From an uncultured Dehalococcoidales bacterium (lineage in GTDB: Bacteria > Chloroflexota > Dehalococcoidia > GIF9 > AB-539-J10), in NCBI GenBank assembly GCA_964625765.1, contig CAZVCS010000002.1:1-45548 (forward strand): a stretch of 45,548 bases of DNA. Reading direction: 5' to 3'. How positions within the stretch are numbered: the first letter of the stretch is position 1; each line of letters starts with the position of its first letter. Below, piece after piece: positions 1-45,548 of the stretch. Below the pieces are notes generated by a model that had not been told where the DNA came from, made no database searches, and worked only from the letters and a program-made list of their open reading frames with translations. The translations under genes were made by a program, and so were the position numbers.

Positions 1-191
1 ACCTCGGTGTCCTCAATCTCCGCCTGGATGGAGAAAAGCAGCCGGCTCTGCTGCTCAGCCATGTTCGCCTCGTATGCGGCGAGGTCATCGTATCCCGCCT
101 CGCCAAGCATCTCGCTGAGAAGCCTGCTCTCGCGCCGCTTCTGGTCGCTGGCGATGCGATCGACAGATTCGATGTACTTCTTGCTGTCCAT
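1..191 (-). CDS. hypothetical protein, N-terminal part only (ORF runs off the left edge of the window)
   Basis: A reverse-strand ATG at 189-191 opens a frame that stays open to position 1: MDSKKYIESVDRIASDQKRRESRLLSEMLGEAGYDDLAAYEANMAEQQSRLLFSIQAEIEDTE. This frame has strong G/C third-position bias. It lies 17 nt downstream of the rluD stop codon in the same orientation. It is absent from the ORF track because it is open-ended. No family recognised. Confidence 0.45.
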   Translation of the reverse strand, partial: MDSKKYIESVDRIASDQKRRESRLLSEMLGEAGYDDLAAYEANMAEQQSRLLFSIQAEIEDTE

Positions 192-208
192 GTGAATGGT
201 TCCGCGCA

Positions 209-1189
209 CTATACCATGTCGGTCCGGGAGGGGCAAGGCTGTCCCTCCGACTGCCTGCGTGCTGCAACCAGTGCTCCCTGGAGGTCGGGTGGAAGCGGGG
301 AGACAAACGTCTGCGGTGCGTGGATTTCCGACGCCCTGAACGTCAGCTTCTCCGCATGCAGGAAATGCCGGCTCAGCCAGGGCTGCAGTTGGCGTGCTGC
401 GCCGCGGCCCCCGTAGGTCCGGTCCCCTGCAATGGGGTGCCCGATGAAGGCGAAATGGACACGTATCTGGTGCGTGCGGCCGGTCCGTGGCATGGCTGTC
501 AGGTAGGTGTAACCTGAGAGTATCTCCCTGATGCGGTAGTCGGTCAGGGCAGACCTGCCTCCGGGGATGACGGCCATCCGCTTTCGGTGTGAGGGATGCC
601 GGCCGATTGCGGCGGAGATGCTCCCATCCGCGTCGAGGCGGCCTGTTACCAGGGCAGCGTACTCCTTGCGCACCAGGCCCTGCTTGAATTGCGACACGAG
701 CCAGAGGCGGGAGCGTTCGTTTCTGGCCACAACCAGGAGACCTGACGTGTCCTTGTCCAGCCGGTGAACAATGCCGGGACGGAAGGAGTCTCCACAGGCG
801 AGGTCAGGGTATCGGTGCAGCAGTGCATTGACGAGGGTGTGCGACGCGTGGCCGGGTGCAGGGTGCACGACGAGTCCCGCCGGCTTGTCGATGACCAGTA
901 CGTCTGTGTCTTCGTAGACGACGTCGATATCGATGCGTTCGGCTTCCGGCTCCCCGGCTTGGCGAGGCAGAGCTACGGCCACCACATCACCTGCCCGGAC
1001 AGGGTGCGCAGCCTTGCACGGAGCCGCGTTGAGCGTGATTGCGCCCTCGCGCACCAGTCTCGTCGCCTGAGAGCGCGTCACGTCAGGAAGTCGCAGGTGG
1101 ACGAAGGTGTCGACTCGTGGCCAAGGCGCGTCGGCAACGAGCACGACGGGCTGTGGCGCTCTGTCAGCGTGCGGCGTTGACGCTGCCAT
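209..1189 (-). CDS. rluD: RluA-family 23S rRNA pseudouridine synthase (RluD-like, with S4 domain)
   Basis: An S4-like segment (RLPDVTRSQATRLVREGAITLN) is followed by the catalytic core HRLDKDTSGLLVVA and TGRTHQIRVH. I moved the start to the ATG at 1187-1189 (MAASTPH...). The upstream 109 codons of the 209..1516 track ORF overlap lspA and look non-protein-like. Confidence 0.85.
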   Translation of the reverse strand: MAASTPHADRAPQPVVLVADAPWPRVDTFVHLRLPDVTRSQATRLVREGAITLNAAPCKAAHPVRAGDVVAVALPRQAGEPEAERIDIDVVYEDTDVLVIDKPAGLVVHPAPGHASHTLVNALLHRYPDLACGDSFRPGIVHRLDKDTSGLLVVARNERSRLWLVSQFKQGLVRKEYAALVTGRLDADGSISAAIGRHPSHRKRMAVIPGGRSALTDYRIREILSGYTYLTAMPRTGRTHQIRVHFAFIGHPIAGDRTYGGRGAARQLQPWLSRHFLHAEKLTFRASEIHAPQTFVSPLPPDLQGALVAARRQSEGQPCPSRTDMV

Positions 1190-1670
1190 CGAATAGCCCG
1201 CGCCTGTGCAGCAAGCATAGTAGCGCCAGCGTGCCCACGACGACGCACGAGTCCGCCAGATTGAACGCAGGCCAGTGTGCGCCGAACAGAAGCTCGATAT
1301 CGATGAAGTCGGTGACGCTGCCGAGAACGAGCCGGTCGATGAGATTGCCGATGGCGCCGCCGGCGATGAGGGCCAGACAGACGGCCTCAAGTCGAGTGGG
1401 CGCGTACCCGTACCTGATGCGTGCACGTCGCAGCAGCAGCGGAAGCGCGATAAGTATGAGAATCGAGGCGACAGTTGGGACAACCACGTATCCCTGTCCA
1501 AGACCGAAGACCGCACCGCGGTTGGCCACGTGGACGAGGCTCACGGGTCCGAACAGGTGGACCGAGTCTCCAAGCTCCAGCGAGGACCTGACAAGCGCCT
1601 TGAGCGCCTGGTCGAGGACCACGATGGTGGCCAGAACGGCCACAACGAGAAGCAGCCTGCGTCTAGGCAA
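1164..1670 (-). CDS. lspA: lipoprotein signal peptidase (signal peptidase II)
   Basis: 168 aa and hydrophobic. LspA motifs NRGAVFGLGQG and FNLADS are present. Its 3' end overlaps the rluD start by 26 nt, consistent with an operon. Confidence 0.9.
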   Translation of the reverse strand: MPRRRLLLVVAVLATIVVLDQALKALVRSSLELGDSVHLFGPVSLVHVANRGAVFGLGQGYVVVPTVASILILIALPLLLRRARIRYGYAPTRLEAVCLALIAGGAIGNLIDRLVLGSVTDFIDIELLFGAHWPAFNLADSCVVVGTLALLCLLHRRGLFDGSVNAAR

Positions 1671-2028
1671 CTGAAGCGCTCTTTGGTTGTTGTCCTTTGC
1701 AGCGTATGCAGAGGCTTGCCTGCGGCCGGGCCTCGAGACGGTCGGCCTCTATCTCGTTCCCGCAAACCTCACAGCGGCCGTATGTCCCGGCCTCGAACCG
1801 TTCCAGCGCCCGACTGACCTCGGCCAGGCTCTCGCGCAGGTTGCGTTCAAGCGCAATGCGCTTCTCCAGCTCAAACGCCTCTGTCGCTTCCTCCTCGCGC
1901 TTGCCGAAAGGGCTGCCTTCGCGGGTATCGTCGGCACTCTCGGTGTCCGCTCGCAGCAGTTCGAGCCGTTCCAGGAGTTGAGCCTTATCGCGCTCAAGTC
2001 TGGCGCGAAGTTCTTCGAAGCTTGCCAT
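1663..2028 (-). CDS. DksA/TraR-family C4 zinc-finger protein
   Basis: 121 aa with a coiled-coil-like acidic N-terminus, then CEVC-x17-CIRC (CxxC-x17-CxxC). Its stop overlaps the lspA start by 8 nt. SD GAGGT precedes the ATG. Confidence 0.8.
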   Translation of the reverse strand: MASFEELRARLERDKAQLLERLELLRADTESADDTREGSPFGKREEEATEAFELEKRIALERNLRESLAEVSRALERFEAGTYGRCEVCGNEIEADRLEARPQASLCIRCKGQQPKSASVA

Positions 2029-2063
2029 GGTTCTCTAACCTCACTTCCGGGCCGCTACACACC

Positions 2064-2092
2064 ATTGTACTTGCTCGTTGCCGGTATACCAA
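2064..2092 (-). promoter_or_regulatory. sigma-70-type promoter for the dksA-like/lspA/rluD operon
   Basis: Reverse strand: TTGGTA (2087-2092), 17-nt spacer, TACAAT (2064-2069). It lies about 35 nt upstream of the ATG at 2028. Confidence 0.5.
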
Positions 2093-2100
2093 GTGTCCGT

Positions 2101-2130
2101 CCGGAGGCCCGCGCTGGGGCGGGGCTCCGG
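2101..2130 (-). terminator. GC-rich hairpin downstream of the PEPCK-like gene (possible terminator, no U-tract)
   Basis: ccggaggcccgc / gctggg / gcggggctccgg: 12-bp arms with one mismatch and a 6-nt loop, 44 nt after the stop codon at 2174. No T-run follows on the transcribed strand. Confidence 0.35.
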
Positions 2131-2173
2131 GCGGACTCCGGATTCGCTACCGGTACCACCGGCCTGCGTGGTC

Positions 2174-3808
2174 TCAGGCTCCGACGTCAAACGCTGCGCG
2201 CATGGCAGGGTCCAGGCCCGCTCCAACCTTCTCGATTGCGTCACGACGGACCCTGTTGAGAGCCGTCTGCGCCTCGGCGAACTCAGCCGCCGAGAACAGC
2301 TTCTCGGGGTGGAAGTAGATGTCGTCCACCGCCCGGACTGAGCCCGGGACGAGGAAACCGGTCGGAGACTCGACCCAGTTCTCCAGCCCGCCCCTGAGCA
2401 GAGAGTCGAGAATGGCCATGGTGTCTTCAAGCCGTATGTCGCGGAACCTGCTGTCAGCGGGCTCGTCGAGGTCGCCGCCGTTCTTCGACAGGCTGCCGAT
2501 ACCCCCGGTGTTGAGGAGGTAGTAGTTCATGTCCGGCAGGGAGTGCTGTATCTCGTAGAACCGGTTGGCATGAGCGGCGCGGTCGCCGGCTACGAACGGG
2601 TCATAGAAGAACTCGCTGCGTATCGTGCCCGCAAGCGCCGGATTGCCGGCGGAGGACTCCATCGCCTGTCCCAGCACCATGAGTGCCGCTGCCTGCTCGC
2701 GTGTGAGCTTCGATATGGCTGGAATGAGCGGTCCCCTGGTGATGAGGACGAAGTTGTCGACCCGCTCAACATCGATGTTGCTGCTCGCGTGCATGAAGTC
2801 CGCGCGACGCACGACCGCGCGCCCGTTCGACGTGCGCTGAAAGTTGTAGAAGTCGTAGTCTCCGTCTTCGGTCACGTAGACGTTCTCGCACAAGGTGGCC
2901 GGCTTCAGCAGACCGTAGAAGATTTCGGCCTGACTCCCCGGATTGACTCCCTCCGTCTTGACGAAGACGCCGCCGCCCTCGAAACCATGGAAGGAGCCGT
3001 CGGGCATCAGCGTACCGCCGTCGTCCTGAATCAGCCATGACTTCTCATTGCCTTTGCGGGCCAGTATCTTGCACGTGGTCGACGTCTTCCCGTTCGCGCT
3101 GAGCGCCACGAGCATCGTTCGAACCGTGCGGTACTCGCCGTGAGCGGACTGGAGATGGTCCTCGCGGCAGCCGGCGTGGAGGAATATGCCGCGGCCGTGT
3201 GCCTTGGCGGTCCAGTCCTCCGCGGCGAAGACGCCCTTCTTGTACTCACCTATGTAGTTGCCATTTCGGATGACCTTGACGAAGTGTCCGTTCTCCAGCA
3301 TGGCCAGACGGATGGTGATGTCCTTCTGCGCCAGCGGGAGGTCCCGGTTCCTGTCGAAGGCGTCGTCGTAGAAGAAGATGATGTGGTAGGTGGGCTTCTC
3401 CACCGGACGCTCGACGGGCAGGAAGAGATGGCCGCCGCCGTACGCTACGTGAGCAAAGCGTTCCGGGACGATGAGACGGACCGTCTTGCCGCTGTCCTCA
3501 TTGCCAACCACCCTGTCAAGTGAGATGAGGGGTTGGTGGGCTAGCATCTCCTCACACTGCGCCAGCAGCCGGCGTTCTGCATCACCGAACGAATCATCCA
3601 CGCTGTTCTTGGTGAACATGGCCGACCGCGACGTAGGTTCGCTCTCGGCAACGTAGTTCCCATACCGGGTCCTGCGGATTCCTGGCTGGCGCGCGAGGAT
3701 GGCTCGCAGCTGCCGCTCGTCCGGATTGTCGGTCAGGCGCCCCTCCGCCTTGGCCTTCTCACGGATCCTGTGGGCGGTCCTCTCAAACTCGTGCAAGTCT
3801 AGTGTCAT
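2174..3808 (-). CDS. pckA: phosphoenolpyruvate carboxykinase (ATP) family protein, divergent
   Basis: 544 aa. By-eye alignment to ATP-PEPCK: TSRS (cf. TGRS), YIGEYKKGVF (cf. YGGEMKKGMF), IFLHAGC (cf. LPMHCSAN), LSANGKTSTT (cf. GLSGTGKTTLS P-loop), LIQDDGG (cf. LIGDDEHG), FEGGGVFVKT (cf. FEGGCYAKT), TSNGRAV (cf. TENTRVS), YLLNTGGIG (cf. YLVNTGWNG). The start is 3 nt after the dnaK stop, and the SD AGAGAGG lies inside the last dnaK codons. Confidence 0.7.
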   Translation of the reverse strand: MTLDLHEFERTAHRIREKAKAEGRLTDNPDERQLRAILARQPGIRRTRYGNYVAESEPTSRSAMFTKNSVDDSFGDAERRLLAQCEEMLAHQPLISLDRVVGNEDSGKTVRLIVPERFAHVAYGGGHLFLPVERPVEKPTYHIIFFYDDAFDRNRDLPLAQKDITIRLAMLENGHFVKVIRNGNYIGEYKKGVFAAEDWTAKAHGRGIFLHAGCREDHLQSAHGEYRTVRTMLVALSANGKTSTTCKILARKGNEKSWLIQDDGGTLMPDGSFHGFEGGGVFVKTEGVNPGSQAEIFYGLLKPATLCENVYVTEDGDYDFYNFQRTSNGRAVVRRADFMHASSNIDVERVDNFVLITRGPLIPAISKLTREQAAALMVLGQAMESSAGNPALAGTIRSEFFYDPFVAGDRAAHANRFYEIQHSLPDMNYYLLNTGGIGSLSKNGGDLDEPADSRFRDIRLEDTMAILDSLLRGGLENWVESPTGFLVPGSVRAVDDIYFHPEKLFSAAEFAEAQTALNRVRRDAIEKVGAGLDPAMRAAFDVGA

Positions 3809-3811
3809 GCG

Positions 3812-5701
3812 TTATACCTCTCTGAATTCGCCTTCAACCGTGCCTTCGTCGCCCTGCTGGGCGCTCCCGGATGGCCCACCGGCCTGACCGGACTGCCCCG
3901 CCTGACCGTAGACGGCCGAACCCGCCTTCTGAACGGCATCGGACAGCGCCTGCATCGCGCTCTTCATGGCTGCCACGTCGGCGCCCTTGAGTGCCGTGCG
4001 GACTGCGGCCGTCTTGCTTTCGATGTCGGCCTTCACGTCGGCGGGAAGCTTGTCGCCGTGGTCGCGCAGGGTCTTCTCGGCCGTGTAGGCAAGACTGTCC
4101 GCCGCATTTCGCGTGTCGGCCTCATCCTTCTTCTTCGAGTCGTCTGAGGCGTGCTGCTCGGCCTCTCTCCGCATCTTCTCGACCTCGTCCTTGTTCAGGC
4201 CGCTGGAGGCGGTGATGGTGATCTTCTGTTCCTTGCCCGTGCCTTTGTCCCGTGCGCTGACGTTCAAGATACCGTTGGCATCGATCTCGAATGTGACTTC
4301 GATCTGCGGCACACCACGTGGCGCCGGAAGGATGCCGTCAAGCATGAACCGCCCAAGAGTGCGGTTGTCGCCCGCCATGGGACGCTCTCCCTGCAATACG
4401 TGTATCTCGACGCTGGGCTGACTGTCGGTTGCCGTGCTGAAGATCTGGCTCTTCTCGGTCGGTATCGTTGTGTTCCGGGGAATGAGAGGGGTGGCGACAC
4501 CTCCCAGCGTTTCGATGCCGAGCGTCAGCGGCGTGACGTCGAGCAACAGGACCTCGCCGACCTCTCCTTTGAGCACGCCCGCCTGGATGGCGGCGCCGAG
4601 ACCGACCGCCTCGTCAGGATTCACGCCCTTGACGGGTTCGCGGTTGAAGAACTGCCGGATTGCCTCCTGCACTTTGGGCATCCGCGTCTGGCCGCCCACG
4701 AGGACCACGTCGTTGACCTGGGCCGGCGTGATGCCTGCGTCCTTGAGGGCCTGGCGCACCGGTTCGAGCGTGCGGTCGATCAGGTCGCTCGTGAGTTGCT
4801 CCAGCTTCGAACGGCTGAGTCCCATGGTGAGGTGCTTCGGGCCCGTCGCATCGGCGGTGATGAAGGGCAGGTTGACCTCAGTCTGGGTGACGGTCGAGAG
4901 CTCTTTCTTCGCCTTCTCCGCGGCGTCCTTGATCCTCTGCAGCGCCATGCGGTCCTGCTTCAGGTCGATGCCGGATTCCTTGCGGAACTCATCGCAGATC
5001 CAGTCCATGATGCGCTGGTCGATATCGTCTCCGCCGAGGTGCGTGTCGCCGTTTGTCGCCTTCACCTGGAACGTGCCGTCACCGATGTCGAGGATTGAGA
5101 TATCGAAGGTGCCTCCACCGAGGTCGTACACCGCGATGGTTCTGTCCCCCGTCTTGTCCATGCCATAGGCGAGGGACGAGGCGGTAGGCTCGTTGATGAT
5201 GCGCAGCACGTTCAGCCCGGCTATCGTCCCCGCGTCCTTGGTCGCCTGCCGCTGGCTGTCGTTGAAGTACGCCGGCACCGTGATGACGGCATCGGTCACC
5301 TTCTCGCCGAGGTACGCTTCGGCGTCGCTGCGCAGCTTCTGGAGGATCATGGCCGATATCTCCTGGGGGCTGTACTCCTTGCCCGCCATGACCACGCGGC
5401 AATCACCGTTGGGAGCTTCGACTATCTTGTAGGGAAGTCGCTTGATGTCGTACTGGACCGACGGGTCCTTGAACTTGCGTCCGATGAGACGTTTGATGCT
5501 GAACACGGTGTTCTCGGGGTTCACGATGGCCTGGCGCTTGGCGATCTCGCCGACCAGTCGCTCCCCGTTCTTGCTTATAGCGACGACCGAGGGCACGAGG
5601 TTGCCGCCTTCGGCACTCGGGATGATCTTGGCTTCGCCGCCTTCCATGACTGCGACGACACTCAGCGTTGTGCCGAGGTCAATGCCGATTGCTTTCCCCA
5701 T
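3812..5701 (-). CDS. dnaK: molecular chaperone DnaK (Hsp70)
   Basis: 629 aa with canonical Hsp70 signatures: [35 protein letters not shown]. The C-terminal tail is G/Q/A-rich. Confidence 0.97.
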
Positions 5702-5712
5702 GGGATTCCTCC

Positions 5713-6306
5713 TTACTCCTTCTCCACAGATTCGCTGGATTCAGACACGCCCACGATAACAGCGGCGGGCCTGAGCACACGACCATTAAGCGTGTATCCG
5801 TTCCGTAGCACAGCGAGAACAACTCCTTCATCGCCCGGCTGGCGCATTAGAGCATCGTGGAAGCGCGGGTCAAACGGCTGGCCGACAGCTTCGAAGACCG
5901 ATAGCCCCTCGCTCTGCAGAGCGGCTGTCAGTTTGCTCACTCCCAGGCGTACACCCTCCACCCACTCGGCGGTCCCGATCTCCTCCGGCGGCCGGCGAAA
6001 CGCCCTCTCAAGATCATCAATGGCGCTCAGCAACTTGGCCACCAGACTGCTCTGTGCCAGCTCAAGGGCATCCCTGCGTTCCTGCTGGATACGCTTACGG
6101 AAGTTGTCGAAATCCGCCTGCGTGCGTTGCCAGCCGGCGAGATTCTGACGGGCCTTCTCCTCGGCGAGCCGCAACTGCTCTGTCAAGCTGTCGACGTCGT
6201 TGACAACCTGTTCGGCTTCAGCCTCTGCCGCACCCGTGTAGTCGTGCTCGTCTTGGGGCAAATCAAGCCTCCTGCGGACGTTGTGCCTATTCGCGCAGAG
6301 AATCAC
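5713..6306 (-). CDS. grpE: nucleotide exchange factor GrpE
   Basis: Coiled-coil N-terminal part, then GrpE C-terminal core ([10 protein letters not shown] ... [14 protein letters not shown]). The track start is a GTG that overlaps the hrcA 3' end by 20 nt. The exact start is uncertain. Confidence 0.88.
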
Positions 6307-7294
6307 TCAGGAGCGATGCTAGGTAGTTCACTGAAGAGATGGCGCGCGTGTAGTCCATGCGCTTCGGACCTACGACGCCGATGACGCCTTTGGACCGGCT
6401 GCTGGACCCGTAGTTGCCTATGACCAGGCTGAGATCCTGCAGCGCCTCTTCCCGGTTCTCATGTCCGATGATGATGCGAATCCCGGACAGGTCGAGGTCC
6501 GGTCCGAGCGCGTTCTCTATCCAGTCATCCCTCTCCAGCAACTGCAGCAGGGAGAGGGCGCGCGGACTCTTCGCAAACTCAGGCTGGCTGAGAACGAGGT
6601 GCAGACCTTCGAGATGCGCCCGCCCCAGCTCAGGTTTGTCCTCGGCGTGCATCAGCTCAAGTATCTGCGCCATCACCTCTCCGTCGGTACCGGGCTGCTC
6701 TGCCTCGACCGCCACCTCGGCCGCCGTCAGCCCCGACAACCGGGAGCTCAATCTGTTTGAAGCTGCAATGAGTTCGTCCTGCGTCGTGGGCAGCGGCAAG
6801 GATATCGACCTCTGCCGCACAACGGTCGGCTCACACAGGACGACGATGAGCAGCGCCAGCATGTCCTGGAGCGAAACCAGGTGGACGTGCTTCAGCCGTG
6901 CGCGTGCGGCCTTGGGCTGGGTCACCAGCGCCGCGTTGTGGACGAAGTGCGCCAGCAGCGTGGCAATCAGCCGCAGCCTCTTGTCCAACCCCTCTGCCGC
7001 GTCCTGACACACTTCGGCAATCAGCAACTGCTCGGCTACGGGAAGTTGGACGTCACGGCCGATAGTCTCAACGTAGAAACGATAGGCGCGGTCGGTCGGG
7101 ACCGCACCGGCGGAAGAGTGCGGCCGGCTCACATATCCGTCTTCTTCCAGCGAGGTGACGTCGTTGCGGATGGTCGCGGGACTGACGCGGATGTCGGTCT
7201 GGGCGATCGTCTTGGACGCGACCGGGGTTCCGCTCGCGATGTACTCGCGCACGATGGTCCGCAGTATGTCTTCACGCCTCTCGGTCAGGTCCAT
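6287..7294 (-). CDS. hrcA: heat-inducible transcription repressor HrcA
   Basis: N-terminal wHTH MDLTERREDILRTIVREYIASGTPVASKTI, typical of HrcA. First gene of the hrcA-grpE-dnaK operon. I prefer the ATG at 7292-7294 (two codons inside the GTG of the track ORF), which abuts the CIRCE element. Confidence 0.92.
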   Translation of the reverse strand: MDLTERREDILRTIVREYIASGTPVASKTIAQTDIRVSPATIRNDVTSLEEDGYVSRPHSSAGAVPTDRAYRFYVETIGRDVQLPVAEQLLIAEVCQDAAEGLDKRLRLIATLLAHFVHNAALVTQPKAARARLKHVHLVSLQDMLALLIVVLCEPTVVRQRSISLPLPTTQDELIAASNRLSSRLSGLTAAEVAVEAEQPGTDGEVMAQILELMHAEDKPELGRAHLEGLHLVLSQPEFAKSPRALSLLQLLERDDWIENALGPDLDLSGIRIIIGHENREEALQDLSLVIGNYGSSSRSKGVIGVVGPKRMDYTRAISSVNYLASLLSDSLRE

Positions 7295-7320
7295 TAGCAC
7301 TCTACCATCCCGGCTGCTAA
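7294..7320 (-). promoter_or_regulatory. CIRCE operator (HrcA binding site)
   Basis: TTAGCACTC (7294-7302), N9, GGCTGCTAA (7312-7320). This matches the consensus TTAGCACTC-N9-GAGTGCTAA at 16 of 18 arm positions. It lies directly between the promoter and the hrcA start codon. Confidence 0.85.
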
Positions 7321-7328
7321 TCCAGGGT

Positions 7329-7357
7329 AATCTATCACGGGGTCACCGCACTGTCAA
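7329..7357 (-). promoter_or_regulatory. sigma-70-type promoter of the hrcA operon
   Basis: Reverse strand: TTGACA (7352-7357), 17-nt spacer, TAGATT (7329-7334). The predicted transcription start falls just upstream of, or at the edge of, CIRCE. Confidence 0.65.
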
Positions 7358-7383
7358 AGCAGGCGCAGCTACGAACGGGGCTG

Positions 7384-7413
7384 TTGACCGTCGACGACAC
7401 TACATTGTATAGT
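7384..7413 (+). promoter_or_regulatory. candidate glyA promoter (divergent from hrcA)
   Basis: TTGACC (7384-7389), 18-nt spacer, TATAGT (7408-7413). The glyA ATG is only 9 nt downstream and no SD is present. Confidence 0.45.
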
Positions 7414-7422
7414 ACCGCGATT

Positions 7423-8682
7423 ATGGCCTCACATTCATCGTGCGACTCCCTTGCCTCGCTTGACCCCGAACTTGCAGCTCTGGTGCGTCGTGAACACGAG
7501 CGCCAGAGCAATACCATAGACCTCATCGCTTCTGAAAACCACGTGAGCCACGCCGTTCGCACGGCGTTGTCCACGCTGCTGACGGATAAGTATGCAGAGG
7601 GCTATCCGGGCCGACGCTACTACAGCGGGTGCGGTGTCGTCGACCAGGTTGAGACGCTGGCTATCTCGCGTGCGAGGGCTCTGTTCGGGGCTGAGCATGC
7701 GAACGTGCAGCCCCACGCTGGAAGCCAGGCCAACTTCGCCGCCTATCAGGCTCTCATCAGCCCGGGCGCGACAATCCTTGGCATGGACAGGAGTCACGGC
7801 GGCCATCTGACGCACGGCGCTGAGGTCAACTTCTCCGGCAAGCTTTTCAAGGTGGCGACGTACGGGGTCGACCGCGCGACCGAGCGCATCGACTACGACC
7901 AGTTGCGCGCAATGGCTTTGCAGCATCGGCCCGCCTTGATCGTCGCGGGCGCAAGCTCGTACCCGCGCATCATCGATTTCGCTATCTTCAGCGATGTCGC
8001 CCGTGAAGTGGGCGCAATGCTCATGGTCGATGTGGCGCACATCGCCGGTCTCATCGCCGGGGGCGCGCATCCGTCTCCGGTTCCCTATGCCGACGTGGTG
8101 ACGGGCACCACCCAGAAGACGCTTCGGGGACCGCGCGGCGGCTTCATTCTGTCCAAAGCCGCGCACGGTGCTGCAATCGATTCGGCAGTGTTCCCGGGAA
8201 GCCAGGGCGGTCCGCTGATGCACGTCATTGCGGCCAAGGCCGTCTGTTTCCACGAGGCGCAGCAGCCGGACTTTCGTGTCTACGCTGCTTCCATCGTCCG
8301 CAACGCCGCACTCATGGCCGAGGAACTCGCAGCCGAAGGATTGCGCGTCGTGAGCGGCGGTACGGACAACCATCTGGCGCTTGTCGATCTCACTCCCCTG
8401 GACATGACCGGGAAGCAGGCGCAGGATGCGCTCGAGCGAGCCGGCATCATCGCCAATCGCAACAGCATACCGTACGACACCCGCCCTCCGATGGTGGCGG
8501 GCGGACTGCGCGTGGGCACGCCGGCCATAACGACCAGGGGTTTCTCTGCTGCTGAGGTCCGGCTGGTCGCGTCCCTCATCTGCCGCGTGCTTCGGGCGCC
8601 GGCGGACGAGACGGTCCGCAGCGAGGTGCACCGCACCGTTCTGGAGCTCTGCGAGGCGCATCCTCTTCCAGGACTGGACTGA
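7423..8682 (+). CDS. glyA: serine hydroxymethyltransferase
   Basis: LDPELAALVRREHERQSNTIDLIASENH, and the PLP region VVTGTTQKTLRGPRGG (the usual HK is QK in this protein). I moved the start from the TTG at 7384 to the ATG at 7423 (MASHSS...). Confidence 0.93.
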   Translation: MASHSSCDSLASLDPELAALVRREHERQSNTIDLIASENHVSHAVRTALSTLLTDKYAEGYPGRRYYSGCGVVDQVETLAISRARALFGAEHANVQPHAGSQANFAAYQALISPGATILGMDRSHGGHLTHGAEVNFSGKLFKVATYGVDRATERIDYDQLRAMALQHRPALIVAGASSYPRIIDFAIFSDVAREVGAMLMVDVAHIAGLIAGGAHPSPVPYADVVTGTTQKTLRGPRGGFILSKAAHGAAIDSAVFPGSQGGPLMHVIAAKAVCFHEAQQPDFRVYAASIVRNAALMAEELAAEGLRVVSGGTDNHLALVDLTPLDMTGKQAQDALERAGIIANRNSIPYDTRPPMVAGGLRVGTPAITTRGFSAAEVRLVASLICRVLRAPADETVRSEVHRTVLELCEAHPLPGLD

Positions 8683-8735
8683 CCGTTGCGCCGGCGGACT
8701 GCGGTTCATCGTCCACGTTCAGTCCAACCTGCCGG

Positions 8736-8744
8736 TGGTATAAT
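8736..8744 (+). promoter_or_regulatory. extended -10 promoter element upstream of prs
   Basis: TGGTATAAT, 37 nt upstream of the prs ATG. SD GAGGAG lies between them. Confidence 0.5.
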
Positions 8745-8781
8745 GCTGACACGACCCCGTCGTGCCTGAGGAGCAAAGCGC

Positions 8782-9720
8782 ATGGATGAACTCAAGGTAT
8801 TCACGGGCAATGCGCATCCCCGCCTGGCGTCCGCAATCTGCGACTACCTTGGAATCCCACTCGGCAAGAGCGAGGTCTTTGAGTTCTCGAACGAGAACAT
8901 ATTCGTGCGTATCCTCGAGAACGTCCGCCAGCGCGACGTTTTCGTGGTCCAGCCCATCTGCAGCCCCGTCAATACCAGTCTCGTGGAGCTTCTCATCATG
9001 CTGGACGCATTCCGCCGGGCCTCCGCCGGTCGGATCACCGCGGTCGTTCCATACTACGGCTACGGCCGTACCGACAAGAAGGACCAGCCGCGGGTACCGA
9101 TAACCGCGCGCCTGGTGGCGGACCTGCTGACCACTGCCGGCGCGAATCGCATACTGACTGTCGACCTGCATGCGCCGCAGATACAGGGTTTCTTCACCAT
9201 ACCAGTTGATGAGTTGACCGCCGTGTCCATCATCAGCCAGCACTTCCGTGGGAAGCGCCTCTCGGACCTCGTAGTGGTGGCCACGGACATAGGCATCTCC
9301 AAACGCGCCCGTGACGTCGCGGCAAGCCTGGGCGCGTCGCTTGCCATCATCGAGAAGCGGCGACTGGGGAACAACGACGCCACTGAGGCCTTGAACGTCA
9401 TCGGCGAGGTGAGCGGCCGGACGGCCCTCACCGTGGACGATGAGATCGACACGGCAGGCTCTCTTGTCGGCGTTGTCGATACGCTTCTGGCGCGCGGTGC
9501 GCTCGAGATCTACTCCTGCGCCACGCATCCCGTGCTCTCCGGCAAGGCCGTCGAGCGAATCAGCCACAGCGCGGTGAAGGAAGTCGTCGTCACCGATACG
9601 ATTCCCCTCACCGAGCAGAAGAAGCTGGACAAGATTACTGTACTCTCCATGTCTTCGCTCCTTGGCGAGGCTATCCATCGCATCCACACCGGCCTGTCGG
9701 TCGGCGCCATGTTCGAGTAG
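8782..9720 (+). CDS. prs: ribose-phosphate pyrophosphokinase (PRPP synthetase)
   Basis: 312 aa. MDELKVFTGNAHPRLA..., YYGYGRTDKK, and the PRPP-binding loop LTVDDEIDTAGS. Confidence 0.95.
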   Translation: MDELKVFTGNAHPRLASAICDYLGIPLGKSEVFEFSNENIFVRILENVRQRDVFVVQPICSPVNTSLVELLIMLDAFRRASAGRITAVVPYYGYGRTDKKDQPRVPITARLVADLLTTAGANRILTVDLHAPQIQGFFTIPVDELTAVSIISQHFRGKRLSDLVVVATDIGISKRARDVAASLGASLAIIEKRRLGNNDATEALNVIGEVSGRTALTVDDEIDTAGSLVGVVDTLLARGALEIYSCATHPVLSGKAVERISHSAVKEVVVTDTIPLTEQKKLDKITVLSMSSLLGEAIHRIHTGLSVGAMFE

Positions 9721-9753
9721 CGGCGCGGCCGATATCGTGTACACTTACGAACC

Positions 9754-12402
9754 GTGGGAAGCCTGGGATCTCTGCTGGGTCGCGCCTTCGGCGGGCTCGT
9801 TGACTCCAACGAGAAACAGCTGAAGAGACTCGAGACGCTGGTTCTGAGCATCAACGAGTTGGAGGCCGGCCTCCGCGAGCTCGGCGACGAGGAGCTCAGC
9901 GGCAGCGCCGAAAGGCTGCGCAACCGCCTCTCCTCCGGCTGCACGCTCGAGGATATCCTCCCGGAGACGTTCGCCGCCGTGCGCGAGGCCGCGCGCCGCA
10001 CCATCGGACTCCGTCATTTCGACGTTCAGTTGGTTGGCGGCATCGTCCTGCATCGCGGCGAGATAGCTGAGATGAAGACCGGCGAGGGCAAGACGCTCGT
10101 TGCCACGCTCCCCCTCACCCTCAATGCCCTGGAGTCAAAAGGTTCTCACCTCGTGACGGTCAATGACTATCTGGCCAAGCGTGACTGCGCCTGGATGGGG
10201 CCCGTCTACCATGCGTTGGGCCTGACGGTCTCCTGCATAACCGGCAGACAGGACGACGCGAATCTTCGGCCCTCGTACCTGTATGACCCTGCGTATGAGG
10301 ACCCGGCAGGACGGTGGCCACGCCTGAGGCCCGTGTCACGCAAAGAGGCGTACGACGCCGACATCACGTACGGCACCAACAACGAGTTCGGTTTCGACTA
10401 CCTCCGCGATAACATGGTCACCGACCTGTCTCAGTGCGTGCAGCGTTCCCTGCACTTCGCCATCGTCGACGAGGTTGACAACATACTCATCGACGAGGCG
10501 CGCACGCCGCTCATCATCAGCGGGACTTCGGACGAGGCCGCAAGGTTCTACGTCCTGTTCGCGCGTGTAGTTGCCGGGCTGCGCCGTGATGTGGACTACG
10601 TCATCGACGAGCGCACCCAGACCGTGCACCTGACCGATGACGTCGGCATCCCTAAGGTTGAGGGCATGCTACGAACGCAGGGGCTGCTGAGGAACTCGGA
10701 CCTGTATGACGACACCAACTCCACCCTGACCTTCTTCCTCGAGGCGAGCCTGCGTGCCCAGGCGCTTTTCAGACGCGACAAGAACTACGTCGTCAAGAAC
10801 GGCCAGGTCATCATCGTCGACGAGTTCACCGGCCGCTTGATGCCGGGCCGCCGCTATTCGGAAGGCCTCCATCAGGCGCTGGAAGCCAAGGAACACGTCC
10901 CTGTTCAGGCGGAGAGCGTTACCCACGCCACCATCACCTTCCAGAACTACTTCCGCATGTACGACAAGCTGGCCGGCATGACCGGCACAGCCGCCACGGA
11001 GGCGGAGGAGTTCAGCCGCATCTACAAGCTTGACGTGGTGGAGGTACCCACCAACAGGCCGATGATTCGGCAGGACGCCCCGGACCGCATCTACAGGGAC
11101 CAGAACGCGAAGTTCAAGGCGGTTACCGAGGAGGTCGCCGCTGCGCATGCCCAGGGTCGCCCGGTCCTCGTTGGGACAACGTCCATCGACACGTCGGAGA
11201 TACTCAGCGACCTGTTCGTGCGCAGGGGCCTCCGGCCGCAGGTGCTGAATGCGAAGAACCACGAGCGCGAGGCAGGGATTATCGCGGATGCCGGCCGCCT
11301 TGGAGCAATCACCGTCGCCACCAATATGGCCGGCCGAGGAGTCGACATAATCCTTGGAGGTAGTCCGGAGCAACGCGTGCCCGAGGAGTGGTCTCGCGAA
11401 CACGATGCGGTTGTTGCCCTCGGCGGGCTGTATGTCGTCGGCACGGAGCACCACGAAGCCCGGCGCATCGATAACCAGCTCAGGGGTAGAGCGGGGCGAC
11501 AGGGCGACCCCGGCTCGACGCTGTTCTTCGTCTCGCTTGACGATGAGATTATGCGGCGCTTCGGCGGCGAGCGCGTCAAGTCGGTGATGCAGTGGGCCGG
11601 GCTCGACGAGAACACGCCCATCGAGCATCCGATGGTGACCAAGGCCATCGCCAATGCGCAAGTGCAGACCGAGGGCTATCACTTTGACATCCGCAAGCAC
11701 CTCGTCGAGTATGACGACGTTCTCAACAAGCACCGTGAGGTGATGTACGAGCGAAGGCGGCAGGTGCTCAACGACGGGAATCTCACCGAGCACATCCTCT
11801 CTCTGCTCGACGGCGAGCTCTCGCTCGCGGTGGAGCGCCACGTGAACTCCGACCTGGGGGAGGTCGATCGTGAAGGCCTCGTCCGGGACATAGGCGCTTT
11901 CTTCCCTCTGTCGACCGAGGAGACTGAGGCGTTGCTGGACATGCAGGGGAGTGGCGACCTCCGTTCAGAGCTGACTGAGCGGGCCAGGGTGATGGCCAGA
12001 GAGAAATACGCAGCGCGCGAGCAGGAACTGGGCGCTGCAGTCATGCGTATGGCCGAACGCGCAGTGATGCTGCATACCATGGACCGATTGTGGGTGGAGC
12101 ACCTCACGGCGCTGGAGCGAATGCGACTCGGCATCGGCCTGCGGGCCGTGGCGCAGCAGCAGCCGCTCGTTGCCTACAAGATGGAGGGCCGGCGGTACTT
12201 CGACGTGCTGGAGAAGAGGATCAGACACGAGGTCCCGGAGGCGCTGTTCCACGTGGCGGTCAAGAAGCAGCCGGCTGCTTCTCCGTTCAGTCCGGTCGCA
12301 TCCGGCCGTGCTGCGACTGCCTCGACGTCCGGCAAGGTCGGGCGGAACGACCCATGTCCCTGCGGCTCCGGCAAGAAGTACAAGCACTGCTGTGGCAAGT
12401 AG
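9754..12402 (+). CDS. secA: preprotein translocase ATPase SecA
   Basis: 882 aa. Walker A MKTGEGKTLV, the DEAD-like motif DEVDNILIDEARTPLIIS, and the C-terminal zinc-binding tail CPCGSGKKYKHCCGK. GTG start. Confidence 0.97.
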   Translation: MGSLGSLLGRAFGGLVDSNEKQLKRLETLVLSINELEAGLRELGDEELSGSAERLRNRLSSGCTLEDILPETFAAVREAARRTIGLRHFDVQLVGGIVLHRGEIAEMKTGEGKTLVATLPLTLNALESKGSHLVTVNDYLAKRDCAWMGPVYHALGLTVSCITGRQDDANLRPSYLYDPAYEDPAGRWPRLRPVSRKEAYDADITYGTNNEFGFDYLRDNMVTDLSQCVQRSLHFAIVDEVDNILIDEARTPLIISGTSDEAARFYVLFARVVAGLRRDVDYVIDERTQTVHLTDDVGIPKVEGMLRTQGLLRNSDLYDDTNSTLTFFLEASLRAQALFRRDKNYVVKNGQVIIVDEFTGRLMPGRRYSEGLHQALEAKEHVPVQAESVTHATITFQNYFRMYDKLAGMTGTAATEAEEFSRIYKLDVVEVPTNRPMIRQDAPDRIYRDQNAKFKAVTEEVAAAHAQGRPVLVGTTSIDTSEILSDLFVRRGLRPQVLNAKNHEREAGIIADAGRLGAITVATNMAGRGVDIILGGSPEQRVPEEWSREHDAVVALGGLYVVGTEHHEARRIDNQLRGRAGRQGDPGSTLFFVSLDDEIMRRFGGERVKSVMQWAGLDENTPIEHPMVTKAIANAQVQTEGYHFDIRKHLVEYDDVLNKHREVMYERRRQVLNDGNLTEHILSLLDGELSLAVERHVNSDLGEVDREGLVRDIGAFFPLSTEETEALLDMQGSGDLRSELTERARVMAREKYAAREQELGAAVMRMAERAVMLHTMDRLWVEHLTALERMRLGIGLRAVAQQQPLVAYKMEGRRYFDVLEKRIRHEVPEALFHVAVKKQPAASPFSPVASGRAATASTSGKVGRNDPCPCGSGKKYKHCCGK

Positions 12403-12461
12403 GGGGTCGACGTCGAGGCGCGTATCTCTCGGGTCGCGAGGGGATGGGCAGGAGGCACTCG

Positions 12462-12941
12462 ATGGACAACCGCGACATCGCCCGGGTCTTCGCCGCGATT
12501 GCCGACCTCCTTGCGGTTCGGAACGAGAGCGCATTCAAGATCAGAGCCTATCGCACTGCCGCTGAGGTAATCTCTACCTATCCGGACGAGTTGAGAGACA
12601 TCGTTGCGCGGGGTGGGGACCTCAGAGACATCTCCGGCATCGGCGAGGCAATCGCCAAGAAGATCCATGAACTGCTGGCCACGGGACGGCTGGAGTTCTT
12701 CGAGAGGCTGAAAAGCGAATCGCCGCCGGGCGTCCTTGACCTCATGGAGGTGCCCGGCATCGGCCCCAGGACCGCCGCCAAACTTGCGGCTGACCTCGGC
12801 ATCGCCACGGTGGAGCAGCTCGAAAAGGCGCTCCGTAGTGGACCTCTGCCCGGCCTGGGTGCGGCCAGGTCCGAGAGGCTGTTGAAGGCTGTCTCCGAAC
12901 ACCTTCTGCGGGCTCCCCGGCACGGCCCAGCAGGGGATTGA
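12462..12941 (+). CDS. PolX-family N-terminal (8-kDa/HhH) domain protein, lacking the polymerase and PHP domains (stand-alone protein or gene remnant)
   Basis: 159 aa. MDNRDIARVFAAIADLLAVRNESAFKIRAYRTAA matches the N-terminus of bacterial PolX. Two HhH motifs are present (ISGIGEAIAKKI, VPGIGPRTAAKL). RBS GGAGGC lies 5 nt upstream. The ORF stops where the palm domain would begin. Confidence 0.6.
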   Translation: MDNRDIARVFAAIADLLAVRNESAFKIRAYRTAAEVISTYPDELRDIVARGGDLRDISGIGEAIAKKIHELLATGRLEFFERLKSESPPGVLDLMEVPGIGPRTAAKLAADLGIATVEQLEKALRSGPLPGLGAARSERLLKAVSEHLLRAPRHGPAGD

Positions 12942-13017
12942 CCTCCCTGGGCCATCGAAGCATGCGGCCCGGGCGTTGCGAGCACGACTTCTTGCCGGCG
13001 TACTATACTTTGGCTTT

Positions 13018-13689
13018 ATGGCTTCGACTGACACGCGCGCCATCATCGAGGAGCTCAGGGCTCACATCACCGCCGGGGACGACTGGTACCGGTGCCTGCT
13101 GCATGCCGCGCAGCAGTGGCCGCTGGCGGAGGAAGTCCTCGACGGCGAGCGCTTCCTCTACCTCATCGAGGGCGAAGCACTGGACATGCTGCGGCTGTGC
13201 GAGCGCATCAGCCTCGAGGTAGCCGACCTTGTGCCTGAAGAGCCGATGCTGGCGCTGCTGGCCAGTGACCGCCCGCCCCGGTCGTCCGACCGCGAAGCAC
13301 TTCGGGACCTCATCGGTCCGGAACGGTACAGGGCCTACCTGACGTTCATCTACGGCGTGATTGTCGAGGAACTGGTGGTGCAGGCAGTGCTGGAGGACCT
13401 CCGCCGGCGGAGGCGGACTTCGGGACTCACGCGCTATGACGCCGCGCTGGATGACGCATTCACGCACGTCTACGGCAGCACACGCGCGGAGCTGTTCGAC
13501 ACGTTCCGGCGCGAGCGCGGGCTGCGACCCCGCCGGAACGTCACGCTGACGCAGATGAAGGAGTTCACCTACTGGCTCTTCAAGCTGCGCCTGAGGAGCA
13601 TGGACAAATCGCGGGTCGCCAGCGACACGAAGCGCGCGCTGACGCTCCTGCACAGGTACATGAGCCACACTGGCAGGCGAGCAGCCTAG
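13018..13689 (+). CDS. hypothetical protein (no family recognised)
   Basis: 223 aa from MASTDTRAIIEEL... This frame has high G/C third-position bias and a balanced composition, unlike the antisense ORF 13003..13668. A TATACT hexamer (13004-13009) lies 8 nt upstream of the ATG. Its stop overlaps the valS stop (convergent genes). Confidence 0.55.
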   Translation: MASTDTRAIIEELRAHITAGDDWYRCLLHAAQQWPLAEEVLDGERFLYLIEGEALDMLRLCERISLEVADLVPEEPMLALLASDRPPRSSDREALRDLIGPERYRAYLTFIYGVIVEELVVQAVLEDLRRRRRTSGLTRYDAALDDAFTHVYGSTRAELFDTFRRERGLRPRRNVTLTQMKEFTYWLFKLRLRSMDKSRVASDTKRALTLLHRYMSHTGRRAA

Positions 13690-16373
13690 CCGAGGTCGCG
13701 CAGTTCCACCTCGAGTCGTTCGAGCTTGTCGCGCAGGCTGGCCGCAAGCTCGCGCTGCCTGGCCACGACGTCAGCCGGCGCCTTCTCCACGAAGACGGGG
13801 TCCACGAGCCGAGCGGCAATAGACTGCAGGCGGTCGCGGGTGGTCCCTGCTTCCTTCTCGAGCTGTGTCCGTATGCGCTCCGCCTCATCGGCTGACGCTT
13901 TGGCGACAACCACTTCGGCGTCCCCCAGGACGATAGCGCGTTCGGACTCCGTGCTGCCGGTTCGTGCGTCACGGTCCGAGACGTGATGAACGTGCGTGCG
14001 GGCCAGGCTTTCAATAGCAGGGACGAGCGCTCGCAGCCGCTCCAGCAGTTCGCTGCTGGTGTAGATTGACGCCTCCAGCCGGGTCTGGGGCTCGATCCGT
14101 CTCTCAGCCCGCGCGTTCCGGAGCGCCCGCACGACGTCGATAGCCGCGCCGACAACGCGCTCAGCCTCGGGGTCGTCCCACTCCGGTCGGCTCTCCGGAC
14201 ACGGAGATACCATGATGGAGCGAACCGACCCGCTGTCCGATTCCGCGGTCTGAAGCGACTGCCACAGCTCCTCGGTGACGAATGGCATGAACGGATGCAG
14301 CAGCCGGAGGGCGGCGTCAAGCACCGACACCAGATAGGGCGCGGGTGAATCGGTGCCGCTGGACGCCGCGCCGCCTGCACGGCGCATCCTCAGCTTGGCG
14401 AACTCGATGTACCAGTCGCAGAACTCGGACCAGAGGAAGTCCTGTACCTGCCGCTCAGCCTCTCCGAGCTGATACTCCGCCATCAGACCGTGAACCGACA
14501 TCGTGAGGCGATTCAATCGACTCAGAATCCATCGGTCCGTGATGTCGGCGGGCGCCGGCAGCGGCGGATATGTGCGCCCGGCCGTCGGCCGCCACTCCTC
14601 TGTGCTCTGCAACACGAACCTGGTGGCATTCCACACCTTGTTGACGAAGTTGCGACCGGCTTCAAGCTTGGCATCGCCGAGCGAGAGGTCGTTGCCCGGC
14701 GAGTTGCCGGTGGTGAGCGCGTACCTCAAGGCGTCGACGCCGTACTTTGCGATGGCGTCATCGGGCCTGATGACGTTCCCACGCATCTTGCTCATCTTCT
14801 GTCCCTGCTCGTCACGTATCAGCCCGTTGAGATACACGTATCTGAAGGGCACCTTGCCGGTGTCCTCGATTCCCATCATGATCATCCTGGCCACCCAGAA
14901 GAAGAGGATGTCGTACCCCGTCTCCATCATGGTGGTGGGATAGAAATAGCGCATGTCCTCGGTGTCGTCGGGCCAGCCCAGCGTCGAGTGCGGCCACAGC
15001 GCGGAGCTGAACCACGTGTCAAGCACGTCCGGGTCCTGCTCGATGCGGCTGCTGCCGCAGCCCGAACATGACGTCGGAGTCTCGACCGCCACGGTCAGAG
15101 CCCCGCAGTCGCTGCAGTACCACACCGGGATGCGGTGTCCCCACCACAATTGTCGACTGATGCACCAGTCCTTGATGGACTCCATCCAGGAGAAGTACAC
15201 CTTGGTGAAATGCTCCGGAATGATGCGGATCTCGCCGCTCCTGACAGCTTGAATGGCCGCCTCGGCCAGCGGCCTCGTATCAACGAACCACTGGAGGCTG
15301 ATGCTCGGCTCGACGGCCGTGCGGCACCGGCTGCAGTGACCGACCATGTGGGAGTACGGCTCGATGTGGTCGAGCAGCCCCTGACGTTGGAACTCTTCGA
15401 CCACGCGCTGGCGGCACGTCTGGCGGTCGAGCCCTTTGCAGGCGCCCGCCTCGGCATTCATGGTGCCGTCCTGGTTGAAGACGTTGACGTGGGGCAAGTT
15501 GTGCCGGTCTGCAACCTGCAGGTCAGTGGGGTCGTGGCTGGGCGTGATCTTCAGCGCTCCCGTGCCGAAGGTCGGGTCCACAGCGTCGTCAGCGATGACC
15601 GGTATCTCGCGGCCCGTGCCGGGTAGCCTGACGCGCCTTCCGATGGCGTTGCGGTAGCGCTCGTCCGCCGGACTCACCGCCACTGCCGTGTCACCAAAGT
15701 ACGTCTCGGGTCGCGTCGTCGCAATCGTGAGGAATCCGTCTCCGTCCACGAAAGGGTAGCGGAAGTAATACAGATGTCCCTCGGTGTCCTGGTGCTCGAC
15801 CTCGAGGTCGGATAGCGCCGTGCGGCAACGCGGGCACCAGTTCACCATGCGCTCGCCGCGGTAGATGCGACCCTTCTGGTAGAGGCGCACAAACGCGGTT
15901 CGCACCGCTCTGCTTGGGCCCTCGTCAAGCGTGAATGTGTCATGATCCCAGTCGCATGAGCACCCGAGAAGGTGGTGCTGCATCTCGATGGCGTGCCTGC
16001 TTTTCTGCGCCCTTGCCCAGGCGCGCTCGACGAACTTCTCCCGGCCGATGTCATATCGGGTCAGGCCCTCGCGGGCCAGGTCCTGCTCGACGAGCACCTG
16101 CGTCGCGATGCCGGCGTGGTCAGAGCCGGGTACCCAGAGCGTCGGTTCGCCAAGCATCCGGTGCCACCGGATCATGATGTCTTCCAGCGCCATCGTCAGC
16201 GCGTGCCCCACGTGCAACTCGCCGGTCACATTCGGTGGGGGCATCACGATGACGTACGGTGACCGGTCGGAGTCGACCCGGGGGCGGAAGAATCCAGTGG
16301 AGAGCCAGAAGTCATACCACTTCTTCTCGATCTTGCCCGGTTCGTACGCCTTTGCCAGTGTCTCGCGTTCCAA
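13686..16373 (-). CDS. valS: valine--tRNA ligase
   Basis: 895 aa. HIGH motif PPPNVTGELHVGHAL, KMSKS motif KMSKMRGN, a CP1 editing region and the C-terminal coiled-coil typical of ValRS. Confidence 0.97.
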   Translation of the reverse strand: MERETLAKAYEPGKIEKKWYDFWLSTGFFRPRVDSDRSPYVIVMPPPNVTGELHVGHALTMALEDIMIRWHRMLGEPTLWVPGSDHAGIATQVLVEQDLAREGLTRYDIGREKFVERAWARAQKSRHAIEMQHHLLGCSCDWDHDTFTLDEGPSRAVRTAFVRLYQKGRIYRGERMVNWCPRCRTALSDLEVEHQDTEGHLYYFRYPFVDGDGFLTIATTRPETYFGDTAVAVSPADERYRNAIGRRVRLPGTGREIPVIADDAVDPTFGTGALKITPSHDPTDLQVADRHNLPHVNVFNQDGTMNAEAGACKGLDRQTCRQRVVEEFQRQGLLDHIEPYSHMVGHCSRCRTAVEPSISLQWFVDTRPLAEAAIQAVRSGEIRIIPEHFTKVYFSWMESIKDWCISRQLWWGHRIPVWYCSDCGALTVAVETPTSCSGCGSSRIEQDPDVLDTWFSSALWPHSTLGWPDDTEDMRYFYPTTMMETGYDILFFWVARMIMMGIEDTGKVPFRYVYLNGLIRDEQGQKMSKMRGNVIRPDDAIAKYGVDALRYALTTGNSPGNDLSLGDAKLEAGRNFVNKVWNATRFVLQSTEEWRPTAGRTYPPLPAPADITDRWILSRLNRLTMSVHGLMAEYQLGEAERQVQDFLWSEFCDWYIEFAKLRMRRAGGAASSGTDSPAPYLVSVLDAALRLLHPFMPFVTEELWQSLQTAESDSGSVRSIMVSPCPESRPEWDDPEAERVVGAAIDVVRALRNARAERRIEPQTRLEASIYTSSELLERLRALVPAIESLARTHVHHVSDRDARTGSTESERAIVLGDAEVVVAKASADEAERIRTQLEKEAGTTRDRLQSIAARLVDPVFVEKAPADVVARQRELAASLRDKLERLEVELRDLG

Positions 16374-16440
16374 CAGCCTGTACCTCGCTTTCAGGACGGA
16401 CCGTCATGAGCGGCCCGTGGGTAGTCGCTTCTTGCCTCGG

Positions 16441-17628
16441 TCACCTGCGGGAAAGCAGCGTCGCGACGCGGTCGAGCACCCGGTCTGCGACCTCGCGTTT
16501 CGACATCAGGGGAAGGCGGTCGATGCTGCCGTCGCGGTCGAGGATGCTCACACGGTTGTCGTCCGAGCCGAAGCCGCTGTCGCTCGCGGTGATGTCGTTC
16601 GCAACGATGAGGTCCAGATGCTTCTCCGCCAGCTTCGACCTGGCGTTCTGCTCAAGACTACTGCTTTCCGCCGCGAACCCGACACGCACGAAGTCTCCTT
16701 CGAGAGACTTGAGGATGTCGACGGTCCGTTCAAGAGGGATGGTGAGGGTTTCCCGCTCTTTCTTGATCTTGTCCGTGGCCGGGTTGGACGGCCGGTAGTC
16801 TGCAACCGCCGCAGCCATGATGAGCGCATCCGCGCCGGCGATGGCGTTTCGGGTAGCCTCGTACATCTGCTGGGCGGTCATCACGTGGCGAACCTCGACC
16901 GCGACGGGCGGCTCGAGACTGGTCGGCGCCGTAACGAGGATGACGGCGGCGCCTCGGTCGCGGCACGCCTCCGCGATGGCGTATCCCATCTTGCCGGAGG
17001 AGCGGTTGGTCACGCATCTGACCGGGTCTATCGGCTCCTGGGTGCCGCCGGCGGTGACGACCACCACCCTGCCGGCGAGGTCGCCGCGGCGCGCGAGAGT
17101 CTGCATGGTCCAGCCGACGATGACGTCAGGGGCGGACATCCTTCCGGGACCGGAGTCGCCTGAGGCAAGACCACCCGACTCAGGGCCGACGATGACTGCA
17201 CCGCGCTGACGCAGTGTCGCCAGGTTCGACTGGGTCGCCGGGTGGAGATACATCCGGCTGTGCATGGCTGGCGCGACTATCAGGGGACCGCCGAAAGCCA
17301 GGGCTGTACATGACACGATGTCGTCTCCCAGTCCGCATGCCAGTCGGGCGATGATGTCGGCGCTCGCCGGCGCGACCAGAAGCGCATCTGCGACGTCCGC
17401 CATGTGCACGTGCGGGATGTAGTCGTCGTTGTCGTGCGAGAAGACCCGTGTCCTCACCGGCCGGTCCAGCAGGGCCTCGAACGTCAGGGGGGTGATGAAC
17501 TCGGTCGCCGCCTCGGTCATGAGGACGTGCACCGTGATGCCGCGGCGTTCAAGCTGGCGCGCAATCTCGGGCGCCTTGTACGCCGCGATGCTGCCGGTGA
17601 CTCCCAGAAGCACGGTCTGCGGTTTCAT
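16441..17628 (-). CDS. coaBC: bifunctional phosphopantothenoylcysteine decarboxylase / phosphopantothenate--cysteine ligase
   Basis: 395 aa. N-terminal flavoprotein domain (LLGVTGSIAAYKAPE) plus the C-terminal CoaB domain (VRCVTNRSSGKMG, AAAVADYRP). Confidence 0.95.
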   Translation of the reverse strand: MKPQTVLLGVTGSIAAYKAPEIARQLERRGITVHVLMTEAATEFITPLTFEALLDRPVRTRVFSHDNDDYIPHVHMADVADALLVAPASADIIARLACGLGDDIVSCTALAFGGPLIVAPAMHSRMYLHPATQSNLATLRQRGAVIVGPESGGLASGDSGPGRMSAPDVIVGWTMQTLARRGDLAGRVVVVTAGGTQEPIDPVRCVTNRSSGKMGYAIAEACRDRGAAVILVTAPTSLEPPVAVEVRHVMTAQQMYEATRNAIAGADALIMAAAVADYRPSNPATDKIKKERETLTIPLERTVDILKSLEGDFVRVGFAAESSSLEQNARSKLAEKHLDLIVANDITASDSGFGSDDNRVSILDRDGSIDRLPLMSKREVADRVLDRVATLLSRR

Positions 17629-17642
17629 CGCACTCCCTTCAA

Positions 17643-18416
17643 CTACCGGTCGGGTGAGTTTATCTCGTAGATGAGGCGGAGTCCTATGAGGGACAGGTCA
17701 GGGTTGCATATCTGACTCGACGGCACTCCTTCGACAAACATGGGGGAGTAGCCGCCGGTCGAGACCACAATGGGCTCGCACTCAAGCTCCGCCGAGATCT
17801 CCTTGATGAGCTTCTCGATCAGCCCGATGTACCCGAACAGAATGCCGGACTGCATCGCAGATACGGTGCCCTTCCCGATTGCGTGCCTGGGGCGGGCCAG
17901 CTCGATGCGCGGCAGCATGGCCGTGCGACGGTACAGTGCTTCGCTGGCAATACTGATGCCGGGAGCGATGGCGCCGCCAAGAAAGTCCCCTGCTGCTGAG
18001 ACGACGTCAAAAGTGGTCGCTGTGCCGAAGTCAATGACTATCAGAGGCTTGCCGTAGAGACGCACGCCCGCAACCGCATTCGCCACCCTGTCGGGACCCA
18101 GCTCCCGAGGGTTGTCCACCAGCAGCCTCAGGCCGGTCTTGATGCCGGGTTCGATCACCAGAGGGTCGCTGTCCAGGTAGTTCCGGCAGACCTCCTGGAA
18201 CACGGGGACCAGCGGGGGCACGACGCTGCACAGGACCGTTCCGCGAATGGCTGCAATGGGAAGAGAGTGCCGCTGAAGCAGACTGAAGATGAGCGAGCCG
18301 TACTCGTCAGCGGAGCGGTCGATGCCGGTCATCAGGCGCCACGAGTGCACCAGGCGCTCGCCTTCGAACATGCCCATGTTCATGCTGGTATTGCCGATGT
18401 CTATGGTGAAGAGCAC
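17643..18416 (-). CDS. coaX: type III pantothenate kinase
   Basis: 257 aa. MLFTIDIGNTSMNMG and VIDFGTATTFD, the ASKHA-fold CoaX signatures. Confidence 0.93.
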   Translation of the reverse strand: MLFTIDIGNTSMNMGMFEGERLVHSWRLMTGIDRSADEYGSLIFSLLQRHSLPIAAIRGTVLCSVVPPLVPVFQEVCRNYLDSDPLVIEPGIKTGLRLLVDNPRELGPDRVANAVAGVRLYGKPLIVIDFGTATTFDVVSAAGDFLGGAIAPGISIASEALYRRTAMLPRIELARPRHAIGKGTVSAMQSGILFGYIGLIEKLIKEISAELECEPIVVSTGGYSPMFVEGVPSSQICNPDLSLIGLRLIYEINSPDR

Positions 18417-18463
18417 GTGACCTCCTCAAATGCGGCGCGATACAGTGCGAGCGGCCGGCGACA

Positions 18464-19420
18464 TCACAGCCAGTGGCGGTGTCGCAGGTAGGCAAGCATG
18501 GCGACGCCGGTGCCGGCCATCAATCCGAGGATCATCGCAAGAGGGAAGAAGCTGCCCCGGTCAACTCCTCCGGGGAGGGGCACGTTCATGCCGAAGATGC
18601 CGGACATGAGTGTGAGCGGGGCCAGGACGACCGTGATGATGGTCAGCACGCGCATTATCTCCTGGATGCGGTGCGACGTGAACCAGTTGCTCGTCTCGTA
18701 CAGCCCGTCGACGACTTCCTTGCAGTCTTCGAGGCCGTCCCAGATCTTGCGCACGTGGTCGGCGACATCGCCGAAGTAGATCTCCTGCTCCTCCTTGAAG
18801 AAGGGGTAGTCTTCCTGCTCGAGCGTCTCGATGACGGCTATCTGCGGCCGGATAACGCGGCGGAAGGAGATCAGGTCGCGGCGGAGCAGCGAGATGGCGC
18901 GGACGGTCTCGGGCACCGACTCCGTGAAGATGACATCCTCGATATCCTCGATGTTCTCGGTAATCTTGTTGAGGATAGGGAAGCAGTAGTTCACGAGGCG
19001 GTCGATGATGTGATAGAGAAGGTAGCCTGAGCTGCGGCCGAGGTAGGCCGCCCGGCTCTCATCGCGCATCTGGCACTCGCGGAAGAACGCCGACAGCGGC
19101 TTCAGGTCGGCGTTGCAGTGCACGGTTACGACGTAGTCCTCACCGATGAAGACATCCACTTCGCTGGGGCGCGTGATGCGGTTCTGCTTGTCGAAGACGG
19201 GGAACTGCATGACGATGAACAGATGGTCGTCATCTTCGTCTATCTTGGGGCGCTGGGCGCGACTGAGAACGTCGTCGATCTCAAGAGGATGGAAGCCGTA
19301 CTTCTCCTCGAGGTATTCGCCTTCGGCCTCGGTGGGCTTCTCGATGTAGACCCAGGTGAGCTTCCCCTCGGAGATGCTCTGGATTCTGAGTTCCTGTCCC
19401 TCGGCGATCGACATAGCCAT
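18464..19420 (-). CDS. corA: magnesium/cobalt transporter CorA
   Basis: 318 aa. Two C-terminal TM helices carry the GMN motif (IFGMNVPLPG). Confidence 0.93.
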   Translation of the reverse strand: MAMSIAEGQELRIQSISEGKLTWVYIEKPTEAEGEYLEEKYGFHPLEIDDVLSRAQRPKIDEDDDHLFIVMQFPVFDKQNRITRPSEVDVFIGEDYVVTVHCNADLKPLSAFFRECQMRDESRAAYLGRSSGYLLYHIIDRLVNYCFPILNKITENIEDIEDVIFTESVPETVRAISLLRRDLISFRRVIRPQIAVIETLEQEDYPFFKEEQEIYFGDVADHVRKIWDGLEDCKEVVDGLYETSNWFTSHRIQEIMRVLTIITVVLAPLTLMSGIFGMNVPLPGGVDRGSFFPLAMILGLMAGTGVAMLAYLRHRHWL

Positions 19421-19447
19421 CCGCTCCGTGATGAACGCGACCCGGCT

Positions 19448-19456
19448 ATTGTAGCA
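19448..19456 (-). promoter_or_regulatory. extended -10 promoter element upstream of corA
   Basis: Reverse strand TGCTACAAT, 27 nt upstream of the corA ATG. Confidence 0.45.
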
Positions 19457-19514
19457 CCGGCAAGTTCCGAGCTACCAGAGAGGGAAGATTCGCGGCTGGA
19501 CGAACGGAATCCGC

Positions 19515-19544
19515 TTGACAGCCCTCTGCGGCATTCTGTACTAT
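19515..19544 (+). promoter_or_regulatory. 16S rRNA promoter
   Basis: TTGACA (19515-19520), 18-nt spacer ending in TG, TACTAT (19539-19544). It lies about 10 nt upstream of the 5' arm of the processing stem. Confidence 0.6.
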
Positions 19545-19553
19545 ATCCGGGCT

Positions 19554-19585
19554 CGCACCTTAACAGCTGAATAGTGGAAGGAAGG
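19554..19585 (+). repeat. 5' arm of the 16S rRNA processing stem (pairs with 21169..21200)
   Basis: cgcaccttaacagctgaatagtggaaggaagg is the reverse complement of 21169..21200, apart from one A/A mismatch (19565 vs 21189). Confidence 0.85.
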
Positions 19586-19590
19586 TTCTT

Positions 19591-21092
<1,502 letters not shown>

Positions 21093-21168
21093 TAGGGATT
21101 CCCGGGACGCTGTCCCGGATTCCCAGGTCGTTCGATAGGTCTTCGACCTGTCGTTTACTCTGCAATCT

Positions 21169-21200
21169 CCTTCCTTCCACTATTCAGCAGTTAAGGTGCG
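21169..21200 (+). repeat. 3' arm of the 16S rRNA processing stem
   Basis: ccttccttccactattcagcagttaaggtgcg pairs with 19554..19585. It is followed by the T-rich tract cttttctttttcc (21201-21213). Confidence 0.85.
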
Positions 21201-21354
21201 CTTTTCTTTTTCCTGCGCCCCTCCAGCACTGCCCTTCATCATCATATCCCTCGTGTCGACCACCCCATTCTGTTGACCTGCTGTCAACAAAGGTCGTACC
21301 ATTCGGTCAACCGGGGTTCGACCCCTATGGACAATAGGCCGATGAGAAGGGAAC

Positions 21355-22878
21355 ATGGACTACATATATATACTCGTGGGGCTCTCCCTCGTGTTGGGGG
21401 GCCTTGTGGGATACTACGTTCGCCAACTGGTCGCCAATCAGCAGATCCTGAGCACCCGCAAGGAGGCCGAAAGGCTTCTAACTGAGGCCACCACCCGTCA
21501 CCGCGAGCTTCTCCGCGATGCCCGCGAGGAGGCTCGAAAGGTCCGCAACGCCGCCGAGGCAGAGAACAAAGAGCATCGTCTGCAGTTGCAGCGGCTTGAG
21601 AACCGCCTTGACCAGAAGGAGGCGGCGATCGAGCGCAAGCTCTCCGCCATCGGCCGCCGGGAGCACGAGCTCGACGAGCGCGCCAAGGAGCTCGATCACG
21701 AGCATGACGAGATCGAGGTCCTGAAGGGCAAGGAGGTCGAGAAGCTCGAGCAGTTGTCCGGCATCACCACGGAAGAAGCCCGCCGGCTGCTTCTCGAGGC
21801 CCTGGAGGGCGAGGTCAAGGATGAGGCCGCCCGCAGAGTCCGTATCTGGGAGAGCCAGGTGCGTGAGGAAGCGGACCGCTCGGCGCAGTTCATTCTCGCC
21901 ACGGCGATACAGCGCTGCACCGCGGATGTCGTCTCCGAGACGACCGTCTCGACCGTCGCTCTCCCGTCCGATGAGATGAAAGGTCGCCTCATAGGCCGTG
22001 AGGGCCGGAACATCCGCGCTCTTGAGCAGGCAACCGGCGTCGACCTCATCATCGACGACACGCCCGAGATGGTCACCATTTCCAGCTTCGCTCCGGTGAG
22101 GCGCGAGATCGCGAGGATCGCCCTCAACAAACTCATTCTCGACGGCCGCATCCACCCCGCCCGGATCGAGGAGGTCGTGGAGAAGGCCAAGTCGGAGGTT
22201 GACGCCACTATCAAGACCGAGGGAGAAAACGCCTGCTTCGAGGCCGGCGTCCCGGGATTGCACCCTGAGCTCGTGAAGCTGGTGGGCCAGTTGAAGTATC
22301 GCAGCAGCTATGGTCAGAACGTACTCCAGCATAGCCTCGAGGTTGCGTACCTGGCCGGGATGATTGCAGACGAGATCGGCGCTGATGGCTTGCTCGCACG
22401 CAAGGCAGGCTTGCTGCACGATATCGGCAAGGCGGTGGACTTCGAAGTTGAGGGTTCGCACGCCTCCATCGGCGCCAACCTGGCTCGACAGTGGGACAAG
22501 TCTGAAGAGGTGGCGCAGGCCATCAGCGAGCACCACGGTGAAGTATCGACCACGAGCACACTCGGCTTCATCGTCGCCGCGGCTGACGCCATCAGCGGTT
22601 CGCGGCCCGGCGCCCGGCGCGAGTCGCTCGACCAGTACCTGAAACGCATCAGGGAACTTGAGGACATCGCCACCGGTTTCGACGGAGTCGACAAGGCATA
22701 CGCTATTCAGGCAGGGCGCGAAGTCCGGGTGCTCGTCAATCCCGAGGAGACCGACGACCTTGGCGCGATGCGCCTGGCCCGCGATATCTCCAAGAGAATC
22801 GAGGAATGCCTCACCTACCCCGGACAGATCCGTGTCGTCGTGGCCCGCCAGACTACCGCCGTCGAGTATGCCAAGTAG
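21355..22878 (+). CDS. rny: ribonuclease Y
   Basis: 507 aa. N-terminal TM anchor ([19 protein letters not shown]), a long coiled coil, a KH domain ([15 protein letters not shown]) and an HD domain (LLHDIGKA). Confidence 0.95.
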
Positions 22879-22896
22879 CGGCCGCCGGGATCTATC

Positions 22897-23664
22897 GTGA
22901 GAGTACTGGCTATCGGCGACGTCATTGGCGGCCCTGGGCGGCGGGCTGTGGCAGCGTTGTTGCCGGGTCTCCGGCGGGACCATGCGGCGGATGTGGTTGT
23001 GGCGAATGGCGAGAACATGGCCGGAGGTCTCGGGGTCACCCACAGCACGCTCGCCGAGTTGTGTGCTGCAGGCGTGGACGTCGTGACGTCCGGGAACCAC
23101 ATCTGGCACCACTCAGAGATCGTTGAGTATCTTGCGGACGACCATCCGCTCGTCCGTCCGCTGAACTACCCCCCAGCCGCCCCCGGCCGCGGCTACCATC
23201 TGTTTGGCGGTCTCCTGGTGGTCAACCTCATCGGGCGCACCTTCATGGCCAGCTACGACTGCCCGTTCCGGGCGATGGATGCCCTTCTGGCAGCGCGCCC
23301 GGAGGGCACCCGTGCCGTCGTCGTCGACTTCCATGCCGAGGCCACCTCCGAGAAGCTCGCGCTGGGCCACTATCTCGACGGCAGAGTTGCGGCGGTGCTC
23401 GGCACCCACACGCACGTAGGGACAATCGACGCTCGCATCCTGCCTCGGGGCACCGCACACGTGACCGACATCGGAATGGTTGGCCCGCTGAATTCCGTCA
23501 TCGGTGTTGAGTCGGCGGATGTCATCCAGCGCTTTCTGACGCAGATACCCGGCAAGCTGACCGTCGGGAAGGGACCGGTTGCCTTCGACGCCGTTCTCGT
23601 CACGATCGATGATGCGACCGGCCTCGCCAGCGACATCCAGCGCCTGAGACACATCGTCGACTGA
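22897..23664 (+). CDS. ymdB: YmdB-family metallophosphoesterase (2',3'-cyclic-nucleotide phosphodiesterase-like)
   Basis: 255 aa. MRVLAIGDVIGGPGRRAV, ANGENMAGG, GNHIWHH, VDFHAEATSEK and GTHTHV line up with B. subtilis YmdB. It lies directly downstream of rny, as in Bacillus. GTG start. Confidence 0.85.
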   Translation: MRVLAIGDVIGGPGRRAVAALLPGLRRDHAADVVVANGENMAGGLGVTHSTLAELCAAGVDVVTSGNHIWHHSEIVEYLADDHPLVRPLNYPPAAPGRGYHLFGGLLVVNLIGRTFMASYDCPFRAMDALLAARPEGTRAVVVDFHAEATSEKLALGHYLDGRVAAVLGTHTHVGTIDARILPRGTAHVTDIGMVGPLNSVIGVESADVIQRFLTQIPGKLTVGKGPVAFDAVLVTIDDATGLASDIQRLRHIVD

Positions 23665-23680
23665 GCTGCCTGCACCGGCT

Positions 23681-24604
23681 TCAGCCGAAGCGGCCCCGGA
23701 CCACGCGCGGAATACCGGCGAGGTCGGGAATGGCCGCGATGGCGTTCCAGTCGGGTCTCATACGCATCATGCTCATCACGCTCTCGGCCTGGCCGTCGCC
23801 GACCTCGAGCAGCAACCAGCCACCGGACAGAAGGTGCGCAGGCGCCTGCTCCACCATACGCCGGATGACGCACAGTCCGTCGCTCCCGCCATCCAGCGCG
23901 CCGGCGGGCTCATGCTCGCGTATATGCCGGCTCAACTGCGGCATGTCCGCGCTACGGACGTAGGGCAGATTCGCGACGATGCCTCCGAAGACCCGTCCGC
24001 AAGGGGCACACAGGTCGCACTGCAGCAGGGCGACGCGTGGTCCCGATGGGAAGCGCTCCCGATTAGCTCTGGCGACGGCGAGTGCTTCGCGCGATCTGTC
24101 GCACGCCACAACCTCGGACTCCGGCACCTCCTCAGCCAGAGTGATGGCAAGTGCTCCGCTGCCGGTGCCGATGTCCGCGAGCAGCAGCCGCCCGGAATAG
24201 CGGGGCATGGTGTCGGTGAGCGTCATTCCGGCCTCGACCAGGACCTCCGAGTCGGAGCGCGGTATGAGCACGCGGCGGTCAACCAGGAATCTGCGACCGT
24301 AGAACCATGACTCGCCCAGAAGGTACTGGAGGGGCTCACCTTCGAGCCGCCTCTTGAGGAGATGTGCCGACCGGCGGAGAGTAGTCTGCGCGGGTCTTGT
24401 CTGCAGTTCGCACAGCAGGGACTCGCGCGTCAGCCCGGACGCGTGCTGCAACAGCAACGTTGCTTCCTGCTGCGGAGAATCGGCCCCGGCTCCCTGGAGC
24501 GCGTCGGCAAGACAGCACAGAGCTGCCTGTATGCTAAGACACTGAAGCAGCTTGCTGCAATGCTGCGGCCGCGAGTGCATCGATGAGTTCATCCAGTTCG
24601 CCAT
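23681..24604 (-). CDS. prmC: peptide chain release factor N5-glutamine methyltransferase (PrmC/HemK)
   Basis: SAM motif [11 protein letters not shown]. The substrate motif reads NLPY (23960-23971) instead of NPPY. It lies downstream of prfA. The start is uncertain: the track start overlaps prfA by 71 nt, and an alternative ATG at 24580 overlaps it by 47 nt. Confidence 0.8.
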
Positions 24605-25601
24605 CGAGCATGCGTTCGATGTTGTGGAAGTTCTGGTCGAGCCTGTGGTCGGTGATACGGTCCTGGGGAAAGTTGTAGGTACGGATCTTCTCTGAGCGGT
24701 CGCCGGTTCCGACCTGGCTGCGCCTGTCGCGGTCCTGCTTGTCCAGCACCTCCCGGTTCTTCAGGTCATACAGGCGGGCTCGCAGAACCGCCATTGCCTT
24801 GATGCGGTTCTTCAACTGCGAGCGCTCGTCCTGGCATACCGAGACGATGCCGGTGGGAATGTGGGTCAGACGTACTGCCGTTGCCACCTTGTTCACGTTC
24901 TGGCCGCCGGCGCCCCCCGAATGGAATATGTCGGTCCTGATATCCTCGGGGTTGATGTCTATCTCGACTTCCTCCGCCTGAGGCAGTACGGCGACCGTGG
25001 CTGCGGACGTGTGTATCCTTCCTGACGCTTCCGTCAGCGGCACCCGTTGCACACGGTGCACGCCCCTTTCATATTTGAGGCGGCTGAACGCCCCAGCGCC
25101 CCGGACCTCGAAGATAATCTCCTTGAAGCCTTTTGCGCCGCTGAGGGTGTTGTCCACGACCTCCAGGTCCCAGCCCTGTCTCTGCGCATACCGGGAATAC
25201 ATACGGAAAAGGTCGGCGGCAAAGAGCGAGGCTTCCTCGCCTCCGGTGCCCGCGCGAATCTCGACGATGACGTCCTTGCTATCGTTGGGGTCTGTCTCCA
25301 CGAGGAACTGGTGCAGACCGGCCTCGGACGCCGCGTGGCGCGCCTCGACGGCAGCCAGCTCTTCGCGGACGATGTGGCGCATCTCAGGGTCGGTCGCTTC
25401 ATGCAGCAAGCCGCGCACCTCTTCGAGTTCATGCTCCACCGCAAGGTAGCTGGCGTACGCGTGCGCCGCGTCCTCAAGCGCGGCATGTTCTCGCGCGAGG
25501 GATTGAAGCCGAGAGGGGTTCGTCGCGACGGCGGGGTCCGCCATCTGCTGTTCTATCTCGCGGTACCGCGAGAGCATGTTGCTAAGCTTCTCGTAGGCCA
25601 T
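24534..25601 (-). CDS. prfA: peptide chain release factor 1
   Basis: 355 aa. GGQ motif [12 protein letters not shown] and the RF1-type tripeptide region [17 protein letters not shown] (PxT). Confidence 0.96.
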
Positions 25602-25683
25602 GAGGACACTCCCCGGAATCGAAAGCGGACTGTAGTATACAGCACGAAGGAGGCCTGTGCCTCCGCAGGCAGAACGCGGGCTT

Positions 25684-26247
25684 CTAGTCGCCGTGCTGGA
25701 GGTCGAGAGACTGAAGGGCGACCTGATACGCCCGGAGCGTGCTCGAATCGTACAGGACGAAAGTTACGAGCCGCACAGGCTCCGGCTTGCCGCGCAGGAA
25801 GCTCAGCACCACTCGGAGCGCCGTGCCGGCCGCCTGCTGCACCGGGTAGCCATAGGCTCCGGTGCTGATGGAGGGAAATGCGACGGAGGCGAGCCCGAGC
25901 TCTCGGGCGAGCAGCAGAGACTCGCGATATGCGCTCGCCAGAATCTCCGGCTCCCCGTGGATTCCACCGCCCCAGATAGGTCCGACCGTGTGAATGACAT
26001 ACCTGGCATGAAGACGTCCGGCCGTGGTGGCGACCGCGCGACCCGGAGGCAGGGGCCCGGCAACAGCAACTATGGACCGGCACTCCTCCAGGATGGCAGG
26101 ACCGCCGGCGCGGTGAATGGCTCCATCGACGCCTCCTCCCCCGAGAAGTCCGGAGTTCGCTGCGTTCACAATGGCGTCCGCGGCCACCGCCGTGATATCC
26201 CCCTGCACGAGCTCCAGCGCTCCGCGACCTGTCTGTACCGTCATCAT
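25684..26247 (-). CDS. macro-domain protein (O-acetyl-ADP-ribose deacetylase-like)
   Basis: 187 aa. [35 protein letters not shown] and [10 protein letters not shown] are classic MacroD/YmdB-type motifs. Confidence 0.85.
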
Positions 26248-26336
26248 TCGATTGTCCGGTCTCCGTCCTGCGCCGCGTACGTTGCGCGCCGGCCGGGCAG
26301 CACGACAAGCATCGCGCCACCGTCACGGCTACGTCG

Positions 26337-26365
26337 TTGCCGCTCGACCCGACACCGAATATAAT
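26337..26365 (+). promoter_or_regulatory. sigma-70-type promoter of the 4-hydroxybutyryl-CoA dehydratase gene
   Basis: TTGCCG (26337-26342), 17-nt spacer, TATAAT (26360-26365). SD AAGGAGGA lies 8 nt before the ATG at 26410. Confidence 0.6.
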
Positions 26366-26409
26366 ACGGCACTGGAGCGCGCCACGGCGCATAAGGAGGA
26401 AGGCACCCA

Positions 26410-27879
26410 ATGGCTCTTAAGACTGCTCAACAGTACATCGACAGCCTGCGCAAGCTGAAGTCCGATGTGTGGCTCTTCGGCGAGAGAATCGAGAACTTCG
26501 TCGACCACCCGGTTGTTCGTCCCTCCATTAACGCTATCGCGTTGAGCTACAAGGTAGCTCACGAGCCGGAGTACGAGGACCTGGCAACGACGACGTCCAC
26601 GCTCACCGGAGAGAAGATCAACCGCTTCACTTCCTTGTTCATGAGTACGGATGACCTGGTCAAGAAGGTGAAGCTGCAGCGCGTGCTGGGACAGCGCACC
26701 GGATGCTGCTTTCAGCGCTGCGTCGGCATGGATGCCATCAACGCGGTCTTCAGCACGTCCTTTGAGACAGATGAGAAGTACGGCACCTCGTACCATGCTC
26801 GCTTCAGGGAGTGGCTGAAGTACATCCAGCAGAATGACCTGTGCGTCCAGGGGGCCATGACCGACGTGAAGGGCGACAGGGGACTGAGGCCGAGCCAGCA
26901 GCCCGACCCCGACATGTTCGTCCATGTCGTCGAGCGGCGCAAGGATGGTATCGTCATCCGCGGCGCGAAGGCCCATCAGACCGGCAGCGTCAACTCGCAC
27001 GAGATGCTCATCATGCCGACCCTTACCATGAGGGAAGGCGATGAGGACTACGCCGTGTGCTGTGCGCTGCCGTCTGACTCGAAGGGCGTGCACTTCATCT
27101 ATGGGCGTCAGTCCTGTGACAAGCGCAAGCTGGAAGAGGGCGACATCGACGTTGGCAACTACCAGTTCGGCGGACAGGAGGCTCTCACGGTGCTCGACGA
27201 CGTCTTCGTGCCATGGAGCAGGGTCTTCATGTGCGGGGAAGTTGACTTCTCGGGCATGGTGGTCGAGCGGTTTGCGAGCTATCACCGCCAGAGCTACGGT
27301 GGCTGCAAGCCTGGCATAGGCGATGTGTTGGTGGGCGCCACTGCCGCGATGACCGACTACAACAATGTGGCCAAGGCGGGGCACGTGCGTGATAAGATCG
27401 CGGAGATGAATCACCTCATCGAGACGCTGCACGCGTGTGGTCTGGCTGCGTCCACCCAGGGAACGAAGACGAAGGCGGGGAACTACCAGCCGGATATCCT
27501 GCTCGCCAACGTCTGCAAGATGAATGTGACCCGGTACCCTTACGAGCTGTGCCGTCTCGCCGAGGACCTCGCCGGCGGCGCCCTGGTCACCATTCCTTCG
27601 GAGTGTGACCTTCGCAGCCCCGAGATCGGCAAGTACGTGCAGAAGTACTTCAAGGGTGCGGGCACGGTCTCGGCTGAGGAGCGCCTGCGCATGCTGTCGC
27701 TCATCAACAGCATGACGTTCGGCCTGACTGCACCGAGCTACCGCACGGAGTCTATGCACGGCGCCGGCTCGCCGCAGGCGCAGAAGGTCATGATTGAGCG
27801 CCAGTCGAACATGGAGAACAAGAAGAAGCTGGCGCGCAGGCTGGCCGGTATCGACGAGCGCGAGAAGCTCACCGACTGA
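26410..27879 (+). CDS. abfD: 4-hydroxybutyryl-CoA dehydratase / vinylacetyl-CoA isomerase (AbfD family)
   Basis: 489 aa, HpaB/AbfD fold. Candidate [4Fe-4S] ligands fall at the positions described for Clostridium AbfD: C100-x3-C104 (GCCFQRCVG), then H292 and C299 (YHRQSYGGCK). Confidence 0.8.
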   Translation: MALKTAQQYIDSLRKLKSDVWLFGERIENFVDHPVVRPSINAIALSYKVAHEPEYEDLATTTSTLTGEKINRFTSLFMSTDDLVKKVKLQRVLGQRTGCCFQRCVGMDAINAVFSTSFETDEKYGTSYHARFREWLKYIQQNDLCVQGAMTDVKGDRGLRPSQQPDPDMFVHVVERRKDGIVIRGAKAHQTGSVNSHEMLIMPTLTMREGDEDYAVCCALPSDSKGVHFIYGRQSCDKRKLEEGDIDVGNYQFGGQEALTVLDDVFVPWSRVFMCGEVDFSGMVVERFASYHRQSYGGCKPGIGDVLVGATAAMTDYNNVAKAGHVRDKIAEMNHLIETLHACGLAASTQGTKTKAGNYQPDILLANVCKMNVTRYPYELCRLAEDLAGGALVTIPSECDLRSPEIGKYVQKYFKGAGTVSAEERLRMLSLINSMTFGLTAPSYRTESMHGAGSPQAQKVMIERQSNMENKKKLARRLAGIDEREKLTD

Positions 27880-27903
27880 AGCTCCGCACCCAATGTCCTG
27901 CTC

Positions 27904-27931
27904 GAGACGGGCGGCTGCGGCCGCCCGTCTC
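27904..27931 (+). terminator. hairpin terminator after abfD
   Basis: gagacgggcggc-tgcg-gccgcccgtctc is a perfect 12-bp stem with a 4-nt loop, 25 nt after the stop codon. It is followed by tgtgt and then the thyX -10 box. Confidence 0.7.
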
Positions 27932-28002
27932 TGTGTATAATGGCTGAAGGCGCGTTGACTCCCGGCTTGCGGTGGACGGCGGGCCTCCGACTGGAGAGTG
28001 AC

Positions 28003-28593
28003 ATGACTGCGAAGTATGGTGTTGAGGTCAGACTGCTCGCCATCACCCCGGATGCGGAGCGCCTCATCGAGTCAGCGGGGCGTCTCTGCTGGAACACGCA
28101 GGACAAGACGGGGACCGTGCCCGACCGGATTCAGAAATGGCTGGACATCGGCCACGAGTCCATGATTGAGCACGCATCCGCCTCGTTCTTCATACGAGGC
28201 AGCAGGGCGATGACGCACGAACTGGTGCGGCACCGCCTGGCAAGCTACAGCCAGCGAAGCCAACGGTACGTGCGCGAGAACGAACCGTCGTATCTCGTCC
28301 CGCCGGAGGTGGCAGCGTCGGGGGACGCCGGCAGGGTTTTCGCGTCCGCCATGGACGCCGCCTGGCAGGCATACAGCTCACTGCTGAAGGCCGGACTGAA
28401 ACCCGAGATAGCCCGGTATGTGCTCCCGAATGCGTGCTACACCGACATTGTCTGCACGTGGAACTTCCGCGAGCTGCGACACATCATCAAACTGAGGACC
28501 TCTCCGCGGGCCCTTCCTGAGATTCGGGCCGTCGCCGAGGCTTTGCGGGACATCATGAAGGCGCAGGCTCCGCAGGTCTTTGCTGATCTGTAG
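28003..28593 (+). CDS. thyX: FAD-dependent thymidylate synthase ThyX
   Basis: ThyX motif RHRLASYSQRSQRY. I placed the start at the ATG at 28003 (MTAKYGVEV...), which has SD GGAGAG 5 nt upstream. The track start at 27940 overlaps a TATAAT box (27936-27941). Confidence 0.9.
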   Translation: MTAKYGVEVRLLAITPDAERLIESAGRLCWNTQDKTGTVPDRIQKWLDIGHESMIEHASASFFIRGSRAMTHELVRHRLASYSQRSQRYVRENEPSYLVPPEVAASGDAGRVFASAMDAAWQAYSSLLKAGLKPEIARYVLPNACYTDIVCTWNFRELRHIIKLRTSPRALPEIRAVAEALRDIMKAQAPQVFADL

Positions 28594-28618
28594 TCGGAGG
28601 CGTTTCGGTTCGGCCGGC

Positions 28619-29080
28619 CTACTCCTGCGCGACTGCAATGTCACTGACGGTGGCGCCGGAGAGGCGGAGAATGTCATCCGGTCTCAAGCGCACTAACCTC
28701 GTGCGCGCTCCGCCGCCGCACCACACGTGCTCCAGCGAGGCAACCTGCCGGTCAACGAATACCGGCAGGCGTCGCCTGTGTCCCACCGGTGGGATGCCTC
28801 CGGTCGGAAAGCCGGTGGCTCTTTCGGCAATCACGTCGGATGCGACTTCGAGACGCCGCACTCCCGCGGCCTCAGCCAGCTTGTGCCGGCTGATCATGTG
28901 GTCGCCCCGCACGACGCCCACGACGAGCCGCTGGTCATCGCCCGAGAATACTATTGTTTTCGCAATCTGGGAGAGGGAGAGACCGCTCGCCTCCGCCGCT
29001 TCGGTCGCGTGATGTGTGGTGCTCTTCTCGATGAACTCGAACTCGGCCTTGTTCGCCTTAAGAAATGCCGTGAGATTCAT
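28619..29080 (-). CDS. YbaK/ProX-family aminoacyl-tRNA deacylase
   Basis: 153 aa from MNLTAFLKANKAEFEF... Motifs IAKTIVF, GFPTGGIPPVGH and HVWCGGG are typical of the YbaK/EbsC editing domain. Confidence 0.75.
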   Translation of the reverse strand: MNLTAFLKANKAEFEFIEKSTTHHATEAAEASGLSLSQIAKTIVFSGDDQRLVVGVVRGDHMISRHKLAEAAGVRRLEVASDVIAERATGFPTGGIPPVGHRRRLPVFVDRQVASLEHVWCGGGARTRLVRLRPDDILRLSGATVSDIAVAQE

Positions 29081-29310
29081 TTCTCGCCTGCCTGGCACAT
29101 TGCGCATGAGCGTCCGGACACAGACGTTCGCTCATACAACATGGTAGCAGACATCCCAGGGGCCGCAGCCCTCCGGCAGGGGAATATCGGGCGCTGTGGA
29201 CGCCGGGCGCTGCGGAGTGCGCGCAGGCCGAACCCGCGCTCGGATCATGCCACCGGCCTGCATCTGAGGGTATACTAGAGACCATGCAGGTGAAACGGGA
29301 GGCCGAGGGC

Positions 29311-29919
29311 ATGCCGACTGAACGCGTTGCCATTTTCATCGACGGCAGCAATCTCTATCACGCGCTCGAGGCTACGCTGAAGCGCCACGATCTGAACTTC
29401 ACCGAGTTCGTGAAGACGCTGTGTGGTGATCGTGGCCTGTTCCGGACCTACTACTACAACGCTCTGCAGGATGCTGTTGCCCGCCCGGACGCTTTCAAAG
29501 AGCAGCAGGACTTCCTCGATTCGCTGCGCAAGACGCCTTACCTGGAAGTCCGCCTGGGCATCATCAAGACCACGCAGGGGACGCAGATAGAGAAGGGGGT
29601 CGACATAATGCTAGCCACCGACCTCCTGTACTTCGCGTGGAACAACTTCTACGACACCGCGGTGCTCGTCAGCGGCGACGCCGACTTCGCCTATGCCCTC
29701 CAGGCGGTCAAGAACATGGGCAAGCATGTCGAGGTGGCGTACTTCGAAGGTGCGACCGCCCGCGAGCTGCTGAATGTGGCCGACGCGCGGCATCAACTCG
29801 ACCGGGCTTTCTTTGCAAACCTCTTCACCGCGCGACGCCGCAAGCGCCGCAGAAGAGGCGCCGGGGCTCAGTCTCAGTCACCGGAGTCGGCTGCGGTTGC
29901 GGAAGGGCGTACCGCCTAA
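29311..29919 (+). CDS. NYN-domain (LabA/DUF88-like) protein, putative RNase
   Basis: RVAIFIDGSNLYHAL ... GVDIMLATDL ... AVLVSGDADFAYAL. The C-terminal tail is very basic (RRRKRRRRG). I prefer the ATG at 29311, which has SD GGGAGG 8 nt upstream, over the track start at 29284. A TATACT box lies at 29271-29276. Confidence 0.75.
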   Translation: MPTERVAIFIDGSNLYHALEATLKRHDLNFTEFVKTLCGDRGLFRTYYYNALQDAVARPDAFKEQQDFLDSLRKTPYLEVRLGIIKTTQGTQIEKGVDIMLATDLLYFAWNNFYDTAVLVSGDADFAYALQAVKNMGKHVEVAYFEGATARELLNVADARHQLDRAFFANLFTARRRKRRRRGAGAQSQSPESAAVAEGRTA

Positions 29920-31157
29920 CCTTCCCAGCGCTTCAGTACGAGAACTGCGTTCATCCCGCCGAAGCCGAACGACTGCGAAATGGCGGTCGTGACCGGCGCC
30001 TCGCGTTTCACGTTCGGCACGTAGTCGAGGTCGCAGGCCGGGTCGGGATTATCGTAGTTGATGGTTGGCGGAACGACTCCCTCCACGAGCGTCAACGCGG
30101 TGAAGATGGCCTCGACCGCGCCCGACGCCGCCCACATGTGGCCAATCATCGACTTGTTGGAGCTGACCATGAGACTGGACGCGTGACGGCCGAAGGCCTT
30201 CTTCAGGGCCATGGTCTCCGACAGGTCGCCCAGAACGGTGGCCGTGCCGTGCGCGTTGACGTACTGCACATCGGATGGAGCCGCCTGGGCGTCCTCGAGT
30301 GCCAGCAGGATGCATCGCGCCTGACTCTCAAAGTCCGGCTTGGTGGCATGGTACGCATCAATGTTCGACGCGAAGCCCGCAAGTTCAGCGTAGATGCGCG
30401 CCCCGCGCTGGCGCGCACGCTCTAGTTCCTCCAACACCAGAACGCCGGCACCTTCGCCGTTCACAAACCCATCGCGGTCCCTCTCGAATGGACGGCTCGC
30501 CTGCTGCGGTTCATCGTTCCGCGTGGAACTCGCCTTCAGTCGCGCAAGACTGTCGATGAAGATGGGGACGATCTGAGCCTCCGACGCGCCGGCAATCATG
30601 ATGTCGGCCTCACCGTGCTGGATGAATCGCATGGCGTCTCCGATGGCATGGCCCCCGGTGGCGCAGGCAGTGCTGATGCCGCGGCTCGGCCCCTTGAGGC
30701 CGAACACGACGCTGATGTCATTCGCGCCGGCGCTCGGGATGTACATGGAGGCGAGCATCTTCGAGACACCCTCGATGTTGCCCTCCGCGGGCGTCCGCAT
30801 GTTGTGGCACAGGGTGCCGATGCCTCCCACGGCGCTTCCGAGGATGACTCCCGTGCGGTACGAGACAGCCTCGGTCATCTCGATTCGCGAGTCATCAAGC
30901 GCCATGCGCGTCGCCGCGATGGCGTACTGTGCAAAGAGATCCGAGCGCCTCGCAATCTTGCGGTCCATGAACTGCGTGGCATCGAACCCCTTCACCTCTC
31001 CCGCTATCTGAGTGGACATGCCCGATGCGTCGAACCGCGTGATGGGGCCGATGCCGGACTGCCCCTCGCACAGTGGTCTCCATGACTCCTGAACGCCAAT
31101 ACCCAGGGGCGTCAGCGCGCCTGCCCCGGTGATGACGACTCTTCGGCCGGTCTTCAT
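29916..31157 (-). CDS. fabF: beta-ketoacyl-ACP synthase II
   Basis: Active-site Cys in ISTACATGGHAIGDA, the His residues in NAHGTAT and GHMWAASG, and GFGGMNAVLVL at the C-terminus. I placed the start at the ATG at 31157 (MKTGRRVVITGAG). Confidence 0.9.
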   Translation of the reverse strand: MKTGRRVVITGAGALTPLGIGVQESWRPLCEGQSGIGPITRFDASGMSTQIAGEVKGFDATQFMDRKIARRSDLFAQYAIAATRMALDDSRIEMTEAVSYRTGVILGSAVGGIGTLCHNMRTPAEGNIEGVSKMLASMYIPSAGANDISVVFGLKGPSRGISTACATGGHAIGDAMRFIQHGEADIMIAGASEAQIVPIFIDSLARLKASSTRNDEPQQASRPFERDRDGFVNGEGAGVLVLEELERARQRGARIYAELAGFASNIDAYHATKPDFESQARCILLALEDAQAAPSDVQYVNAHGTATVLGDLSETMALKKAFGRHASSLMVSSNKSMIGHMWAASGAVEAIFTALTLVEGVVPPTINYDNPDPACDLDYVPNVKREAPVTTAISQSFGFGGMNAVLVLKRWEG

Positions 31158-31183
31158 TCTTGTGCTCGCCCCCTTGGTTGTTC

Positions 31184-32128
31184 TTATTGCCTCAGTCCGC
31201 ACTCAGCCCCGGGCGAAATCAGAACATCCGCGTGTCCCGAGGTCGTGACAACTCCGTGCTCGTTGCTGACCCAGACGGTGCATCTGGCCGGCGTCGGAGT
31301 GGACGAAGCTGCAGTCGACATGATAGCACCGCCGGCCGTCAGGATTGCTCCGGCCAGATCCATTCGTCGATGTTGAACCGTCAACCGCCGGACGCTGGCC
31401 GGACCGCCCAGCCAGTCCTTCAGCATTCGGCCGATGAGTGCGGTTTTGTAGAGCCCCTGGATAATGACGCCCGGCAACCCGGTCGACCTGGCGTAGTCTG
31501 CATCGTAGTGGATGTCGACCGGCTCGGCCGTGGCGACGGCGAACATCGACAGGTAGCGGATGGTTACCGGGCCAATGGTCACCGGCGGAAGTCCGCTCGG
31601 CGGTGTTTTCGCCTGGGCGCCGGACGGTACCGGTGTCGCCCCCGCACCCAGAGGGCGTGCCACACAGTGCAGCGTTCGCCGCAGCGCCAGAGTGCTGTCT
31701 GATGCTGTGAACTCCTTGCTCACTTCGAAGAAGATGAGGCGGCCTGTCCGGCCCTGCTTTTCGCGAGCATCTTCAAACCGCTCGTGGCACATCAGCGTCA
31801 TTCCGGTCCGCACCGGCTTGAAGAACTCGAAGTCGTCCCCTGTGGCGATGGCCAGCCACCCCTCGGGCAGGGGGAGCGGCAGACTGAACATACCCCGAGG
31901 GTCTCCGGCGGGGATGGTGGACAGCCCGGTAGCGCCGCCGAAGAACGTCGGTGGAGCCATCAGACCTTCGCTGCCTGGAGAGTCCCATGACGGGTCGGAA
32001 TGCAGCGAGACGTCCGGGTCCATGAGCGAGTCGGCGAACAGCTTTACCGAGCCGCGGTCGATGTAGTAGGGCATCGGAGTCGCCTGCATGCCGCGGCAAC
32101 GTCGCATCAACTCGAGTTCCTGAGACAT
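31184..32128 (-). CDS. double hot-dog MaoC-family (R)-hydratase/dehydratase
   Basis: 314 aa. An N-terminal MaoC-N-like hot-dog fold plus a C-terminal MaoC dehydratase fold (PVDIHYDADYARSTGLPGVIIQGLY). It lies immediately upstream of fabF. I placed the start at the ATG at 32128, which has SD GAGGA. Confidence 0.7.
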   Translation of the reverse strand: MSQELELMRRCRGMQATPMPYYIDRGSVKLFADSLMDPDVSLHSDPSWDSPGSEGLMAPPTFFGGATGLSTIPAGDPRGMFSLPLPLPEGWLAIATGDDFEFFKPVRTGMTLMCHERFEDAREKQGRTGRLIFFEVSKEFTASDSTLALRRTLHCVARPLGAGATPVPSGAQAKTPPSGLPPVTIGPVTIRYLSMFAVATAEPVDIHYDADYARSTGLPGVIIQGLYKTALIGRMLKDWLGGPASVRRLTVQHRRMDLAGAILTAGGAIMSTAASSTPTPARCTVWVSNEHGVVTTSGHADVLISPGAECGLRQ

Positions 32129-32207
32129 GTCGTCCTCGATTCGATGTAGCGGGATTGGAGGCAACCGCGAAGACCGCAACTCCCGGGGTTAGGCGCGCCT
32201 GCACATC

Positions 32208-32292
32208 TGGTGGGGAAGGAGGGATTTGAACCCTCACGCCTTGCGGCACATGATCCTAAGTCATGCTCGTCTGCCGGTTCCGACACTCCCCC
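32208..32292 (-). tRNA. tRNA-Leu (anticodon TAG)
   Basis: Reverse strand GGGGGAGTGTCGGAACCGGCAGACGAGCATGACTTAGGATCATGTGCCGCAAGGCGTGAGGGTTCAAATCCCTCCTTCCCCACCA. It has a 7-bp acceptor stem, anticodon arm CATGA-CTTAGGA-TCATG, a long variable arm, a TTCAAAT T-loop and an encoded CCA. Confidence 0.93.
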
Positions 32293-32358
32293 AGCAGGTA
32301 CGGGTCTGCAGAACAGAACCCGCCACGGACCTGCCTTCTTCGAGTCCGTCTCGATTGA

Positions 32359-32367
32359 ATTCTAGCA
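32359..32367 (-). promoter_or_regulatory. extended -10 element upstream of tRNA-Leu
   Basis: Reverse strand TGCTAGAAT, about 65 nt upstream of the mature tRNA 5' end. Confidence 0.4.
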
Positions 32368-32550
32368 GATGCGCACTCGTCCAAGGACGTCGTTGCTGCC
32401 GCTGGCAAGGGACGCCCCGGGCTCGCCGTCAGGCGCGCCTGCCGCATGGCGCGCCGTGATGCGTCTCCGCTGTACGCCATGCTATCATGCAGCCTCTGCA
32501 GCACGTGCTGCCCGGGCCCGTCACCGGTCAGCAGAAGGGAGAACCAACCC

Positions 32551-32955
32551 ATGAATCAGGGCTTCACTCGCGCGACAGAGGATGAGCATCGCCAGACCAT
32601 TATCACCTATCGTTCCGTCCCTCAGGTCGAGCTCACCAGGGGCGCCAACAGCCACATCGTGGCGGGGAAGAACATGACGCTCAGTTTCGCCCACCTCGAC
32701 GCCGGCTCCTATTTTCCGGTGCACGTACACGACAACATAGAGCAGCTCATGCTTGTCCTGAAAGGTGAGTTGGACGCCATTCTCGACGGCAAGTTCTTCC
32801 GGATGAAGCCGGGAGACATCATTCTGTTCCCTGCCGGACGTGAGCACGGGTCACAGGCACTCCAAGATGACTGCGACATCGTCGACATCTTCAGCCCTGC
32901 CCGGCCGGAGTACGAAAACAAGCTGAAGCAGGTCCTCGCCGCCGGCGGCGCCTAG
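32551..32955 (+). CDS. cupin-domain protein
   Basis: 134 aa from MNQGFTR..., with SD AAGGGAG upstream. Cupin motifs are present (FPVHVHDNIEQLMLVLKGEL ... GDIILFPAGREHG). An extended -10, TGCTATCAT, lies at 32480-32488. Confidence 0.7.
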   Translation: MNQGFTRATEDEHRQTIITYRSVPQVELTRGANSHIVAGKNMTLSFAHLDAGSYFPVHVHDNIEQLMLVLKGELDAILDGKFFRMKPGDIILFPAGREHGSQALQDDCDIVDIFSPARPEYENKLKQVLAAGGA

Positions 32956-32998
32956 CGACATCTGCCCGATGTCTGTGGCAGTCCTCGCGCCGACCCGC

Positions 32999-33865
32999 CT
33001 AGGAGGCGGCCGCCTCCCTGGCGCCGGCTACCATGGCGGCCAGCTTTGCTTGCACCGCCTCGCGCGGCAGAAGCCGCAGGCCGCAGTCCGGGTGTATCGC
33101 GAGCCGCTCGTCGGGCACGATGGCGCGTGCTCTTCGTATCAGGGCAGCCACGTCAGACACGGATTCGACTGTGGGGGTCTTCGTGTCGATGCAGCCCAAG
33201 CCGAGCATCTTGTCCGTTGACTTGAGGGCAGGTGAGCCGAGCACGTCTTCGTTCTTATCGCCCATGAATGCGTGAGACAGAAGCCGGAGCCCGCGCCACT
33301 CGACAATCTGAGGGAAGATGGCTCCGACACCACCGCAAACGTGCATTGCCACCGGAACATGCAGTCCGGTCGCCAGGTGTTCCACGGCCTTGCGGGCTAT
33401 TCCCATCGGGGCGCCCACGGAGAGGAACGGTTCGTCGACCTGGATCCACTCAGCTCCCTCTGCCTCAAGAGCGAGGGCGATGTGAAGCAGGGCCTCCGCG
33501 GTATCGAGATAGACGCTCTCGTCGCGGTACCCGGCGTACGACGCCTTGATACGCGAGGAGAACACAAGCGTGACGGGTCCCGTGATGAGCCCCTTCACCC
33601 TCGGCGCATATGACTTCGCAAGCCGGAAGTCGGACACGAACTCGTCCGGGCGGCCGCGTCCTATCTTGCCGGTGATGACGCTCTTGCCATCGTACTCGTA
33701 GCCCTCTACGGCCCGGGCAAAGTACTCGATCATGTCGTAACGCGTTTGACCATCGGTCACCAGGTCGATTCCGGCCGCGAGTTGGTCTTCAACCGCCAGT
33801 CTGATGGCATCGGGGCCGAGCTCGGCGAACTTCAGGGGATAGCTTCCGATTACTGTCGTGAACAT
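32999..33865 (-). CDS. short cobalamin-independent methionine synthase (MetE C-terminal domain-like) family protein
   Basis: 288 aa. MFTTVIGSYPL..., LVTDGQTRYDM, zinc-ligand-like HVCGG and IHPDCGL. This resembles the ~300-aa single-domain MetE homologues. Confidence 0.7.
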   Translation of the reverse strand: MFTTVIGSYPLKFAELGPDAIRLAVEDQLAAGIDLVTDGQTRYDMIEYFARAVEGYEYDGKSVITGKIGRGRPDEFVSDFRLAKSYAPRVKGLITGPVTLVFSSRIKASYAGYRDESVYLDTAEALLHIALALEAEGAEWIQVDEPFLSVGAPMGIARKAVEHLATGLHVPVAMHVCGGVGAIFPQIVEWRGLRLLSHAFMGDKNEDVLGSPALKSTDKMLGLGCIDTKTPTVESVSDVAALIRRARAIVPDERLAIHPDCGLRLLPREAVQAKLAAMVAGAREAAAS

Positions 33866-33930
33866 ACGGTTTTTCTCCTCATTCTGCGACTCCGTCCAGA
33901 CTACCGATACCCTGGTGGGGAGAAACGGCG

Positions 33931-34161
33931 CTAGCCCTGACCGGCGGTGGCGCTCCCGTCCTCCGTTGCCTTTCCGCGCCGCGTCTTCTTCACGGGCGGC
34001 GAACCATTCCGAAGCTCGGTGAACCGTCCTATCGGCGCAGAGTGGACGCTGCCGTCAGCTCGCTCGAAGAGCATCTTGGGCAGACCGTCCTGGTCGACGA
34101 AGATGTCGAGCACCTCGACCTCCTCTTCCTCGGTCCGATTCGGATGGTACTGCGCCTTCAT
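33931..34161 (-). CDS. small hypothetical protein (76 aa)
   Basis: MKAQYHPNRTEEEEVEVLDIF... Its ATG overlaps the TGA stop of the upstream HD gene (ATGA at 34158-34161). The frame has high G/C third-position bias. It is the C-terminal part of track ORF 33931..34407. Confidence 0.5.
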   Translation of the reverse strand: MKAQYHPNRTEEEEVEVLDIFVDQDGLPKMLFERADGSVHSAPIGRFTELRNGSPPVKKTRRGKATEDGSATAGQG

Positions 34162-35402
34162 TCCTGACGCACCGGTGATGCCGCGACGCCGTCCATGTGC
34201 GCGCGGCCCCCGCTTCCTGAGAACCACGAGTGGAGCGAGATCAGGTCGACCCCTGCGACGGCGCCTGACGCGTACTTCAGCGCAATCGCATTCATGGCCC
34301 GCTCCAGCTCGGGCGACGAAATGCCGTTCTCGCGCGCAAGGTACGCTTCCATGAAGGCCGCAAGGTCGTCGACCGCCTTCACAAGCTCGCCGTCGCGCGG
34401 GTTGCACTCATCGCTGTTGTAACACTGATCCATCTGGCAGGCGGAAGCATGGACGGTGGCGCCGCTGGCGGATGCGACGTTGCGGAACTCATCTTCCGTG
34501 AAGAGTCGGAGGTCGGCGTGCCAACCTTCCGGCACAAGCGGATAGACCTTCTCCTCCATCTCATCGCGCTCGTACGTCTTGATGAGCGTACTCAGACCCT
34601 TCACCGAGTGTTTGACCGGCGAGATGATGTCCCTGGTGAGAGCCTCGGGCAGGTCGTGAAAGAGGCCGGTGAAGTAGTTGTTCACGCACCGGCGAGGGCA
34701 GCAGCCCCGTTCAAGCGAAAGGAGGTACGACACCATGGCGACTATCAGCATGTGGCCGAGGACGGACGTCCGTGGAATCCGGTGGACATGGCTCCAACGG
34801 ACCTGAAAGCGCAGCAGACCACAGAGGTCTACAAAGCTACGCAGATTGGACCTCAGCAGCAACTCCCGTAGACCGGGCAGGTCGAGATACGTCTCCTGTT
34901 GCGAATCGAGGCGAGCGCCGATGCGGTCGATCTCGTGCCCGTCGGGGTTCGCCCGGCGGATGATGTCGAACTCCCACCGGGTGGCGAAGAAATGAGCCGC
35001 GTGCAGCACACGCTGGCAGTGAATCTCCTCAGCATCGGAGAAGTAGCGCCTGAACCGTTCGCAGAAACCGGCGCCCAGGGGCGCGATCGCGTTCTCCAGT
35101 TCGGAGTACACCCAGTCGTTCAGTTCCTGATACCTGACGGGGTCCTCCTTTATCTTGTAGAAGACCTGGGGCTTGAGGTCCGTCAGCACCAGGCGCTGCA
35201 AGTACTCGAAGATCCCGCCTTCGATGAGCGCGGGCCAGTCCATCCCCCTCGATTGCTGCTCGAACTTGCCGAGCACATACGCCACGACCATCTTGTGCGC
35301 CTGCTTGTCAAGCTCGGTCAGCTCGACCGGGCGTATCTGGTCGTTCCAGCGCTGCATGTATGCCGCGTTGAACAGCCGGATGAGGAGCTCTCGTGTCACC
35401 AT
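34158..35402 (-). CDS. HD-domain hydrolase (YfbR-like, apparently tandem HD-like repeats)
   Basis: 414 aa from MVTRELLIRLFNAAYMQRWND... A canonical unit is present (RFQVRWSHVHRIPRTSVLGHML ... LFHDLPEALTRDI). An N-terminal unit has RW...H but LTDL in place of HD. The upstream part of the 722-aa track ORF is antisense to the MBL gene, so I excluded it. Confidence 0.7.
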   Translation of the reverse strand: MVTRELLIRLFNAAYMQRWNDQIRPVELTELDKQAHKMVVAYVLGKFEQQSRGMDWPALIEGGIFEYLQRLVLTDLKPQVFYKIKEDPVRYQELNDWVYSELENAIAPLGAGFCERFRRYFSDAEEIHCQRVLHAAHFFATRWEFDIIRRANPDGHEIDRIGARLDSQQETYLDLPGLRELLLRSNLRSFVDLCGLLRFQVRWSHVHRIPRTSVLGHMLIVAMVSYLLSLERGCCPRRCVNNYFTGLFHDLPEALTRDIISPVKHSVKGLSTLIKTYERDEMEEKVYPLVPEGWHADLRLFTEDEFRNVASASGATVHASACQMDQCYNSDECNPRDGELVKAVDDLAAFMEAYLARENGISSPELERAMNAIALKYASGAVAGVDLISLHSWFSGSGGRAHMDGVAASPVRQE

Positions 35403-35500
35403 CGAACAGGGGGCCTTGTAGAAGCTTCGTCGCCGCATTATACACCGGCTCCCGGACAGTGCATGCCGTCTGCAGACTGGCAGGGCGTCGCTCGTCGTCA

Positions 35501-35509
35501 TGGTAGAAT
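35501..35509 (+). promoter_or_regulatory. extended -10 element upstream of the MBL-fold gene
   Basis: TGGTAGAAT, 43 nt upstream of the ATG at 35553. The divergent HD gene has TATAAT on the reverse strand at 35437-35442. Confidence 0.5.
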
Positions 35510-35552
35510 GTCTGGCCCTTGTCTCGAACCGAGAAGACCAGGAGGAGTTGGC

Positions 35553-36455
35553 ATGTGGCTGAAAGAGCCCTGCAAGGTGAACCAGTCTATAGACTTCATA
35601 GGCACGCATGAGTTGTGCTCGTATCTCGTGCGAGGCGACGACATACTCATCGTCGGTGGCAGCATGAGCCATGCGACTCCAGCGCTGAGACGCCAGCTCG
35701 ACGAAATGGCTCTTGACCCCGACCGCGTCAAGTACGCAGTCGTAACTCACTCGCATTTCGACCATTGTGGGGCTATTCCCTACTTCCGGGAGCGCTTTCC
35801 CAGGATGCAGGTGCTGGGAACCTCGGCAAGCGCGGAAGCACTGTCCAAGCCGAAGGTGGCCGCATATAACGCACGGGCCAATGACGATGCCGCCCAGCAG
35901 GCATGTGTTCTCGACCAGTGCCTGCATCTGTGCGATTGTCCGTCGGCACTGGCAATCGACCGCGTGGTCGCCGACGGTGAGCGGATAGACCTCGGCCGCG
36001 GTGTCTCGGTCGAGTTCTACGAAGTTCCCGGGCACAGCAAGTGCTGCGTCGCAACGTGGGTTCCTTCGTGCAGGGCGCTGTTCCCCACGGACACCAGCCC
36101 CCAGCCGGTTTCGAGTCATCTCGATCTGTCGTTTCCTTCGGCGCAGTTCGATTTCGACCGGTATGTCGCGTCGCTGCGGCGTCTGCTCGAGTTCGATGTC
36201 GACATCCTCGGAATGGACCACTACGGCGTGCTGCTGCATGAACAGGCCGGTGAATACCTGCGGCTGGGACTCGAGAAGACGCTGTCGTTCGGAGACGAGG
36301 TGCGTCGCAGATATGAAGAGAGTCACGACCTCGATGAGGTATCGCGCCAGTTCGCCCGTGAGGGACTTGCCAAGGTCCGCCTGCCGTTCATCACGGATGA
36401 GTTGATGTTCATCATCACGCGGGCGATGATCAAGTCCATCGTATCGGCGGACTGA
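35553..36455 (+). CDS. metallo-beta-lactamase-fold hydrolase
   Basis: 300 aa from MWLKEPCKV... SD GGAGGAG lies 5 nt upstream. HxHxDH motif THSHFDHCG and a later EVPGHS motif are present. Confidence 0.8.
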   Translation: MWLKEPCKVNQSIDFIGTHELCSYLVRGDDILIVGGSMSHATPALRRQLDEMALDPDRVKYAVVTHSHFDHCGAIPYFRERFPRMQVLGTSASAEALSKPKVAAYNARANDDAAQQACVLDQCLHLCDCPSALAIDRVVADGERIDLGRGVSVEFYEVPGHSKCCVATWVPSCRALFPTDTSPQPVSSHLDLSFPSAQFDFDRYVASLRRLLEFDVDILGMDHYGVLLHEQAGEYLRLGLEKTLSFGDEVRRRYEESHDLDEVSRQFAREGLAKVRLPFITDELMFIITRAMIKSIVSAD

Positions 36456-36477
36456 CGGCCGGTTCGCGCAGAAATGA

Positions 36478-36502
36478 ACGGGGCCCCGTGAAGGGGCCCC
36501 GT
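36478..36502. terminator. bidirectional hairpin between the convergent MBL and zinc-ribbon genes
   Basis: acggggcccc-gtgaa-ggggccccgt is a perfect 10-bp GC-rich stem with a 5-nt loop. Confidence 0.6.
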
Positions 36503-36526
36503 GCGTGTCCGAGTGGCTTTGAAGCG

Positions 36527-36823
36527 CTACCTGCTGCGGAGCCGACCGAAGCAGTCACTGCAGTACACCGGGCGACCATCGCGCGGTTCGAATGGCACTT
36601 CGCAATCCTTGCCGCACTGAGCACAGGTCGCACTGTACATCTGCCTGCCCTGGAATCCGTCTCCACCGTCGGTCCGCTGAGACCTCCGGTTCCGGCGGCA
36701 GGTAAGGCATCGCTTGGGCTCGTTGGTGTAGCCCTTGGACGCGAAGAACTCCTGCTCCTCAGCAGTGAACACGAATTCCGCGCCGCAATCTGCACACTGA
36801 AGCGTCTTGTCTGCGAAACTCAC
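36527..36823 (-). CDS. zinc-ribbon protein (CxxC-x17-CxxC domain family)
   Basis: 98 aa. First knuckle pair CADC...CLTC, second CAQC-x17-CSDC. GTG start with SD GGAGG 7 nt upstream. Confidence 0.8.
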   Translation of the reverse strand: MSFADKTLQCADCGAEFVFTAEEQEFFASKGYTNEPKRCLTCRRNRRSQRTDGGDGFQGRQMYSATCAQCGKDCEVPFEPRDGRPVYCSDCFGRLRSR

Positions 36824-36938
36824 CGGATGACCTCCTTTCCTCGGGATTTGGTCCTAGTTTCGGTCATCCAGTGCACCCAGGGGATCGCTTTGTGGAATCG
36901 GAGGACTCGATAACCTACGCTGGCCAGCAACGAGCGGA

Positions 36939-36967
36939 AGTATAGAGAATGAAACATGCGTTTTCAA
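36939..36967 (-). promoter_or_regulatory. sigma-70-type promoter of the zinc-ribbon gene
   Basis: Reverse strand: TTGAAA (36962-36967), 17-nt spacer, TATACT (36939-36944). This predicts a leader of about 110 nt. Confidence 0.5.
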
Positions 36968-37047
36968 CAGATTGAGACCGACTGTCGAGATTCTTGTCGT
37001 TCCGGCGCGGGCCGGGGACCGGCATGCGTTCGCGCCTCACGTCTTCG

Positions 37048-38031
37048 TCACACGTGGAACTCGACAACGTCGCCATCCCGGAGCACGTGTGTTTTGCTCA
37101 CGGTCTGCCCCTGGAATCTGCCGGACCCCCAGACAACTGCGTACTTCAGCTCGCGCCCGAAATCCTTGTGGATTGCGACGGCAGCCTCTCCCACTGTCGC
37201 GTCGCGACGCAGGATGACCGGCTCGCTCATGTCGGCCTTGTGACCCGGAGCCTTGGTGTAGACGCGGATAATCTCCAGACTATCGTACAGAGCCTCCGCC
37301 AGTTCGGGCAGTCCTTCGCCTTCCAGGGCCGAGACCGCCGATATGCGGAACCGCGATTCATACTGCTCGCGCAACAGCTTGGCGTGGCCGTAGGCCCCGG
37401 GGAGGTCGCTCTTATTGCCAATGATTGCCATCTTCCTGATGTAGGTGCCTTCCGCAGACGCCTCATGAGGTGACGCGTCCCGTGGCAGGATGTGGCTCTC
37501 AGCCAGTTCGGCGAGGGTGTACTCGACCTGAGACACCGGCTCCTGACCCAGGTCGACGACCAGCGCTATGACGTCGGCCACGCGCAGAACGCTGGACAGG
37601 AGGATGCGGACATTGCGATGACCGAGAGGCGGCGTGTCGACGAGCTGAATCTGGATGTCCTTGTATGCCATCATGCCTGGCAGGGGTGTCTGTGTCGTGT
37701 ACGGGTACATGGCGATTTCGGGAGTGGCTCCGGTTAATGCGGCGAGAAGCTGTGACTTGCCGGTATTCGCCGGTCCGGCGAAGACGATCTGACCCGCCCC
37801 CTCCCGCCGCACGAGGAAGCCGGCCCGCCTGGCGGTGGCAAGCTTCCGCTCGGATTCCTGCGAGAGCTTGGCTATGCGGGCGCGGAGGCTGGCTTGCAGC
37901 TTGTCCGTGCCCTTGTGGTGGGGCATGATGCCAAGCATCTCCTGCAACGCCGCGATCTTGTCATCGACGTCCTTGGCGTTGCGGAAGCGCTTGTCTGCCT
38001 CGTAGTACTGAGGCGGTAGATTGGCCGGCAC
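37048..38031 (-). CDS. DRG/Rbg-like OBG-family GTPase with C-terminal TGS domain
   Basis: 327 aa. N-terminal helical segment (HHKGTDKLQASLRARIAKL) as in DRG proteins. G1 GPANTGKS, G4 NKSD, and a TGS domain (IIRVYTKAPG ... VLRDGDVVEFHV). The G3 position reads DTPP (37628-37639) instead of DxxG. GTG start 3 nt after the J-protein stop. Confidence 0.82.
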   Translation of the reverse strand: MPANLPPQYYEADKRFRNAKDVDDKIAALQEMLGIMPHHKGTDKLQASLRARIAKLSQESERKLATARRAGFLVRREGAGQIVFAGPANTGKSQLLAALTGATPEIAMYPYTTQTPLPGMMAYKDIQIQLVDTPPLGHRNVRILLSSVLRVADVIALVVDLGQEPVSQVEYTLAELAESHILPRDASPHEASAEGTYIRKMAIIGNKSDLPGAYGHAKLLREQYESRFRISAVSALEGEGLPELAEALYDSLEIIRVYTKAPGHKADMSEPVILRRDATVGEAAVAIHKDFGRELKYAVVWGSGRFQGQTVSKTHVLRDGDVVEFHV

Positions 38032-38034
38032 TGA

Positions 38035-38703
38035 TTACTTGACCCTGATCCGTATCACGATGTCACCCTGGCAGCCATCCGTGACCCGGCACGCGTTTGT
38101 CAGCTTGACGATGCTTCCCGTCTTCACTCCGGCCGGCACCGTCACCTCCAGCCTGCGGCCATTCCTCGTGAGGCGCTTGCGCGTACCTTTCTCGGCTTCC
38201 TCGGCGGTGACGGTGAGCTCGTACCTGACGGTCTTCGATGGCTCCTCTGGCGGCCTGCCACCGAACAAGTCATCAAGGTTGAAGGCTCTGGTTCCCGCTC
38301 TCCCAGAGCGGCCTGCGCCAGCCTTGCCGAGATTCCCGAACGAAACCCTGTAGCCCCTCCCTCTCAACGCATCCCCGAATATCCCGTCCAGGAAACTGAG
38401 ATTCAGGCCCAGGCCTCCGAAGTCGCGCATGACGCCCTCGAAGGTAGACCGGGTGCTGCTGCTGCCGAAGATGTCGCCCAGGTCACCGGCGGTGCCAAAC
38501 TGGTCGTACTGCTTGCGCTTGTCCGGGTCGCCCAGTACCCCATACGCCTCATTGATCTCTTTGAAGCGCTCGGTGGCCTCTTTCTCCTTGCCGGGGTTGC
38601 GATCCGGGTGGTACTTCATCGCCAGCCGGCGGTACGCCTTCTTGATATCGGTGTCGGTGGCGGAGCGGCTGACTCCGAGCGTCTCGTAGTAGTCTCTGGC
38701 CAT
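38035..38703 (-). CDS. J-domain co-chaperone (DnaJ/CbpA-like, no zinc-finger domain)
   Basis: 222 aa from [37 protein letters not shown] (HPD motif). A G/F-like linker and one DnaJ C-terminal-like beta domain follow. No CxxCxGxG repeats are present. Confidence 0.85.
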
Positions 38704-38710
38704 ACGAGGT

Positions 38711-38719
38711 ATTGTAGCA
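38711..38719 (-). promoter_or_regulatory. extended -10 element 7 nt upstream of the J-protein ATG (leaderless candidate)
   Basis: Reverse strand TGCTACAAT-acctcgt-ATG, with no SD. Confidence 0.5.
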
Positions 38720-38911
38720 TCGAGCGCAGGCCCCACAATACGAGAGGTAGACACTCGCCCCGGAGGGCTCCGGTTATCGGGCGGAGGAATACCACATCTG
38801 GGTGGCAAGCGGCTCCGGTGTGCTGCATCGGGCGCCGGCCCCGACGCGACGGCGGTGCCGCACGGCCCCATCCGGCGCCAGTGCTTCGACGACAAGGGGT
38901 ATCGAGCTGCT

Positions 38912-39604
38912 TCAGCGTGGGCCGAAGAGTGCTCTGCCGACCCGTACCATCGTTGCGCCTTCCTCAATGGCTACGTCGTACGAGTCGCTCGTGCCCATCG
39001 AGAGATGCTGCATCGCACCGCCGGTGATGTCCGTAGCCTTGAGTCGCTCGAACAGGCGCCTGGTGTTCTGGAAGTACGGGCGGTACTGCTCGGGCTCCGA
39101 TAGAAGGGGCCCCATCGTCATCAGGCCCGCAACCTGAAGATGCGTCAATCGGGAGACGTCGTGCACGAGCCGTTCTGCCGCCTCGGGATCAACGCCTGAC
39201 TTCTGCCGCTCGCTCGCGCTGTTGACCTCGATCAGCACGGGAAGGCGCTTCCCGATGGCGGCGGCCACTCGGTCGACGCGCACCGCGAGCTCGAACGAGT
39301 CGAGGCTCTGAACCATGTCGAACAGCCTCATATTGGCCGCACGCACGTCATGGGGGCGCAGACGTCCGATGAGATGCACTCGGGCGATGCCGGTCAGATG
39401 CGGCGCCACACGGCGCGCATCCACCATGTAGTTCTGGCCGACATCGCGGAGCCCGGCGTTGACGGCCTCCAGGACCTCCTCGATCGAACGCCCCTTGCAC
39501 ACGGCAACCACGGTTACGTGCGCTGGAATCCGCCCAAGAATCAGACGAGTTCGCGCTGCAATGTCGGACACGCTGGCACCGCTTCCTCGAAGCCTCCCTC
39601 GCAT
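38912..39604 (-). CDS. yggS: YggS-family pyridoxal-phosphate homeostasis protein
   Basis: 230 aa from MRGRLRG... Motifs VVAVCKGRS (PLP lysine), [16 protein letters not shown] and [23 protein letters not shown]. An extended -10, TGCTACCAT, lies on the reverse strand at 39621-39629. Confidence 0.85.
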
Positions 39605-39647
39605 GCGGCAGGGGCAGTGAATGGTAGCAGGTTCGCCGCCCCGGGGT

Positions 39648-39656
39648 TGGTATAAT
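39648..39656 (+). promoter_or_regulatory. extended -10 element upstream of the GT2 operon
   Basis: TGGTATAAT. The ATG at 39655 used by the ORF track lies inside this box, so I prefer the next ATG at 39688 as the start. Confidence 0.5.
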
Positions 39657-39687
39657 GGCACGGCAGCCCGACTCACTCGACCAGCCT

Positions 39688-40389
39688 ATGGACACGAGCA
39701 GCAGTCCGCAGACAGCGACTATCGTGGTCGTGATTCCCGCCCTGAATGAGGCATCCACCATCGGCATGGTGCTCGACGAGATCCCTGTCGACGAGTTGTC
39801 CAACCAGGGCTACCGTACGCGAGTGCTGGTGGTGGACAACGGCAGCACCGATGGGACCTCCGATGTCGCCTTGGGGCGGCAGGCGGAAGTCGTCGTAGAG
39901 CCGCTGCGAGGCAAGGGCAGGGCGATGCGGAGGGCGTTTCAGGAAGCCAGGGGAGACTACGTCTTCATGCTGGATGGCGATGCCACGTATCCGGCAACAC
40001 ATATCCCGGAGATGGTGGCTCTGCTGGCGGATGGCTGCGACGTTGTCACCGGTTCACGACTGAGGGGCAGGCGGGCCCCTGGCTCCATCAGTGCGCTCAA
40101 CGTGGTTGGCAACCACCTGCTGACATGGCTCGCCTGTCTGCTCTACGGCCGGAGGATCAGCGATCTCTGCACCGGGTACTGGGGCTTCCGCGCCGCCGTG
40201 CTGCCGCTTCTCCACCTTCGCGCAAGCGGATTCAATCTCGAGGCCGAGCTGTTCGCCGAGGTCGTCCGAAACCACCTTTCGCTGCGTGAAGTCCCCATCA
40301 ACTACCGTCGCCGGCCTACGCCCACCAAGCTGCGGTCGCTTCGCGACGGAGTTCGGATTGCCCGGACGCTCTTCACGAAGAGGTTCTGA
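39688..40389 (+). CDS. GT2 glycosyltransferase, polyprenyl/dolichyl-phosphate sugar synthase-like (DPM1/Alg5/AglK-like)
   Basis: 233 aa. IVVVIPALNEASTIG, VLVVDNGSTDGTSDVA, GKGRAM, and the DXD-type motif FMLDGDATY. No TM segment is evident. Confidence 0.78.
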   Translation: MDTSSSPQTATIVVVIPALNEASTIGMVLDEIPVDELSNQGYRTRVLVVDNGSTDGTSDVALGRQAEVVVEPLRGKGRAMRRAFQEARGDYVFMLDGDATYPATHIPEMVALLADGCDVVTGSRLRGRRAPGSISALNVVGNHLLTWLACLLYGRRISDLCTGYWGFRAAVLPLLHLRASGFNLEAELFAEVVRNHLSLREVPINYRRRPTPTKLRSLRDGVRIARTLFTKRF

Positions 40390-40393
40390 CGCG

Positions 40394-41407
40394 ATGGCTG
40401 ACGTGGGTGGCGATACGGCCGCGGAGCCGGCAGGCGACGGAGGTGTGCGAGGCTGCAGCATCTCTCTCGTCATACCGTGTTACAGCCTTGAACGCTCGGC
40501 CGACCTGCTTGCGCTGCTCGAGAGCATCGAAAGGCAGACCGCGCCCATCGATGAGTTGCTCGTCGTCGTTCAGAAGTCCGAGCCATTGGTGGCTCTTGTT
40601 CGACAGCGGCTGACTGCGATGCAACTCCCCGAGGCCCGCGCCATCTACCTTGATGCCGAGCCGCGCGTCACGGTGGCGCGGAACCACGCGGTGCGCCAGG
40701 CCCGGGGAGATGTCATCGCGTTCGCCGACGACGATTCAGTCCTGGCCGAGAGTTGGTGTAGCGAGACGAGGCGGTTCTACGCCGAGTTCCCGGAGGCGGT
40801 GGGGGCGGCGGGGGCGATATTGCCGCTGTGGGACACACTATCGATGGCCTGGTTTCCGCGAGAACTGTACTGGATGCTGTCCTGCACCTACTGGCGCTCG
40901 GAGCGACCTGAGGTCGTCCGCAATGGGTACGGCGCCAACATGTCCTTCCGCCGTGCCGCATTCGATAACGGACGGTTATTCAGCGAGACTCTCGGCATCT
41001 CAGGGTGGGGTGGGAGTGGATGGCACGGCGTTGGAGGGGAGGAACCGGAGTTCGCGAGCCGCGTCACCAGGGAGACCGGTGGTCTGATCTACTTCGTACC
41101 GGACATAATCGCATGGCATCGGGTGCGCCGGTACCGGCTGGCCCTGCCTGCGCTCGCGCGCCGTGCCTACTGGGAAGGGCGGTTCAAGGCTGCCTTTCGC
41201 AGAGAGGGAACAGGGTCCGAGAGACCGCTCGAGACGGAACGCCAACTGCTTGCGATGCTTCCGCGGAGCGGTGCTTCCCGCCTGCGTCAGTTTGGTTCGA
41301 CTCCGTTGCTCGCCTTGCGTCAGCAGGGCGTCGTGTGCTTTTCACTCGCCTGCGTGGCAGCCGGTTTCGTAGAGGGAACGGCAAGGCGCACTCGCATCCG
41401 GCACTGA
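40394..41407 (+). CDS. GT2 glycosyltransferase
   Basis: 337 aa from MADVGGD..., starting 4 nt after the previous stop. ISLVIPCYSLERSADLL, DXD motif AFADDDSV, and NGYGANMSFRR. The upstream part of track ORF 40286..41407 overlaps the previous gene. Confidence 0.78.
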   Translation: MADVGGDTAAEPAGDGGVRGCSISLVIPCYSLERSADLLALLESIERQTAPIDELLVVVQKSEPLVALVRQRLTAMQLPEARAIYLDAEPRVTVARNHAVRQARGDVIAFADDDSVLAESWCSETRRFYAEFPEAVGAAGAILPLWDTLSMAWFPRELYWMLSCTYWRSERPEVVRNGYGANMSFRRAAFDNGRLFSETLGISGWGGSGWHGVGGEEPEFASRVTRETGGLIYFVPDIIAWHRVRRYRLALPALARRAYWEGRFKAAFRREGTGSERPLETERQLLAMLPRSGASRLRQFGSTPLLALRQQGVVCFSLACVAAGFVEGTARRTRIRH

Positions 41408-41499
41408 GGCAGAGGCTTTCTCCGTGACCGCATGGCCGCGCCGGCGCTCACGACAGGCCTATTCCAGCCTCGTCAAGGAGACTGCTGGCGCGCCGGACG

Positions 41500-42783
41500 C
41501 TACCGTGCGTCCCATGCGCCTCTGCGCAGTGCCAGGATCAGCACCGCACTGACGCCGTGCAGGATCAGGTACACCAACCCGACGGCCTCCAGCCCGCCGG
41601 TCCGGATGAGCCACCAGCTCAGCCCGATGATGGCAATCGTCAGAGCTGTTCTCCACGCAAGCACTTCATTGAGTTGACCGCGCACCCGGAGCGCGGCGAA
41701 GTGCACGCGCTCGATGGTCATCGGGAGACTGGTCACGGCAAGGATGCGCAACAGATCGAGAGAACGTTCAGAGTAGCCCGCGCCGAAAGTGAAGAGCACC
41801 CATCCTCCGAAGAGCAACAGGAGCAAGCATGCCGGGATCAGAAGGGCGTAGCTCATTATCAATGCCTGGCTCACGTGTCGTCGAAGCGCACGTTTGTCGT
41901 AGGAAGCTTCAGCGAAGAGCGACTGGGCCACAGACCCGGGGATGAGGTACAGCACAGTGGCCACCGCCCACGCAACGTAGAAGAAGCCGTTCTCCTCGGG
42001 GCCGAGCACCGTGATGACTATAAGAGGCATGGCATACCGTGGCATCGTGGTGACCAGCGTGATGGCATAGCTCAGACCCGAGAAGCCCCAGGCCCTCCGA
42101 ACCAGCCTGGCGCCAAAGGCTGGCTTGAACGCGTAGCCTGGTATGGCGCGCGGTACGAGCACAAGAAGTGCAACCACTGCGGCAGCCGCCGTAGCGATGC
42201 CCCAGCTCGCCACGATGCCGAAGGCATGGAAGTGGCTGACGAAGAGCAGGGGAAGCCCGACCTTCACGAGGCTGAAAGCCGTGTCCTTGATCACCAGCAG
42301 GTGCGACGTGCGGCGGGCGACGAGTGCACCGCCAGCGGTGCTGGAGACGTTCGCAGCTACGCAGAAGCACAGAAACGCCGCCAGGAACACGGGCTGGCGC
42401 GCGACGAAGCTGATCTCCGTCGACCACGTTGCCAAACCTGCGGCGCTGACCAGCGAGACAACAAGCGCGGCGATTGCCGAATACGTCAGGCACGTGTTGA
42501 GCAACTCGACGGGAGTCTCAGAGCGCGAAAGAAATCGCACCAGAAACGAGTCAAGGCCGATATGTGCGGCAAGGGCAACAAGTGAGATGGTCGAGATGAT
42601 TGCCGAGCTGTAGCCGACCTCGGCCTCTGTGTAGAAGCGCGCCACCACCACCCAGAAGAAGAACCCGAGCAGGGCCATGCCCGCCTGGGAAAGCATGATG
42701 AAGAAGGCGTTGGAGTAGAGCGAAGAGCGGGCACTGTGGCGGACGAAGTCCACATAGCGGGTCAGCTTGCCGTTGTCTTGCAC
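41500..42783 (-). CDS. MOP-superfamily oligosaccharide/polysaccharide flippase (Wzx/AglR-like)
   Basis: 427 aa and multi-spanning (about 12 hydrophobic segments), with the composition and organisation of Polysacc_synt family flippases. GTG start with GGAG 9 nt upstream. It begins 42 nt downstream of the OST stop. Confidence 0.75.
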   Translation of the reverse strand: MQDNGKLTRYVDFVRHSARSSLYSNAFFIMLSQAGMALLGFFFWVVVARFYTEAEVGYSSAIISTISLVALAAHIGLDSFLVRFLSRSETPVELLNTCLTYSAIAALVVSLVSAAGLATWSTEISFVARQPVFLAAFLCFCVAANVSSTAGGALVARRTSHLLVIKDTAFSLVKVGLPLLFVSHFHAFGIVASWGIATAAAAVVALLVLVPRAIPGYAFKPAFGARLVRRAWGFSGLSYAITLVTTMPRYAMPLIVITVLGPEENGFFYVAWAVATVLYLIPGSVAQSLFAEASYDKRALRRHVSQALIMSYALLIPACLLLLLFGGWVLFTFGAGYSERSLDLLRILAVTSLPMTIERVHFAALRVRGQLNEVLAWRTALTIAIIGLSWWLIRTGGLEAVGLVYLILHGVSAVLILALRRGAWDAR

Positions 42784-42825
42784 GACTCAGTCTCCGCTTG
42801 CACCGCCGGGTTGGGGCGCCGAGGT

Positions 42826-45168
42826 TCACACGCCTGCAACCTGGAAGACCCTCACTGCCGGGATGTCACGTCCACTGACGTCGGTCGTTTCGTGCGACTC
42901 GAACACGAGGGTGTACTGTGCCAGGGCATCCAGTGGTACGCACGACACAGACGGGTCCGAACTCACCAGCCTCAAGTGGTCGCTGCCATCGTTCTGCATG
43001 AATGCCAGCGCCTCGTCGTAAGAAGGGAACCGCTCGAGACCGACGATGAGTTTCTCCGCTCCGGGGAGGCCCCCGCTGTCTTCGTACCGGATGACGCGAA
43101 AGTTCTCCGGCGCCGCAGCCTTCCCTGCCAGACACTGCAAACGCACGAGCGTGCTCTGAAAGTACGCCGGGTAATACAGGACGATGCTCTCGAGTCCCGA
43201 CCCGGAGGTTCGTTGCGAGTAGATGTCGAAGTACTCGCCGTGCTCCTCTCCCACCCACGCAGCCACCGCGTTGAACGTCGCGACGCTGGTGCGTGCATCG
43301 GTGACGACGTAGCGCGAGTCGAGCGACTTGAGCATCTCGATTCCCTCAGCCTCGGACGTCGACAGGAAGTACCGGGCCGCCGTCTTCGCTCCCTCCTGAA
43401 AAGGATTGGCGATAGGGATGCGATGGCTCACGCGTGTTATCCAGTGGCCGTAGTCCCACCATGCCATGACGCTCCACGCCTGCTCAGGGTAGTCGTAATC
43501 TTCGCGCGCGGGAGGCGGGTCGTACAACCGGTAGTAGCTTCCTGGCTCGAGCGGGTCGGGAGTGTTGTCTCGCAGCCACTCCAGGGTTTCGTACCAGCCT
43601 GCTGTCATGGTCGCGCGCTCAACGGCGAAATTGCGGGCCATGCTCAGGCATGGCGCGCCGATGGTCACGATGAACGCCGTGACGAGCGCCGCGACAAGGG
43701 TCGCTGCACCACGTCTCTCCGCTTGCCGGGCACGCGCCGTCCTGCGAGCCGCCTTGCTGCCGGTGGCGGCGGCAGCCTTGACACTCCGTGCGAGTGATTG
43801 GACACGCGACTGGACGTAGTCGCTACCCCAGATCCAGGCTGCAAGCAATCCCGTCAGGATGGCCGCACTAACAGAGTAGTAGTAGCCGAACCGGCGCTGC
43901 AGCAGAACCGCCAACAGCATACAGAGGCTCCACACCACGAAGAGCGTGACGTCGTTCCCGTGAGGGGCGCGCCGCGAGCGCAGCAGAAGAACGAGAGCCA
44001 GAATCGATGCTGGAAGCACGGTGACGAAGTTCGTCCACGCGACGCGCAGCGTGAAGTGCCCCCCCGGCAGAAAGAGTGGGTGCATCTCGGTGATGGTGAG
44101 ACCGGTCCCGGTCGGCACCAGGAAGTCAATCGCACTTCGCGCGTACTGCAGCACAGCCGGCGCGACCAGCGCGATGGCACAGAGACAGAGCAGGACGAGG
44201 CTGCACAGCGCTATCAGGAGCCTTCTCGGCGACCACTGGCGACGACGGGCAAGTACGCCCAGTCCCTTCAGGGCCGCCGGAGCCGCGATTGTCGCAGTCA
44301 GGGCGGCAATGTAGAGCGCCGGCATCCAGTGAGTAGCAATGAGCGGACTGACCATCAGACCGCCGATCAGCGTTGCGGTCGAACAGACCACCACCACGTC
44401 ATCGGTGCCGGAGCCGCGCACGTAGCTGTGTACTGAGCGTACGACCGTGTAGGCCAGTATGACGGCGAGCAACAGCAGGCCGCCGCGCCAGCCCACAAGA
44501 TAGAGCCCGAGCGAAACGCCGGACAGACAGGAGTAGAGCAGGGTGCGCCGGGCCGAACGTACTCCTCGAGTGTGGAAGCTATCCAGTGTCACGTTCTCGG
44601 CGCGGGCGGCTCGCGTGGCGAGTAGCATGAACAGCAGAGTCAGGGTTGAGAAGAGGGCCTCGGTCATGTGGTGGTCGGTGAATCCGAAGAGCGACCGCGA
44701 AAGGAACTCTCCGGGCATTGTTGCCAGCACGAGAGCGGCGACGGCTCCCGCGACGATACCGCCGAGGCGTCGCGCGATGAAGTACGCCGGCACAATGGTG
44801 AGCGTTCCTGCCAGCGCCGGATACAGAGCGCCGGCCATGTCCACGGCGTGAACCGAGGGGTTGAGTCCCCCGATGAGCATAGACGTAATGGCAATGAGCC
44901 ACCGGGTGAGGGGGTGGAACGGGGGTTCGACTCCGTGAGGATAGAAGGTGTACGGGTCGAACGCAGTCGTGTGTGGGAAATTCGCGAGGAGGTTGTCCAC
45001 CAGTCGCATGTGGTACCAGCCGTCGAACTCGCGGAACCACACGTTGCCGTCGACAACGACGTTCGGATAGGGCCACGCGATGCGAACAGCCAGCGCGATG
45101 GCCACGCAGATGCCGATGACCATCAGGGCAGCCACGGAGTCAGAGGACGTCAGGCGATTGTGCTGCAT
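42826..45168 (-). CDS. STT3/AglB/PglB-family oligosaccharyltransferase (GT-C fold, CAZy GT66), archaeal AglB-like motif set
   Basis: 780 aa. The N-terminal ~520 aa are polytopic membrane and the C-terminal ~260 aa are soluble. All catalytic hallmarks are present in order: EFD (res 47-49, nt 45022-45030), FGFTDHH (D165/H167, nt 44668-44676), TITE = TIXE (res 358-361, nt 44086-44097), and WWDYGHWI (res 570-577; WWDYG at nt 43447-43461). Confidence 0.9.
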   Translation of the reverse strand: MQHNRLTSSDSVAALMVIGICVAIALAVRIAWPYPNVVVDGNVWFREFDGWYHMRLVDNLLANFPHTTAFDPYTFYPHGVEPPFHPLTRWLIAITSMLIGGLNPSVHAVDMAGALYPALAGTLTIVPAYFIARRLGGIVAGAVAALVLATMPGEFLSRSLFGFTDHHMTEALFSTLTLLFMLLATRAARAENVTLDSFHTRGVRSARRTLLYSCLSGVSLGLYLVGWRGGLLLLAVILAYTVVRSVHSYVRGSGTDDVVVVCSTATLIGGLMVSPLIATHWMPALYIAALTATIAAPAALKGLGVLARRRQWSPRRLLIALCSLVLLCLCAIALVAPAVLQYARSAIDFLVPTGTGLTITEMHPLFLPGGHFTLRVAWTNFVTVLPASILALVLLLRSRRAPHGNDVTLFVVWSLCMLLAVLLQRRFGYYYSVSAAILTGLLAAWIWGSDYVQSRVQSLARSVKAAAATGSKAARRTARARQAERRGAATLVAALVTAFIVTIGAPCLSMARNFAVERATMTAGWYETLEWLRDNTPDPLEPGSYYRLYDPPPAREDYDYPEQAWSVMAWWDYGHWITRVSHRIPIANPFQEGAKTAARYFLSTSEAEGIEMLKSLDSRYVVTDARTSVATFNAVAAWVGEEHGEYFDIYSQRTSGSGLESIVLYYPAYFQSTLVRLQCLAGKAAAPENFRVIRYEDSGGLPGAEKLIVGLERFPSYDEALAFMQNDGSDHLRLVSSDPSVSCVPLDALAQYTLVFESHETTDVSGRDIPAVRVFQVAGV

Positions 45169-45191
45169 CTTCGTCGTGGGCGGCAGGCGCG

Positions 45192-45220
45192 ATTATAGGG
45201 GAAGGTAGAGACACACGCAA
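45192..45220 (-). promoter_or_regulatory. sigma-70-type promoter of the OST-flippase operon
   Basis: Reverse strand: TTGCGT (45215-45220), 17-nt spacer, TATAAT (45192-45197). It lies 23 nt upstream of the ATG at 45168. Confidence 0.55.
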
Positions 45221-45494
45221 TGGACCGGGCAGGCTGGTGGCTCAGGTTGCGCGACGCGGTAACCGTCGACGGTGCCTCGCTGAGTCGAGACCTGGGCGCA
45301 GCTTTGCCCCGAGGTTCGATGGAGAAGTGTGATGAGCGGCGGAGCCGGCGTGGCGACCACGGCAGCAAGAACCACAGGCGCCGGCGGATGATGGTCACCA
45401 AGGATCAGATGCAGGAAGAACGTATGTCGCACGCAGCTAGGGCGACGGAGAAGCGGTGAAACTACTTGAACGTAGCAGAGAAGGGCGGGGCCAT

Positions 45495-45548
45495 GAGCCG
45501 CCAGGGGATCGAACCCTGAACCTGCTGATTAAGAGTCAGCTGCTCTAC
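45495..45548 (-). tRNA. tRNA-Lys (anticodon CTT), 3' two-thirds only (5' end lies beyond the window)
   Basis: Reverse strand ...GTAGAGCAGCTGACTCTTAATCAGCAGGTTCAGGGTTCGATCCCCTGGCGGCTCA. Anticodon arm GCTGA-CTCTTAA-TCAGC, T arm CAGGG-TTCGATC-CCCTG, acceptor 3' strand GCGGCTC plus discriminator A. CCA is not encoded. Confidence 0.85.

Follow-up and report, generated by a model that had tools for sequence, protein, structure and literature searches.

The window, by which we mean the whole 45.5-kb stretch of DNA that was analysed, carries a four-gene locus made up of two glycosyltransferase genes of family GT2 (here GT2a and GT2b), a flippase gene and a gene for a predicted oligosaccharyltransferase (OST). 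All four open reading frames listed in the preliminary description are intact, and their assignment to GT2, GT2, Wzx-type MOP flippases and STT3/AglB proteins holds (Table 1). The GT2a-GT2b and OST-flippase pairs are convergent, with ends 92 nt apart; 4 nt separate the GT2a stop from the GT2b start, and 42 nt separate the OST stop from the flippase start. GC content is even, at 0.62-0.64, over the locus and its flanks. The preliminary description had also given each operon a promoter-like element. A TATAAT hexamer precedes each operon, 32 nt 5' of the GT2a ATG at 39688 and 24 nt 5' of the OST ATG at 45168, but a scan for the sigma-70 -35/-10 consensus gave no match upstream of either. Counting both strands, the window contains six TATAAT hexamers where 1.4 would be expected, and two of these six are those preceding the two operons. 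A longer GT2a reading frame is possible from an alternative ATG at 39655. Since the TATAAT at 39651 overlaps that ATG and GT2a homologues are 227-233 aa long, the start at 39688 is favoured.

Table 1. Genes and promoter-like elements of the locus, in window coordinates.
Feature	Position	Strand	Description
Promoter-like extended -10 TGgTATAAT	39647..39656	+	Before GT2a-GT2b operon; TATAAT at 39651-39656
GT2a	39688..40389	+	Intact ORF, 233 aa
GT2b	40394..41407	+	Intact ORF, 337 aa
Flippase	41500..42783	-	Intact ORF, 427 aa
OST	42826..45168	-	Intact ORF, 780 aa
Promoter-like -10 hexamer TATAAT	45192-45197	-	Before OST-flippase operon

The 780-aa protein is predicted to be a catalytic N-glycosylating enzyme, an AglB-type oligosaccharyltransferase of the STT3/AglB/PglB family. 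Using profile HMM searches, we observed a score of 567 bits against NCBIfam TIGR04154, whose curated cutoff is 450, together with 112 bits against Pfam STT3 and 89 bits against Pfam AglB_core-like. The protein thus belongs to STT3/AglB, as had been proposed, and more precisely to the euryarchaeal TIGR04154 subfamily, a model that 21 of 21 OST relatives tested also match. Among solved structures, its best match in a PDB sequence search is Archaeoglobus fulgidus AglB-L (PDB 3WAJ, 5GMY, 7E9S) with an E value of 6e-62, and no match to Campylobacter PglB was found in that search at E<=0.001. Residues D49, D165, H167, E361 and R426 and the WWDYGHWI motif align one-to-one with D47, D161, H163, E360, R426 and WWDYGHWI of AglB-L. 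Likewise, D49, D165/H167, T358-I-T-E361, R426 and W570-W-D-Y-G574 are invariant in the 21 relatives, a set in which overall identity is just 32-74%. The DK-type motif, in contrast to that of AglB-L (D-x-x-M-x-x-x-K), is degenerate in the window OST (D624-x-x-T-x-x-x-T) and variable in its clade, other members of which retain the M and K; sequon reading could therefore differ.

The predicted structure of the OST (pLDDT 85, pTM 0.86) superposes best on AglB-L, as its sequence does. In a Foldseek ranking, AglB-L (TM 0.73-0.74) is followed by eukaryotic STT3 (TM 0.64), PglB (TM 0.50-0.53, ranks 17-19) and then DPY19, ArnT and PMT, and the top match is 7E9S, an AglB with a bound dolichol lipid. Because AglB-L ranks first and DPY19, ArnT and PMT lower, a reading of the protein as a member of another GT-C family (ArnT, PMT or YfhO) fails; YfhO is absent from the 50 fold matches listed. 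The OST differs from AglB-L in being ~90 residues shorter, and the two are just ~21-22% identical in the structural alignment.

GT2a is predicted to be an AglJ/DPM1-like polyprenyl-phosphate hexosyltransferase and the initiating enzyme. It scores 79 bits against Pfam Glycos_transf_2, and its best NCBIfam match is AglJ (TIGR04182; 180 bits, short of the cutoff of 325, with model positions 2-216 of 293 aligned), followed by Dol-P hexose transferase at 119 bits, with PpgS at 48 and ArnC at 32. Its best PDB match is the P. furiosus Dol-P-Man synthase 5MLZ (E 1e-11). The protein consists of the catalytic domain only and shares 40% identity with a true AglJ equivalog adjoining AglB in an archaeon; such equivalogs (437-440 bits) adjoin aglB in the nearest archaeal relatives. 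GT2b, with one C-terminal hydrophobic segment by hydropathy (residues 312-330), is predicted to be an AglG-like GT2 that would add a second sugar to the lipid-linked hexose. It scores 53 bits against Pfam Glycos_transf_2 and 135 bits against its best NCBIfam match, AglG (NF041394; model positions 3-302 of 304), missing the cutoff of 440, and the next NCBIfam match reaches just 56 bits. An AglG-like gene adjoining aglB in Methanolobus, to which GT2b is 31% identical over 291 aa, also falls below the 440-bit cutoff, at 364 bits. The flippase is a predicted Wzx-type protein of the MOP superfamily that would carry the lipid-linked glycan across the membrane. Its scores against Pfam Polysacc_synt and Polysacc_synt_3 are ~30 bits each, barely over the cutoffs, and the best fold match of its predicted model (pLDDT 88) is the lipid III flippase WzxE (TM 0.76-0.79, rmsd 3.7 A), with MurJ and MATE ranking next. 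Source annotations label it 'lipopolysaccharide biosynthesis protein' or 'O-antigen/teichoic acid export membrane protein'.

The surroundings of the locus are bacterial, as the preliminary description had stated, with 16S (1487 bits), SecA, RNase Y, YmdB, RF-1/PrmC, hrcA-grpE-dnaK, CoaBC/CoaX and ThyX in the window. The gene order proved to be conserved in related genomes. A DnaJ…YggS-GT2a-GT2b-flippase-OST arrangement recurs on independently assembled Dehalococcoidia contigs 71 to 751 kb long (including 108, 493 and 751 kb), and the OST-flippase-GT2b-GT2a order persists across differing flanks as OST identity falls from 75% to 32%, distant members at 32-37% included. Relatives carry extra sugar genes inserted in the same frame (dTDP-rhamnose enzymes, a further GT2), and nucleotide-sugar genes adjoin the OST in other loci. 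The flippase lies directly 3' of the OST in 15 of ~27 Chloroflexota loci with sufficient flanking DNA; in ~12 of the 27 the OST has no adjacent flippase or GT2 genes, indicating that the four genes are not an obligate unit.

At least 30 Chloroflexota species representatives, every one a MAG, carry the OST. Their OSTs form one clade beside the AglBs of Methanocellales, Methanosarcinales, ANME-1, Archaeoglobi and Halobacteria, suggesting one ancient inter-domain transfer; identity between the bacterial clade and any archaeal AglB is just 28-34%. A single ancient gain from a Methanotecta-type archaeon, followed by vertical descent within Dehalococcoidia, is the probable history of the module. Dehalococcoidia and Anaerolineae have received archaellum clusters, another archaeal cell-surface system, from Methanotecta archaea (PMC12488501). 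That transfer shares with the one proposed here the recipient class and a donor of Methanotecta-type Euryarchaeota, but it concerns a different machine and AglB is not mentioned there. Two contigs of ~3 kb sit oddly in the OST tree and look mis-binned: a 'Thermodesulfobacteriota' contig (L062) falls among Methanosarcinales, and a 'Verrucomicrobiota' contig (L045) falls within the Dehalococcoidia clade.

From sequence and modelled structure, we consider it likely, at a probability of roughly 70%, that the locus gives a Dehalococcoidia bacterium a working pathway of euryarchaeal type for AglB-dependent protein N-glycosylation. With a nucleotide sugar as the donor, GT2a would place a hexose on polyprenyl monophosphate at the cytoplasmic face, giving polyprenyl-P-hexose, a start that would not require a phosphoglycosyltransferase. 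GT2b would then attach the second sugar, for which analogy suggests a hexuronic acid or a hexose, and the flippase would bring the lipid-linked glycan to the outward-facing side of the membrane. There the OST would transfer the glycan en bloc to the Asn of N-X-S/T sequons in secreted or surface proteins, with D49, D165 and H167 holding a divalent metal, the loop of E361 (TIXE) acting alongside and the WWDYG pocket reading the +2 Ser/Thr. Since only two glycosyltransferases are present, the last steps of glycan assembly may be encoded elsewhere. S-layer proteins, archaellins and solute-binding proteins would be plausible acceptors. The bacterial loci themselves yielded neither an acceptor protein nor a PGF-CTERM tail or archaellin.

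The closest known system is the Agl pathway of Haloferax volcanii, in which AglJ and then AglG and further glycosyltransferases build the glycan on dolichol phosphate before it is flipped and transferred by AglB (PMC3871713). Both systems would share a GT2 start on polyprenyl monophosphate, GT2 extension, a Wzx-like flipping role and AglB transfer to Asn. Among curated families, GT2a matches AglJ best and GT2b matches AglG best, and the NCBIfam subfamily of the OST also includes the haloarchaeal enzymes. The preliminary description had raised the missing initiating enzyme as a caveat, and Haloferax offers an answer: there, glycan assembly on dolichyl-monophosphate is begun by AglJ, itself a GT2 (PMC3871713), so a phosphoglycosyltransferase is not needed. 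The closeness of GT2a to AglJ and of GT2b to AglG, the enzymes of the first and second steps on dolichyl phosphate in Haloferax, explains the absence of a phosphoglycosyltransferase from our locus. The locus differs from the Haloferax system in its bacterial host, in having two glycosyltransferases as opposed to four plus AglD and AglS, in a GT2a that lacks the C-terminal TM hairpin of AglJ, in GT2s that both fall below equivalog cutoffs and in a flippase without an archaeal counterpart in the archaeal loci compared. The lipid, too, would presumably be a bacterial polyprenol and not dolichol. Bacteria normally make undecaprenyl phosphate, not dolichyl phosphate.

Campylobacter PglB belongs to the same superfamily as the OST, and both systems, each in a bacterium, would flip a lipid-linked glycan and then move it en bloc to N-X-S/T. 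However, the pgl pathway starts with the phosphoglycosyltransferase PglC on undecaprenyl phosphate, giving a diphosphate linkage, and uses the ABC-type flippase PglK. Neither a PglC-type enzyme nor a PglK-type flippase is present here, and PglB is a far poorer match to the OST than AglB-L is. With GT2a closest to AglJ and GT2b closest to AglG, we agree with the preliminary description that the locus is nearer to archaeal agl clusters than to pgl.

The four genes might instead not serve one pathway, with GT2a acting as a GtrB/DPM1-like, general-purpose synthase of polyprenyl-phosphate sugars for other glycosylation outside the cytoplasm, the flippase serving a polysaccharide and the glycan for the OST being assembled elsewhere in the genome. 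The loci in which the OST stands without flippase or GT2 neighbours fit this idea, as do the sub-cutoff scores of GT2a and GT2b, the much greater abundance of GT2a-type proteins than of the OST (2840 and 77 homologues at E<=1e-10 in the same kind of search) and the report that Haloferax AglR is implicated in flipping Dol-P-mannose, not the main glycan (PMC3871713). We nevertheless judge it unlikely, given that the tight gene order persists over deep OST divergence and differing flanks, that AglJ equivalogs or AglG-like genes adjoin aglB in the nearest archaea too, and that the families which GT2a and GT2b match best are precisely those acting first and second in an AglB pathway. Quite improbable, in our view, is a re-purposed AglB that acts on a non-protein acceptor (a lipid or cell-wall polymer) or on Ser/Thr, or that hydrolyses the lipid-linked glycan to free oligosaccharide. 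To our knowledge, no STT3-family member has a non-Asn acceptor; the metal-binding and catalytic residues and the WWDYG motif are all invariant over deep divergence, and the fold is nearest to that of a proven N-OST. These observations outweigh the degenerate third element of the Ser/Thr pocket (the DK-type motif), the lack of identified acceptors in the bacterial loci and the putative O-linked, not N-linked, glycans of the one bacterial (Chloroflexota) archaellin studied (PMC12488501).

The labels of the flippase and the dTDP-rhamnose genes near the locus in relatives would suit a Wzx/Wzy-dependent cluster for O-antigen or exopolysaccharide export, in which the GT-C protein is a ligase or polymerase. 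This is very unlikely: the families of Wzy, Wzz, WaaL and initiating phosphoglycosyltransferases are absent from all annotated neighbourhoods, WaaL ranks just 36th in the OST fold search (E 0.08), and the GT-C protein scores above the cutoff of a curated model for an OST subfamily. The two apparently mis-binned contigs are a reminder that archaeal DNA could have been joined to a bacterial contig by assembly or binning. However, recurrence of the gene order and its junctions on independent Dehalococcoidia contigs effectively refutes chimerism here; the locus shares its 45.5-kb contig and its uniform GC with bacterial 16S, SecA, RNase Y and dnaK genes, and the bacterial OSTs are a clade of their own.

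The preliminary description had supposed that the pathway would be new for this lineage, a claim that needs qualifying. The literature searched held no paper describing an AglB-type N-glycosylation locus in Dehalococcoidia, but NCBI already names OST relatives 'oligosaccharyl transferase, archaeosortase A system-associated [Dehalococcoidia bacterium]', and the OST family is widespread in Dehalococcoidia MAGs. The pathway, unstudied in Dehalococcoidia although its key enzyme already bears a database label, would most likely equip secreted proteins with short glycans linked to asparagine.

Reading the open reading frames across 39648-45220 of the window confirmed the four intact genes of the preliminary description, with the boundaries that it had assigned to them. 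Two genes for GT2 glycosyltransferases, here called GT2a and GT2b, form one operon, and the genes for a putative oligosaccharyltransferase (OST) and a putative flippase form a second, convergent one.

Genes of the predicted N-glycosylation locus
Gene	Position	Strand	Features
GT2a	39688..40389	+	Intact ORF; Pfam Glycos_transf_2; longer reading from ATG 39655 possible
GT2b	40394..41407	+	Intact ORF; Pfam Glycos_transf_2; start 4 nt past the GT2a stop
Flippase, 427-aa membrane protein	41500..42783	-	Pfam Polysacc_synt/Polysacc_synt_3, barely over cutoff
OST, 780-aa membrane protein	42826..45168	-	Pfam STT3 and AglB_core-like; end 42 nt upstream of the flippase gene

Profile, sequence and predicted fold all identify the 780-aa protein as an oligosaccharyltransferase of the AglB type. 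It scores 112 bits against the Pfam STT3 N-terminal family, 89 bits against the AglB_core-like family and, with nearly full-length coverage, 567 bits against NCBIfam TIGR04154 (oligosaccharyl transferase, archaeosortase A system-associated; cutoff 450), a family that is also matched at E<=1e-50 by 21 of 21 Chloroflexota homologues. Among solved structures, the best match by sequence is AglB-L of Archaeoglobus fulgidus (AfAglB-L; 3WAJ/5GMY, E 6e-62), and PglB, the Campylobacter OST, is absent from the results of this search. We examined residue conservation in an alignment of the 21 Chloroflexota homologues, which are 32-74% identical to the window OST. D49, D165 and H167 of the window protein align with D47, D161 and H163 of AfAglB-L, which we take to be the ligands of the catalytic metal (the acidic residue of external loop 1 and the D-x-D/D-x-H motif), and they are invariant in all 21 relatives. 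Likewise, T358-I359-T360-E361 aligns with T-I-A-E360 of AfAglB-L (the TIXE/SVSE motif of external loop 5), with I359 and E361 invariant in the clade, and R426 aligns with R426 of AfAglB-L and is invariant in the 21 homologues. The WWDYG motif forms the pocket for the +2 Ser/Thr, and a DK or MI motif completes this pocket. W570-W-D-Y-G574-H-W is identical to WWDYGHW of AfAglB-L, with its W, W, D and G invariant in 21/21. At the site of the DK-type motif, the window OST has D624-A-R-T-S-V-A-T vs D-I-E-M-E-T-G-K in AfAglB-L; D624 does not vary in the clade, residue 627 is T (14 members) or M (7), and residue 631 is K (9), T (6), A (3) or S (3).

An AlphaFold2 model of the OST (pLDDT 85, pTM 0.86) was compared with solved structures using Foldseek, which ranked AfAglB-L first (TM 0.73-0.74), followed by eukaryotic STT3 (~0.64), PglB (0.50-0.53) and then DPY19, ArnT, PMT, ALG and WaaL; the top fold match, 7E9S, is by its shortened title AglB in complex with a dolichol lipid. 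The Pfam matches and the fold agree with the layout of this GT-C family, in which an N-terminal membrane domain of about 13 TM spans is joined to a globular, extracytoplasmic C-terminal domain. The preliminary description had named placement in another GT-C family as a result that would speak against an OST. Several such families do appear among the fold matches, and the profile, AfAglB-L alignment and fold evidence together indicate that such a placement fails: ArnT, PMT, DPY19, ALG and WaaL are ruled out by their fold ranks and by the profile scores, YfhO is not among the fold matches listed for the model, and the TIGR04154 cutoff is passed with AfAglB-L at the top by both sequence and fold.

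The best curated family for GT2a is AglJ (TIGR04182), where it reaches 180 bits (cutoff 325) over model positions 2-216 of 293. Lower matches were to a haloarchaeal dolichyl-phosphate hexose transferase (119 bits) and, far lower, to the bacterial polyprenyl-phosphate transferases PpgS (48) and ArnC (32), and the closest solved relative is the dolichol-monophosphate mannose synthase of P. furiosus. GT2a is 40% identical to an archaeal AglJ equivalog in the catalytic domain and is without the ~70-residue C-terminal transmembrane hairpin of archaeal AglJ. For GT2b, the best family is AglG (NF041394, 'glucosyl-dolichyl phosphate glucuronosyltransferase'), where it scores 135 bits (cutoff 440) over model positions 3-302 of 304, with a second-best family at only 56 bits; the protein shares 31% identity with an AglG-like protein encoded beside an archaeal aglB, and a PDB sequence search with it gave no match. 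Since both proteins score under the equivalog cutoffs, we refer to them as AglJ-like and AglG-like and not as members of these families. Among the nearest archaeal relatives, AglJ equivalogs (437-440 bits, full length) adjoin aglB in Methanocellales and Ca. Mnemosynella, and AglG-like genes adjoin aglB in Methanolobus and Halorientalis, with the Methanolobus gene scoring 364 bits on the AglG model, under its 440 cutoff. The best 120 matches of GT2a are all Chloroflexota-like at >=55% identity, and there is no outgroup among them.

The flippase scores 29.8 against Pfam Polysacc_synt (cutoff 28.2) and 30.0 against Polysacc_synt_3 (cutoff 23). Because a PDB sequence search gave no match, it was assigned by fold. 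Its structural model (pLDDT 88) most closely matches the lipid III flippase WzxE (TM 0.76-0.79, rmsd 3.7 A), followed by MurJ and MATE transporters; by this model, the protein is a Wzx-type member of the MOP superfamily with a predicted 12-TM MOP fold. Among the archaeal loci that were fetched, none yielded a counterpart of it. In one related locus, L001 (493-kb contig), the flippase at 12480-13728 was recovered in two overlapping tblastn pieces with no intact gene called, and a separate short-read contig with an OST identical to that of L001 (L002) carries an intact 431-aa flippase at 5178-6473. The split gene of L001 reflects either an assembly frameshift or a pseudogene.

The promoter-like elements that had been proposed before each operon are borne out as -10 boxes: TATAAT precedes the first start codon by 32 nt in the GT2a-GT2b operon and by 24 nt in the OST-flippase operon. 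This hexamer occurs 6 times in the window vs 1.4 expected, counting both strands. The box before GT2a, at 39651, has an extended -10 context (TGgTATAAT); since it overlaps ATG 39655 and the homologues are 227-233 aa in length, the start at 39688 is favoured. A scan with the sigma-70 -35/-10 consensus found no promoter upstream of either operon and left the two TATAAT boxes unreported, and its two matches, both within the flippase gene, are at chance level. No terminator was found by a scan of the 92-nt convergent gap between the operons. Elsewhere on the + strand, TATAAT at 26360-26365 lies ~50 nt upstream of hpaB (ATG 26410), and TATAAT at 27936-27941 overlaps the start of thyX (ATG 27940). 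These two boxes hint at -10-dominated promoters in this organism, with possibly a leaderless thyX transcript.

The locus belongs to a bacterial genome, and its contig is no chimera. The window holds a full-length bacterial 16S rRNA gene (1487 bits) together with further bacterial genes (SecA, RNase Y, YmdB, RF-1/PrmC, hrcA-grpE-dnaK, ValRS, CoaBC/CoaX, CorA, ThyX and FabF), the GC content is even across the locus and its flanks (0.62-0.64), and the named relatives are 'Dehalococcoidia bacterium' MAGs. The order DnaJ…YggS-GT2a-GT2b-(0 to 4 extra sugar genes)-flippase-OST was found in independent assemblies, including contigs of 71, 85, 108, 493 and 751 kb.

Several other features of the contig were observed. 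The 16S gene stands alone at 19590-21091 (+) and is directly followed by rny, the next gene, at 21355; since no spacer tRNAs, 23S or 5S genes lie within the window, the rRNA genes are unlinked, a layout seen in cultured Dehalococcoidia. A 722-aa ORF at 34158-36326 (-) has a C-terminal HD_3/YfbR-like domain (residues 503-681) as its sole recognisable domain, and its N-terminal 500 residues have no Pfam match. Five long ORFs without a Pfam match (7435-8709, 8719-9744, 12174-13046, 13003-13668 and 25553-26410, all -) are overlapped by opposite-strand ORFs of similar length, so that their coding strand and frame are ambiguous. Finally, the window ends in a partial tRNA (45494-45548), where the related loci L001, L003 and L004 have a divergent Peptidase_S26 (signal peptidase I) gene ~450 bp upstream of the OST.

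Conservation of gene order extends to distant relatives. The flippase gene directly follows the OST gene in 15 of ~27 Chloroflexota loci with >=2 kb of downstream sequence, and nine or ten of the ~27 carry the full OST-flippase-GT2b-GT2a set, including loci whose OSTs are of only 32-37% identity and whose flanking genes differ. Between the flippase and GT2b, L001 (13840-17619) and L003 (13849-17624) carry genes for an RmlC-like dTDP-sugar isomerase, an epimerase/reductase, a third GT2 and a DRL_cat dehydrogenase-like protein, which suggests that these relatives build lineage-specific, longer glycans with a 6-deoxyhexose. In loci without the module, RmlA, RmlB and RmlD, or else other nucleotidyltransferases, adjoin the OST. 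Seven neighbourhoods were annotated with Pfam (L001, L003, L004, L085-L087 and, in part, L008). The polymerase or O-antigen context considered in the preliminary description was not encountered: Wzy, Wzz, WaaL and phosphoglycosyltransferase families were found in none of the annotated neighbourhoods. Given this result and the sugar genes near the OST, we regard the surroundings as a glycan-building context and not a polysaccharide-polymerisation context. Upstream genes in L001, L003 and L086 encode ABC importers for amino acids and oligopeptides, and no ABC-type lipid flippase was found in the seven neighbourhoods.

The glycan of H. volcanii begins with four sugars that AglJ, AglG, AglI and AglE attach to dolichol phosphate, after which it is flipped and then transferred by AglB (PMC3871713). 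We consider it probable, at roughly 0.7, that the four genes of the window encode an N-glycosylation pathway of this Haloferax type, with all of its steps being predicted ones. GT2a would make a polyprenyl-P-hexose, GT2b would add a second sugar, the Wzx-type protein would flip the lipid-linked product, and AglB would move the glycan onto the Asn of N-X-S/T in exported proteins. Since an AglJ-type start uses a monophosphate carrier, no WecA-, PglC- or AglH-type phosphoglycosyltransferase is needed, and the earlier caveat that an initiating phosphoglycosyltransferase was missing is removed by the Haloferax precedent (PMC3871713). The arrangement differs from that of Campylobacter pgl, in which a PglB-type OST is combined with an initiating phosphoglycosyltransferase and the PglK ABC flippase, whereas the window has an AglB-type OST, two GT2 genes and a Wzx-type flippase. 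Neither a phosphoglycosyltransferase nor an ABC-type flippase is present in the window locus, and PglB is only a distant fold match of the window OST.

When each GTDB species was represented by a single genome, a scan revealed the OST in at least 30 Chloroflexota representatives. These carry the labels Dehalococcoidia, Dehalococcoidales, Dehalococcoidaceae or Chloroflexota, and all are MAGs and none a cultured isolate. The next-best loci, at 26-34% identity, belong to Methanocellales, Methanosarcinales, Methanophagales (ANME-1), Syntrophoarchaeum, Methanothrix, Archaeoglobi and Halobacteria. Neighbour joining of 86 sequences, run without outgroups, put the bacterial OSTs in one clade (bootstrap 72/100), and the window subclade is supported at 100/100. 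An exhaustive HMMER search of 1.84 billion cluster representatives returned 782 at E<=1e-30, many of which, at ~770-810 aa, share with the bacterial clade an alignment that reaches the extreme C-terminus. Divergence within the clade to ~31% identity, the native GC content and the conserved flanks all point to an old acquisition followed by vertical descent, with the direction and the exact donor of the transfer being putative. A Methanotecta origin has been reported for the archaellum clusters of Dehalococcoidia and Anaerolineae, and the donor range of the OST matches that origin (PMC12488501).

Two OSTs on ~3 kb contigs fall in unexpected places: that of L062, from a Thermodesulfobacteriota MAG, nests inside Methanosarcinales, and that of L045, from a Verrucomicrobiota MAG, nests inside the Dehalococcoidia clade. 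Mis-binning of public MAGs probably explains both. Most bacterial loci have a single OST copy, with two partial OST matches in L058, and five Methanosarcinales-type loci (L046, L054, L056, L064 and L066) have two or three tandem aglB paralogues. A regex scan of ~20 kb per genome found PGF-CTERM-like tails only in the archaeal loci L046, L054, L063 and L081; the bacterial loci and the window had no such tail. The archaeal tandem aglB genes and PGF-CTERM-like tails are consistent with the TIGR04154 family description for archaea.

We lean slightly towards a broader reading, in which many Dehalococcoidia would N-glycosylate surface proteins by means of AglB, using a euryarchaeal-style monophosphate-linked glycan on a bacterial polyprenol; the system would have been acquired from Methanotecta in the same wave of surface genes as archaella, with archaellins and S-layer proteins as the likely acceptors. 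A regex scan found no archaellin N-termini in the bacterial loci, and no acceptor candidates with predictive value were found there. The one Chloroflexota archaellin studied appears to be O-glycosylated, in an organism not known as an OST carrier, and the supplements of that work contain no carrier accessions (PMC12488501). In two distant Dehalococcoidia loci (L086, 6393-10319, and L008, 5505-6716), secreted proteins with LTD, fn3/PurAc_N and PKD/Big_9 domains adjoin the OST and are possible surface-protein acceptors; those of L086 contain 1-5 sequons each, an uninformative count.

The enzyme family, its chemistry and mechanism and the logic of the pathway are already known, and the NCBI and JGI pipelines already label such proteins in Dehalococcoidia MAGs as archaeosortase-A-associated oligosaccharyl transferases, the automatic NCBI annotation being correct. 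The novelty lies in the host domain and in the compact hybrid module, which combines an archaeal-type OST, AglJ- and AglG-like glycosyltransferases with a truncated initiating enzyme, and a Wzx-type flippase. In the full-text library searched, we found no literature linking AglB, STT3 or oligosaccharyltransferase with Chloroflexota, Dehalococcoidia or SAR202. As far as we know, work on bacterial OST-dependent N-glycosylation has been confined to PglB of Campylobacterota and some Desulfobacterota. If the broader reading is true, this would be the first bacterial OST-dependent N-glycosylation outside the PglB lineage and the first for any monoderm or S-layered phylum. Every carrier found is uncultured. 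If the pathway is active, the archaeal version of it would also have crossed the domain boundary and been long maintained, and it would offer a handle on whether an archaeal OST can use bacterial polyprenyl carriers, with the minimal two-glycosyltransferase module as a compact candidate for glyco-engineering. An active pathway would also add an envelope-biogenesis system to the archaeal surface machines of Chloroflexota, such as archaella (PMC12488501), and would bear on how S-layered Dehalococcoidia build their envelope.

Follow-up and report, generated by a model that had tools for sequence, protein, structure and literature searches.

The window, a stretch of 45,548 nucleotides from an uncultured Dehalococcoidales bacterium, carries a gene that probably encodes a single-subunit oligosaccharyltransferase (OST) of the AglB-L type found in archaea (GT66, TIGR04154) and that has been part of a Dehalococcoidia (Chloroflexota) chromosome for a long time. 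An earlier note, made from the sequence alone, had described an archaeal-type AglB inside a bacterial genome, and this description is borne out by HMM and PDB searches, the predicted fold, neighbour-joining (NJ) trees and the bacterial character of the window. The OST was apparently acquired long ago from methane-cycling archaea. In textbook accounts, PglB of Campylobacterota and some Desulfovibrionales is the sole OST credited with N-glycosylation in bacteria. A literature search found no paper tying Dehalococcoid* or Chloroflexota to AglB, STT3 or OST, and the NCBI pipeline already names these proteins in MAGs. An OST with clear AglB-L ancestry, a catalytic site that looks intact and archaeal-looking partner genes has a wide distribution and a long history in Dehalococcoidia, a class abundant in the subsurface and in sediments.

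Table 1. Features of the window, with their positions, strands and the basis of each assignment.
Feature	Position	Strand	Basis or remark
AglB-type OST gene, 780 aa	42826..45168	-	ORF, Pfam, NCBIfam, AfAglB-L match, AF2, Foldseek
First acidic motif, E47-F48-D49, external loop 1	45022..45030	-	D49 aligned to AfAglB-L D47, a metal ligand
Second metal-binding motif, D165-H166-H167 (EL2)	44668..44676	-	Aligned to AfAglB-L D161-H162-H163
TIXE motif, T358-I359-T360-E361, external loop 5	44086..44097	-	E361 corresponds to AfAglB-L E360 (T-I-A-E360)
R426	43891..43893	-	Aligned to AfAglB-L R426, near the phosphate of dolichol-phosphate
WWDYG, residues 570-574	43447..43461	-	Part of the pocket for the sequon +2 Ser/Thr
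DK-motif position, residues 624-635, DARTSVATFNAV	43264..43299	-	R626, T631 and V635 versus AfAglB-L E613, K618 and M622
Wzx/AglR-like polysaccharide-biosynthesis flippase, 427 aa	41500..42783	-	Pfam Polysacc_synt and Polysacc_synt_3; 43 bp downstream of the OST
GT2 glycosyltransferase, AglG-like	40286..41407	+	Best NCBIfam match haloarchaeal AglG (NF041394), below cut-off
GT2 polyprenyl-phosphate hexosyltransferase-like, AglJ-like	39655..40389	+	Best NCBIfam match AglJ (TIGR04182), below cut-off
Bacterial 16S rRNA gene, host marker on the contig	19590..21091	+	Rfam SSU_rRNA_bacteria, 1487 bits, full length

Family assignment and fold

The window OST is AglB-L-like by curated HMM, PDB sequence search, fold and tree. 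It scores 566.9 bits with the NCBIfam model TIGR04154 (curated cut-off 450), with residues 16-775 aligned to model positions 2-738 of 831, and it matches the Pfam families PF02516 (STT3; 7.7e-32, 111.7 bits versus a cut-off of 24.5) and PF22627 (AglB_core-like; 3.1e-25, 89.1 bits versus 27). AglB-L of A. fulgidus (AfAglB-L; AF_0380; PDB 3WAJ, 3WAK, 5GMY, 7E9S) belongs to the same TIGR04154 subfamily. A single-sequence phmmer search aligned AfAglB-L (3WAJ/5GMY) to OST residues 16-639 with E = 6e-62, and the family profile of the OST, searched against the PDB, found AfAglB-L with E = 3.4e-147 over profile positions 13-781; STT3 structures were weaker (1e-19 to 1e-10). The AF2 model (pLDDT 90.8, pTM 0.90) features a multi-pass transmembrane domain and a periplasmic globular domain with the OST fold. 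AfAglB-L is its top Foldseek match (E 1e-34, TM 0.75), eukaryotic STT3 and PglB reach TM 0.56-0.64 and about 0.51, and the first 19 matches are all OST catalytic subunits. Identity to AfAglB-L is nevertheless low, 20-25% in the Foldseek alignments, and the window OST stops about 90 residues earlier at its C-terminal end.

The TIGR04154 name, 'oligosaccharyl transferase, archaeosortase A system-associated', refers to co-occurrence with archaeosortase A and PGF-CTERM proteins. When the window and the ±10 kb around 58 bacterial loci were scanned with a regex, no PGF-CTERM-like ORF turned up, and an archaeal locus yielded one. Since the scan detected none at the bacterial loci, the 'archaeosortase A-associated' part of the name is unsupported here. 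The window also departs from the archaeal (Euryarchaeota) host range of the family, with a bacterial 16S rRNA gene and housekeeping genes on the same sequence.

Catalytic and sequon-binding motifs

Judged by alignment, all of the AfAglB-L catalytic-site residues are kept in the window OST (D49, D165, H167, E361 and R426), as are WWDYG and TIXE. The AfAglB-L fragment used for the comparison was rebuilt from the phmmer alignment, and the published numbering (D47, D161, H163, E360 and R426) was recovered. In AfAglB-L, D47, D161 and H163 are direct metal ligands and E360 acts through two waters (PMC8342417). The three motifs that had been read from the letters, E47-F48-D49, D165-H166-H167 and T358-I359-T360-E361, agree with the computed positions, and the span given for them, 44086-45030, runs exactly from TITE to EFD. 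Their numbering had been called almost identical to that of AfAglB-L, and the offsets are +2, +4, +4 and +1. An alignment detaching D165 and H167 from the metal ligands, named as a refutation, was not obtained, as the two residues align to D161 and H163. WWDYG was absent from that first list of motifs. Both proteins have TIXE, WWDYGHWI and IANPFQ, and TIXE and WWDYG serve to hold the sequon peptide (PMC8342417).

D49, D165, E361 and R426 are invariant in the bacterial clade of 69 sequences (E361 and R426 in 69/69, D165 in 68/68), H167 is found in 67 of 68 non-gap sequences, the DHH motif is invariant in alignment A1, and WWDYG is essentially invariant. The E47 position is variable (G in 26, E in 19 and S in 9 sequences), and the first motif is G-N-D in AfAglB-L versus E-F-D in the window OST. 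Within this motif D49 alone appears to matter, E47 not being conserved. An N-glycosylating function is predicted for the window OST from this conservation.

The earlier note took DxH to be the archaeal version of the second motif. This is correct for one euryarchaeal subfamily but not for Archaea in general, according to the parts of the Lombard 2016 alignment (PMC4973528) covered here. In these parts the second motif is a PglB-like DTD in Methanobacteriales and DTP in Methanococcales, an eukaryote-like D-x-E in Asgard (Loki) and Thermoproteus, K-S-E in Nitrosopumilus and R-H-E in Korarchaeum; DHH is confined to AglBs of the Archaeoglobi/Methanomicrobia type, and Natronomonas has GHH. Since DxH occurs in only some archaeal AglBs, the motif diagnoses a subfamily and not a domain.

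The DK-motif position is where the window OST departs from AfAglB-L, which has a variant DK motif (E613...K618xxxM622). By sequence alignment, the segment from D624 to V635 appears to match neither the DK motif (DxxKxxx[MI], variant E<>Kxxx[MIP]) nor the MI motif (MxxIxxx[IVW]), the second signature position having neither Lys nor Ile. The Lys is missing in 10/10 sequences of the window's subclade and kept in 50/69 members of the bacterial clade, most of which retain K...M, and the position is Ile in 5/24 archaeal members. The DK-motif Lys forms part of the wall of the +2 Ser/Thr pocket; substituting it is lethal in yeast STT3 and lowers activity in P. furiosus AglB-L. Because the window's subclade is without the signature Glu and Lys, acceptor specificity or efficiency may differ.

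Host and genomic residence

The window is bacterial and collinear with Dehalococcoidia MAG contigs. Its 16S rRNA gene has perfect matches to two probe sequences directed at Chloroflexi, and it carries genes for SecA, HrcA-GrpE-DnaK, DnaJ, RNase Y, YmdB, RF1/PrmC and FabF. The composition of the OST gene had been judged by eye to be not aberrant, and the computed values show a host-like gene: GC is 63.6% versus 62.9% for the window, GC3 is 0.778 versus a mean of 0.784, and the RSCU correlation of 0.923 ranks 23rd among 30 genes. Since codon usage is fully host-like, a transfer from archaea to bacteria would be old. The order OST, flippase, GT2, YggS-like protein, DnaJ, GTPase, zinc-finger protein and HD protein is also found on two Dehalococcoidia MAG contigs (L001 and L036), despite their OSTs being just 46% identical to that of the window. 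The exact gene arrangement is kept solely in the window's subclade.

Relatives and phylogeny

At least 562 relatives of the OST occur in species-representative genomes, and the best 80 of them include about 55 from Dehalococcoidia/Chloroflexota MAGs. The bacterial clade to which the window OST belongs takes in more than 55 Chloroflexota species, a few Phycisphaerae and one Verrucomicrobiota sequence. Among the matches listed, relatives lie on long bacterial contigs and on a closed 3.6-Mb Phycisphaerales chromosome, and the window OST is 30-33% identical to the archaeal proteins versus up to 76% to members of the bacterial clade. The extremes of that clade are 31-35% identical to each other. 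The nearest archaeal relatives, at 30-34% identity, are the AglBs of Methanophagales (ANME-1), Methanocellales and Methanosarcinales (for example loci L047-L080; M. mazei YP_007489348), which have FLSRSLLGFTDHHVAE, TIxE and WWDYGHWI in common with the bacterial clade. Most exceed the bacterial proteins in length (732-968 aa, the majority above 820, versus about 780), and they have QNRF at a site that reads QRRF in most bacterial proteins. Most of them also have an insertion after NPFQxG, where the window OST is without the 'IGxxxxxxPG' segment of AfAglB-L. The missing segment of about 10 residues was considered as a bacterial synapomorphy and dropped, as one ANME-1 protein (L054) and the deeper sequences P0072 and P0073 are likewise without it.

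The trees are bootstrapped neighbour-joining trees computed from simple distances. In the 773-column tree, 95/100 bootstraps united the bacteria in one clade and 86/100 joined them to ANME-1, a sister relation conditional on AfAglB-L or P0072 as the root. The sequences P0069-P0076 form long, unstable branches, and P0073 wanders between the 'bacterial' clade and Natronomonas from tree to tree; in the final 60 bootstraps, from which six long-branch sequences were removed, the two groupings were recovered in 60/60 and 56/60. A merged tree of 263 columns, built from our own alignment and the trimmed Lombard alignment, adds PglB, STT3 and other AglBs. In this tree the bacterial clade fell inside the DHH clade in 83/100 bootstraps without eight unstable or long-branch sequences and in 24/100 with them, and the internal nodes are weak when distant outgroups are present (24-65% support). 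The merged tree cleanly excludes PglB and the Geobacter group: in two runs the bacterial clade joined PglB in 0/100 bootstraps each, which disposes of the placement in the PglB clade that had been named as a refutation, and joined the Geobacter group in 1/100 and 0/100. The bacterial clade nests in the euryarchaeal DHH-type AglB group, with ANME-1 as its best sister.

Transfer of AglB from archaea to bacteria 'at least twice' is already published (PMC4973528). The AglB homologues of Geobacter, Chloracidobacterium, Stigmatella and Anaeromyxobacter (Lombard 2016, PMC4973528) are also bacterial, have a D-H/Q-H second motif and lie inside the euryarchaeal clade, which makes them a precedent for such a transfer. 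Unlike the window OST, those seen in the covered parts of that alignment have a degenerate WWDYG (CDWTPG, SDWGLG, YFNLG, RWDWG). They pair with another archaeal paralogue (M. mazei YP_007490855, Methanocella YP_003357778). Because the Geobacter group goes with a different archaeal paralogue and only rarely with the Dehalococcoidia clade, the latter looks like a further, independent transfer. Its history would consist of one ancient transfer from a Methanomicrobia-type archaeon, with ANME-1/Methanophagales as the best sister, to an ancestor within Dehalococcoidia, and then of vertical descent, during which the gene was passed on a few times to Phycisphaerae and Verrucomicrobiota.

Alternative explanations

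The earlier note had offered either an ancient transfer or a deep bacterial AglB lineage, and transfer is favoured by the position of the bacterial clade within a single euryarchaeal subfamily. Vertical descent from an early bacterial or pre-domain ancestor is very improbable, even though the bacterial clade is large, monophyletic and, by the divergence of its extremes, old, the composition of the gene is fully host-like, and an unrooted tree shows bacteria and archaea simply as two groups. Rooting with AfAglB-L or P0072 surrounds the clade with sequences of Methanosarcinales, Methanocellales and ANME-1, and none of the final bootstraps of the 773-column tree (0/60) recovered the ingroup archaea as a group without the bacteria. 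Eukaryotic rooting places it in one euryarchaeal subfamily, with the other archaeal AglBs, STT3 and PglB outside. The bacterial range is moreover narrow among the best 80 of the at least 562 relatives, being essentially one class with scattered Phycisphaerae and Verrucomicrobiota, and D. mccartyi 195 and Dehalogenimonas, both in the Lombard genome set, have no sequence in the parts of the N-OST alignment searched. Fusion of an archaeal fragment to a bacterial contig during assembly or binning might be suspected from the archaeal family name, the archaeal source of the nearest solved structure and the origin of most relatives in metagenome bins. This reading is effectively refuted, since the same 45.5-kb sequence carries the bacterial 16S rRNA gene and many bacteria-specific genes, the GC, GC3 and codon usage of the OST gene are indistinguishable from those of its neighbours, and the same gene order runs into housekeeping genes on independent Dehalococcoidia contigs. 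The relatives on long bacterial contigs and a closed chromosome, and the closer identity to these than to the archaeal matches listed, likewise speak against it.

A transferred AglB could also have kept the GT-C/OST fold and lost canonical protein N-glycosylation, acting on another acceptor or sequon or hydrolysing the lipid-linked oligosaccharide (LLO) to free glycans, which is unlikely. Such a change would fit the replacement, in the subclade, of the Lys that helps form the +2 pocket, of the Glu and of the Met (T631, R626 and V635), and PF18079, a C-terminal domain recorded in four archaeal or archaeal-like matches, is recorded in none of the bacterial clade. OSTs also hydrolyse LLO, an activity changed by DK-motif mutations (PMC8342417). 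However, both metal motifs and R426 are strictly conserved together with TIXE and WWDYG, whose role is to hold the sequon peptide, and the Lys position varies naturally in archaea while most of the bacterial clade keeps K...M. The bacterial host and the single-subunit enzyme would suit a PglB-type OST of the Campylobacter/Desulfovibrio lineage, and Campylobacter PglB (PDB 3RCE, 5OGL, 6GXC) resembles the window OST in being a single-subunit bacterial OST with a GT-C fold, WWDYG and TIXE. This identification is refuted: no PglB structure in the PDB was matched at E <= 10 by either the OST sequence or its family profile, PglB ranked under all STT3s in the fold search, and the second motif is DHH and not the D-T-D seen for PglB in the covered sequences, which also have the MI and DGGK motifs that the window OST is without. 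PglB lies elsewhere in the tree, with AglBs of Methanococcales and of the Methanobacteriales type. It is also thought to derive from an archaeal gene (PMC4973528), and its donors are Und-PP-linked (PMC8342417).

Neighbouring genes and putative pathway

The acquired AglB-type OST may be the last step of a pathway encoded around it. Assembly of a short glycan would take place at the cytoplasmic face, where the AglJ-like GT2 would load the first hexose onto a polyprenyl monophosphate carrier and the AglG-like GT2 would add the next sugar; the Wzx/AglR-like flippase would then turn the lipid-linked glycan outwards across the membrane. The OST would hold a divalent metal by D49, D165 and H167, with E361 acting through water, keep an Asn-X-Ser/Thr segment against TIXE and WWDYG, and transfer the glycan en bloc to the Asn amide. 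The acceptors would be secreted or surface proteins, those of the envelope or S-layer being the most plausible ones. Cultured Dehalococcoidia are known to be without peptidoglycan and to have an archaeal-looking S-layer.

A possible and still tentative reading is that Dehalococcoidia have a complete archaeal-style N-glycosylation system, with a polyprenyl-monophosphate carrier, AglJ/AglG-like glycosyltransferases, a Wzx/AglR-like flippase and an AglB-type OST. It would be a third, independent bacterial system, captured from ANME-1-like archaea of the same anoxic sediments and decorating envelope proteins, and the window's subclade would have a new 'Thr-type' +2 pocket, neither Lys- nor Ile-type, with altered acceptor specificity. 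If active, the OST would add a new system to the N-glycosylation systems of bacteria and be a concrete example of machinery for envelope biogenesis that has crossed between domains, and it might partly account for the archaeal-like cell surface of Dehalococcoidia. Additionally, it would supply new single-subunit OSTs for glyco-engineering, including natural Ser/Thr-pocket variants.

The window has a set of genes side by side like that of the Haloferax volcanii Agl pathway (AglJ, AglG, AglR and AglB), but its GT2 proteins score far under the cut-offs of the corresponding models. The AglJ-like GT2 reaches 179.8 bits versus 325 with TIGR04182, covering model positions 2-216 of 293, and is without the C-terminal membrane segment of the model; the AglG-like GT2 reaches 134.6 bits versus 440 with the AglG (glucosyl-dolichyl phosphate glucuronosyltransferase) model. 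Since these scores are under equivalog cut-offs, the neighbours resemble AglJ and AglG but cannot be named as such. As its domain does not begin until residue 59, the AglG-like gene probably starts downstream of 40286. The homologue search with the AglJ-like GT2 is silent on an archaeal origin of the partner genes because Chloroflexota proteins (54-99% identity) saturate the best 120 of its 1614 matches.

Sugar-nucleotide and glycosyltransferase genes are recurrent neighbours of the OST across the bacterial loci, and conservation of the neighbourhood is modest, with each neighbour family found in 9-14 of 58 loci and within subclades only. A homologue of the AglJ-like GT2 is encoded close to the OST at 10 bacterial and 4 archaeal loci. 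In 9 bacterial loci the flippase, which has no NCBIfam match, adjoins the OST, with a median gap of 46 bp between the two, and its counterpart in one of the loci (L038) is 76% identical.

Active-site motifs and the predicted metal site

The AglB-type oligosaccharyltransferase (OST) and the features discussed with it are listed in the table. The motifs EFD, DHH and TITE that the earlier note had read are all present at the residues it gave, and their coordinates show that its range, 44086-45030, is the exact span from TITE to EFD; the WWDYG motif was absent from its list. Pfam recognizes an STT3 domain (PF02516, 7.7e-32) and the AglB core domain (PF22627, 3.1e-25). A phmmer search of all PDB sequences aligned OST residues 16-639 with Archaeoglobus fulgidus AglB-L (AfAglB-L; 3WAJ/5GMY) with E = 6e-62. 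In this alignment '..gndpwyy..' of AfAglB-L is paired with '..efdgwyh..' of the OST, 'gfndhhiwea' with 'gftdhhmtea', and 'ltiaev' with 'ltitem'. Rebuilding AfAglB-L residues 15-626 from the alignment placed D47, H81, D161, H163, E360 and R426 at their literature positions, and the metal-site residues that the earlier note gave for AfAglB-L (D47, D161, H163 and E360) are correct, D47, D161 and H163 being direct metal ligands (PMC8342417). D165 and H167 of the OST fall on the metal ligands D161 and H163, and by alignment D49, D165, H167 and E361 are the equivalents of D47, D161, H163 and E360, with offsets of +2, +4, +4 and +1. Glu360 belongs to the TIXE motif of AfAglB-L (Thr-Ile-Ala-Glu) and binds the metal via two waters (Taguchi et al. 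2021, PMC8342417). The 24 sequences of alignment A1 all share D49, D165, H166, H167, E170, E361 and R426. Among 69 bacterial clade members, D49, D165, E361 and R426 show no variation and H167 is kept in 67 of 68, while E47 is not conserved.

Features of the OST locus and the 16S rRNA gene in the window
Feature	Position	Strand	Evidence
OST ORF, 780 aa	42826-45168	-	translation
E47-F48-D49, within FREFDGWYHMR	45022-45030	-	translation of OST
D165-H166-H167, within FGFTDHHMTE	44668-44676	-	translation of OST
T358-I359-T360-E361	44086-44097	-	translation of OST
W570-W-D-Y-G574	43447-43461	-	translation of OST
DK-motif position, OST residues 624-635	43264-43299	-	sequence alignment
Polysacc_synt (Wzx-type) flippase, 43 bp downstream of OST, same strand	41500-42783	-	Pfam
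GT2, best NCBIfam model AglG (NF041394)	40286-41407	+	134.6 bits (equivalog cut-off 440)
GT2, best NCBIfam model AglJ (TIGR04182), then haloarchaeal dolichyl-phosphate hexose transferase model	39655-40389	+	179.8 bits (equivalog cut-off 325)
Bacterial 16S rRNA gene, full-length	19590-21091	+	1487 bits

The earlier note had taken DxH for the archaeal version of the second motif. In the parts of the N-OST alignment of Lombard 2016 (PMC4973528) that were searched, D-H-H occurs only in Archaeoglobus, Ferroglobus, Methanoculleus, Methanocella and Methanosarcina. The same parts give D-T-D for PglB and also for Methanobacteriales, D-T-P for Methanocaldococcus, D-N-E for eukaryotes and Lokiarchaeum, D-D-E for Thermoproteus, K-S-E for Nitrosopumilus, R-H-E for Korarchaeum and G-H-H for Natronomonas. 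DxH therefore marks a single subfamily of euryarchaeal AglBs and not all Archaea; the conclusion drawn from it stands, but the motif by itself would not tell the domains apart.

Family and fold

The OST scores 566.9 bits over residues 16-775 (cut-off 450) against TIGR04154, the curated NCBIfam model 'oligosaccharyl transferase, archaeosortase A system-associated'. A regex scan found no PGF-CTERM-type protein within +/-10 kb of 58 bacterial OST loci, and the archaeosortase A label comes with the name of the family, not from evidence at the bacterial loci. In the PDB, the family profile matches AfAglB-L at 3.4e-147 over nearly the full length, STT3s at 1e-19 to 1e-10 and Pyrococcus furiosus AglB at 0.005, and does not match PglB even at E <= 10. 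AlphaFold2, run with alignment A1, gave a confident model (pLDDT 90.8, pTM 0.90), for which Foldseek puts AfAglB-L at the top (E 1e-34, TM 0.75), followed by eukaryotic STT3 (TM 0.56-0.64) and PglB (TM about 0.51). The OST is an AglB-L-type enzyme, not PglB.

Bacterial host and residence of the gene

The genome carrying the OST is bacterial. The same 45.5-kb sequence holds, besides the 16S rRNA gene, SecA, HrcA-GrpE-DnaK, DnaJ, ValRS, CoaBC, type III pantothenate kinase, CorA, RNase Y, YmdB, RF1, PrmC and FabF. Two Chloroflexi-directed 16S probe sequences, presumably GNSB-941 and CFX1223, match perfectly at the expected places, which serves as a lead and not a test. The nearest OST homologues are named Dehalococcoidia by NCBI, the closest named one at 68% identity. 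Beginning at the OST, two contigs of Dehalococcoidia MAGs (L001 and L036) are collinear with the window in the order OST, flippase, GT2(s), YggS-like, DnaJ, TGS-GTPase, treble-clef zinc-finger and HD-domain protein; translated identity is 53-91% for the housekeeping neighbours, whereas it is only 46% for the OST. As the earlier note had judged by eye, composition is not aberrant: the OST has a GC content of 63.6% (window 62.9%) and a GC3 of 0.778 (gene mean 0.784 +/- 0.035), and its RSCU values correlate with those of the remaining genes at 0.923 (rank 23 of 30). An assembly chimera as the source of the OST is excluded by the bacterial markers on the same sequence, the shared synteny and the host-like composition, and the OST is a long-standing resident of its present chromosomal context.

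The 16S gene stands alone between CorA (18464-19420, -) upstream and RNase Y (21355-22878, +), which starts 264 bp downstream. The window contains neither a 23S nor a 5S gene nor a spacer tRNA, so the arrangement is unlinked. hrcA-grpE-dnaK forms an operon-like run (7300-3812, -), and dnaJ (38035-38967, -) lies 30 kb away, adjoining the glycosylation cluster.

Distribution and phylogeny

Relatives were sought in one genome per GTDB species, and at least 562 were found. Among the best 80 are about 55 MAGs of Dehalococcoidia/Chloroflexota, a single Chloroflexia sequence, one from Verrucomicrobiota and two from Phycisphaerae, of which one lies on a closed 3.6-Mb chromosome, followed by Methanocellales, Methanosarcinales, Methanophagales (ANME-1), Methanothrix and Methanoperedens. 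The clade members outside the Chloroflexota, in Phycisphaerae, closed chromosome included, and a Verrucomicrobiota MAG (L044 (CP070685.1), L064 and L078), imply onward transfer from bacterium to bacterium.

A neighbour-joining (NJ) tree of 95 aligned sequences (773 columns, rooted on AfAglB-L) united all non-archaeal sequences in one clade (95/100 bootstraps) that is sister to ANME-1 (86/100). When six long-branch sequences of unplaced origin were left out, the bacteria were monophyletic in 60/60 replicates and grouped with ANME-1 in 56/60, and the ingroup archaea never formed a group excluding the bacteria (0/60); the outcome was the same with AfAglB-L or the deeper homologue P0072 as root. 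A second NJ tree merged the trimmed 268-column N-OST alignment from the Lombard 2016 supplement (PMC4973528) with our sequences via the shared AfAglB-L row, giving 263 columns, at which internal resolution is weak (24-65%). With a eukaryotic root, this tree puts PglB together with AglBs of the Methanococcales and Methanobacteriales type. In 83/100 bootstraps without eight unstable or long-branch sequences, and in 24/100 with them, the window's clade nests within the euryarchaeal group that carries DHH. It joined the DHH-like group of Geobacter, Chloracidobacterium, Stigmatella and Anaeromyxobacter in 1/100 and 0/100, and it never fell with PglB in either run (0/100); together with the lack of a PDB profile match, this rules out a PglB identity for the OST.

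Family model, PDB profile, fold, bacterial markers and trees thus bear out an archaeal-type AglB in a bacterial genome, as originally proposed. The gene is most probably an ancient acquisition from Methanomicrobia-type archaea. According to Lombard 2016 (PMC4973528), aglB moved 'from archaea to bacteria at least twice', and the present clade looks like a further independent transfer that extends this conclusion. D. mccartyi 195 and Dehalogenimonas belong to the genome set of that study and have no sequence in the searched parts of its N-OST alignment. The OST is a new bacterial member, in practice a whole new clade, of the known AglB-L family. No literature was found linking Dehalococcoidia or Chloroflexota with AglB, STT3 or OST; the clade is already machine-annotated in MAGs and, as far as the searchable literature shows, has been neither described nor tested.

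Clade-specific features and the +2 Ser/Thr pocket

Bacterial members are about 770-820 aa long and archaeal ones 732-968 aa, most above 820. Pfam PF18079 is recorded in four of the archaeal or archaeal-like matches and in none of the bacterial-clade matches. An 'IGxxxxxxPG' insertion of ~10 residues after NPFQxG is missing from the bacterial members; it is also missing from one ANME-1 sequence (L054) and the deeper P0072 and P0073, and is therefore not a clean marker of the clade. Of the archaeal forms, the Methanophagales AglB of L054 (310-2304) may come nearest to the donor; the other ANME-1, Methanosarcinales, Methanocellales and Methanothrix sequences and A. fulgidus carry the insertion.

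The DK-motif Lys is part of the lining of the pocket that takes up the sequon's +2 Ser/Thr (PMC3703281). AfAglB-L features a variant motif, E613<4 residues>K618xxxM622, whereas the OST has R626, T631 and V635 at these positions. All 10 sequences of its subclade (46-100% identical) have T, A or S in place of the Lys, and V occurs where AglB/STT3 have the Met. The Lys is kept in 50 of the 69 bacterial clade members, and five archaeal members have Ile. By the published criteria the predicted pocket of the OST is neither Lys-type nor Ile-type, and chiefly for this reason its canonical activity is in some doubt; judged from its residues, the subclade would have a third type of pocket. The syntenic OST of L036 (JAXGQG010000009.1, 1129-3442) is split, with only 280 aa open from the start and a switch of frame in the tblastx segments somewhere from about 1518 to 2114, and so represents a pseudogene or else an error of assembly.

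Neighbouring genes and proposed pathway

Two GT2 genes are convergent with the OST and flippase genes. Their scores are far below the equivalog cut-offs and give resemblances to AglJ and AglG, not identifications. Of the 293 positions in the AglJ model, the AglJ-like GT2 (244 aa) matches 2-216 and no more, and thus lacks the C-terminal membrane segment. Homologues of about 299 aa elsewhere (e.g. L017 5214-6113) end in a hydrophobic tail. The 3' end of the window's AglJ-like gene runs 104 nt past the start assigned mechanically to the following GT2. At 58 bacterial loci, the recurrent neighbours within 7 kb of the OST are an NDP-sugar epimerase/dehydratase (14 loci), a GT4 glycosyltransferase (11), an AglJ-like GT2 (10, plus four archaeal loci), a B12-binding radical SAM protein, a sugar nucleotidyltransferase and a flippase (nine each), and a second GT2, an RmlD-like reductase and a Gfo/Idh/MocA oxidoreductase (six each); no phosphoglycosyltransferase of the PglC/WecA kind is among them.

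The most economical reading of the locus is an archaeal-style N-glycosylation pathway, for which we infer the carrier chemistry, glycan, acceptor proteins and OST activity. The glycan would be built on a polyprenyl monophosphate, flipped, and transferred en bloc by the OST to Asn of N-X-S/T, presumably with the metal-dependent mechanism that AfAglB is established to use. In cultured Dehalococcoides peptidoglycan is absent and the wall resembles an S-layer, from which we would guess that the acceptors are envelope or S-layer proteins.

The B12-binding radical SAM protein (e.g. L033 13729-15123) also lies a few kb from the OST in two archaeal loci and could modify the pathway sugar or lipid. In a Chloroflexota homologue of 908 aa (P0064), an N-terminal DnaJ domain (PF00226) is fused to the OST. 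The window, L001 and L036 each have, in conserved synteny, a DnaJ gene some 4 kb away from the OST; this may be a coincidence.

Other genes of the window

Pfam recognizes nothing in the ORFs 12976-13689 (+), 12174-13046 (-) and 25553-26410 (-), of 237, 290 and 285 aa, and the first has no NCBIfam match either. The coding strand is ambiguous between SecA and ValRS, where 12976-13689 (+) has a gene-like GC3 of 0.83. In the 722-aa protein at 34158-36326 (-), Pfam recognizes only a C-terminal HD domain (residues 503-681), and the first ~500 residues have no match in Pfam or NCBIfam; L001 and L036 nevertheless conserve the gene in synteny (63-78% identity). The most conserved gene of the syntenic block is the double treble-clef zinc-finger gene at 36527-36823 (-), whose 98-aa product (PF13451 and PF23477) is about 90% identical in the same two loci.
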